From: Balanoglossus misakiensis
Lineage: Eukaryota > Animalia > Hemichordata
Length of the DNA: 64,000 bases
Direction: 5' to 3'
Assembly (NCBI GenBank): GCA_040954595.2
Contig: CM082595.2
Span: forward strand, 2,172,635-2,236,634
In this document: positions 1 to 64,000 of the stretch, piece after piece
Numbering within the stretch: the first letter of the stretch is position 1
How the letters are laid out: every line of letters begins with the position of its first letter
The notes under the pieces: generated by a model
What the model was told of the DNA's origin: nothing
What the model saw: the letters and a program-made list of their open reading frames with translations, nothing else
Databases searched by the model: none
Program-made: the position numbers and the translations under genes

Positions 1-36
1 ATTTGTGGATCTAACATTACTTTTATCAGCTCTCAC

Positions 37-1195
37 CTCCATTAGACTGCTTGGCTCTGTAATATCCAAATCCTGAAAATGGCAAGAGAAGAAAGTAAAC
101 TAAAAAAAATACTTCACACATTAAAGAGAGGGCGATAGTTCAGTCCAAACCCATTGGACTTTGTGAGCAACACAAAGTACGCTGTATAAAATCTGATAAC
201 TATCCTACAGAACATATGCATCACTGACCTTTGACCAGACTCTGAGATACAACTGCCTGGATACATTTTCAACAGCATCATCACCTTCTTGCATAGAGAC
301 TGCAGTCAACAGTCTCTGAGCTTGCAATGAACCTATAGCACAGATAGAAAGTTTCAGTCTCAGCCAATAAGATTCAAGGGTCAAAGGTCAATTATAAGTG
401 TGTCCCAGGGACGGCTTTGGGAGGGGCTCAGGTTTTTTAAATCAGCAAGTCTTTTATCACAGCCAGCTAAGATTGCTGGACTGTTTTTTGAAAATACATT
501 CTCCATGTACCTTTCACAAACATTGTTTCAGCTGGGTCCGAAGGCGACTTCAAAGGGATTTTGAAATAATCTCGATTTCTTTCCAAGTCTCTTACACTAT
601 ACGCTCCTTTCACAGGATTCATGCCAGGTGGTGTGTTTCCTAAAATTGAAAGATATGAGAGACGAGAAAGTTTCAGAGGATGACAATGGTGATTTGCAGC
701 ATACAGTTTCCATTGAAGGGGCTGAGCTTGGTTTTGCTTGTACATCTAGAAATGTAATTGTTACTTATTGATCTAAATTTGTGTGATGAGAAGGCTTGAA
801 TTTTTGAAATTTCTTACCTGAATGATGCATTATTGCACCGAGGAAGAAAGGCCTAAACTTCAGATCTATATTCCATTTATTCTTATACCGACACAGTGTC
901 TAAAAACAAAAAAAGTACATGTTAACGGTGTATACTGTAGAAGTAGATCAATCACCTCCATGGATGAACCGACCTAGTTTTAAAAGTACATGTAATATAT
1001 ACATTGCAATGTACAAGACCTGCTTTGATTGTCGAAAGATGATAATTGTGGCAGCACCTGTTGGTAAAATGTATGTATTCCATAAATACTGGCACCTATG
1101 TACTACACATTCTCACTTACTTCAAATCCGATCCAAGAATATGGCGAGATAACATCGTAAAACAGTTCGATTGTTTTTCTTGCCGGTGCTGCCAT
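37..1195 (-). CDS. GSTK1: Glutathione S-transferase kappa 1 (multi-exon; 3' part runs off the window start)
   Basis: Spliced exons read MAAPARKTIELFYDVISPYSWIGFE (ATG 1195) / WNIDLKFRPFFLGAIMHHS / GNTPPGMNPVKGAYSVRDLERNRDYFKIPLKSPSDPAETMFVKG / SLQAQRLLTAVSMQEGDDAVENVSRQLYLRVWSK / DLDITEPSSLME. This matches the kappa-class FYDVxSPYSW catalytic-Ser motif. Introns are GT-AG. Confidence 0.93.
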
Positions 1196-1639
1196 GTTGA
1201 GCTTGTGAACTTTGACCCTGAATTCACGCGACTGTTGCCATTTTTGCAGAGGGGTGGCAACCATCGATGGTTGGACCGTACCAAAGCCAACAAAGTCACA
1301 ACTTCTGCGAATCCATATCCCTTACCACCCCCACCCCAAGTGAGCAAGTGCATTTGTGGTTAGTGTTGTTTATGTTGTTCAATGCTACTAGGAAGGTAAC
1401 TGTAGTGTAGGTGGTGAACTCCCCGTAAAATATAGAAATGTCCATAGTAGATCATGTGATATATACAGATGTCACGTGGGTTGTTCGTTGCAGACGACAT
1501 TTTGTGACTTCCTGTGTAAACATTTGCCTAGCAACAACACGAACGAAAATGCATTTTTTTGGTGCTTTCGTGTACTTTCCATGTAAGTAATCAACAGGCG
1601 TGATTAACAAGGGATATTTCCAATCTGTAAAAGCTAACA

Positions 1640-4600
1640 ATGGCTGCTACGCACGTTTGGCCCAGATGTACGGAAACTCGAGAAAGTGATGGAGCTGAAG
1701 ATCTTCAGAAACTACTTCAGAATTTAGGTAGGTGAAATGAACACAACTTCTGTTCTAAGATAGAATACAAACTTTGGGAAGTAGTTTGTGAAGACAGAAG
1801 TGTGGTTTCAAATAATAAATCTTCTTCATTTCCCCCCAGAATTTGAGAACAAACAACAGCTGATATTAATAGATAAGGAGAACCAGCAAATTGAAGGTAA
1901 GTAACAAATACCAGTCGAGATTGTGCTCAAAGTCAAAGCCTTAAAATGCTGAATATCTCAAGAAACAATGCATACATTTTTAATGAAGGTACACGAAGAT
2001 CAAACTTTAAAATATCAGGTGTGACTTGGCAATTAACTTTTTCAGCAATTGAAAAGGATTTGAAGAGCAAACAGGAAGAAATTAAAAGTTTACAAGAATC
2101 AACAGGTCAGCTTGATGAACAAACAAAGAGAGTACATGGGCAGTTCAAGCAAAACAGAGAAAACTTGGGAAGGTAAGTTTATTTATCCCAATCCTATTTA
2201 ATTGCTGAGTTCAGCTTACCAGTATTCTTATTATATGCTGTGATCTTATGTAGTTTCCTTTTTATTAAGTTTATCGTTTACTTCACTTAACACACAGCCT
2301 CAAGAAAACTTATGATGTACTTGTGGACCATGAAAAAGCATTGGCGAAGAAATTTGAAAGACTTAAAGTAGCATGGGAAACAGATAAGTATGTACACATA
2401 ATCAGTATCATTTTGCATACATTAGTAATGTGCTACATTGTGCAGGTGATCGTGGATCTAAGTGCAAACTAATTTTGTGTTGATAGAAAGTTGTATCATG
2501 TGCATAACCCTGTACTATGGATATGTCTTGTAATGTAGGGCAGAACAGGAAAGAGCCATTTTGCAATATGAATCCACCTGGGAATCGTACAAGAACAAAT
2601 ATGAAAGTAATTCTCTGGCTAAAGAACTGGCAAAGCAACTGACGGTACTACAGGATGTACAACAACATGCTGAAGTAAAACGTCAAGCAGTTGAAGATCT
2701 CAGGTCTGCTGTTGATATCATGAAAGGTGTGTTTTTTCATTGATACTTACCGATTAAATAATTCTGGTTTGAAAAGTTTGCAGTTTCCATGCAAAAAGAT
2801 TCTTATGATGTATATGTCAAGATAACTGGGATTGCATACTTGTGTTTATTTTCATCAACAGGAAAACAGGAAAAGCCTTTTGAAAACCAGACAAAATGGG
2901 CAGTTTCTCTGTATCCTTGTAAATTGCATCATTATATGGGAAAGAAATTATTCTGTTGTGCTTTGCACAGTCTCACCACACCAAAATGTAAGCTACACAT
3001 ATTGAAAGCAGTATCATTTGTTTTGTCTTGTGTGTTAACCAATTCACCACCATCATTTGTTGTCCTGTTTGGTTATAAAATCCTTAACTGAAAACTTGTT
3101 AGTGCGGAAGTAGGTAAGGAGCTTGATCAAACTGAGTCAGAGATTGGTTCAAGACAGCACAAGATTAGTGAATTGCAACAGAAATATGAAGAGCTGAAGT
3201 TAGAAAAACAGAAGGCTATAGAGGTATGATGTCACATTTGGTTAAAAAAAGAAAAAAAAAATGTCAAAGACAACTTTGATTTATATGGGTGGTGCAGATG
3301 ATTATGATTACGTCATGGTACATGTATTTATAGAATATTTGATGTTTTTCATCCAAGCCATCAAACAAGGAAGTAGAAGGCTCAAAAGAGTTGGAACAGG
3401 AGAATATGGAGACCCGAGAAGGACAGGCTCTGGAAGTAGAAAGGTACACTGTAAAATACTACTACTTTTAGAATAGCATGTGCATCTATCTTTAAGAAAA
3501 TCTTTCTGAACACCTCTTGTTACACATTTTTCCATCACACAACTGTACTTGCTCTCACCAATTACTTTTATGTTCACTTATGTTCAGTGAAATACTTGAG
3601 CAAGCCAGCGAGAATACGGAACAAAACCAGCACTCGGCCGACGACAATTTTGGATCACGATCTTGTCAAGAAACAGCTGGAAACACTCAACAAAGACATG
3701 AATTTCACATAGAGATACCAAGTGTTCCACAATTACCATCTTATAGGAACCATGTCTCGAGAGAGATGCCACAAATTAACATTCCACAACGACAACTGTC
3801 ACCTCAAGTGCATAGAGAGATCCGAATTCCTCAGCTTCAAACTATGATTGAGGTAGGGTAATATGATTATCGCATCGTTCTAAAGATGTATATGTGGGAT
3901 TGTGCTCTACTTGTATCATTTTAACTTTCTCAAGTTCCTGGATGTAAAATTACACCAAGGAAATTATTAACCTGTAATAACTAATTTTCAAGCTTATATA
4001 ATTTAGATTTGTATGAAACTTTTTTTTATCAGAAACCACCATGTCCTACCAGACCACCAAAACAGCTGAGCACACCTGAGAGACCAAGTGTTCATGTACC
4101 ACAACTGCATTTGCCAGCAATGACTCTGGGAAGTCCACAGCAAACAATGCATCAGAAACCTCACCAGCAGTCCCCAAATCTACTGTGTCAGCTGCAGAAA
4201 CAGCAACTACAAAGGAAACTTGAAAATCTATTGGTAGGATACTGTCACCTATGCAAAATTACATAGTTGATATTTCATTATGAGAGATTGTTCCATAGAT
4301 ATTGTATTTAGAAACTTACTAAATGTACATTACACTTTCAGCCATCTGTTCCACCAATTCAAGTACAGACTCCTCCATCAGAAAAACAAGTTACCAGTCA
4401 ACCCACAGAAAGTCGTCAGCCCCAACCTTGTCATTTCAACCAAGTTCCTCATCACAGAGGTCGTGAAGTTGGTGACAACAGGGTACCATCATTATTACCC
4501 AACAACACTGTAGACAACTCTGATGCAGCAAGTCCTCCCCAAAGTCAAATGGAAGGTATGTATAGGAAACAATATTAAAGAGTTGGTGTACGAAGTTTGG

Positions 4601-6025
4601 TCATACTTGGAGACACTGTTTGCATTCATCTTTTCACAAACATATTTGTCAGGACAGATATAAACGATAGAATTGCATTGATGAGATGTTTTCCTAAGCA
4701 AGAGTGGTACTCTAATCTTTGTGTGAAATATTTGTTTGAAACATGAATTTTCTTCTATTTCCAAAAGATGACAGCATGGACCAACCACAAGATATTTCCC
4801 ACTGTACAACACCTGTAAACGCCCAAATATGTGACAACGAGACATCAGCTGAGACGCCCCAATTGACATCACCACCATCACAGAACATCAGCCCGTTTGA
4901 TGAGGCTAGGCATGCAGAATATCTAGAATCCTTGAGGAAATCACCTGGATTTAGCTACGCCAGTAGGGCAATGTATGGTGCAGGACAGGCAAATTCAACA
5001 AATCAACAGGTAACACAGGACTTTGTGTGTGTGTGTGTCACTGTTTGTATTATGTTTTTTCTTTGTTAATGAAAGATATTACAAGTACAAAGTGATCACT
5101 ATCATAGCCATTAGTACAGAGATGCATATTGACTTTAACATACCAGTAATACTTAATTTCATTCATCATATTTTGGATTAGGACACAGACAAATCACAGC
5201 AGCCTCAGCAGAAAGAAAGTGGGGCTTTCTTTGGAACACAATTCCTTCAGTCCGCTTTTGAAGAGGTAAGTACCCCAATGTAACATCAGTAATCAACATG
5301 TGGTTGTTTATACAAATTGATAATATGCCAATTGTTGACCAACTAATACATGTTTCCAACTTCTTTGTTTTATCCTGTAGCCATTTTCAAGAACTCAGTT
5401 TGGTGCTTCAACTCAAGGTGGGTAGCAATGAAACTTTTGTAGTTTTCTGATTATGAAGTAAAGGGCAATGTGTCTGATGGCCTTGATTGTGCAACTCTTC
5501 AATGCAAGTTTATTTGATTGTCAAATTCATAAGTAAATTTAAATACTGTCATAATGACTTGTAATTAATCCATCACTTATTGCTCTCAAAACCAACATGT
5601 AGGTGATAACAATACTGGAAACAGTGGTACAAATCCAGAAAATAGTGGATGTACAAGTATATTTGGACCAGCCTCTTCACCATTCACCCTATCCAGTGGG
5701 AATAACCAAGGAGGTAGATATATCTTCAGTTTTATAGCTTTTGTAGTACATGTATATACAGTCAGACTTGTCTTTAGTGGCCAGTCAAGTGACTTTCCTA
5801 AACTGTCTTCCCTATTGTTTTCATTTTACAGGATCATTGTTTGGTCAAAATGAATCCAGTTCATCCACCTCAGACAACATCAATGGTTTTGCAATGTTCG
5901 GCTTCTCCAGTTCAGCGGACAACTCTTCATCTCCTGAAAGATCTGGTTTTAGCTTCAACTTTGGAGGTGGGTCCAATGGGGGAAATTCCCCAAAGAATTC
6001 CAGTGGGGCTTTTAGCTTGTTTTAA
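1640..6025 (+). CDS. SIX6OS1: SIX6OS1/C14orf39-like synaptonemal complex central element protein (multi-exon)
   Basis: The N-terminal coiled coil has LKKTYDVLVDHEKALAKKFE, ILQYESTWESYKNKYESNSLAKE and KPFENQTKWAVSL, resembling recalled vertebrate SIX6OS1 segments (KPTCDVFRKHE, ICQYKEVLKQYQLKYSETPFSRE, PFPSLTKWTL). A disordered Q/P/S middle is followed by KSPGFSY and a Phe-rich tail (GFSFNFGG...GAFSLF*, stop 6025). Internal exon boundaries are partly approximate. Confidence 0.75.
2911..3102 (+). other. U12-type (minor spliceosome) GT-AG intron in the SIX6OS1-like gene
   Basis: The 5' splice site is GTATCCTT (2911-2918), the branch site is TCCTTAAC (3081-3088), and AG lies at 3101-3102 with no polypyrimidine tract. 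Removal keeps the frame: WAVSL|AEVGKELDQTESEIG. Confidence 0.85.
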
Positions 6026-6893
6026 ACATGTTGCTGTATTTATTATAAGCCTATTGCAAAGACCATCTTACTTTTTAGAGTTAGTGTTCATGTTTGGAAG
6101 TATTTATATACAGCATGCAGAAGTTGGTATTTATTTATTTATTGAATTAATATAACTTATTTACTGTGTGGAAGTAAAGGCTTCCAATAAAACATACAGA
6201 GGTGTAGTGAATTAAATAAACATCTTGCTTTAATACTTTTAAATAATCAGAAATGACATTTCTCTGTAAAAAGTGATGAGTATAAAAAAATTGTAGTAAT
6301 GACACTCTATGACCATAAAACAAGTATCCAGGTACAGAATCTAACAGACATCTTTGGTTGACACTAATGAAGAAATGTACAAATGTGTTGTGTACAGCAA
6401 AATCTTGTCACAATGTGGAAACCACTGTAGCCTTGCTCATACCTCTAATCATACTAAAGATACAACCTTTGCACTTGTATAGCTGCCTTGATTGGAAAGT
6501 TCTAAGATCTACTAAAAAGACAAGCGTGTAGTAGTAGCTTTCTGTTGACTTGCTCTTGTTTCAACATGTTTGTGCCAAATTCATTTTTAAAACATTTTGA
6601 ATTACACTGTAAAAGTATTATTTGCACTGTGTTTGAAAGTTGTCATTTTCACCAGTTGATAATCTGAAAATAATTAAATCTCATGCAATATGACCTGGAA
6701 TGAACATTTGATGACAACCACTGAAGTGTCCTTTTCATGAGTCTATATTTGGAGGACAGATGTCACCATCGTCCCCAGTAACAGCCACTCACTGACCGAC
6801 CCCTGGCAGGTTCAAAAGTCAGTACAAAGTTCTATGGCCTTTGACCTCTCCTTGATCTGGTTGCAACGTACTGATAGTGACGGTACATTTAAT

Positions 6894-8493
6894 TTAATCT
6901 GTTGACGATGAAGGCTGCTGATCTGCACTGTCATCTGCTTGCTTGAGTTTCTTCTTGGCTCTGACATCATTCATTACTTGTTCAACAGATCTTTTGTCTC
7001 TCTTGTTTGCACTGGGAACTGCAATGAAGGTACCAGTGAAACACTGTTATAAAATCCATCCAATTTATTACAGATGTGTCAATAGTAACAAGGATTTGCA
7101 TGTTCCACAAGCAAGCTCTCTTGATCAAGCATGTACAACTTACCAAATCCAAATTGTTTATTTGCTTCAAGTGTGTGCGCTGCATCTTTGGCTGAATCTT
7201 CGCCTATTAATTTCTTGTATTTATCTCTGTAATTTGTTGCTGGTATGAAGTCTTTTTCTTGTGTACTTGTTGTTTCCAGGTCTTCTTTTGAACTAGCTGC
7301 CTGTATAAACATACACAAATGAATATTCTTCACACCACATTTAATTTCTAATTGTGTTGTTTGTGGGTCTCTGTTCAATGGTATCACTTTGATTCTGAAG
7401 GCTAAAAGGGTTAAACCTAACACCTTACCTTTGTTTTGTAAAATTCTCTAGCTTTTTCTGGATCCATTATTTTACCACTTCTGTATGCAGTCAACTCTTC
7501 ATCAGTTGGGGCAAATTCCTAAAATACACACAGAATATACATGTAAAAAAACATGAATCTCGTAAATGAATTATTTTCTGAAAGCTACACAAACAAAGTT
7601 GATGACTAGTAGACTGTACTTTAGGGAAACTTACCTTTTTAAATATTATCATGTATCTGTCGTCATCTCTCTCACCAAAGGAAAATGTTGTTAAACCGGC
7701 TACTTCTGCTACGTCATGTCTGTTGGAGAAAATAACTGGCTTAGAAATCATTCAAATCGGATTATATTAATCTTTGGCAGGAACAGTTTAGAAATTGTAG
7801 GAAAAGTAGTAAAATAATTCTTACACAATGCTTCTATAAACTCTGTCCATTGGTTCATATTTCAGTCTGGTTCTTTCACTATCATTCATAAATTCATTTA
7901 TTTCCTTTTCAATTTTCTCTCGAAATTCTGTTTTCTTCTTCTTATCCTCAGCTTGAAGCTTCTCTAGTTGTTTCTTTCTTTCTGTGCAAAAATGAAATGA
8001 GAGAGAAAAATAAACAAAACATCTAACAGGACTGGCCTTTGAGGGCAGACCGTCACTCGATGAGCGCCACCACACGACGTAAACATAATTTAAAGTTTCT
8101 TCTTTTTTTATAACTATAAACGAAAATAATATTTTATGATTTCTATATGAAAATGAGCTTGCTGGCAAATCTACATTTGCCTTCAAACGCATTTAAACCA
8201 TTATGATTTTATCTGTGAAAACATATCAGTATTAGAAGTACAAGTGTTTGTAGAAAGCGACATGTAAACATTGCAACGATGGCCCACTAATGATGAACAT
8301 CAAAAGCCCTTTACAAATTAAGTAGAGTTTCGAATGTGTGCTGTAACCCGATCCCATTCGATTTCAGCCAGAAAATAAAACGGTACATCAATAATTCTAA
8401 AAGATACTTACGCCTGGCTAATTTCTTCTCCTTGTCTCCTACCGAAGGAGGTTTTTCCATCGATCCTAGAATATTTCCAAGTAAGTCAGCCAT
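6894..8493 (-). CDS. SPAG7: Sperm-associated antigen 7 (R3H-domain protein), multi-exon
   Basis: [24 protein letters not shown]... / [12 protein letters not shown] / [16 protein letters not shown]...RYMIIFKK / [28 protein letters not shown] / [27 protein letters not shown]; stop TAA at 6894-6896. Confidence 0.95.
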
Positions 8494-8753
8494 TTTGAAA
8501 AAGTTCAGGCTCCCTAACTTTCTTGATAAAAACGCTTACTATTTAAAGGAAGGTTTCGCAAATTCAAGGAGTTATAATAGAAAACTTGCAACATAAATTG
8601 ATGAAATGAACTATTTTCTAGTCTTAGAGCTGTATATTATGCATAGTTAATCGTGAAATATAGTGTTTTTGATGGACAATGTTAATGATCATTGTCCTGG
8701 GGAGCTTCCCTTCCCAAGAAAAGTTACCACAAACCAACAAACATCTGGTCAAC

Positions 8754-9591
<838 letters not shown>

Positions 9592-12553
9592 TCCCCTTTT
9601 TAGAGATCTTGTTTTTAAGTATGTATTTAAAACTGCCAAAGTGTATATTTTTGAAGTGTTAAATAATGTCCATAAAATCCCAGCAACAGAGATGGAAAAG
9701 TTTTGAATTTGCAATCTGAACCAAGTTATTCCAGTTTAAGAATGCAGAATCAAAGCCAAACAGTGATGGTGAAAGGGTTAATGCATACAAACACTTAAAT
9801 AATGGATAGGAATTCAACACTTTGCATTTTTTTGTGTTCTTTACTAAATAAACGTTTTAAGTTTTTCTTACAAACACCGAGTTTCTGAAGTATCCACATA
9901 CACACACACACACACCAAGTCATCTCATATTAAAGCTCCCACTGATAAATATATACCAAATAGGAGATAATAAAACCCACACAAAGTACAGAATTTTATT
10001 TATGATTAATTTTATTGGCAAAACTCCTCTATTACATAAAGAAATAGGGTTAATGATAGGTTTAATTAAAATCAGAACAACTACTGTTGCATTTTGACTG
10101 CTGCCCTCAGGCATCAAAGTACAACATACTTTTGTTTTTCATGCGAATTGCACAATTGCGTAATATAGAATTGGTGATCAAAGTTTGCAGGATACATACT
10201 AAATCCCTGTGCTTAGAAATCACAGAGGTAGTTAACGTGAACACAGTTGTTTGTTGTTTTTTTCTCAAAAAAATTAATATTCTTTGGTCCATAATATAGG
10301 AGTGTCAACCCCTGATTTGTGGTTTCATTCCACAGTTATGCTTGTCACAGGGAGTGACACCCCCTGGTAATGCAAAGGAACATGTTATATATTCAGAAGA
10401 TACATATAAGCATGATAATATACAGCTACATTTATGCAAACTTTCTTTTGTTGTCTGCAGAAAAGAAAGTACCAGAACACGCAATGTACAGTAGATAGCG
10501 CCCTCTACCGACACCACTCCTGCAACCTGACAAAAAGATACAAAAGTGGATTTCAAAACTACCAACTGGAAGGTACGAAAAATGATTTAATCAGCTATTT
10601 TTTCTATCAAGTCATGCACAGCTGTGTGTACATGCTATCAGAATAAGTGAACACATGCATATCCACATGTGGAAATTCTGTCAAGTAACTTGCGTCGTTT
10701 ACGGGACATATTGCCTCTGTCAAATCAGGTAGAGATCTTCCAACATGCATGACAGCCGTCATGTTTCAGTTTAATGACCACCGTGCATCAATACTCAACA
10801 CTGTATCCTTCCTGTTGCCAACATGGTCATACTTCGCTTGATAAACACAGTACACTTGTAAGCAAAATAAAAAAAGAGGTGTACATGGACGTACTACTAA
10901 GTGCAAAGGCATGTAACTGGACAGAGACAAGTCATTTGGTGTAAATTTTGTGCGTATGCAAATCCAAGAATACTTAAATGCATTCACTTTCTAGTTAAGC
11001 CAATTCCACACTAGTCTGGCCCATTTAAATAAATGGAACATTAATAATTATGATTGACACATAATCAAGATATTGCTGCAAGATGGTAACCATGTGCTTC
11101 TAACCTACTTCCTTAATCAGTCTGGTTGTAGTCAGTGGTTAAGTCTGGACCAATGTTTGGGGAACTGGGTGCTTTAGTCATATAGTCTACAGATCAAAAA
11201 TATAGTACTATAAAAATAATAAAGAAACATACCAAAAAATAACTTAAATAACATTGATATGGCATTGCCTTTCAACCATCCTGCATGCTGGCAACTGACC
11301 TCATTAATGCTGACATTGATCTTGCCATATTATGGGATATATGTGACTGGTGAACCTGTTTGAACTGTTCTACAAGTCATTACAAGGACAATATGCAGGA
11401 GATAGGTAAAACTAGGCTAACACAAAACTACAGAAAATTTTACACTTCATTGCAGTCATCAGAGAAACGTACAACATGAAGTTAATATGAAGCTAAAAAA
11501 TATCGTAAACTCTTTTATCAATCTTGTCGTCGCAAAAGCTGGTGGATGACAGAAACTTTCCTGTCATCCTAGTTCTGAGTTTATGTACACATCCATGTCT
11601 TCTTCTGAAGCCTAACCTCTGACCTGATTCTCTAATAAACAAGGGTAACCTTTGACCCTTGGCCTGACAGAGAAATCGATCAACACTCTTTGATAAATCA
11701 ACTTTACAAAGATTCGTAGGGGCTAGTGGACTATTAGGGTATGAGAGTAATGACAAATTCTGTGACCATGCAGAGTAAATTTTGAGCTGCATTTGGAGTT
11801 CTTCACTCAGGATTGACTTGATGCAAGTCAACTCTGCCGTGAGACAAGCAGTAAGCTGGATTTTGTCCATGCTTATGTGGTAGTTTTAAATGTTTAGAAC
11901 CACACGTAGAGTTGAAATAAGAAATCTGTAAAACTTTCCTAAAATTATAACGGTCAAAAATGGTCAAGAGTAGTAACATATGTGCATGGGAAAATCACCC
12001 TGTGGAATTCTCATCACAATGCTGCACAAACTTTGTACAATACTGGGAAGTTTTTATTCCCAGTTGCATTTTTTTTTCTGTGGAATGATTTGACAATATC
12101 CGAAACAAGAAATGACAAAAAACACACTGGTTGTCATTTTTTGTAATAGTTTACATTTTGATGGACTGTACCAATGGGTACCACAGTTACAGATTGTAAC
12201 ATTAAGTATCCATCATCCCCAAACCTACAGTTGGGTTGCCATGGTTACAGTGACTGAACGTTCAGTATCTCCAAAATTTGACCAATATCAGAAGAATGAA
12301 CTTTTCACTACAAATTACAAATCTAGTTGTGTTTAAAAAAAATCTGAAATGATATTTAGAGGGTTGAAATAATGCTGCAATGTCTGGTACCAAACATTGG
12401 TCAGCCAAGTACACGATAAACTTCAGTTTTCGGCTTTTAGAGAAAATTAATTGCTGCACACCTGTAAGACAGTTTATGCCAACAACAACAACCGAGGGTT
12501 GCCCCCACATGAGTTCCTCACTGAAGTCCACACACGATGGCAGATTCTGATCT

Positions 12554-15500
12554 TCAAGTCTTGATCTCAAACTCCGGTAGTTTCTTGAGTCTCTCCTTGT
12601 CGTCTTCCGACTCCGCCCGAACCACCATCAAAGTATGGCCGTACCCGCAGGACACTGAGTGGACGTATACACCTTCTAACGGCTTGACTTCCTTTGGCTG
12701 TGTGGAAGACTTCTGTGCGTGGTCACCGTATCCAAGTTCCCCGTAGGTCGGTGCTGGGCCCCAGCTGATCACACTCTCATCTGCTGCAATGACAATGCTG
12801 TGGTTGCTGAAAAATACAAGTTTAGGCTTCCAAATTACTAAAAATTTCAAGAACTTGAATTCATAGCTTCCAATAAACATTTGAGGCTTAGAAGTGATTT
12901 CCAGGGGTAATTGTACTAAAGAATATCTGAGTTTGAAATCCAAGTATCTGACCCTACCTGCAGCCAACACTTCGAACTTTCCATCCTGTCAGATCCTGTA
13001 CAGGTTTGGGGTACATCGTAGCTTCTCCAGTTGTTTTTGTTTGGCCCCAGAAGAAAAGCGCCCCTGTGAATGAGACAACAATATGGTTAAGGACAACTGC
13101 ATCTTAGATAAAGACAGAAAAATCTATCTATTCTGTGAGAAACTAAAATGGAAATATTGGTGTCCACCATCTTGGACTTCTACCAGTACTTGGCCATACT
13201 GGATTGCACCACAAAACAACATGCCATGACTATGTATGCATACAAATTATTTACCTTGTTCACTGACTGCCATTGAAAAAGACGACCCTGCATAAATATG
13301 GCTGATACCCCTACCAGCCATGTCAAATGTTTTCAAATTTCGTGGAACTTTCTCATCTTTGGGTTCTGCATGGCCTAGACGTCCATATCCACCGAAACCC
13401 CAAGTAAAGACCCGTTTCCTGATATCAAGTGCAAGCTGTTGGCAAAATAAATCAAAATGTGATGATCTGTGCTTAGAGATCACATAAACTACTATTGGAA
13501 ACAGGAAATTAAATATTCACAAAGAATGATGTCATTGCAACTCACTGTATGGTTGTTGCCACAGACGACGTCAGTCAGCAACACATTTTGTACTGGAACA
13601 ATATGCCCCTCTCGTGTCTTCTCCACAAACATGGTGATCCTTCGCGGAACTAGTTGGCAGTCAAAAGAATGTTTTGTAGATGTGACAAAGTATTGGCCGT
13701 CGTTGTTGTGCCCTGCAATAGCATCAGCGAAACAATGTAAATTAACTCAAGGTTAGAATTTTGACATTTGGTGAAATAAGAGCAAGAATGTTGAACTTAC
13801 CAAGCTGGCTGTATTCTGGATGGCCAAATGAGTGAAGGCTGCCTTTGCAGTCAAGGATCATGCTGAAATCTGCCCCACATGCAACTTTGACAATCGGTTG
13901 GCCTTTATATGAAACCTAGCAACAGAGATTAGAAATATACATTGTATAAGACAGTAAAAGTCTATAGGAGCAACAGTGCCACTAGCGCTACTTTTACATA
14001 GCAAAATACTAGTAGTAGTAATTTATTCCGTATAAACAATTAAAAATTTAACAGGCTTGGAACTTGACATGATTAGTTTTTATGAGAACTGGTTGATATC
14101 ACTGTAAAAACCTCTACCTGTCAAACTCAAAGTGGATCAAAGATAAATTCTTGGCTGAATTAAGTGCCTTGTGCTCAGAATCCAAATGTAGGACAAACAC
14201 AATAATCTAATAATGAAACACGCTCAGAATACATGACTGATATTACGAAAACATCATTACAGAATGGAATATTCAACCAATTTTATCTCTTGAAAGCCCT
14301 GTCCCCCTTTGACTGAAATCTGTATTTCTATAGCAATGTATTGTCAGATATGGTTGGTTTTCACCATCAATAGCTTCATTTGTTATTCTACAATTTAAGT
14401 CTTTGGATCAACTCTGCTGCATATCAACAGCAGTGAGATACGTCTATTTGAATCATCCCCACGGCAACTGTTTCTAAAACGCATGACAACCACAGCTCTC
14501 CTTGAGTTCTTGAGGGTAATTCCTATGGCAATTGTTAAGCGTCCTAAAACCTTTTACAGCAATTGGAATTTAGAATTCGAGCTGTTTTCACTGGTTTTTC
14601 GAAGTACTGTATTTCACCACAACTCCTGGGCTGCATATTATTAGACATCACGCAGTTTTTATTCCTTTAATGTTACCATGACAATCAAATTAACATACGA
14701 AACATCAATGACATCTAACAGTGTTATAAAAAAAATTGTACCCTTGATTTGCATTTTAACGGAAGTATAAAGATCTTGTCCTAGATTTGAAAAGGAACAC
14801 TTTCTCTTAATAACCCTTTTTTTCCGAACAGGGAAAACGGCAATTCTTTGTTCGTTTACAAACATTTAATATGATCGCATTATCTTCAGCCAGCATTGAA
14901 AGAATAAACGCGGCTTTTAAATTTTTCATTGCTTTGAAAATTCTGCCCAAGGCACTTCGCAACACTAAACCTCAGCGGTGTCAGATAATACACAAAGTAG
15001 TCAACCACTTACTCAAAAACCCTGCTGTCGGCAAAGATGGTCCCATTAGACTGTCATCATCTGGGATTTTAATAGCAAACATCGAACGTAAACCCTTCAA
15101 TAGACTTCGCTCAAGTTACACTCATTTTTCTAAAAATGAGACATTTGAACAGCTTTGCCATCCATTGTCTCAGATTTCAACTATTACTTTTACCTAACAC
15201 CGTTGATAACTTGAGGACTGTAAAATGTTTATTACAAGCATCAGCTTAAATTAGGTATGTTTCTCTATCCTTTCGTAAGTCTGCTTGTAAATTATATTTT
15301 GATGTATACCCAAGATATACAGGTGATATAATTGTTTTGGTTGTTTTAGAGTGCAGATAACAAGTTAGTTCCAGGGTTTATCAAAGTCTAGTTGTGGTTA
15401 TTAACTTGAATGTGGAGTCCAGTAGGGATTTTATGGTAAGAGAAGACTGTTGCTAGGAAACGCATTTCATATAACACCCAGATCATCTTCCTTTTATTGA

Positions 15501-18500
15501 AAGTATAATCTGCGCTTTTCATCTTCCATGAAAAGGCTCAATTCAATGGCAGTTAGATTTTATGGTGTACGGGATGACTCATAGACAAAAAAATTCACCC
15601 AGATCTACGGCGTTTTAAGCCATGTGTGAACAGCCATCCATTTTATATATTAACAGAGACAAATTTATGAAACATGAACAATTTCCCATGAAAGCAAAAT
15701 CAATCTTCATTTCCATGACAACCTGCGCACTCAGGGGGGATGGTATGTCAACCAGAATGTTGTCACGGTATTGATCAAATCATAAATTTTATAACCATAG
15801 CAAAGGAGATTGTTCAATTCTGGAATTTTCAATCACAACTGATTATATTTGCTGTGTGAATGCAGGCAGAGTTTTCAGACAATATTTTATTATACACACG
15901 TAATAAGACGTATCACAAATCAAATTTCCTGACATTCCGGAGTACTGAACCAGTCCCGTTGTGAGGTAACTGACAGCCCAGTGAGTTTGTTTATTTATGT
16001 GGGATAAATTTATGAGCAAAATGAAGACGTTCTCTCCTTCACTTACCTTGACTGGATTTCCGACAGACTGACTTTGATGTCCAAGTCCCAACTGGCCATA
16101 TCTGTTATCACCGAACGAGTACACTGTCCCATATTCTGTGGAACAATCATAAAATACACAATCAACAAATAGTGTGAAACAAACACATTGATTGCTATGA
16201 TGTACAATAAGCAGTTACACTTAGCATCTACTCCAACTGTGTCGTATGGGACCCATACCTGCAGACGGGACGATGCCCACCCTTTAATATTTTTGACTCG
16301 AGTGATCTGCATGACTATACCTGTGAGAACTAGAGTATGGTTGCGGCCACACGCTGCTGCGACTATGTTGTGCTCTTCAATTGCTTCTATGATGGTTGGT
16401 GTATCTCTTCTTATAGCATCCCCGTGTCCTAACTGCTCTCTATCATTGCGTCCTGCAAAGCCACAAAGAAAGTTTATTTACTATTGATTCTGTTCTGCGT
16501 TGCAAAAAAAGCTCTCTCTCTCTCCAGACTCAGAGACTGTCAATTCTTATTACGTGTACTGTATCTGTGAATAACCGAGACTACTTCTGTTCCGACTTCA
16601 AGACTACTTGCAAGTCAGTCGACCACTGCTTCAAAGCATGTCAGCACTTACATTAGACTCCGATTGTCGTTTGTTCAATCACCTCCAATTACACAAAAAC
16701 ATGAGTGTACACTGACGTCTCGCATCTTTTAATCAGCGAGCTACAAGTCAATTTAAATTCCACCGATCGAAAGTTCATTTTCGTATTTCGTATTATTGTC
16801 ATGGCAATGATTAAAACTCACCCCAACTCATGCATCGTCCTTCACTAGTAATCAGCACACTGTGGCAAGCAGCTGGTCCAGAAACAACAGTTCGAACTTG
16901 AACACCCAACAGACTCTTCAATCGTTGTGGTCCCCATATATTCCTGCCTCCGAGTGGTTTTCCTGCACCAGCTTTACAATCGAAAAAAGAAATGAATTCT
17001 TAAGTTTTTGAGTTAAAATTTGTGTATGTTTTAACTACAATATCTCTTTTGGAAATAATAGCAAGACAGGCTAATACACCAACTCGCGTTTCCCCCCCCC
17101 CCCCCCCCCCTTCATTTCTTGTCCCTCATACTCAAAACTACTCAAATTTCCTGCTTTTCATGTTGTTTTTTCCTTCACCAATCTCCAGGGAGCACTTGTG
17201 GTGTATAAAGTGTGATTGTCCTCATTAGAGGGGCCACCACTCTCAACACAATACATGTAATTGAATTCTTTGTAACATACATGAAGCAGGCTATCATATA
17301 ACAAAGTTATCAACTCGTTAAGGGCTGCATTTAATAACGTACATGAATCAATCTTCCACGAATTTCTACTAGTAAATTTTACATTTCCAGGTTTAATTCA
17401 ACATTCACACTCAATTTCCCAGAAAGTATCAACCCAAACAGCTTTGTATATATTGATTTTTGAAATAATTCTAATAAGTATTTGCGTGGAAGATATGATA
17501 GTTATTAGATCACAGAACCCCCATGTACATTACATACAGTGTGCTTTGATTATATAACTAGTGAGATGGTGCCAATTTCGATATTCAATAACTTTGAGTT
17601 TACCATCTAGTAAAATTCCAGGAGGCGATAAGCGCCCATTGATATGGAAATACAGTTTTCATTATTCAGTAATTTCATATGGATAGCTATTCAGAGAACT
17701 GAAAGTCTGACAGATGTTATGATGTAAATTGTCAGAGAGAGAAAATGAGCATTGCAAGAACTGCCCTGGAGGGTTTATTCAAGCACAGCCTTGCCCAAGG
17801 TCAGACCTGTCTATGCAAACAGTCTACAATAAACATGCATGCATACTATATGAAAGATTGATCAGTCGGGGAAAATATTATAAACTCCCTCACAAATGAC
17901 TGATGGAGAGTGGCCACCATATTGGCTTGAATGTGAGGTTGCCGTGGTAACAGGCATATTTGGAGCCGAGTATCAGGGAGATTTGATGAGGTCTGGCAGA
18001 AATTGTTGAAATCACTTGGGAAAGCGAGACACCAACCATTATGATGTTGAAGAGACGCATTAGCTCAGAAAGTAATTACGTATAAATTCTCGTAACCCGG
18101 GGGGTGGCTGTGCGAGTCCTTCAACAATGTAATATCTTTGTAAAAAATCAAGGTTGACAAAGTGGTCGCTCATATGGATATGAACCAATAGCTCTTGATG
18201 TATAGCTGTGATAGTATTAGTAATAAGTTTATCTGCTGCAGGCAATGTTGAGATGGAAAATTTATCACAAGACATTGAGAACATCAAATAGAAAGCTGAT
18301 TGGCTCTTTAACTGCAAAGAAAACAGACATGAAATAGACTACAGTTGTTGTACTAGCAATATCACGCTTCTTAAGCACACCTGGAGATGTAAATATTTGT
18401 TATACATAGCTGATACAAAGGACAGTGACCTACATGTCACGTTGACTGCAACACTGGAAATATTTTATTGATTGGAACCTGGAATTTCTTTGAGTAGAAA

Positions 18501-21500
18501 ACAAGGCACCCACTGTGTCGTGCAATTGCTTCCCCATTTTGCTACAATCAAAAACTGGCAATTATGGCAATAGGCCTACCCGGTACTCTGAAATAAATGT
18601 GATCCACCAGAAAATATCATAACGATAAGACAAAACTCCAAGAAGTTCTCGGACATACCGTACCTGCATTTTTGGGCAGCGATGCTCGGCCAATCAGATC
18701 CCAATTTGAGCCACCGCAAAACAACACTTCACCCTTCGTTTTAGAACCGTCCAATTTCTGAAAATTTGGAAAAGAAAAGAGGGAGTTATTTTGTCTGTCT
18801 GTACAAGAAATCTGTACCTTTTTTTGCATAGAATACATCTATAATACAGCTTTAATTTTTATCTCAAAATCTTCCTCTATCATTAGAAAATTCACGTTCA
18901 CACGTTCTTGTCACTGGTAAATGTAAGTACTGTAACTATAATGACAGCACAACTTCCCATCAAAGAGAGAAAGTTGAGAAGATCAAACGCAGACAGACTT
19001 CCAAATCCAGTTTGAATTCCTATGAGATTATGATGCCATTACTGTTGCATGATGAAAATAATATGCCTAGACTACTTGCGCGAGGATTATTCCTCTGTAG
19101 TATTCGGTTGCCCAAGTGTGCTTCTGGAAGAACTCCCCAGTATGTCTGACCTATTTAACCCCTGTTTACCCTCCAAGTTAAATGTACAGCACACAGTACT
19201 TCCTTGGCAAGTCTTATGTTCAGACAGAAACTGGTAGAAAATATTAAATCCCCATGAGGTCAAAGGTCAATACTCCTGTCCTCTGCCTATGAAATCTTGG
19301 AGTAGGAGAAACGTCATATACCATCTTGCTATGAAAGGAAATCAACCATTCAGTCAATTTGCACCTACAGCTGAATCCCAGTCAAAACTTGTGAACAGAT
19401 AAATCAACATGATGCACTTCATAATATTGGGTAATGATGCTAGGTACACGAAATGACGTCTTTCAGCCAACTGTCATCAATTTGTATTTCGGAGGACCTG
19501 ATAGAATTATTGATGCAGTGTAAAAAGAGCTGCATTTCCAGGATCGACAAACGTGCACGGAATTAATCGCCTGGCCGTGCTGTGATTTGCCAGTGAAGTG
19601 GAAAAAAAATACAAGCCGGGGATTCTTTGCCTCTTTCGATCAACAGACACAATAGACTAAAGTGAACAACCCATGCTGGTTTTAATTACATTTCTTTGAG
19701 GACCAAACCACTTGAGATTTACACTTGATGTCAGCCTGGTACAAAAGGCTAAAAGCTGTTGCCAATGGTGATGGCCAATAATGACAGATCGTCCACCGGT
19801 TCATAACCATGGCAACCGTGTTAAGAAGCTTAGTATTTTACAAAGAGCTGCGCTGGCCTATCCACTTTATTGACAACTATCCCTGCAGACCCTCTTTGAC
19901 CTACAGTACAAGATGCAAATACACCTCCAGAATTATAAACACAGCTATTTCTTGCACTCTTTCAAACTACCCAGCTGATGACATAGAGCTGGGTTATGCC
20001 AGAGCAAAGATTTGCCTCCAGGTCACTTTATGTACACAGACTTTCAGGTCACATGTGGAATACCTTCTGGTGATTTTTGTCTGAGCATAGATTCCTCCAG
20101 ACGGTACCTCACGTAACCTAATTCTGAGGTCATGAACAGTAGCCCTCTGGAGACTATTTGCGGTAACAGACATCAAAGTTCATTGCCCCGATTAATTAAT
20201 AACACAAGGTGACCCCCTAGTACAGATGACATACTTCAATCATGCCTTCAATGTAGATCACCTCAGACCCAGGGGCCATGTCTACCATAATAGCCCTCCA
20301 TAATTGTGTTAGACCCCCCTCCCCTGTCACCATGAAAACCCCCCTTAAGCAGTACAATCTGCCCTCTCCAGAATCAGATATCACCCTCTCCCCTCATCAG
20401 TATTCCCCTACTAATACAAGCTACAGTCTCCTCCCAACAACGATGTCAGCAGGCCATACACTCTCCAAATATATCAGCAATCGCGTTCCTATTTTGAAAA
20501 CCAATCTGTCTGAATCCACCCTGCTCATTAATCTTTCATGACATGTACATCACAACTCTCAAAATGGGAGAGAGAAAAATGTCCAGTTGAATGACTCAGA
20601 TTTAGCTGTAATGGATCGTTTTACAAAACGTGCTAAATACACGTCCTCAAATAAAACAGATCGTCAGCAGTTAGTGATCCAGGGAGGCCCCTCAAGGTCA
20701 ATATGACACGCACACATGGCAGACCTGCGGACATCTTGCGGTGACTCAAAGATAAATCCAGTTGGCACACTGGGAATTGTGAGTCACTGGAAAGGTTGTC
20801 AATATTTTGCCCCTTCGCTAAATTTGAATCAATAATTCATATTTTAAAAGCAGTCATACAGATGAATGTTTTTGACAAGGCAAGATACGCTGATATGAAC
20901 ATAGTCATTCCATCAAAAGGTACATACATGTATTCCCTTGTGGAGTAAGAGAGAGAGAAGAGACCTCTCATGATTGAGATCCTGGGTTCAATTCCTAGCA
21001 TAGGCTTAGCTCTCTGAAGTTTTTTTCTTGTGAATTAATATAAATCTTGCCTTAGACCAGACACCAAAACTATTAACATTGTAACTGTACTGATGATTTG
21101 AAATGCAGAGAGTTCATTTCTTTTAGAAACGCAGTGAACAATATCAAAGGGACCGGAGCAGATGTAGAACAGATTTTAGTAATTCTATTCATATGCGATA
21201 CTAAAAATGCAACTTATGAACAATAATGATTGGCAGTTCTATATTTCACTATGCTGAATTTTCCATGGTGCCCACATCTCTGCTCTTATGCACATTGCAT
21301 ATTGATATGATGACAAGGCTCTAAAACCATGGTGAAAATTGTCTCATTAAACTGGATTTCTGCATAATTTATTTCTGTATAAATATTATGCAAGTAATAT
21401 TCATACCTTGCTTGAGATTGACAGATTTTTTCAAAAGACAATCAATGCAACAGCAAGTATGTTAGTATCTACTGAGGAATGACAGAGAGAAAATAACACA

Positions 21501-22993
21501 GTCACCAGAAGACTTTGTATTGGCTTTAGTTTAATATTTAGGATCAATTCACCTGTCTCCATAGTAACGTGTATACAAACACAACAGCTTTTCAGACAAG
21601 GTAGTAAATATGCTGTTTTATCTTTATGTTATTGAACAAGACTGATGCATACGCTTTTGTCCACTAAATTGACTTTCCTGATCACCATGTAAGCTGTTTA
21701 TTAATATGCGAATAATACAAGGAAATTGTACATATTGCAAAGCTACATTGTACAATCTTCACTTTCAAAGACCAGCTACAGTAATCATATCATGCTACAA
21801 AGAAAGTACTGCATGTGTAAAAGTAAATCAAGATCATATTGATCCATTCTTCCAAGTTGTCTATCCACTCATGAAAAACAGCCATTGCATTTGGTGCAAT
21901 AATGATTCAATTATCATTCAAACCATTAACACACTCCAAAAGTCAGCAACACCTAGATAAGTGAGCCTATTAATATAGACAATTAATCATTACCACATAT
22001 AGCTTTAACATTGAGATTCATGAAATAAACACATCATTGAAATGGACATATCAGTCAATGTACTTCGAAATGGACGTGACACACCTCTTGAGAAGGAAAA
22101 GGCAGTAAAACAGAATCTGGAGTAAAATAACAGCACTAAATTAGATGATGTACACGACTCTATGGCTGTATTATATGTAATTGTTACAAGATGACATGGT
22201 TGAGTGAAGGGGCGCATGAGACTGCACTCAACCGAAAAAAATAAAGGTTTTTGAATAAATCTATAGTCACTAACTTCATGGTTGCTTAGGAACCGTTTTC
22301 ACCGACTGATTTCACGCTTCGAATAGGTTAGCAGTCGGTGGCGTGTGATATTTGCGCTGACGAGATCTACGTCCACAATACATGTAATACAGTCTGGCTG
22401 CAACTTTGTTTACATATTGGCAATACCTATTTCCGGGCCTCAAATGACATGTACGTAGGGCCCCGTCTCCGAGAGAAGCGCGCCGAAAACAAACTTCGAT
22501 TGGAAAATAACCACACATCGCACGCGCAAAGCCACGTTTTTTGCTGTTTACCATTGAATTCTGCGTGTCTTGTTTGCCTGTTTCTGGTTTTTGACCCGAA
22601 AACTTTGTCGGGTTCGAAAGAAATGCGAACGCTTAACTCATTGAGTAAATATTCCACACCGCTACGTTATTTAAATTCCCATTACTGCATTTTGATCAAC
22701 TTTTGTTCGCAGGTCTTCACTCGACGCGCGACAGATTTCAAAAAGTACACACTTATCACAGAGCTAGTAACACCTAGATTTCACCAAATTGGTCCAATAA
22801 GGTTGTACTTATGCGTATTCGGGGTTTTGAAACTCACAATTTTCATTCGCTCTTCCTTGGGTTTTTCTTCCGTGCTCCCATTGTCTGTCGCCGAAGATGA
22901 AGCTCTATCACCGTACGCAGAGTGTGAACCAGATTTATACTTTTTCCCATGTCGTCCACCTTCCTCTGCAGTTTTTCTCTTTCCCCTAGGCAT
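12554..22993 (-). CDS. RCC2: RCC2 / TD-60 (RCC1-like repeat protein), multi-exon with several large introns
   Basis: Exon 1 is MPRGKRKTAEEGG (ATG 22993). Later exons: GEVLFCGGSNWDLIGR, VRTVVSGPAACHSVLITSEG, YSFGDNRYGQLGLG, VFTWGFGGYGRLGHAEPKDEKVPR and SWGPAPTYGELGYGD...VSCGYGHTL. These are RCC1 repeats with RCC2-specific motifs. Confidence 0.95.
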
Positions 22994-23663
22994 TTCGGCT
23001 GATTCGAGACACGATGTATTCCAAGATTTCTCGCGTGAAGCTAGTGATACACAAAGCCTAACACGTAGGGAATGGACATACAATGAATTGATTGATTGAA
23101 TGCCGCGAAATGGTCATGTCACATGTTAATTTCTACGTCTCATAAATTATTCATAAAACTATTCCAGGGGGCGCACTTTTGACCCCATTTCACAAGAACC
23201 ATCAGAGGCAAAGTCACTTTCCTGCGATGTACCAGCTGATGTGTTGAGGTTGTTGACATGTACTCATGTTGAACGACAACTAGACGGTTCTGCGTGCCAC
23301 GACTCCAGTTTGTAAGCTGTAGGTTTTCCGAGAATTCGAGTAAAGCGGTCACGAACAGACGCATGCAGAGCGTTTGGCCAGGGGCCAGGAAGATGGATGT
23401 TTGTCAACAAGACTGACCAAGGATGACACACATGTTTATTATTGATAAACACACATGAGGTTTGTAGATTGTTACGTGTACTAGAGATTACTTACATGGC
23501 TACTACACTCTTTGCATTAAACTAGAATCAATTTCTACTATACTGCGTTGTTGGTGTCTCGTTTTTACAGACATATGTAGCAATCTTGAGCTTCACTCTC
23601 TTGTTTTATCCCAACATCTTTGAAGACTGAGGTATTTTTCCAGAGATGTAGAAGTTGTCCAAG

Positions 23664-25456
23664 ATGCTAGAAGAGCAAAGTGAATTGGAGAAAACATTAC
23701 AGAAGGCAAATCAACTTCTCGACAGATTAAAAGTTATTAACATTGAGGGCGCTTCAAAGCTTCAGAAGAAAATTTCTGCCGAGCTGAATTTTCTTGAAAC
23801 GGTAAGTTGCTATTCTCCATCATGGTAAAAGGATGATTTTACATAATTGTATGTGTGTGACCCAGTTCTAGAGATTTTACATTCATTTAATACATTTTTT
23901 TTCAGCTTTGTGGTGCAAGTCTGGAGAAGCAAGAAAAACAACTGAGAAGTAGTAATTTATCTCACTTAGAAGCCATCACTGAAGTCGCCGAAAAATATAC
24001 GAATGTCATCCATATACTGAAGCCATTCCATTATACATCAGAGGGATGTCCAGCTTCATTGGTGGTGGATGTTGTAGCTGGAAATGGCAAAGTCTGGGTC
24101 AAAGTCATAGCTAGGAAAGCATCAGCTCTTCATCGTGTCTGGCTGGGTAGGTTCAATTCTTGTAACTCACATTCACAGTTTAAATATTAAGTTTTTCCTC
24201 ATAAACCAGTTTCCATTTCTGTTGACAGGAGATGGTGACTATGGCGACAAGAGTGTTGTGGATCAAGCCAGGCAATACATCACTGCCAGTCAGCAACACC
24301 TGGTTCAGTTTCAGCAGCCAATCATAGAGTTTGTCTTCTATGGCGGCATCACTCAACCAATAGCAGGTGAATTACGAGAACTTGGAGTCGTCGTCAAGGG
24401 CAACATTGTGCAAACAGAACTTCAGGCATCTTCTGAGATGTGTCAAGAAGATGAAAAGAAAAGTGACACTGTAGTGTTTTCATTACACTGTGATGTACCT
24501 ACAGCTGACATACAGGAATGCGATCGACTAAACTTGGACATTACATCTCTGATTGCCCTGGTGTCGGAACTGACCCATGGTGGCTGTTGGTTCAACTTCA
24601 AGGAAAAGGTCCTCACTGATCAGGCCGTCCAGGAAAGAAATTGTCCCCTGTTACCAAGGTTACATGATTTTATGAAAGGTTGGTTAAAAAAAAGTGTGTA
24701 AAAGTTCTGCTTAAAAGTATCCAAAGCTTGATTAACAACTTCCTGTTCTACTATTTTTTTATGCATTGCGAAATAAACTTATCATGGCCATTATCAAGTA
24801 CTCTTGAAACTTTTTCAGGAAAAGCACTTTTTGCTTGTGAGACAGCTCTGAGAGATTTCAAGAAAATCCTGTCAACCCTTGGAGGGCCAAATGAACGTGA
24901 GAGAGCTGATAGGCTGTTGGAAATGGTTACCATAGTTCCAGATCACATGTCAGAGAGATCAAAGGCTCTCAGAGAGAGTGGTCGGATTAAATCAAGGTCA
25001 AAGGTGAACAGATTGGATGATATTTGGTTCTTTTATGATACATGATTTACTTGAGCAGCAATGTAACAAACTAAAAGAGATTGTTTTAACTTGTGATTCT
25101 TGAATCTTTTGCAGACAATATTTGGTTCGGGTGATAGTATAAAAGCAATAACTATGACTGCAAACTCACACTTTGTCCGTGCATCAGCTGATCAGGTAAC
25201 TGCAGTATTTAAAAAAATAATCTTGAGTTTACTCTTACTTATGTTCAAGTTGCTGCCCATGGTTACATGTTTATTTTTGTCGTACAACTAATAGAAGCTA
25301 TCAAGCTAATAGGTCAGTTTCTCTTTAACTTTGTTTTGTATTTTCTACACACAGAGTGTGTCATTCGATGTCTTCTTGCATGATCCAAGAGCCTTGACCG
25401 AGTCAAAACAGGCAACCGCTGTCAAAGTTATTCCACCTGATGATGATCTGAGCTGA
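23664..25456 (+). CDS. C7orf25: UPF0415 / C7orf25-like protein (DUF1308), multi-exon
   Basis: IEGASKLQKKISAELNFL, LRSSNLSHLEAI, LVVDVVAGNGKVWVKVIARKASAL, GDGDYGDKSV, LNLDITSLIALVSELTHGGC, ILSTLGGPNERERA, IFGSGDSIKAITMTAN and HDPRALTE. Confidence 0.92.
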
Positions 25457-27004
25457 TGACTCAAGTTGTAAATGAAAAAAAGACAAACTGTGTGAAAGGA
25501 TTGTATTCAAAACTCAGGGCTTTGTATGTGAAGACATTAAAATAAAGCTGTAAAAAAACTATGCACATATGTGTCTTATTAACCTGTTAAAAACCCCAAT
25601 ATTTAGTCTACTTCAACATGAATACGTAATTTCAGGTATGCAAGAGCGCCACCTCAGTCGGGTCTGAAAATAAATAATTGAGGTCACGCTGAGGTCAAAC
25701 AGGCCTTTGTTCCCCCGCCATTTTGAATTTCAATCAGCTGTTGTTATTCGTGAGGTTTCGACCAAGTGTGATATTTTATCACGCTAATGAAGCTTTATTT
25801 ATGGACCTTTAGGTAAGTATCATACTGCATGTGATGTGCTAGATATCAGACTAGGTAGGTGTCACATTCCAAAGGGATTTGTGCCAGTATTGCGAGTAAT
25901 ATCGAAGTATTTTGGGAGGTCGCTGTGAGGTCATATTCATGAAGTTGCCAGACTGCCATAGGGCATTCATTTCTAGTATCGGGAAGTGCTTGATTCGTAT
26001 AAGAATGTCAATTAATGTCCGTGATATAACTGTATGCTGTTTACATAAAACTGTATGACCATTTGCACCCCCATTAATGCTCTTGTTGACATCAAATTCA
26101 CCGTTTGCAGGGAAACGAAGTCAACACTCAGTACGTGTGAAATATACAAATTCACACATTACAATGAGGTGCTAGAGTTATTTACTTGTCGGCGTCTTTG
26201 ATATGCAAATTACCTTTCTCCCAAATGTTTTGATTGATTCGAGACCAACAAGGGAGTTTTACAAATCGTAATTACTTCAAGTGGACCTCACATGATGATT
26301 AATTAAGTAGCATTGTGAGGGATTTTTTGACGAGGCTATTTTTGTCAACAGTAGTTTTCGGTTTGTGTACATTCAGTGCAGTTCATGACTGTTTCTGATC
26401 TGTCCTCGTAACTATATTACTGGATAAACTAGTTATATTATGAGCTACTGAAAATGACATTAATCTGGTTATTTTTATGGTGGGTGCAAAATCATTTATG
26501 GCTGATAAAATTTGATTTAAGCTGTGAATGTCAGTCATTTGTTTGTTCATGTATACGCTGTTGATGAATAAATAATCATGTCGTCTGGAGTGATCGCATC
26601 AACTCTTCATGAATGAAATCCAACTGAAGAACCAAAATGCTATTATGTCCCATGATCAGGTTTCATGCAGGTCTGGAATATCTGTGAAGTTCCTGTCAAA
26701 AATGAAATTCCCTTGAAAAATGACATTTACACATAGAATATTGATTTAGCCACCAACTATATTGTGGAATTTGCAGAATAAATGCACTTACTGTAAATGA
26801 AGTTACATGTGAAATCATTGCAGCATCAAAGGGTGTACTGGGTGATTGTTAGTGGGTCTAACTAAATTTAATTGAAACACAGATCCATGAAAAGTCGAAT
26901 TTAATCTGTTTTCTCTTCTTGCAGTGAAGATTATTTTCTCAGCAAAGTAGTTTAGATTTGCTGGAATCAGAAGTCTGTAGTGAGACACTTTGCTGAAGGA
27001 TACC

Positions 27005-30000
27005 ATGGGTGACCACAAGCTGTCTCCGTCGTCGTCGCCTGGGGCCAGCTCGGGGAAGACTTCACCGGCCGTCAGCCCGACCAGAACAGTGGCAGTGGTG
27101 GGACAGAATCCGACCGCGTCACCAGGCACCAACAGTGCAGTGATCATCAAACCCAACACAAGCCCCGGATCGAGTGGAACAACCACGCTAGTGCGGCCCA
27201 GACTCGCTTCCCACGGGTCCACCGACACAGCCACTGTGGTGCGCCCCAATTTCAGCAGCGCCGGTTCGACAGGGACCACCACTGTAGTGCGCCCTCACCT
27301 GACTGTAAGTGTTGCCGGGACGACGCTTGTGCGACCTCATCTGGCTGTGAGTAGTGCAGCGGCTGGTGTGGTGACGTCCACCGTTAGACCTCACATACCT
27401 GTACAGCTCTGTCCTGAGAGACAAGTACAGGTAAAACTGTGCTGAAGTTGGTTTGGAACCTTGCCAGCTATTCCCAGTCACCTACACATCATGTGATCAC
27501 CATGTGACACTTGCTCGGCCAATGAGCACAGTGTTGTAACTGGTCACATGGTAACAAACAGCCAACAGAAAATCAGCAATCATCATGTGATTAAATTTGG
27601 CCAATCAGGTTGAGTAGCTGGGAGTCTGCTGAGCAGGGTTTCTAAACTGACGGGTGTAGGGTTGCAGGCTTTTCATCACATCTCATGCATTCATTAAAAA
27701 AAAACATGTTATCACAATTGCTAGGACAGTGACCTTTACATTCTTTTGCAATTGAAAGTGGATCAGAAATTTGATCAAATAATATACCGTGGCAAATGTG
27801 AACTTTGTCTTTCTGAAGCATTTGTGAACATTCTTAAATTATGAGGTACCGGTACCCTGCAGTATAAAACTTTAATGATGTTTTTAATTTCATCTGTAGG
27901 TCATTCAGCGGTCGGTACCACAGGCTCCGTACAGTGTCTCAACACAACTACCTGCAGTGTACGCCCACCAGCAGGTTTTGCTTCAGAGTCTGCCACATGG
28001 TACTATAGCTGTGCCTCAGCAAATTCAGGGTAAGTTTCAATAAGAAAGCCCCCCCTGGAAATACAGTAGAGTTGTGATAGGATTGTTAATCATGTCGAAA
28101 TTATATCTCTTGGTTTATGTTTCAGGCATGGCTTCACCACCTCTGAGATCGCCAACAGGTAATCAACCCAGTATTGCTATGTTACAGCAAGTGGTCAGTG
28201 CTGCAGGCCCCATATTCAGTGTGGCCAATTCCGGCCAGATCAGCTCAAGTAGCCCGTCAACTGTGGCCACATTGGGAAGCTTGAATGCGTTGACCGCCAC
28301 TGTCAACGCACTGCAGCCCACAGTGCCATCTATTCCGAACATAGCTCCGTCAGGTCCGGGTGGCAAAATTACGGGCAAGAACATTGTGATCGGGACAAAT
28401 CCGATGGCACACGGCAAAGTGGGAAAACCTATGATGGCGAGACATGGAGTACGTGGTCCTGTTGCTTCGCCGCACGGTGATCCCAAACAGCACGTTATCA
28501 TCACCACGCAAACGCCAATCTTTGTACGCCCCCAGCGACAACCGGCCATCACGGCACAGACACCCATGCAGACAGGGACGATCGTCGCAACCACTCCATT
28601 CCCCAGACATAACATTGCCACTGTGATGGTGCCACCGCAAACCAGTGTGCGACACTTGCCAAACAGCCAACCTGGCCAGAACAAACCGCAGCAAATCGTC
28701 GTCACGGCGCATAGTCTGGGACATCATCACGGCGGTCGGGGCGAAAAGCGCCCTCACGTGCAAGCCGTCAAACATCTTCCGGTCGCCACCCAACTGACCA
28801 TTCCCAACCCGGCTAAATTCATCAAGGTTGAGAGACCGTCAGATCTGAAATATCCCAACCGGCAGGCGCATTCCGGCGCTGGGAAGCAACACAAGAAACC
28901 GGAACCAACTAAAGTACACCCGCAACCTCAAGCACCGCCATTGCTGCTGCAGACGGTCACACCGACGCCCACATCCACACAAACCCAACACCACCACCAA
29001 CAGCAGCAGCCACCACCCAAACCCCAACACACCATCAACACCACGAAAGCAGACGAACCCAGCAGCAACCAATCAGCACCGACCATCAACCCAGACCGAC
29101 CAACCAACAACCCGGAGGGAACGTCCAATGGAAACCCCGGACACGGATACCAAAACAACAGCAACAGCAACGACGGGAAAGGCAAGGAAAACGAAGACGG
29201 GAATGAAAAGGAACAGCATCCAGAAGAAAGGGAAAAGCCAAAGGAACCACAGAAAGCTATTGTGAGGCCACAGATACTGACACACATCATTGAAGGATTT
29301 GTCATTGAAGAGGCCAAGGAACCCTTCCCTGTAAGTCCAGTGACTTTTGAACTTATCTTTCTGTTATCTGACTAATCCCCAGAGCAGCGGGATGTGAATT
29401 TTATTTTTTTGAAATGCTTGATTGAATATATGCAAGTCTCATTCCTACATGATCCTGTTCATGTTTTCCAGGTCAGTAAATCACCCTTGGTTGATGTGCT
29501 TGCCAAGAAAGCAGTGTTATCTGTGTCGTCTGATCCAGAAAGTGACAAAGGCACCCCCAGGGAACATCAAGGTAAGACCGATGGTCAAAGTCATCTTTTG
29601 TAGAAATTGACGAAAATTAAAACTTTGATGTTGTAGTTCACATTTCAAAAGTTCCATCTGATCGAAGAAATAAAATCATTTTGTTTTCTTCATCTCAGGT
29701 GAAGCCAGTCATCACAGTCAAGAATTACTGAAGTGTGAATTCTGTGGCAAGATGGATATTTCTCAAAAATTCAAACGGTCGAAGCGATTCTGTTCCATGG
29801 CGTGTGCCAAACGTTACAATGTAGGCTGTTCCAAGAGGCTGGGTCTCTTCAAACCATCCAAACCCAACAAGTATACCAAGTTCAAGATGAGTAAAAAGAT
29901 GGCTATGAACTTCAAGACCAAAGGGATGCGTGGTAAACACGGCAGACTGGCATTTAATATTCATGAAGAAAGGGTAAGTTGACCATATTTGGTAAACTTA

Positions 30001-30594
30001 TGTCCATATTTGGTGTATTCATTCCATATTTTGATGACTGCTGCCTATTGGCTAATGAGAGGTGACATGGCATTGATTTCAGAATCAGCATCATATTGAA
30101 TCTGACTCTGCCGCCCACAAAGCATCAGCTTCAGCATTAGATTCAAACTTCTACAGTTCTTTTTCCTACCATATTTGGTGTCACCATTCCCCTAAGATCG
30201 CATTTAGTAACTTCTAATAATTTTTAATCAGGAAATTAAATGATTCTTTTTATATTTCCCCCAGTTGAGGCAGCTTGAAGAAGAGAGTCCAAGCAGCCCG
30301 CAGACCGACAGCTCTCCCTCGCCCGAGACTCCACCAAACTACGACGAGTATGATTTAGATCTGGACGCTGATCCGATCATCATCACCGATCCCAAGCGGT
30401 GGTCAGTGGACGAAGTGTCCGACTTCATACGATCTCTCCCGGGATGCAGTGACTACGCTGATGAGTTTCAGTCACAGGAAATCGACGGTCAAGCGCTGCT
30501 TCTCTTGAAAGAAGACCATCTGATGAGTGCTATGAACATGAAATTAGGACCAGCATTAAAAATTTGTGCCAGAATAAATGCCTTAAAGGAGTAA
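27005..30594 (+). CDS. PHC: Polyhomeotic-like protein (PRC1 subunit; HD1, FCS zinc finger, C-terminal SAM)
   Basis: S/T/Q/P-rich N-terminus; HD1 KAIVRPQILTHIIEGFVIEEAKEPFPV; FCS finger CEFCG...KRFCSMACAKRY; SAM WSVDEVSDFIRSLPGCSDYADEFQSQEIDGQALLLLKEDHLMSAMNMKLGPALKICARI. Confidence 0.95.
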
Positions 30595-31797
30595 CTTTAA
30601 ATGTGATATTTAAAATTTTTATCAAACAGGGTTCTCAGTATGGTTTGTTTCCTTCACTGAATTTCATCATCTGCAGCTGTCATCTTTATACAAACTTTCT
30701 ATACTCTTCGCAGTCACAGTGAAATTTTAAAAGATATTTTCTTGATTTCAATGCTTCAGTTAATTCTGACGAGGTAGATAAAATGGTGTTCATGAAAGTG
30801 TGAAAATTAAATTGTCATCTAACTTTGATTGCGTACTTTGTAGAAATGTTCTTTAGGACAAATCTTTAAATGTGCTTTACGTCATAGAATTATTAGCATC
30901 CTATCTCCTCAGTCCCTATAGAAATGGAACCAAGCGTGTCATTGAAAAGTACATTTATTTTCTAAAAGTCTTGAGAAAGCACATTTTTATGCATGCTATT
31001 TTATACTGCATAAGTTGCGTTGTATTTTGCAGTCCAGTGTAATTTCTTACAAAATGATATGACGAGACGTCTCTCAATGTATTATATTAATGTTCATGTT
31101 AAACAATAGAGTTCTCAGTAGTCGTAATTTGTCAGAAAAATGTAGTAATAGAACTTCATTTCAAGATGGCCGCCATGTCTGTTACTCTGTGTACTGTTCA
31201 GTTCCAATGCATGATGGGATTGAAAAATAGGGTTGATTTTTACTTTAAAAGGAAATTGATTTGTGAAAATGCAATGATAAAAAACTTAAATATCCATATG
31301 TGCTTGAACTAAAATATTATATTTCTATATTCTACATTTATGAGACTTCACTCTAAACACACGCTTGTCTTCTCCGTACATTAAATAAACAACTGTTTCA
31401 ATTCAGAGCTTTTATTTTTTCTGCTCCAGGATGGTAACACATGCTGGTGTGGTCATAGAAAAACTGTTTATGTCAATGCTGTTTATTTTAATCATGGCCA
31501 CTGAAATTTTATCAATCTGAAATGTTGCTTGAAGGAAGACATTTTAAAAATGTTTTCTGATTATTTTGATGTGTTACTACACAAAAATACATTATTTGTG
31601 TTTTTATTTTGTATTGTATACTCACAGCATACTATACTGCAGAAAAATAAATGTACCCTTTATTTTCAGGGTAACAAATGCAAAAAGTTTTCTTGTTTGT
31701 GTTTACATGTATGTGTCTATGAAATGAACATTCAATATGGCGACGCCCATAACTGCGTTAGCGCCCTCCTGCGACATACACATAGTACACATTCAAT

Positions 31798-34700
31798 ATG
31801 GCGGCGCCCAGTGCTAAGAAACGGTAAGCTGAATCTTCTGACCCGTCTTTTAGCCTGTTACATTTGAGGAAAATGGACCATTTACTATCTGAATGACAAC
31901 AGATACACTACAGATTCACGAGATTACATTCTCTATGATGTTGATTTAGTGTCTATGGGTAATCGACACGGTCAAAGTGATCCGAGGTGCATTCGAACGA
32001 CCAAGCACGTGGTTATATTCCACGTGGTTGTATGTGTACATGTACATATCATGAGTACGTACAAGATTTAAAGTAATGCCGTGTGGAATTTCTTTCTTTA
32101 ATTTCTGCACCATGTCAAAATTGTGGTTTACATTGCTCTAAGACAAAGTTCTATCTCGGTCACGGCAAATCTTGCAATTTAAATGCCATTGGCTGTATCA
32201 TATAGGGGGGGGGGGGCTGATCCAAGCGTAGTGTAGGTGCTCTGCCATCCCCACCCCCACCACCAAGTGTCCAAGTGTAAAAACAGCCCACCTGACATTC
32301 CACCAATGGCTGAATGAGTGAAGGGTAGCACCATTGGTGGGGGGGGGGGGGGTTCTCGCTTATACCTATACCTCCATGGTTGCACTTATCTGCCAATACA
32401 TTAGTTCAAAGTTTAACATTGTGTTGGATGGTAAAAACTGCCAATTGTTTGCCTCAACAGCAGGCAAAACCGTGAGTATGTCATTAGTCCCACTATCCTG
32501 AATTGCACTTTATGAAGGAAAGAAGTAAAAATCGCAAAATATTCCCCTTTTTCAGCAACCTGGCCGAGATGAGTGTTGATGATTTCCTCACGTATGGAAT
32601 AGATTCAGATTCAGGTGGGAGTAAGACATCAGACTCCTTGGATCTGGTCCGAGCGAAGAAAGCTGGTGGAATGAAAAAAGGTGACGTTAATGATGCCAAG
32701 AAAGTGAAGCAGAAGAAGATGCAGTCTGCAGAATCAACAAAGAAGGAAAGACCAGTCAAGGAGAAGAAACTGACGAAGAAGAAGAAAACAAATGATGATG
32801 TCAAGCAAACTGAAAGCACTATGAATGCCAAGAGCATGAAAGTGTCGAAGGAAAGTCTTGTAAAGACACAGATGCAAAATGGTGGCAAGGATGTCAAAGC
32901 CAAAGAGAAGAAAGCAATACAGAAGAAAAGGGAAAAAGATGAGGTTAAATCTGATGATGATATGGCTGATGATGAGGAGGATATTGATGATGAGGAGGAG
33001 GAGGAAGAGGACAGCGACGATGATGATCAGGGTCAACAGTAAGTTGAAGTCTTTGGTTTAATCTTCTGTGAAAATGATAACAAAGGTAATCTGTAAATGA
33101 ATGAAAGTATTGTCCAAGTTCAAAGATGACACTTTTCTGTCGTCATTGTTTTCAGGACAAAAGTATTGGCTGGAGAGAGACACAAGCAGCAGATGGAAAG
33201 ATTGAAAGAGAATGATCCAGAATTCTACAAGTTCCTGAAGGAAGAAGATCAGGATTTGTTAGATTTTGATTTGAGTGGATCTGACTATGATGATGATTCT
33301 GAAGATGATGAAGATGCAGTTCATCAATTGCCGGACAAACTTGAGGTATGACAGTGAGGGTCTCATTTCAATGTCAAGAAGTTGCTCTGATGATGTTAAA
33401 GTCATTGGAGTGGATCTCCAAATTTGGTTTTTCTGTGGCAAGATTGTTGTCGGTCCACAGTTGTGATGTCCTATTACTTTGTACATTATCACACTTGCTA
33501 CTAGGTTGACAGCGACAATGACAGTGTATCAGGCGAGGAGAGTAATGTTGCCATGGATACAGCTAAAAGCAGTACTGAAAAAAGTTCCACTGTGGTAACG
33601 CTGAAGATGGTTGCTAAGTGGAAAGAATTGATGGAGGTAAATACCTAAATGTTGTTTCATCATTAATGACAGTATGATCTTATGCAGTCAGAAATGGCTT
33701 GATATGTATTTTTCATCTCACTGACTGTCTAGACAGTTTATTTTATTCCCATGTCTTTTTCCCCCAATTTCAGGAAAGTCGTTCTGTAAATGCTTTGCAC
33801 GAATCGGTGAGAGCATTCAAGGCGGCAGTTCAACAGACCGGCAGAGAAGAAAGTGAAGAAATTGGAAAATATAGAGTAGAAGGAAGTCAGGGTGGGTAAT
33901 TTGGTTGCCATGCCAATGATGACTTTGCTGGTATAGATCTGTTTCTGGGGTAATGACGATAGTACATGACCATAGCAACACTGTCTTCCCCCGTAGTGCT
34001 GTGTTTGTGTTGCTAAGTAAAATCTGTTTTATCATTGTTGCCATGGGCTTCATTCGCCAGAGATGACCATTATTACATCAAAGCTAATATTGTAATATTT
34101 CGACATGTTTGTATATGTCTCCTTGACACTGATCTGTTGTTACTGCCTTTCTTTACAGTCTTCAATGCTGTCGTCACTCTGTGTGTGAGAGAAGTACCTC
34201 TGACATTACAAGCTATTCTTGGACTCAGAGATAATAAACAGAAAAAGTAAGTGTTCTAATTAAAGTAGGAATACGATCAGAGATACTAGTTTAATGTTCT
34301 ATTTGCATTGAGCTACTGATTTTGATAAAATTTGAAATGCTCTTTTCAGGATCACTGAAACCACAGCCATTCATTGGTCTCATGAAAACTTCATAACTTT
34401 GTTTGTTTGCAGGATTGTGTTGCCATCCTCCAGTAAGAAGTGGTTCAAAGTGAAGCACAATGTGAAGTCATACTTGACGGATGTCATTCAGGTACTGTGG
34501 TGTTTCGCATTTTGGACAACTGTGATCCCCGAGGAAAGTTTCATACTGTATGAGAAGTGTCAACCCAATCAGCTAATTTCTTACCATGTCTTGTATTCAT
34601 TATTTTACAGTTATTATCGCAACTCTCAGAAGCAACCATTGTTTCAGTGATATTGCGCCATATACACATCATGGTACCCTACTATGCCTGCTTCCCAAAA

Positions 34701-36558
34701 GTCGCCAAACATCTTATCAAGGTAAGTGATATCATTCAGTTGTAGTATTGAACTTGGCCTAAAAGTCAGACTAAATCTCAGTCTGTGTGCGTTACCCACT
34801 ATTTTCCCTTCTTTCTTCCAGAAATTGGTAATGTTATGGAGTTCTGCAGAAGAAACAGTGAGAGTTCTGGCGTTTTTATCGATTTTCCGAATTGCCTTCA
34901 ATTTACAAGATTCTCTGTTGGAATATTGTTTAAAGGTAAGTTTAGTAAAACTGACTGTCAGTCATATGTCATTGCTATGTCTAAATTGTTGTATCAGTAA
35001 AAGTTGAAGTACTAGTATTTTTCACCAATTATTTCCTCATTTTGTTTCTTGCAGCAAATGTACATGGGATATGTACGGAACTGTAAATTCACCTCGCCCA
35101 ACGCTCTGCCAATGATAAACTTCATGCAGCGATCATTGACCGAGTTGTTTGCCATCAACACACAAGTCACGTATCAACACGCGTTTGTGTACATCAGGCA
35201 GTTGGCTATTCATCTGAGAAATGCCATCACGACTAAAAAGAAGGTGAGTGTGTGAAATAATCGTGTCCACTGAATGTATCTTAGCTGTAATTTTTGATAG
35301 CGATCTTTTGTGTGTCCACTACACCTTCTTGTACTTCTTCTGATGACATGCAGATGCTTATTTTTTGAGTCATTGATGAGAATTTTTGTCTGATTTGACC
35401 CTGTAGGATACATACCAGGCAATTTACAACTGGCAGTACATCCATAGTTTGTATCTGTGGTGTCGTTTGTTGAGTACAGTGCACCCTAATGCAACATTGC
35501 AACCACTTATCTATCCACTGGTGCAGATAACTGTAGGAGTTATCAGGTGAGGACATTTTGCTTGAGGGTAACTGCACCCCATCCCACGCCACCCCCACCC
35601 CACCCCAATAGTCCATGAAACTAAGTTACCATTTCAACAACTGTTCATCCTACAACTTTTCATTTATATGTTTCTTCTTGCTCTCCACACTTCCAGACTG
35701 ATCCCGGCAGCCAGGTATTATCCATTACGATTTCACTGTCTGCGCGCTCTCAATCTCCTATCAGAGGCTACAGGAACATTTATACCAATTCTGCCATTCC
35801 TGATGGAGGTGAGTTCATCATTTAACTTCCCTCCCTCTGTATATATGTGTGATGTGTTGGATCTCAACATTCCATAGTAAATGGTGCTATTTTGCAAACA
35901 TGATCATATGACTCATCACTTTTTGTGCTCAACTTCTCAGGTGTTTGAACAGACTTCATGGAACAAGAAACACAGTGCAGCCAGCTTTAAACCAATCAAC
36001 TTTGCCGTTATATTGAAATTATCCAAATCGCAGCTGCAAGAAAGAAGCTTCAGGGTAGGTAACCTTTGACCTCCATAACCTGTCCTTACATCCTCGTGTT
36101 TCTGTTGGTATGAATCTATCAGTCTGATGAAAAACTCATGTATTTTTACTTTCTTTTCTTGATAGGATGGGCTGATTGATCAACTGTACGATATGTTGCT
36201 CGAACATTTGACTATCCACAGTCACTGTATAGGATTTCCAGAGTTAGCTCTGCCGCTTATAATAGAGGTAAGATGTCATTCTGTGTCTTTCTCAAGATTG
36301 TGCAGTTTTGAAAATTAGTTTCCTTACCAAAACTTTATGACAGTAATGTGATGTACACTTTTCCAACTTGCTCATATTAATTTTGTTTTCATTTTAAACT
36401 CTTGGCAGATGAAAACATTTCTGAAGAAGTGCAAAGTTAGCAACTACTGCCGTCAGATGAAACAGCTTCTCGAGAAAATCCAAGAGAATTGTGAAGTCAT
36501 CAATAAACGACGAGATGCTACTACTATCAATCTGAGTGATGAAAAAACAATTGTAAGT

Positions 36559-36593
<35 letters not shown>

Positions 36594-37330
36594 AGAGGGA
36601 GAGAGAGCGAGAAGAGCATGAGTGTGTGTGTGTGTGTGCCTGAATGCAAGAGAGAAAGAGTGAGACAGAGAGGCGGACACTGATTTCATTTTCATGTTCA
36701 CAGGCAAACTGGGAAATCATGAGCAAGCAACAAGGTACACCAATCAGCAAACTGTACGGAACTTACAAGAAATTGAGAGAAAAAGAACTGATTCATGAAG
36801 AAGCAGGCAAAGAGAGGGTAAGAGATGAAATTCTTTGTAAGACAGCATTAGGTTTTGATGGAAAGGGTGCCCTCTGTGTCATCAATTGACTGGTCCTTCG
36901 CCCCAAATGAACGAAGTATGATAATTCCATGTCTAAGAGATCTTACTTTCTTTTCACATTATCGCAGATTGGAAGTGATGAAATTCCGTACATTGAAAGA
37001 AGAAAACAGAAAAAAGATCAGGACAAGAAAGAATTCCAAGGGTTGTTTATGTCCTCGGAGTCTGAAGACAGCGACCCAGAGGAATTCTTCTCTAAGGGTG
37101 GAATGGGAGAGAGAAAGAGGAAGAAGGAAAGCAGCGACGAAGAGGAGAGTGATGACGAGGTAAGCGAGGCAGATGTAAGTGATGAAGAAGATGTAGAGTC
37201 GGATGTTGCCATGGAAACTAAAGAGGAAATTGGAAAGAAACATCGTGTGGATTTGAAGGACATCGGGGAGGAGGAAGAAGATGTTATAGAAGAACTCCAA
37301 CTGTCATCTTCTGAAGACGAGGATGATGAT

Positions 37331-37361
<31 letters not shown>

Positions 37362-37387
37362 ATGATGATGATGAAGATGATGATTAA
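31798..37387 (+). CDS. NOC2L: Nucleolar complex protein 2 homolog, multi-exon
   Basis: Exon 1 is MAAPSAKK|gtaag. Then [95 protein letters not shown] and GFPELALP, ending in an acidic tail. Confidence 0.96.
36558..36640. repeat. Compound (GA)n/(G)n/(TG)n microsatellite in a NOC2L intron
   Basis: Runs are directly visible: gagagaga..., ggggggg and gtgtgtgt. Confidence 0.9.
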
Positions 37388-39096
37388 ATTCGTATTTGTG
37401 TGTAAGAATCCCGACAATAAAATAATATTTCTCTGAAAATTATAAAGTATTTCGCAAATCGAAGTTTTCAATTTTTGGGGTGCATCAACCGCACAATGTG
37501 CACAAGCCATGAAAGTACAAAATTGAAACTTTATTTACAAAAAATATACAAAAAAAAACATTGATAGGAATACTGACACTCATGCCATTAAACGTGACAT
37601 GATCTCTTCAGTAGATTTTCTATCAAATACTTTAAACTGAAAATAAGATGCCAAAAATATGTGGGTAAACTAAAGACTAGTCAATCTAATGGAATATAGG
37701 ACATTTCCTCTCAAATATTGCTTTTTTTCTACTATAGCAATTTTATGTGCATTTAATGCGTAAATGCCAGAAAAAAATATGGCAAGGTCTGGCTACCTGT
37801 ATCTAAAACTACATTTCTATTTGAAATATATAGATAACAAAGTAAATGATTTTAGTATAACAGCTCTAATGATTTGTGCGAGGCTTTGATTTGCCTTGGG
37901 TTACAGTATAGCACCATTTGAAATATGAGTACAATTGTTGTAGTGATTGCTTTTAAACAATAACTGGTAATAATGCCATTTTGTGGCTTGGAAATACCAA
38001 CATGAAGTAATTGTAACATAGAAGATGAACTGTTGAATGTATTTTAACAGGAAAGCCGTAGAAAATCGAGAGACTGCGAATCAAACTATTGGCAGTTTCA
38101 AAATACCAACAAACTTCAATGTGCGCCATGCCACATTTAACATCTCTTCAAAAACGAAAATAAACTGGGCAGCCTTCAGCTGTTTATATATGATTACAAT
38201 GATGATAAAACTGACTTGATAAAAGAAAATATAATTGGAGATATCAAAACAGTTAGACAAAACAGAAAAGTCTGAATCTACTATACGGGAATTATTTCTG
38301 AGAATATAAAATATTTCTGAGAAAATAAACTATCCGTCTGCTGTAAAAGTCCACATTCTTTCCACAATTTCTGACTTGTCTTTCACTTCATGTGCTGCAA
38401 AGTATGGATAGCAATCAGCGGGCTTGCTAATTTTAATCTTACTCGAATTCAAACTATAATCAAGATCACTGGTGCCTTCAACAAGCTCATTTCAAGCCCT
38501 GCTTGTTGTAAAGGTCCCTCAGCTTAAAGTCAGAAATTATAAATGTATATGAACACCTGCATATTATAAAGATTATAAATGTAAAGTAATAGAAAAAGTA
38601 TCTCAGTCCTGTCTGAGCTTTTGAAAAGAATTGTCACTTTTGACTTCAAAATTATTTCTGTGTCCTTTGATATTGCTATCCCATAATAGTCAGTGCTTTG
38701 TTGAATCAGAACTGTCTGTATCCATGGTTACGTGAACATGTTGATTCATGCCAACACACAAGTGTAGTTTTGTTGACAATGTTCTGGTTTCTACACACTG
38801 CATTTTTTTTCTCCAGAAAAGTCAATGTTTCAAGGTGTTTGTGCAGCAGAGAAGTGCACAGATGACCTTAAACTTGGCAGTAGAACTTGCTATTTAATGT
38901 TTTCCATGGCAACCAAAAAGTTGTCTCTTCCAGAAGCTAAGCTTGGTAACTCTCGATCATTCATCCACTTTGCTCTCTGGAGTTATGATGTAGTTACTGC
39001 AACATACAAACGTACATCACTGGAGTGTTCACCTCACAAATGAACAAACAATCCCGGAGGCATGATGAAGTCCATCCAGCCACAAACCAACCACTC

Positions 39097-42000
39097 CTAC
39101 TGGCTGTTCAGCTCATCATAATACTTGCTGCCACGGCAATACATACAGTAGCCCTGTCGTCTGGCAACGTGCAGTCTTATTTTCAGAGCTGGTCCAAGTT
39201 TGAGTCCAAAGTTATGAAGCAGATGATCTTCGGTGAGTAGTGGCAATGTTTCTCCATCGATGGCTTGATCTTTGAATATCTGAAACAATGATCACAAATT
39301 TTATAAATCATCTGCAATTAACACTTTTAGTTCTATTTTTCCACTGATAAAACAATGAAGCAGTTCTCACCTGGGCGTACTCAGAACAGCCATTCAGTGA
39401 CACTACAAACTGATAAACATCCTCCACCGTCCAATTAGAAAGGCTCTCTAAAGGAGCTGAGCTGGCATTGACAACAACTGTATCCGATGAGGGTCTGGAC
39501 TGGTTGCTATGGGAACTGTTGGCATGGGAACTGCTTTGGTGGAAAGGCATGTCGTGTCTACTTTTCAGTTCGATGTACATTCCATTTCTGTTCGTGGTGT
39601 TACCTCTGTCATGGCTGTGGTGGTGTGAGGCCAGCTCTGAATACCTGCTGTGAAAGAAATATCGGTACCTGCATTAATCAAAGTACCTTGTATCTGAATG
39701 TGTCTTCACTGTGTCGTTTTGAGACTACAAATCGATCCTTGTGGGTGATACAGTATGCAGTTCATGATTTGACCACACGTGGTTAAACACACACACAGTT
39801 TCTACACACCTTCCATTGTAGGTGTTTTGCCTGTTGATTGGGAATGTTGACTTCGAAGAACCATAGGTCAAGGTGATTGTTGGTCCACGACCTTGTGTCT
39901 GTCAATAAAAAAAGGATGAAGCAGAAGGTCAGTATTGCTAATTTTCATCATTGATTTCTTGCAACTCTGTACTCTGACCTTTTTGTGCCAGTATTGACTC
40001 GTATACTAAATGAGTTCTTTGGGGTCACAGGTTATGACCTACCTCTGGGTCGTGATGTTGAGGCATACTTTGCTTGCGGGATTTGTGCAACTGTTTGCCG
40101 AGCAATGTGGAGTGTTGAGAATTGGCTGGTGACATTCTGTCAGAATCGGTTGGTGAAAGTGGATTGCCTTGTAGAGATCTTTTTGTATGTTCTGCTGTGA
40201 AGAGAAGAAATATTGTGAGTGAAGGGAAAGGAGTGTGAATTTCTCTAATTCTGTGTTTGAGTTTGGGTTGGAGATGTACCTTTGCAGGGAGCCCTCTAAA
40301 ATCGAAAAGAAATGACAGAAATTACCCAGATGCTGGGGCTCCAGGGAGTTTGCTAATTCATAAATTCTTCTCTGTTCCTCATAGCAAACGTCTTCACCAT
40401 CAATATGGATGTCTCGGTCATCATCTGTGCAAAAACAACAGAAAAAAATAAGTTGAATGTAATTTAAAACAAAGGAAATTCAGACTGGATATATTCTCTT
40501 TGTTGTGAACTTTTACTGTGGTAATATTTGTTCAAATTCATAATTTTTTTCCGTACCTGTCTGGGGAGACGAGCTTCTTCTTCTCTTTGAGGCAACAGAA
40601 GAACTCTCTCGGTCAGGGCATGGTCTCTTTCTATGTTCAGTGTCAGATGGTGATGACCGCCCACTGGGATCTAGCTGAGAACCACTGGCTTGGTGTAAAT
40701 GTGATATAATGGCCGACAGACCACCATTGGAACTGTCAAAGCTCCTGACAATAAAACAGGAAGTTTTGGTTTGTCATTTTCAATAATATTACATAATTGT
40801 TTTAAAGTTTTAATAGTCCCATACAAGACTTTATACATGTATATGTATTGACCAATCAGAACGCTCGATACTTTGGCCTACGTCATTATTCAATCTGGGG
40901 GTGTCCGGCTATGTTTCTAGCGCCACCAACACGTTTACATTTTCCTCACTTTTGTTTATTTGTTAAAAATGTACGTCTATCGACTTTATATTGTAACCCA
41001 CCCCTTCTAACGAAATGGCGAGTGTAAAATAAAACTTTTAAGTTGTAAAAACTCTCGGAAAACCCGAAAAACAAGGTCCATGGATCGGGCCATGGACCGG
41101 CCGCCATTGATCCCAGAGTCCTTTGCGGAAGAGATTGTTCTATTCAATCTGGGGGTGTCCGGCTATGTTTCTAGCGCCACCAACACGTTTACATTTTCCT
41201 CACTTTTGTTTATTTGTTAAAAATGTACGACTATCGACTTTATATTGTAACCCACCCCTTCTAACGAAATGGCGAGTGTAAAATAAAACTTTTAAGTTGT
41301 AAAAACTCTCGGAAAACCCGAAAAACAAGGTCCATGGATCAGGCCATGGACCGGCCGCCATTGATCCCAGAGTCCTTTGCGGAAGAGCCGGACACCCCCA
41401 GATTGAATAGAACAATCTCTTCCGCAAAGCACTCTGGGATCAATGGCGGCCGGTCCATGGCCCTATCCATGGACCGTGTTTTTCGGGTTGTCCGAGAGTT
41501 TTTACAACTTAAAAGTTTTATTTTACACTCGCCATTTCGTTAGAAGGGGTGGGTTACAATATAAAGTCGATAGTCGTACATTTTTAAGCACAGCGCCACC
41601 AGCGGCCGAGCAGGGGTTGCTGTTCTTTATGCAAAGTACTTACCCTTTCCTGCTTCTCTCGAGCATGCCTGGCGGTCCCGTGATTTCTCGCGTGATTGTG
41701 ATTCCGCTATAATCATTCTGACTTGGTCGTTTTGTTGGAACCATCGTCGGCGCTGAGGTTCCACGCTTGTCGGCAAGTCGCCCACGGTTCTGTCATAAAA
41801 AAAAGCAGAAAACGAACTTTTGAAAGTTGGCACGCTTGGCAAACAGCGCAATCATGCAGAATAAAGTGGGCAAACTGGTACAATATTCAATTTCGTTGCA
41901 ACATCTTTTTCATTCAATGCTCTATATATATTTTATGAATTATGCTTTACTTTTAAACAACATATGTTCGTTGCTCGCTAGCTGTTTCAGCTTACTTCGT

Positions 42001-43841
42001 CGGAGCACAGGTTGCGAGATTTATAGCCCAGCTTTTCATTTCAAAGATGTAAATTACACAGTCATATATGCAATTTAAATTTGAAAGACAATGACGCGAC
42101 TGATTCTAACCACAGGTGTGCTGACACGACATGCCGCACAATCGCATATTGGTGGATGCGTTTGCAGGAGTCCCCTGTTCATCAGCGTTTTCAAACATTT
42201 GCCCCGATGTCGGATACTTCTCTTCCAGTCCTTCGCTGTCTCTCGTCCACTCACGAACTGAAATTCGTTTGGTGTCAGCCACGAATTCTGCAAAGGGGAG
42301 AAACAGCAGGTTAAATATCTCTCGCCGGAAGCGGACAATTTGAAATGAAGCTCACTTCTTATCCTTAACGGAATGATTTGGGGTAAGTTGATTGATTTGC
42401 TGTTAACTTTCCGATACAATAATCCAAACAGTTAGCTGACAGGGTTCTGGCCAAAACCATGATATAAATTCGAAATATCGCCGGAAAAAACGAAAGAGGC
42501 CATGCCCCCTCGTACACAGCGCCCCCAACGTACCTTGAATAAAATACACTGTCCCTTACTTCCCTGGCAAAGCTTGGCGAGATACAAGTTCGCTTTATTT
42601 TCACCGCATTCAATCTCCAGTATAGGCTGGCCGTCGTCATCAAGAGCTGGTTTGAAGTCGTCGGTTGAACGCACTGGATAATCTGACGCCTGTGTGTAAA
42701 ATGACCAAATAGTGTTGTGGGAAATTAATATTAATATGTTTGGGGGGATTTTCCCTGTCAACGGTTTTACAATTTCCCGTTTTAATCGACAATCTTCGTT
42801 AGCAATACAGGATAAAGAGCTCCCCCTTCAAAGAACCAATAACATCTGTCTAGGAAGGAAAAGCGGAATGTGCCTTTTGTGATAAAATAGTCGTTAAAAG
42901 TGAATCTTGTATTTCTGCTAACTCATCTTCCTCTTTCCTCTCAAAGTGAACTGAAAAAGCGACATGGCATTTGACTGAATATCCCGCCATTTCCTTGCAG
43001 ATGTTATAAGTTCAAGGAGGAATATGCGCGTTAATTTTTTAAGCAGTCGCATCTTTTTGTCGTCTGCGAGATCTTTGTTCTTTTAACGTTGTCGTTTTTC
43101 TGCGCATACTACAAGCATGTCATTTATCATTTTTGTTGAGAAGTCAGCCTACACATAAAACGATTTCCGGAGGTACAATGTGGTTTCGCGATATCATTAA
43201 ACGAAAATAACCTGGCTTCGTCGATGTTACTGAAAAAAATGATTAAATCCCGCGGTTGGTGGAGCGTGGATGTTGTTGGTTATATTTATCACGCGCTATA
43301 TTCACGTGATCATGCCGCAGGATAAACACAGATGGTGTGTAACGTCGGAAATCGTGCACGAGCGATCGACAACAAATTTTCAGCCCATGCGCGCTTTCAC
43401 GCACAGTATATACATATTTTAAAAAACGGACAGAAAGACCAGAATAGAAAGACGTTGATTTATGGTGTGTAGCTCAGGAAATAAACGCAATTATGAAGTT
43501 TGGGTAATTGGACAGACCTCTGCGTTGAAATCCTCGCTGGAATTTCTGCTGTAGTCATCGTTTCCGCCGCTGTGTGTACGATCACGATGTTCACTCTTTG
43601 ACATTTCACGATCTTCATCGCCATCTTCATCATCATCGTCGTCATCATCATCATCATCATCGTCGTCGTCGTCTAGATCGGGAGTGTTATTATCCGCGTC
43701 TCTGGCGGCTTGTCCGTTTTCCGTCCTCTTTCCTTCCTCGATCTCGTCCGGCTTCTCTTGTTTGATTTCTTGTTTCATCGACGACAAAGGGGTGTTGTCG
43801 GCGGGATCCGGCGATCCCGAGGACACAGAGTCGGTTGCCAT
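39097..43841 (-). CDS. SAMD11: SAMD11/SAMD7-like SAND + SAM domain transcriptional repressor, multi-exon
   Basis: SAND region DFKPALDDDGQPILEIECGENKANLYLAKLCQGSKG...WLTPNEFQFVSGRETAKDWKRSIRH...HPPICDC...TPV|NRGRLADKR closely matches the recalled long vertebrate SAMD11 isoform. SAM domain: WTVEDVYQFVVSLNGCSEYAQIFKDQAIDGETLPLLTEDHLLHNFGLKLGPALKIR. Convergent with NOC2L. Confidence 0.92.
40887..41587. repeat. Composite repeat: two ~254 bp direct copies plus an inverted ~200 bp copy, with MITE-like 24 bp terminal inverted repeats
   Basis: 40887-41140 is nearly identical to 41141-41387. 41386-41587 is the reverse complement of about 40963-41164. TATTCAATCTGGGGGTGTCCGGCT (40887 and 41141) pairs with AGCCGGACACCCCCAGATTGAATA (41386-41409). 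Confidence 0.9.
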
Positions 43842-46599
43842 GGATACCAGTTACTGAGAACCTACATGTTGAGAAGAAGAAAAGGCGAGGCGTCAGAAAC
43901 CAGCAAATGAAAATAGTGGCGCCTATACCTCAGATCTCATTTTTTGGCCAAATATCGTATTTCTGGATTATCACCACATGAAAACGGACAAAATCCAACT
44001 TTTAAGGGGCCGTGGCTGTTGGTCTAATTTTTGACACCATTACAATGTTTCTTCCTTGTTTTATAACCATTTTCTCATTCAACAGAATGCTCGATATCGT
44101 TTATTTGAAAATGTGCAAGTGTAATATTCGTGAACCGAAACCCTAGTTGTAAGACGCGACGCGACGCGACGCGGCGCATGCCTGTCCAATCGTTTCGGTA
44201 CGTGAATACGCCCACAATCTCCTCGCTCTGGTCGCGGGGTCGTCACCCGGGGGCGTCGATCTGCATATACTGTTTGTGCAGACACGTTGTATTTTTTTTC
44301 TCGGGTACTAAGCATTTTCCCTTTGGGAGATGGGCTTCCCGCAAAATGGACCGTGCCCTCGAGTACTTTTTTCGCGGTTGCATATGCAAGCCAGTCATCC
44401 GTACGGTGTCGCTATGCACCCTCGAGTTCGCTTCTCTTTTGACAAGTTGTACTCGAACATTCCAGACCAGTTCGACACACCCACGCGATCTCCCGAGTCA
44501 AATTATATAACGAATCGCGCCTGCATCATGTACATAGGACTTTTAGTTTTACAAATGGTGCCAACCTTGACCGAACCCACTACATTCACCGACTTTCATC
44601 TGATATGAAACAGGGTGAAAACATACTGGTAACTTCTGTTTGCCCTCTGAACTTCGCCTTTATGAAACATGCGACTGAAGATATTCTTCTGCTTCTCGTT
44701 TTTAATGAAATAAACTTTAAAATCCGATTGAATTCCCGACATACAACGATTGGTATACACTGAATGTATAACGCGCTGATCCCTTCCACTGTGAACGGGC
44801 CGAGGTTTGTCATTAAAAGATTAAAAGTTAAACCCGGAGTTCATGAGACGGTGACGAGGTCATCTACTTGCACCGTTGCCACAGAGTTACAGAGGTGCTG
44901 TCTCCGAGCTCCACGAGCAAATGGTAATGGTCGATGACGAAGACGTTTCAATGATAATCCCGCGGCTTCTTTCCCCGTCGTTACTGCATGCGCATTCGCT
45001 AGCTGCTTTCCCGTCTCTTAGCCCTTATAGACCATAGACCAGTAAATTGACGAATGTTTTCAAATTCAAGATTCCCGGATTCGCATACCATACCGTGAAG
45101 TCTGCTGCTCAAACAATATTCTCTATTCTCCTCCTTATAGGGCAAAGCCATCGCCATATATATTAACTTTGTTCACGCAGGAAAACTTACCCCGTTGCTA
45201 AGAAACGGGGCGTCCTCCGCTTCCATCTTAACTACGTCACGCCCACGGTGGTTTTGACCACAAATATTGGAATCTCTTAAATCAATCCCGCGAACAATTT
45301 GCTGTATTCAAAATGCGGTCGTACCGTCATCAATTTTGCATTTTCGTTTGAGCGACGGCTCATAAAATTTATTTGCACTCGACTGTGAAAAAAAAATCCC
45401 ATAATTACGCAAATTGAGAAAATAATACAATATGAGGTGCAAAAGCAAATTAATACGGAAACCGTAAATACGATCGGGCAGTCAGAAAAAAACATGCGGT
45501 CATTTAAAGTTACTTTCGTGTTTTGCCTGCGGTGTGCGCTTTGTAATTTCCGACGATTAATATGTGCACGTACGGTATTTGAAAGTCGCTTTTACGGATA
45601 AAAAAAAGCGGGTCGCGGTTATCGCGCATTTTTGAGCACTAAAGCTTATCGGCGTGAATTTAGAATCTCGCGCTGCATGCGATGTTCATTTGGGGCGGAG
45701 TGCGGAATTTTGGGGTCTTGCAAAATACACTTCCGTCAGCGGTAATCTGATTCCGCACTTCGCTTGGAACTGATAAGCACTTGTCCCAGTACTGCAGTGA
45801 ACTGGAACTATGCCCGGAGTCAGAGAAGAAAAAAAACGTGTGCGCATCCGTCCCCGAGTTAGCTAAGCCCCGATAAAAGCTCTCATTTGCCGTCGCGACT
45901 ATTTCCGCTGGCTGTTTTGGGTTGCAGTCCGCATTTATCACCGACTGAGGAATCAGCTTGCGGAAGTCTGCGAGCTGATTCCGTTTCGAAACATCAATAG
46001 TGGGCAGGCGAATAATATGTGCATTTCTGGCAGAAATGTACATTTCTATAGTGTTGGTGAATACTGCTTGGGTTGTTGACGGCGATGGAGCGATCGTACG
46101 GCCAGCGATTTCGCTGGAAAATCGCAGGCTATGGCCGTCGACCTGCTTGTATGCAAGAATTTGCCCGGGCACGCATGTAGTGGTTGATTTCGAGGTTGTC
46201 TGAAAATAGACACATACAGTTGGGTGACCCTCTATAGCAGCGCTGATCTGCATACGTAATGAGACACCACTACTTACTTTCGTCAACTCCACAAAGTTTT
46301 TAAAAGAAACGAAAACTTTGTCAGTGTTGGCGGGGAGCGAAAGAGCGGAGCTAGGCGCACGCAATGGCGATTTTCGGCCTGCACGAACGGTATCAGATCT
46401 TGGCAACGACTGCGTAGTGCTGTGGAGACGATGTAGGCGGGAAGCGAGAAAAACGCCATGATCGCTCGCATAGGAGTCATTATATATGCGACGTAAATAA
46501 GCCGCCCCATTGTGCGGTGGCTGGCTGGGCTGGGAGACATACAATCAGAGTCTAGAACTTACGATAACAACGCCACTACCTGACGACACTCAACCACGA

Positions 46600-46775
46600 A
46601 CTCCACGACACGTCCGCGGCAGCATAGAACGAAAATGGCGACGTGTCAGAGTCGGACGACGGTGCGAAGCAGATTCGCCACCAAGCGTTACGCTACGTCA
46701 CGTCCGTATCGATTTATTGAATGCCGACCACGATCGCCGCTGATTGGCCGTTACGACATGACGTCATGTCCGACA
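46600..46775. promoter_or_regulatory. Candidate promoter/enhancer motif cluster between SAMD11 and SLC2A
   Basis: Perfect 16 bp palindrome GACATGACGTCATGTC (46755-46770) with a CRE core, a reverse CCAAT (ATTGG ~46743) and a YY1-like AAAATGGCG (~46632), within a CpG-rich region. Confidence 0.4.
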
Positions 46776-48608
46776 CATGCTGTTACGCTAAAATAGCACA
46801 CTCCCCAACGGGAATACATGATTAAACACTAATAAATATGCAGTGCACGTCGTCGTCACCTTCGACCCTGAGACGACAATCTGTCGTCAACAGTTTGATG
46901 GCGTTGTGTATCGGCGACCTCCAGCGTACACACGCAGGCGTCCGTAAAAACCTCATATAAGGCATATGGCTTCTGCCATTTCAGTCGCCTGCATTGCCGT
47001 GACGGCGACATTTGAACCACTGTCGTTTTAACTCAGATCGCGGTCGTCGACATTTTAACTAGGCGGGACCTCTACCCTGGTGTCTGTGACGTATGAAAAG
47101 CGAGAGCGAAACTTCGATTGTTGACGGATGTTAAGGTCTTTCATTTGACTTTAAGCGAGAAGGGAACACACGATTCCTCCTGAAACCACGTGGCGGCACA
47201 GTGAAACATACACTACCATTTAACACACGCGCGCGGGTGGCGGAGATACGTCGCCCCGCCCCTGAAATTGACAAAAGTAGGCCATGTCGTCATAGAGACG
47301 TGTTCCGGCACAAGCGACATCCGCGACCGGTGGCAAAGGATAGACCACACCCACATGCGACTGTAGGACTATTCGGTTTTAAGTTACAGAGATGTAAAAC
47401 ACGACCTGAAATGAAAATAAAACAATAAGTTTATTCACAATTATTTGTCGCCTAGCGACGTTTCGTAACGTGTCATATCCTATATGTATTTCTGATTATT
47501 TTATATGCAATTCTCTTCCAATGAGACTCATCAAAGTATATTTCCTGTCACGTTGAAGTATCGCTATCGGACTGTTTCGCCCGGCTTCTGAAATTGACAC
47601 GCGCGCACCTGCTATTTCGAACTTAGTGAAATAGACATGGGTCGGACGCGCTTATGATGAAATGTACATGAGGGACACCGTTCATTTGTACAGAAGCAAA
47701 CGTGTTATTTGAACCAAAGAGAATCGAAGCAAATGAAACGCAAATTGACGTTTGATACAGACATTAGCATCTCTAGATTCTGAAGAAGCGACTTTGCCAC
47801 AGTATAGAAATTAGAGACGTACTGGGCCATGTGGGCTGGGCAAAGGAGATGCCGTAACCATGACAATCGAACCGGCTACCACTCGTCGCCAAAATGGTGC
47901 GCGAAGCTTTCGTGAATTTCATTCGCTCGTACCGCCAAACTGAACTGAAAAAATGCAGACTTTTCTTGATGTTCACCTCACGTAAACCTGCGGATATTTT
48001 AAGGTTTCCCAACGCGATCTCTCGGGGCCTCGTGAGACTAACTAAAATGTTCCGCTGACGACAGAGCGGCGCTTTCCGCTTTTATCGTGACGTCGCCGTC
48101 GTCTGCGGGCAGAAAGACTTGCAGTCGCGTCAGGCACCGCTCTTTTTCCAAATCAGGTCATCGAAAGACATCTCTGGAGAAATATAAAATTCGATACTGT
48201 GTGGACAATCTGTCAACTATGGTTCACGCTTGTGTGATTGGTATCAACATGTGTTAAAATTTGCTAGTCGCCTGAATTCGAAAACAGTGAAAGTGTCTTG
48301 ATGTACAGTATTGATGGCTCACAGCACAAGATCTTGCTCTCCTGAAAAACAGAGAGACTGTGGTCGAGTGGACGACGGAGAACTATGTCTTATTTAAGTT
48401 ACAGAACAGTTTATGGTATAGTACGCTGGCCTGAGTTCATTCAATTTATAAGTCTGATGTCACATGACTTCGGTCACATGACAAGTTCAACTTTGACCCA
48501 GGACTGTCAACATATGCACGCTACACCACGCAATGGGGCGGTGCTGATTACATACACAAGACGTCGCGGTTAAACTTCGTTGGTTTCACAGAACATTTAG
48601 CAAAGATC

Positions 48609-51600
48609 ATGAAGGACACGAACAACATGACACAAGACACGGATGATGAAGTCGACAGGGACAATGTTCCTATAGTAAAAGCGGGAAACAAGGTATGTTT
48701 TTGTCTTGTCATGTTGAATTATACAGGCCATGAGACATTACATAATCATAATGTGGTATATAATAAACAAAGAATTTTATGTCAAGATTGCTCCCTAGCA
48801 CAAAAACGTTTTGAAATGGCAAAGTATCCCTTCAATGGATAGATTCTGCCAATTCACATCATTATAAAAGCCGAATAAAGGATGTATAAATATGTAAATT
48901 TCATATTTAAATGATGAATTATTCCTGTCACTGACCCCAAAACATGTACTGGTTGCCATCATGTCTAGCTCAGAATTATTTTGTCAGTATTTTACTGTTT
49001 GCTGGTCAACTATATGAGAAGACAATTAAATTAACATTTGAAATTTTTGTTGCGTTAATTTTGGCTAATCAATTCTGAATGTGTATTGCAGGACTTCTTG
49101 CTAAATCATCAAACCCATTTGTCTTGGCAGGGTCATGTGACACTTTCACTGGTCTTTGCAACGTCTGCGGCAGTGTGTGGTTCGTTCCAGTTTGGTTACA
49201 ATACAGGTGTTATCAACGCCCCTCAGTCGGTAAGTCAAGAACAATCTTCCATTCACACTCACTCTTCTGCCAGAATCTCACAAATAAAACATTTTCTGAG
49301 TATAACATTTGAACGACAGAAATGTGTATCTGAAAACTATTATTTGCTTGTATTCACTAAGGTTATAGAACAATTTATAAATGGTTCAAGTATAAAAAGA
49401 TCTGGAAGTGCAATGCCTGAACATCAACAACAAATCCTCTGGTCTGTGATTGTGGCTGTCTTTGCTATTGGTGGAATGTTTGGTTCATTTTGTGCTGGGG
49501 CACTTGCTGATGCTATGGGAAGGTAAGTTGAGATATCTGGTGTATTCTGAAGTGTATTATTGAAGTCTATCAGTTCTTGAATCTCCTATTGTATTTTGCT
49601 AAAATCCAGGAAAGGTGGAATGCTTGTCAGCGATCTATTTGCCATCATTGGTGGTTTATTGATGGCGTTCAGCAAACTGGCTTCATCCTATGAAATGATA
49701 ATTGCGGGCAGACTCGTCATTGGATTTTATTGTGGTGAGTGTCGTCTTATTTTTTCTGAGCAAATTGAATTCCAAACTGGAAAAGCCTCTTATATATCAT
49801 GTCTGGGTATGATTGAAACTTCAGGTCATTTCTTGTATCACAGGTTTAAGTACTGGTTTAGTTCCGATGTACCTGTCTGAGATTGCACCAACTAATCTGA
49901 GAGGAGCATTTGGTGTTTGTCATCAACTCTTTATAACCATTGGTATACTTATAGCACAGATCCTCGGACTCTCTGAAATATTAGGTAGGTGAAACTTTGA
50001 CATCATATGATTTCTGAAAAATTTCTATTACAAAATATCATTTTCTGGATAAAGTTTAGATGATCCATGATTTCAATCTTGCACACAGGTAACAGTAAAT
50101 ATTGGCCGCTCTTGTTGGGGTTGACGGTAGTTCCAGCTGTCTTTCAGTTGCTCTCACTGCCTTTTTGTCCAGAAAGTCCCCGATACTTGCTCCTCAACAA
50201 AAATAAGGTTGAAGAATCAGAGACAGGTAAGTGAAAACCACCGTTTATTCACATCACTACCAACTTCCTGTGCAGTGCATGATGGGTAAAATGGACAAAG
50301 TTTGTGACTACGGATTTTGTTTTTGACTGGCACTGTTTTTGTTTCACAGCCTTGGTCTCGTTGCGTGGAACGTCGGACATCTTGGATGAAATCTACGACA
50401 TGAGGCAGGAGAGTGAGAAAGAAAAGGATGAAGAGAAGATCGGAATGCTGGAATTATTCAGAAGAAAATCACTACGGCAACAGATTATAATCAGCATCGT
50501 ATTGCAGTTGTCACAGCAACTGTCAGGCATCAACGTGGTGAGTTGGAATCCAAAAATATGAAATTTTCAGGAAAAAATTTGCAAATGATAATTTCTTTAA
50601 ATATATACACTCTGACAAAAAGATCTAACTATAGTGATATCTTTTATTGCTGAAAGGTTCTGTACTACTCAACACTGGTGTTTGTTTCTGCTGGAGTGAG
50701 TGAAGACAGAAGTCGATATGCTACAGTAGGCACTGGTGCTGCGTTGGTTGTTGTTACCCTCATTTCTGTGAGTAGAACTACCAACTTTGCACTTTTCTTA
50801 CAAATCTCAAATTTTGAATAAAATGTATATTAGGAAGTAATCATTGTCATTATCATAGATTTCTCAGTGATAACTCTGGATGTTGATACCACAGGTTCCG
50901 TTGATGGACAGAGCTGGTCGTCGCACTTTACATCTCTGGGGCCTGGGTGTTATGTTTTTAGCCGGCGTTGTTCTTTCAGCCGCCTTGCTTCTAATTGTAA
51001 GTACATACTGGTAGTCCAGTGTTTGAGTGACCGTCAGATTACCCACAATCCTCAGCCATTCTCTACCAGCAACAGGTAGTGATCATCAAGTCTTGTTAAA
51101 AATATTTGAGGTCAGTTTCAGTGACTCAGCATAATATATGTTATTGTTTTCAGCAATATGATGTCTGGAAAGGTGCTGCTATCATTAGCATAGTCAGTGT
51201 GATAATATTTGTCTCGGCTTTTTCTATTGGACCTGGTAAGTCTATAATCATCAAATTTGTGTTACATGTACTGAGTTTATGTACTTTAGTGTGCAAATTT
51301 TTCTCTTTCTTATGGAGGTTGTACATTGACACACACATGTTGCACTGATAACGTCAATTACCCATGCAACTGACAGAATTATTGTACCATTCTTGATTTC
51401 ATGATGAAACCATCTTCTTTCAGGGTCCATACCATGGCTAATAGTTGCTGAGTTGTTCTCGCAAGGCCCCAGACCAGCTGCTATTAGCATAGCATTTCTT
51501 GTAAACTGGACAGCCAACTTTCTGGTTGGAATAACCTTCCCAGCATTACTGGTGAGTGGCATAGAAAGATTGACGTGACTCCTACATCCTTGCATTTTCA

Positions 51601-51899
51601 TTGGTGGATTTCTCTGCCTCGATTATCACCTATCACCTTTCTTATTTTCAGTTCAAAATGTTTTTTCATCTCCATTTTTTTTCTTTCAGTCTGCCTTGAA
51701 TGCGTATGTGTTCATTCCATATGTTGTGTTGCTGGCATTGTTCTGGATCTACACTTTCAAATTCGTGCCAGAAACCAAAAACAAAAGTTTTGAAGAAATC
51801 ACTGCCATCTTCCGACAACAACAATTGAAGAGTTACTATGGCAGCACAGATCACGACCCTGGAACTGAAAATACCGCATTCAACAGTAATGGTAACTGA
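48609..51899 (+). CDS. SLC2A1: Facilitated glucose transporter, class I GLUT (SLC2A1-4-like), multi-exon
   Basis: [88 protein letters not shown] and [12 protein letters not shown]. Orthology to one vertebrate paralog is not resolvable; it is probably a pro-ortholog. Confidence 0.95.
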
Positions 51900-52167
51900 G
51901 GTATACAGGATAATCAGCTTGCCATAACATGATCTATAAATTTCAAATTTTTGTTCAGATTTTTGGGCTTGCTGCAGTGAAATGAAGAACAAGTACATTA
52001 TTCATGAGTAGGGAAAGGAGTAAACACTACTGCGTCTTGTGAGTGCCTTAGAAGTTCAATCTCTGAATTCCAAGTCTTAAAGCAATACTGTTTTATTTAT
52101 TCATCTCTGTTTGTAAATATACATTCCATTAAAACAAACAAATTAAAAAAAAAATAGATGTAAGTGG

Positions 52168-55100
52168 TCAGGATTCCTCTGGAGATAATCGTCTCTTCTT
52201 CGCGAAGTGTGCTATGCGACTCTCCAGACTATCTGCGAAGACAAAGACAGAGAAAGTATTAGCCTGGACTCATCATGCTGAAACAGGTAAAAGATTCTAG
52301 GATACATCATCCAGTAGACCCACACTGACTTTTGGAAGTGTAGATAACCTTTGTATTGTACAAATATATTCTTTGGAAGGCCATGTTCGCCAGTCTAGCC
52401 AACTTACCACAAACTGGACGACTGAGTAGGGGCTTGTGATGTCTTGGCCTGCTCCCTGTATTCAGTGCTGCATTTTGTTTCAATATTGGAGGATGAATTT
52501 TCTGCCAAGTGGTGTAGGGTTCGTCTTTGTCATTGTCATTGCTTGTCCTTGCAGGAAATGGAGCTGTGTTTAAACCATCCAACATTCTCCCCACGATGAC
52601 AGATCTGAAAGTAGCGATGCATTTTTAGAATCGTGTACAGGATTTGGCACACTGTCAGCAGTTATGCGAGTTTGCTTGTACAGTGAAACAGGTCAGACTA
52701 CAAAATAATCTGAGAACTTACTTCACAGTTTCCGAGGTCCATCTTTTTTGTAACTGTACAATATTTACTTCATGCTCCTCTTCATGTTGGAGGGAAAAAT
52801 ATGAAAGACATTTATGAATGTCAAGTTTTGATCTTGGTATTACACTGAAGTCAAACAGGGAGTCTCAGAGTGAAATATTTATCAGAGCTGAAAATATTGT
52901 CTTTAGAAGTTTTAGTTACCATGATCATATCTCCAGTTAACTCCTTCAAAGTGTGTATCGTAGAGAACTAGAGGAAGCTCAGCTGCCATTGTGTACTGGG
53001 GTTTGCAGGGATGCGAGTCGATATCTAGTAATTTGTCTACGATCTGTTAGAAACAAAAGGAGCAAGAGTCAATGATTTTGACAAGTTTTTTTAAATCTTA
53101 ATGATCAGTGTCAACATCAAGGATATTGTCTACGCAAGGGATAATGGCTCACCTCAGGTTTTTCTTTGTGTTCTCCGATGAGGAAGAGAATAGCTATGAT
53201 GCATCTGATCTGATGGTACAGAAACGCCAAGCCTTGTATTGTGAGTTCATACATCCTGTATCCATCAGTCCTGCAAGATATGTCATCATGAAAAACAGAT
53301 GTAACTATATATGAAAAGCAGAATGCCAGGTGTGTGCTAGTTTGTGCTACGTCCCCACTGTAGATACGACACCAGACAAATAACTCATTGATTACCTTGT
53401 ATCTAATGGTTGAATCTCGGCCGACAGAATTCGTCTAACAAAATTTGTGACACCATTAGCAACATCCATCTGCAGATAAAAAGTACATGATACATTGGAT
53501 AAGTAAATTTGCACAACACATTTTACTCAGTATTTTGGACAAGTTCAATGTCGTTAATTAACTCAAGACAGAACATGTCTGTCTACTTACCTTACAAAAA
53601 TTTCTGAAATCATGTGACCCAACCAGTTTTTGCAATGCTGTTTTCATGGCCTGAAATGTAATGAAAGATTATCAGTGGAGAAGCTGGCTTTGTTGATGAT
53701 AACCGAGATGACAGCTCCACTTTTGTTGAAAACTTAATTCAATATTAATCAAGTACACCAGTTGCTTGCCGCCAAACTCACCTCAATGTCTAAATTTCCT
53801 TCTGGGAAAAAATACTTGTATGTTCTGTTCGAGGCACTGAATCTGTGAGAGAAGATGTGATAACATATCATTCCTGCATGTGGAGGACACCTGTCTTGGA
53901 ACATTTGACCAATCAGAGAATTGTATGTTCTTACCTTGCACTGAACTCTGGATCAACAGGTGCCCATGCCAGCATTTGAATCTCTGCTGGTAATACACTA
54001 TTCAACATCCTCACATAGTTCAGTTCAGTTGTCTTGTCGCCTGAAACATGAGAAGAGTTTGATGAATACAGTGGCAGGCTAGGCCATAGGATCAGTTTAA
54101 ACGGATGGGCTGGAAATGTTAAAGTACTTCTACCCTACCTGGTCTATCAGCTGCACATCCATCAGGTCTGACCTTGACACCGACACCTTCCAGTAAGTTC
54201 GTCCTGACATCCAGAGATATGACTTGACTGAAAGCACTTACACCTTTGTCAGTTCTCCCACATCTTGAATAGAACGCTGTCTGTCTGTCCTCAATCAGAC
54301 GAGTCTTCATCAACGCATCAAACACACAGGCCTGCCCATGTACAAAAATGCATAAAAGGACTTGTTATATATGAACCTATCCAGTTACGGAGACCAAGAA
54401 ACTAATTAAGAAACAGATTACAAATTATCAGTGTTTCTGTGCACTCACCTCAATGGTTTTGTCTGTGGTGTCTTGAAATGCAAAGCCTTGGTAGTCCCAT
54501 CCTAGGTACAGAAACTTTAATGCCACATGCCTTGTATTGTATCTGAAAAATGTGTAGACATGGTTTTATGTTGATTCTAAATGTTAGTTCAACAACTTTG
54601 TATTATCCTGTGGTTGGAAACGTGAGCAGCTCCTTATCATGATCAGATTAATAAAATAAATGATGAGCTAAGACACTTACTTTGAAAAGTCAAATGGTCG
54701 TTGTTTCCGTTTCTTTTTTCCTCCAACAGGACTGCTTGGAGTTTTGGTTTTGACTGTCATAAGCTCTTTTTGTAGTCTTTGTATGTGTTGTATCAGTTCC
54801 TGTCATAGAGTTACATGAAGACATACATGATTATGACTATTAAAACGTACAGATCTACAGTAAACCTGATCTACACACTACTTTCCCGGATTGTAGATTG
54901 CAGGAGCCAGAAACCTACATTCTTTGTCATATTTCGATATCTTCGCACAGAGATAACTGATCCTTTAGTTGGCGAGGTCGATGGGCATTTAGAAGAACAA
55001 TAACAGGCTTCTCCAAACCACAGGAGTTGGACAGTTTGGGGGCATGAGAGAGCGCTTTTCCCAAATCTGAAACTCGTCTGCCACATAATTGTAGCAGACG

Positions 55101-55513
55101 CCATTCTACCCATAATGCGCAGCGTTACGTGTACGGACGTAAACAGCTCGATCGCATATGTTTCTGATCTCCAGGAGGGATGTAAGGTTAACTAAAAGGT
55201 CGAAACTCCAAGATTGTAATCGCTTCACGCCAGTTATTCCACATCGAGTACAGGAAACGCTAGTAAGGGACACAAACAGTCGAGATGAGTAGATGTAAAG
55301 TTGTCAACGCTATATTTCAAGTCACAAATTCGAAACAGTGTCATCTACCAATGTTATCTACCAGTGTGACAATAAAAATAAGGAAAGTGAATATGCTGAA
55401 CTACCTACATCTTTTGAACATGTTTGTAAGTTTTCGGGCATGTCACAGGGCTTTTCAGCGACTTGGGCCGGGTGGGACTCGGCGTTCGAGGAGTTGTTAC
55501 TGTGCGCGGCCAT
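52168..55513 (-). CDS. PUS3: tRNA pseudouridine(38/39) synthase, multi-exon, with two candidate first exons
   Basis: [48 protein letters not shown] (catalytic Asp), FSARF...[32 protein letters not shown] and [13 protein letters not shown]; ends [16 protein letters not shown] (TGA 52168). Confidence 0.94.
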
Positions 55514-55964
55514 TTTGTTTGGGCGATATTTTGAGGAAACATCTAACAACCAAACTACTGCAGGTCAAAGTTCAGAGGTCGGTTAACTCTTCACACGTGT
55601 TGAGTACTGAGCGTTTATCGAGTAGATTTCATTTACTGGCCATAGGATTTGAGAAGTGCGTGCACAGCCGGTATGTTGTTATCATTGTCGATATTTACAG
55701 AATGTGTGGTTTAGAGAGATTACTAGCTAGATGTTGGCATGGTAACACATGCACACACAAGCATCACTCCTGCTTGTGTACTGTTGTGTCCATTTGTGTT
55801 GGTTTCATAACACAACAGCAAATGTAACCCCCCTACGATTTCCTGAGACGGCTGTACTTGTAGAGTAAGTGGAACAACAACACAAGATTGGCCCATTTTA
55901 AAATGTGTACATGCATTTCCTTATTTTTTAGTCTTAAAGAATTTGTAAGATTTTCAAGGAGAGT

Positions 55965-57602
55965 ATGGTGAGAACACGAAGTTCAAAGTCAACAACAAAG
56001 ACTCCTTCCCCAGGACCTTTGCCAGCAAGGACTAGAAAGAGGAAATCAGTTGTTGTATCAAGTGAATCTCAAGATGATAAGAGTACTCCAGCAAAACCTC
56101 AAAAACATGATAAGTTGACTTCGCGACTAAAAGAAAAGACTCAAAGTGAGGAACAGATTCTGGAAAAGGCAACATCTGGAAGGACAGAAACAGAGGAAGA
56201 TGTTTTGCCGGAAGATGAAATGGGAGAAACGGGTGATCCGGGTGATGATGGCGGTGGAGAGCCTGGGAGGACTGGAGAGGAGGTAACTTGCATTGAAGAA
56301 ACGGATTTAGATGAAAACCAGGATGAAAGTGACCAGGCTGATGAAGCAAATTCCAAGAGTGATGCTGAAGATGAAGAAGACGAAGAAACCAACTTAGATG
56401 ATGAACCACCAGAAGACGTATCTTTCCAGCAAAGTAGACACTCTGCTTTGAATCAACTTTCACAAGTCTTAGAGCAAACAAAACAGTAAGTGAAGTGTCC
56501 TGTGTGAGTCAGCCAGATATACTCTTTCAGTAACACTTTCACAGATTAGATGATATTGTGGTGAATGTCCAGCAGGTGAATCAGTCAGTGATGTGGCATG
56601 TAATTTCAATCTTATTCTTCGCAGAAAGAAAATTGAATTGAAAGAAAAGAGGAAAGCCAGAGAGGAACTTTTCACTCAACAGAAAAAGAGGAAATATGAA
56701 ACTGCCAGATTGTCTGAAGACTTCATCAAAGATGTTGAACAGGAGGAAGAAATGTAAGTTGTGGATTTTCTCCTGAACCAATATGGAATCTTGCATTCCC
56801 AAAGGACCTGGGATTAAATTTCTAACAGGAATGCAGGATTTTTTGTCTCCAGTCAAACTTGCCGGGAATTGGCATATTTTATCTCAATAAAAACCATTCT
56901 ATTTGTAAAGCAGGTGTTACTGTTTCTTTCAGGGCCAAGGAAGAAGATATTTTGAGGACTAAGGAACCTGACAGAACACATACTCATTTTGACGAATCCG
57001 AGGATGAGGATGATGATGATTCCAGGGAGAAGGTGGATGGTTTGAATGAAAAGTTTGGAATTGAAGTGGTGACGTTACCAAAGTTGATCCAGAAACCCAC
57101 GGCAAAGGCTGATGCAGCTCTCCAGTTTTTGAAGTCTCGGTTATATGGAACTAATGTTAAAAGACAGACAGGTATGTGTGAAAGCAGAAGTACTACAACC
57201 AGCATTATATTTCATTTCATTTTTACGTGGTCCACTGTAAACTGTACTGCATGATACATGTGTAACAGTTTTTGAATTTTTCTCTCTTCCAGCAAATGAC
57301 TTGCACGCCAATGTACAGAAGAAGAAGGGAAAGCCTGCTTTCAAATTTGTTAAGGAAAAAGGTGAGATTCAAATAGTTTACTGTCTTAAAACTGAAGAAT
57401 GACTTGAGGGGAACTATTCAGTTTGCAGAGTCGCCTCAATTATAAAGTTTATTGTTATAAATGTTCAGAAAAGAAAAGGAGATGGAGAATCGTATAAAGA
57501 GGAATGAATTTTTCTGTATTTTTAGCATCAACAAATAAGAAGACGAAAAAGAAGAAATCACAACCAAAGAAAGACAGAAGAACATGGTCTTCAATGACCT
57601 GA
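55965..57602 (+). CDS. NOL7: Nucleolar protein 7 (Bud21/Utp16-like), multi-exon
   Basis: Acidic N-terminus, then DDEPPEDVSF, KKIELKEKRKAREELFTQQKKRK, AALQFLKSRLYGTNVKR and a basic C-terminus (TGA 57600-57602). Matches recalled NOL7 motifs DDEAPEELTF / KEKRKRREELFIEQKKRK / AFIHNSLYG. Confidence 0.85.
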
Positions 57603-57801
57603 AAATTGCTTTCAAGGAAAATTTCCTGTATCTATAATCAAAACACAGCAGATGGATATTGAAGGAAACAGACAAGAGAAACTAAAAATAAACACCATTT
57701 CTGGTTGTTTTTATTTGTCTTATTCATTCTTACCATATCCACTAGACTTTATACTAGAAGAATGTAAACATTTATCCAATTAAAAAAAACATAGCAATAT
57801 T

Positions 57802-59550
57802 CTAGTACTTGTTTTCAAAGGGATTACCGCCAAGTCTTGGGTACAATGAACTCAGAACTTGATCTATTTCTTGAAATGCCTGAAAATTAGAAAAGATAGA
57901 AAGTCCAGTCAGGAAAACATGTAGTGTCTAAAATTGCACAGGCAACAATAGTGAGAGGTTGTAATGTAATTTTTGCTAGCTTACCTCCGCTGTAGTTTGT
58001 GTCGATATACGGATGACAGCTCCATTGATGTGTTCTCCGTTCACTGTGTAGTTCAAATTGCTTACACTCACCATTTTGCTGCTGTCATACTTGGAACCTG
58101 GAGAAGAGAAACACAATTGGTTTTTCACGAGTGGTAATGGCTTTTAGTGTTACTGAGAATTAGCGTGAGAATACAAAAACCTTACCATATGGTTTACGTT
58201 TTCCAATACGAGATGCAACTTCCTCGCATAGTGATTTCAGTTGTGGCCCTAGCAACACACACATAGCAACCACACAGAAACTACCCATGGCTTGTTTCAC
58301 CAATATGGTAGGTCTGTCATCCATTGTTACAGCGTCTCTGAACACCAAGCTGTCTTCCAAGTATATTGAGTTTTGACTGGAATATCTGTGTGAAAATATT
58401 ATGGAAGACGTAAAGTATTGGGAGATGTGTTCCAACAAAAGGCAACCCTAGACATTGACCCCCTCCAATTACCCACAATCCCATGCACATACCTACCTCG
58501 TGAACTGCCAAAACTCTCCACTTGCTATTCTACCTGCTGTCAGCCAGTCAAGTAAAATCAGATTTGAATTCTTGGATAGATGAATTACCTGTGATGTTGA
58601 AACATGATATTGAAGAAAAATGTAGAAAAATATTGTCATAATCTCACCAAATATTGCAAGTCGTATATACACAAGTGAATAAAATATTGAAATTTACATG
58701 TATGTGTGTATGTATCCATTTACCTGAGATTGTTGATACCTAGCATTGTTGAAACACACAATAGGATCAGGTAAAACGGCCAATAACCCATCAGATTCTA
58801 CTTTTGCAGTGAGAGTTTGTTTACTCACCAGGCCATCAGACTTGTAAATCTAAAAATCAAAAAGTTTCATTAGCCCAAAATTCAATTTACAGTGGTAAAA
58901 TGCAGTGATGCAAAAATGTACTATGATGTGTTTTACTGGAAAATCCAGCCAAAGATGAATTGAAAGTTAACAAAATAAATTGAATGAAATATGTATGAAC
59001 AGATTCACTTCTAATTTTCATAGGCAATACCTTTGTTGAACCTTGTGTAGTCATGACAACACAGCATCCTGTTCCTACGGTGATATTCAAATTGATATCA
59101 TCTCCCGCGAGTAGGCCGCCACCATAGGATATTGGGTACAACCACTTTGCATTTGATCTGCTGGCGTGCTTCGGTATCATTAATTTCAGCTGTTAATTAG
59201 TCAAGAGAATGGCTGGGGATAATCTTGTCTGAGATGTGGTAAACCTTTTTATTTTTCTGAATCATTTATGCGTCTAGATTTTTGTTCAACAGAAAATGAT
59301 ACTGATCGATTAATCAAGATCCCAGAAGCTTTGGATGAACCCAACATGTTCTTACCGGATAGGAATATTGTAAATTAGAAACATATGATTGTCTGTTTCC
59401 ATGGCAATCTGTTTTATCTTCATCAGCAGCCGGTTGAAATTCTGCATACCCAACTGCATGTGGGCGCTGCTCTTCAGGGTCGAATTTCAACCGTTCTGGA
59501 CAATCTTCGACAACTTCTGGCGATAAAGTGTTGATGTTGTGGTTGAGCAT
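57802..59550 (-). CDS. ureD: Urease accessory protein D (UreD/UreH), multi-exon
   Basis: Spliced product: ...LQYSYP|LKLMIP...WLYPISYGGGLLAGDDINLNITVGTGCCVVMTTQGSTK|IYKS...LLAVLPDPIVCFNNARYQQSQ|...LILLDWLTAGRIASGEFWQF...LVFRDA...CVLLGP...GGNPFENKY*. The YPLK, YGGGLxxGD, TTQGSTKIY, LPDP and DWLTxGR motifs are diagnostic of eukaryotic UreD. Introns are GT-AG. Confidence 0.93.
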
Positions 59551-59993
59551 TCCATGCGATCTAGTTGGTGCACTGAAATCAGATCAGCAAGTCGGTTATC
59601 AATAGATACTGGGCTGATCATGCATGGTGCGTTGGTAGAGAAAAGGAGATGTCTGATTTCGTCTGCTGCGAATTTGAATATCTTGTTCGTTTTAAACGTC
59701 TGCCGTACAAATTACTGGGTCTTTCTAAATGAAATCATGAACCCCACAGAATTAAACTTTCAAACTGTTTACCTTCTTGTTCAAACCGATCAATAACAAC
59801 CACACAAAGCTGGGAAATAACGACGATCAACTCTTAGTGGAGGAGTGACCCTGGGCTGTCTGCTGCGACTAGGAGAGTAGTCAGGTGACTGGTACATTTA
59901 GCCAATGACAAGACGTATATAAAAGTCACCTGATAGAGGTCAAAGGTAATATGTTCGCTACCACGTGAAAGTGGCCTTCGGCTGTATTGAATA
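59551..59993. promoter_or_regulatory. Putative bidirectional promoter of ureD and ureF
   Basis: 443 bp between the divergent ATGs. It contains TCAGGTGACT (59881) and its inverted copy AGTCACCTGA (~59924) flanking CCAAT (59902) and TATATAAAA (59916), a DR1-like AGGTCAAAGGTA (59937) and a CACGTG (59962). Confidence 0.6.
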
Positions 59994-61819
59994 ATGTCAA
60001 ACCTACTTTCTCTGCTCCAGATAGCGGATTCAGGTTTGTAGCATTGGCATGTTAGTTTAGAGTGAAGTATTAAGTGTGTATAATACGAATATTTGTTCGG
60101 TGGATAGTTGGTAGGGCTACGAACTCGCAGCAACTTACGGGCATGTACAGCGTGTGCATATGATCTAATGACTCGTTCCGCCATTCATTGACACTGACCA
60201 TACATAACATTTGTTTCTTGGTACAGCATTCCCAACTGGTAGTTTTTCCTACAGCCTTGGCTTAGAAGCAGCTTTTCAACAAGGTCACACAAACGGGACA
60301 GCCAAGTTCCAAGACTTTATCATGTGCTGCTTGGAAAACGCAGGTAATTCTGATCTAACAGTGGTCCAGGGTACTCTCTGGGGAAGTATGTATAGCACAG
60401 TGACTTTTTTAATAGCACAATATATCTGGTCTCCTATGAAAATATTAATGGTAAATGAATTGGACGGATGAAGCTGTAAGGGAGCTTTCAGTTATTATGA
60501 GGGGGGTGGGCCAGGGGACATTGGGGACGACCTCCATCACGTATAGTGTGGCCCTCCCCATTTCCTCTGGTCAACCCCTTAATATCTCCATTTGTATTTT
60601 CTGGTTACAGGTTCTTTCAGTTTGCCGTTTGTCAGAGCAGCTTACGAGAAAAGTGGCAACATTACTGAGATTCAAAGGATTGACAGTTTCTGTGAAGCCT
60701 GCATAAACAATCATGTAGAAAACAGAGCAAGTCGTAGACAGGTAATAATGGTCTCCTTACCCCATACCTTTAATGCCTAAGACAAGGAATTGACATGGTG
60801 AATTGACCTTTGACATGATCTTACTGAACAAAAATCTCGTTTCAGGGCAACTCCTTAGTTGTGACGGCAACGCAAACATTTTCAGATGAAAGATTTAACA
60901 AATTTCAGGTAAGGCTGTGGTAAACTTTCATACCAGTACATTGTTACCAACCAATCTTTGTGCAAAGTCATAAGTTTCATGTTGGGATGTAGGAGTATTC
61001 TTTTTCACTTGTCCATTCTTATGTCCGAAGAACTTATTCTTTAATGTCTCTCTACTCTCCTCAGCAAGCCATTGACGACAAGGAGATGCAGGGACACTAT
61101 GCTGTAATGTTTGGTTGCACCTGTGCGTATCTTGACATCAGCGAGGGCGCATGTCTTGAAACGTTCATGTTTGGAGTGTTGAGAACTATCATGGCCAGTG
61201 CTGTCAGACTTGGAACAGTAGGTGCTTTGGAGGCAAGTTTTACATTCCCGCATTATTTAAAATAACTTAGGGCACTAAGTCCATTGGCATACACTACATA
61301 GTTTGTCAGTAGGCTGTGTCTTCAACCCTTTCACCCCCAGTTCCCCCTTTAGAGGTCCATCCTAACCATGGAAAACAATGGGTTTGGACTGAACCATAGT
61401 GGTGAAGGGGTTGACTTACACATCCTCTCAAAACCTCTATAGGAACACTGATTACATTTCAGCGAAACCTGTCTTCTTTTGGTACACTCTATATGATCCA
61501 CTTTTGTTTTTTCTTCTTTACAGGGACAAAGACTTCAGTATGAGTGGCAGAGTGTTATTCCAGATATTATCACCAGGTAAGTCTCAATGTTGACTGATTC
61601 ATTGTATGTGTTCTTCATTTCACTGGGCTACTTAACCCTATTTTAATTATTTTGATTATTATTTATTTTATTTTTTTCTCATTCATTTGATTATTATTTA
61701 TTTTATTTTTTGTCAGAAATATGGACAAACCAATTGAAGAGGCCTACCTATCTTTTCCATTGGTTGACATCATTGAAAATACCCATGATACTTTGTTTTC
61801 GAGATTGTTTCATTCCTAG
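59994..61819 (+). CDS. ureF: Urease accessory protein F (UreF), multi-exon, one GC-AG intron
   Basis: MSNLLSLLQIADS|AFPTGSFSYSLGLEAA...GSFSLPFVRAAY...NNHVENRASRRQ|GNSL...GHYAVMFG...FMFGVLRTIMASAVRLGTVGALE|GQRLQ...FPLVDIIENTHDTLFSRLFHS*. The LQxADSAFPTGxFxxSxGLE, ASxxQG, SAVRL and HxxLxSRLFxS motifs are diagnostic. Confidence 0.95.
61322..61414. mobile_element. Small MITE-like element (piggyBac-like ends) in a ureF intron
   Basis: 14 bp terminal inverted repeats TCAACCCTTTCACC / GGTGAAGGGGTTGA with one mismatch. The internal CAATGGGTTTGGACTGAAC recurs in reverse complement at ~138-156, and a similar end (GGTGAAAGGGTTAA) occurs at ~9768. Confidence 0.55.
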
Positions 61820-62143
61820 CAGAAAATGAAATTTGCCAACATCTATTTATTCATTATCTTGAAACAAGTTTGCCTATGTACAAACACAAATGAAATGTTA
61901 TCTTCGACAGAAATGAAAATAAAATATTTTTGTTTCAACAGAAGGTCTGAGCAAGCAAGTAAGAGATGTAAGGTTGGTACAAATACCTTTTTTCAGTTTT
62001 GTGTGTGAATGTGAATGGGTGAGCCACTTATTCTCAGAAGAAACTTAAAATTTATACAGTCAAACCTGTGTTAAAGGCTACCTGTCAATAATGGCCAATT
62101 AAGGAAAGTCCCATTTCAACGCAATTACCCAAAGTAACTGATT

Positions 62144-63628
62144 CTACGACAACCATCTCTCGATAAAAGTCTTCTTTTTCACGTGTTCCATGTTTTCACA
62201 AAAACTCAAGTCAATTTCAGTGGGGTTCTCGGTCCGATCTCTGAGAATTTCTTCTAAACAGTCGATGGCAATCGCATCAAAGTCTATATGAAATTTATTA
62301 GCAAACATTTGCGGTTGCTGGACAATGCGAGGCAGGTCGCGTACCGTGAATATGCAAATTTCTCTGACGTATACACCATAGCAGAAAATGTCGCTCGCAT
62401 CTGATCGTTTTCTCCACAACTTTTCCCGTGTGATGTCCTCCTTCGTGTCGAATTGAAACCCGCCGGGAGCGTCCGCAAGTCTGCTGAGAGTGGAAAAGTA
62501 ATGTTCATCCGGGCACGCTGTGTCGGGTAACCAATCCTGCAGTGCTTTTGCACGCTCATCCTTAACTGCAAATTCTACAAAATCTCTGGTCATTGTGACG
62601 TGAAACTCTCCCTTGTATATTGTTAAATTTCTTGGCGGGGGTGTTTTAAATCTGAGGGGCATTTTTCGAAAGAGGTCGCCCCTCCGAAGTACGTATTCAT
62701 AGAGTTGTCTTCCCGGGTGTGGGTTCCTGATGCTGTGAATGTCATTTTGTCCGTTCAGAGTTTTCAGCATTTGCACGATCTCCAAGTTGGTCTTCAGGGG
62801 GAAGTCTTGCCCGCAGAGGTTGATGTAGTACTTCCAGGATCTCCGCCGTTTTAACAGATCCTTCATACAGTTCAGTTCCGCCTGCAGGACGCTGAATGTA
62901 CAGTGCGTGACGGTCTCCAACTTGGAGGCAACGAACACGTTGTCAAAGCAACTGGCGATGTACTTCATCGCGTTGATGGTTTCCAGGGGAGACTTAGCGT
63001 CCACGTGGATGCAGTACGAGTTTTGTGGCATGTAGATCGTGCGTAGCAACTGCTCGGCCTGCTGGGCAGACTTGTACATTAAAATGCTGTAAGCTATCGG
63101 GAACTCCGCTTCGAGACGGGAGCGTGGTGTGCTGTAATATCCCCCATTTTCGCGGAATTTCGCACAATCCAGGGTCATCTCGTAGTAATCTTCATCCTCA
63201 ATTATATTCCGCTGTGAGAATCTCTGTATTCTCCCCATCTTAAAATTAATTAATAAGTCCTCAATTTTCCAAGATAAAATTTCACGACAGGTAAAGTTCA
63301 TACCAAAGTCCTCCCTCTTCTTCTGCAATTTTGCGATCGCCTTTTTCGCGAAATTCTCGTCATTATTTAGAGTATCGCTTTCGGGGAAAGTGTCGAAATC
63401 GTCACCGATGTTCTCATAACCTTCCACGCGAAGTAGTTTCCATGGTAACGATTTCTTAACATCAAGGCGGAGTTTTAGATTACTGCCGATAAACAAAACC
63501 TGTATAAACCCGACGACTATCAACACCACCGTCATTATTTTCAAGCGTTTACGTAGTCTGGTCTCCCCGCCTGGATTTTCGTTCCCATATTCGTTTGGCG
63601 CACGTTGTTTCCTTGGAAACACCATCAT
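62144..63628 (-). CDS. GCNT: Beta-1,6-N-acetylglucosaminyltransferase (core-2/I-branching, GT14), single coding exon, type II membrane protein
   Basis: N-terminal TM (VVLIVVGFIQVLFIG), then EAEFPIAYSILMYK, LLRTIYMPQNSYCIHVDAKS, LQAELNCMKDLL, WKYYINLCGQDFPLKTNLEIV, PDEHYFSTL, REICIF and FANKF. First in-frame ATG is at 63628. Confidence 0.95.
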   Translation of the reverse strand: MMVFPRKQRAPNEYGNENPGGETRLRKRLKIMTVVLIVVGFIQVLFIGSNLKLRLDVKKSLPWKLLRVEGYENIGDDFDTFPESDTLNNDENFAKKAIAKLQKKREDFGMNFTCREILSWKIEDLLINFKMGRIQRFSQRNIIEDEDYYEMTLDCAKFRENGGYYSTPRSRLEAEFPIAYSILMYKSAQQAEQLLRTIYMPQNSYCIHVDAKSPLETINAMKYIASCFDNVFVASKLETVTHCTFSVLQAELNCMKDLLKRRRSWKYYINLCGQDFPLKTNLEIVQMLKTLNGQNDIHSIRNPHPGRQLYEYVLRRGDLFRKMPLRFKTPPPRNLTIYKGEFHVTMTRDFVEFAVKDERAKALQDWLPDTACPDEHYFSTLSRLADAPGGFQFDTKEDITREKLWRKRSDASDIFCYGVYVREICIFTVRDLPRIVQQPQMFANKFHIDFDAIAIDCLEEILRDRTENPTEIDLSFCENMEHVKKKTFIERWLS

Positions 63629-64000
63629 GGTATCACATTGCAAACAAGAGTCTTTCGTTTACTGTATAGTGACAATTTTCTGATAAATCGCGATTTGGAA
63701 AATATCTCATTCCAGTATGATCAGTTTGACAAGCCTAAAAATAGGAAAAGTAAAACAGAATTCATATCATTTGTTATTATGAAAGCGCAAGTTAACCCAT
63801 AGAAAATTTCGCAGCAGGAACAATCGCCGACTTAGACAAAATACCATCGATTTCTGAGGACGTATAATGCCGTCCCATCGACCCTATAAATTGTAAACGA
63901 TATTATTCGCTGATATCTGCCGAGACCAGTGCGAAAGGCAACAAATCTCCCCTTGAACATCGAACACCAGGCAATGACTTTCACACATGTGATGAACGCT

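What the first reader, a model, noticed from the sequence alone, without database searches (positions are those of the whole stretch)
57802..61819. Head-to-head, intron-containing urease maturation genes (ureD/ureF) in an animal genome
Seen: complete spliced ureD(-) and ureF(+) with intact motifs, ATGs 443 bp apart, among metazoan genes (PHC, SAMD11, NOL7). Established: UreD, UreF and UreG assemble the nickel active site of urease, UreD and UreF form a direct complex, and vertebrates, insects and nematodes lack the system. Inference: this animal has its own nickel-dependent urease pathway, and the two partner subunits are co-regulated from one bidirectional promoter, an operon-like arrangement. 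Possible roles are urea nitrogen recycling, or carbonate/pH supply for calcification. Urease genes are reported in some invertebrates, so the genes themselves may not be new; the divergent pairing may be. No ureG or urease structural gene is in the window.
Basis: partly seen in the sequence, partly recalled or inferred. Interest (0 to 1): 0.82.

Follow-up and report, generated by a model that had tools for sequence, protein, structure and literature searches.

The report
Acorn worm's paired urease helper genes
This animal genome, likely an acorn worm's, carries two intact, intron-containing genes for the nickel-loading helpers of urease, placed head to head with 443 bases between their start codons and likely sharing one promoter; such genes are likely an old inheritance already annotated in many invertebrates, and only the pairing seems undescribed.

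Summary
ureD (- strand, 7 exons, 320 aa) and ureF (+ strand, 7 exons, 224 aa) are intact, with 443 bp between the ATGs. Their closest relatives are Ptychodera flava proteins (72% and 77%), so the host is likely a ptychoderid acorn worm. The genes are ordinary for invertebrates: named homologues occur in eight other animal phyla. Animal copies form one clade, and all 6 ureF intron positions recur in non-hemichordate gene models, which points to vertical inheritance. Animal urease is in print (PMC3073912). The pairing is likely conserved: P. flava UreD and UreF have consecutive accessions on one chromosome; Glandiceps has them on one contig, order unknown. It is not a relic of the nearest bacterial operons (0 of 43 loci adjacent). 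Tight head-to-head spacing is normal here, though (3 of 4 divergent pairs in the window). Co-regulation, expression, and a urease or ureG in this genome could not be tested. Calcification is not a general explanation. Verdict: real, modestly interesting.

The parts
57802..59550 (-). ureD, urease accessory protein D, 320 aa; coding exons 59550-59356, 59189-59031, 58849-58724, 58588-58497, 58385-58186, 58097-57985, 57879-57802
   Evidence: open spliced frame, all introns GT-AG; Pfam PF01774 on exons 2-5; 72% to P. flava XP_070561445
59994..61819 (+). ureF, urease accessory protein F, 224 aa; coding exons 59994-60033, 60227-60343, 60611-60741, 60846-60908, 61065-61232, 61524-61576, 61717-61819; intron 5 has a GC donor
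   Evidence: Pfam PF01730 on exon 5, weak on exon 3; 77% to P. flava XP_070561447
59551..59993 (.). 443-bp divergent spacer, inferred shared promoter; GC 42%, CpG o/e 0.81 against 0.39-0.47 in the two gene bodies
   Evidence: start sites not mapped
59881..59933 (.). candidate promoter core: a 10-bp inverted repeat with an E-box-like CACCTG core (59881-59890 and 59924-59933) around a CCAAT box (59900-59908) and a TATA box (59918-59925) that face ureF
   Evidence: weak: 19 of 200 shuffles give an inverted repeat of 10 bp or more, and none of the three motifs is enriched window-wide
59487..59555 (-). out-of-frame upstream ATG 5 nt before the ureD start, opening a 22-codon frame that overlaps the ureD start; would dampen UreD translation
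   Evidence: sequence; function inferred, conservation untested
57715..57715 (-). AATAAA downstream of ureD (first base), facing the AATAAA of the convergent NUC129-domain gene at 57687 (+)
61918..61918 (+). AATAAA downstream of ureF (first base); lies beyond the AATAAA of the convergent branching-enzyme gene (61851, - strand), so the 3' ends would overlap

Best explanation
The window holds intact, spliced ureD and ureF genes head to head, and they likely make the UreD-UreF scaffold that loads nickel into this acorn worm's own urease (predicted to be encoded elsewhere with ureG), likely from one shared promoter that keeps the two partners at matched, low levels. Shown: gene structures, spacing, family identity, an animal clade in both trees. 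From established biochemistry (PMC10121161): UreD docks on apo-urease, UreF bridges to the GTPase UreG, and nickel passes through a tunnel in UreFD to the active site. Inferred: (1) the genes descend vertically from at least the cnidarian-bilaterian ancestor; (2) the pair is also adjacent in P. flava, so the linkage predates this species; (3) it arose by eukaryotic rearrangement, not as an operon relic; (4) it is kept because UreD and UreF act 1:1 and excess of either hinders activation; (5) the pathway ends purine and arginine catabolism by turning urea into ammonia and carbonate for reuse or excretion.
For: Intact frames, and residues equivalent to H. pylori UreD D61, Q80, K84, E140 (as Asp) and R146, and UreF D40, P44, G46, S47, S51, G53, E55, H244 and R250, are kept. 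Animal UreD: 8 of 8 rows on one side of a branch, SH-aLRT 99; animal UreF: 15 of 15 named rows, 99, with a cnidarian/bilaterian split and a hemichordate clade. Breaks in other animals' truncated or alternative models fall on window intron positions in 9 of 13 ureF comparisons, covering 6 of 6 introns, and at 2 ureD introns exactly in a snail. P. flava UreD XP_070561445/6 and UreF XP_070561447 are consecutive on a 47,284,028-bp contig; both Glandiceps genes are on a 19,391,087-bp contig. In 43 of 80 bacterial genome loci holding both genes, none has them adjacent or divergent. Urease is reported in Nematostella, Strongylocentrotus, Branchiostoma and Ixodes (PMC3073912), lineages where UreF was found here. 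Overexpressed UreD or UreF interferes with activation, and plants use upstream AUGs in the ureF leader (PMC3130180).
Against: No urease, ureG, nickel transporter, transcript or start site could be examined for this genome. Tight divergent spacing is common in this window (3 of 4 divergent pairs under 1 kb), so it does not by itself show functional coupling. The Glandiceps accessions are 353 apart, so adjacency there is not shown. Priapulus ureD and ureF models lie on different scaffolds (219,080 and 92,664 bp), although both lack their 5' ends. Promoter motifs are not above chance. H. pylori tunnel residue UreF E85 has no acidic match in the alignment, and gate F112 is Asp; both features are shared with the nearest bacteria.
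Confidence: 0.6

Rival explanations
1. The genes are functional urease helpers, but the pairing carries no special regulation: it is an old linkage kept by inertia in a tightly packed housekeeping region where most divergent neighbours share open promoter chromatin.
For: SPAG7-like/POLR2D (260 bp) and RCC2-like/C7orf25-like (399-670 bp) are equally tight and functionally unrelated; 3' ends crowd or overlap on both sides of the pair; promoter motifs are at chance level.
Against: That two subunits of one complex are neighbours among roughly 20,000-30,000 genes (gene count recalled) is very unlikely by chance, so some ancestral clustering or selection is needed at the origin; the pair is apparently kept in P. 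flava.
Confidence: 0.27
2. UreD and UreF are orphans or repurposed: this lineage lacks an active urease, and the pair serves another metal-handling job.
For: No urease or ureG in the window; hemichordate UreF has Tyr where 40 of 40 bacteria and 9 other animals have His (H. pylori H50 position); an earlier unchecked note describes orphan cephalopod UreG.
Against: The urease-contacting UreD residues (D61, K84 equivalents) and the UreG-facing N-terminal UreF motif are kept; urease is reported in close deuterostome relatives (PMC3073912).
Confidence: 0.08
3. The pair is a recent horizontal gain or contamination from a bacterium or fungus, with adjacency left over from the donor's operon.
For: The nearest non-animal hits are bacterial (Planctomycetota, Verrucomicrobiota, Myxococcota) at 31-42% identity.
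Against: Twelve spliceosomal introns, metazoan neighbours, monophyletic animal clades that follow the animal tree, intron positions shared with cnidarians, chelicerates and amphioxus, and a donor gene order that never places ureD next to ureF.
Confidence: 0.02
4. The pathway mainly supplies carbonate and pH for biomineralisation.
For: Proposed for corals in the literature (recalled; the coral papers were seen as listing only); microscopic carbonate ossicles are reported in some acorn worms (recalled).
Against: UreF is held by non-calcifying animals: ticks, horseshoe crabs, a tardigrade, Priapulus, Nematostella. Published readings for coral and tubeworm hosts are nitrogen recycling (PMC3750612, PMC8789280).
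Confidence: 0.05

Closest known systems
UreD(UreH)/UreF of H. pylori and K. pneumoniae (PDB 3SF5, 4HI0, 8HC1, 8HCN; PMC10121161)
   Same: Same families (profile E 1e-23 and 1.5e-18); most interface and tunnel residues kept.
   Different: Spliced eukaryotic genes; gate F112 is Asp, E85 has no acidic match, H50 is Tyr; no ureE or operon.
Annotated invertebrate urease accessory proteins (e.g. S. purpuratus XP_787021, Nematostella XP_001637079, Stylophora XP_022789774, Priapulus XP_014670075, P. flava XP_070561445-7)
   Same: Orthologues at 35-77% identity, one clade, shared intron positions.
   Different: Nothing at protein level beyond a hemichordate His-to-Tyr change; their genomic pairing was not found described.
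Two-chain urease operons of Planctomycetota, Verrucomicrobiota and Myxococcota (ureD-ureAB-ureC-ureF-ureG)
   Same: Nearest bacterial sequences found.
   Different: Same-strand operon with the urease genes between ureD and ureF; 0 of 43 loci adjacent or divergent.
   Same: Urease maturation genes physically linked, in part in opposite orientation.
   Different: Those include the enzyme and the transporter; here only two accessory genes; cyanobacterial kinship was not tested.
Animal head-to-head pairs of partner proteins, such as HSPD1/HSPE1, COL4A1/COL4A2, PPAT/PAICS and DUOX/DUOXA (recalled)
   Same: Divergent genes for one complex or pathway with starts under 1 kb apart.
   Different: Those have mapped start sites and shown co-regulation; this one has neither.

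Membership tests
UreD (PF01774) | profile match above the gathering score | tested here: met
   exons 2, 3, 4 score 41.4, 39, 28.7 bits against 27; exon 5 scores 24.8
UreD (PF01774) | urease-contact and tunnel residues (H. pylori D61, K84, S81, E140; gate F112) | tested here: met
   D95, K118, G115, D174 kept; gate position is D146, as in 8 of 8 animals and 37 of 40 nearest bacteria
UreF (PF01730) | profile match above the gathering score | tested here: met
   exon 5 scores 45 bits against 23.3; exon 3 scores 17.3
UreF (PF01730) | N-terminal FP-G---S-G-E motif and C-terminal H-----RL--S tail | tested here: met
UreF (PF01730) | acidic tunnel residue (H. pylori E85) | tested here: inconclusive
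   aligns to S56 in a gapped region; E50 is nearby and acidic in 11 of 14 animals; not acidic among the commonest bacterial residues either
urease maturation system | urease and UreG encoded in the same genome | not testable with these tools
   no genome held; absent from the window
urease maturation system | UreD and UreF form a complex and activate urease | not tested
   taken from bacterial structures (PMC10121161)
bidirectional-promoter gene pair | divergent genes with transcription starts under 1 kb apart | tested here: met
   ATGs 443 bp apart, so starts lie closer unless a distant 5' exon exists; starts not mapped
bidirectional-promoter gene pair | shared cis elements and co-expression | not testable with these tools
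   no RNA holder listed; motifs at chance level
bidirectional-promoter gene pair | conserved linkage | tested here: inconclusive
   P. flava consecutive accessions (indirect, orientation unknown); Glandiceps same contig; Priapulus different scaffolds
operon | same-strand genes on one transcript | tested here: not met
   opposite strands
eukaryotic metabolic gene cluster | three or more pathway genes, including the enzyme | tested here: not met
   only two accessory genes in 64 kb; the window ends 2.2 kb after ureF, past an unrelated gene

The most novel reading that the evidence does not exclude
The ureD/ureF head-to-head pair is an ancient, conserved regulatory unit of animals, kept across deuterostomes or all bilaterians. 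Its symmetric promoter and an upstream out-of-frame ATG set a low 1:1 output of the nickel-tunnel scaffold and respond to nitrogen or nickel. It would be the first described control element of a native animal nickel-enzyme pathway, one present in the cnidarian-bilaterian ancestor and lost in vertebrates and insects.
Probability: 0.15. Interest if true: 0.65.

Novelty: new variant of a known kind. Interest (0 to 1): 0.38.

Why it matters
Nickel biology is usually treated as microbial, fungal and plant (recalled), and urease activity in marine animals is often credited to symbionts. Intact, intron-conserved UreD and UreF across nine animal phyla argue for a native animal nickel-delivery pathway that vertebrates lost. 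A compact two-gene unit gives a simple handle on how it is regulated. If the pairing is only local packing, the finding is two more members of families already annotated in invertebrate genomes.

Tried and rejected
Whole-genome search: no genome held. Sequencing runs: no RNA holder listed, so no reads were laid; this is no evidence either way. Metagenome scan for animal contigs holding both genes: of 80 loci kept, two (L001, L002) carry an intronless UreF that groups with Stylophora, with 164 and 422 bases upstream and no ureD, so uninformative. A 5'-UTR intron in ureD (donor 59772, acceptor 59572) that would remove three further upstream ATGs: donor 6.6 and acceptor 2.1, below all 12 training sites (7.2-13.4 and 7.0-19.2), so not supported. 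Promoter motifs: not enriched (13, 16 and 47 of 100 shuffles reach the counts). NCBIfam: no hit for 4 of 4 hemichordate proteins. Protein atlas: only UreF clusters. Supplements of the hemichordate genome paper PMC11175523: no urease terms or ids in 8 files held, one cut and one further file too large to read. Riftia supplement unreadable. PMC2944026 and PMC13751858 passages held nothing on this. No structure or complex prediction was run, because a textbook pair would pass by likeness to solved structures. The careful UreD tree did not finish; both trees are quick trees with midpoint roots and no clade test.
Full report
Observation. I rebuilt both genes from the sequence. ureD runs on the - strand from ATG 59550 to the stop at 57802 in seven exons (320 aa, six GT-AG introns of 88-181 bp). 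ureF runs on the + strand from ATG 59994 to the stop at 61819 in seven exons (224 aa; five GT-AG introns and a GC-AG intron 5). There are 443 bp between the ATGs. Pfam confirms both families on single exons. No urease subunit or UreG is in the window: 17 bacterial queries gave two chance hits, while the UreD and UreF controls hit. The flanking genes are metazoan-type.

Host. The best hits are hemichordate. UreD is 72% identical to Ptychodera flava and 68% to Glandiceps talaboti; UreF is 77% to P. flava, 71% to G. talaboti and 59% to Saccoglossus. In both trees the window is sister to P. flava (SH-aLRT 93) within a hemichordate clade (99, 98). The host is therefore likely a ptychoderid acorn worm (lineages), not P. 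flava itself.

Are the genes unusual? No. Named homologues were returned for hemichordates, echinoderms, amphioxus, molluscs, an annelid, a priapulid, chelicerates, a tardigrade and cnidarians, many already annotated as urease accessory proteins. No vertebrate, insect or nematode name appeared, but these searches are of limited sensitivity. Strope et al. (PMC3073912, passages) list urease in Nematostella, Strongylocentrotus, Branchiostoma and Ixodes and find none in Drosophila or human. Urease and accessory genes are annotated in Acropora (PMC3750612, passages), and host urease activity is discussed for Riftia (PMC8789280, passages).

Origin. The UreD tree has 59 rows: 8 animal, 7 named fungal, 4 unnamed and 40 bacterial; other hits were left out. 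It puts the animals on one side of a branch (99), and animals, fungi and three unnamed rows apart from the bacteria (96). The UreF tree has 66 rows: 15 named animals, 11 unnamed and 40 bacterial from the odd-numbered genome loci, with no named plant or fungus. It gives an animal clade (99) split into cnidarians and bilaterians. Both are quick, unrooted trees.

Intron positions give independent, indirect evidence. I compared truncated or alternative protein models of other animals with their full-length siblings. In 9 of 13 ureF comparisons at least one break falls within a residue of a window intron. Together they cover 6 of 6 introns: intron 1 (Limulus, Lytechinus, a member of the Stylophora cluster), 2 (tick, amphioxus), 3 (tick, amphioxus), 4 (amphioxus), 5 (Nematostella, Stylophora cluster, amphioxus) and 6 (tick, Limulus). 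Three comparisons were alternative starts that match no intron, and the tardigrade was ambiguous. For ureD, 1 of 2 comparisons was informative: a Batillaria model breaks exactly at introns 5 and 6 and across intron 4. This points to an intron-bearing ureF in the cnidarian-bilaterian ancestor and rejects recent transfer or contamination.

Function of the proteins. From the bacterial cryo-EM work (PMC10121161, passages), UreD binds urease, UreFD recruits UreG, and nickel moves through a 100-angstrom tunnel. Sequence mapping shows the UreD equivalents of D61, Q80, K84, E140 (as Asp) and R146 are kept, and so are the UreF N-terminal motif and C-terminal tail. There are differences. The gate F112 is Asp, as in 8 of 8 animals and 37 of 40 nearest bacteria. 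E85 has no clear acidic match. H50 is Tyr in 4 of 4 hemichordates, against His in the 9 other animals with that column and 40 of 40 bacteria. Binding and activation were not tested.

The pairing. Direct synteny data were not available, so I used accessions. In P. flava, UreD is XP_070561445/446 and UreF XP_070561447, both on a 47,284,028-bp contig; consecutive numbers strongly suggest neighbours, with orientation unknown. In G. talaboti both lie on a 19,391,087-bp contig but 353 accessions apart; NCBI numbering is not strictly positional (recalled), so this is open. In Priapulus they are on different scaffolds, and both models lack their 5' part, which an assembly break between head-to-head genes would also produce. 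So 1 of 3 testable species supports adjacency and 2 are inconclusive. Among the nearest bacteria, 43 of 80 genome loci held both genes; none had them adjacent or divergent, and the commonest order was ureD-ureAB-ureC-ureF-ureG. In the 80 metagenome loci, 12 held both, none adjacent. The animal arrangement is thus not a remnant of those operons.

How special is the spacing? Not very. SPAG7-like (ATG 8493, -) and POLR2D (ATG 8754, +) are 260 bp apart, and RCC2-like (22993, -) and C7orf25-like (23393 or 23664, +) 399-670 bp (gene names partly recalled). Only the SAND-gene/sugar-transporter pair is several kb apart. What needs explaining is that the two neighbours are partners. The spacer has raised CpG (o/e 0.81) and a symmetric-looking core: inverted E-box-like 10-mers around CCAAT and TATA boxes. 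But 19 of 200 shuffles give a repeat as long, and the motifs are not enriched. An out-of-frame ATG five bases before the ureD start opens a 22-codon overlapping frame. Plants have upstream AUGs in the ureF leader, and excess UreD or UreF hinders bacterial activation (PMC3130180, passages), so damping is plausible but inferred.

Mechanism and rivals. Most likely (0.6): a working UreD-UreF scaffold for the animal's own urease, from a shared promoter that matches the two subunits. Next (0.27): working genes whose linkage is kept by local packing without special control. An orphan role (0.08), a mainly calcifying role (0.05) and transfer or contamination (0.02) are less likely.

Novelty. Ten literature searches found no description of an animal ureD/ureF pair or of hemichordate urease genes; the library lacks most subscription papers, and unseen supplements of PMC11175523 and PMC8789280 might bear on this. 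The scan's notes held nothing on this pair; related notes came up. I rate the genes as known and the arrangement as a new variant of a known kind, interest 0.38.

Noticed in passing
window 8493 (-) / 8754 (+): SPAG7-like (R3H domain; name recalled) and POLR2D/RPB4 genes head to head, 260 bp between ATGs.
   Followed up: partly
window 22993 (-) / 23393-23664 (+): RCC1-repeat gene (RCC2-like) and DUF5614/DUF1308 gene (C7orf25-like) head to head, 399-670 bp between candidate ATGs.
   Followed up: partly
window 32569-43841: Noc2-family gene (+) convergent with a SAND-domain, SAM-like gene (-); NOC2L and SAMD11 are convergent neighbours in human 1p36 (recalled), so this may be ancient microsynteny. 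A PHC-type SAM gene lies next to them (27005-30594).
   Followed up: no
window 61233: ureF intron 5 has a GC donor, while read-through models of Nematostella, a Stylophora-cluster member and amphioxus continue with Val at the same position, as a GT donor would give.
   Followed up: partly
window ureF codon 22 (exon 2): His-to-Tyr change in the UreF N-terminal motif in 4 of 4 hemichordates; His in 9 other animals and 40 of 40 bacteria.
   Followed up: partly
window ureD exon 1, residues 48-53: A Cys-His motif in an N-terminal insertion kept in 3 of 3 hemichordates (His also in Solemya) and unaligned in bacteria; possible metal site, untested.
   Followed up: no
P0003, P0004, P0005, P0015: Mollusc UreD has Glu (4 of 4) at the tunnel position where H. 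pylori has S81 and the hemichordates Gly; a Lys there blocks the bacterial tunnel.
   Followed up: no
window 62144-63628 (-): Intronless core-2/I-branching glycosyltransferase whose polyA signal lies inside the predicted ureF 3' UTR; CpG o/e 1.13.
   Followed up: no
window 42000-48000: CpG-rich stretch (o/e 1.2-1.4) with a 294-codon stop-free frame at 45660-46544 (-) that has no Pfam hit.
   Followed up: no
L081-L160: 31 of 80 bacterial loci show only ureF-ureG by my motif scan, some with 8 kb on each side and no urease or ureD detected; three Planctomycetota loci have ureFG convergent with ureD-ureAB-ureC.
   Followed up: no
P0165-P0169; P0103, P0154: Rhipicephalus microplus and Lytechinus pictus each have two UreF gene ids; true duplicates or haplotypes, not resolved.
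   Followed up: no
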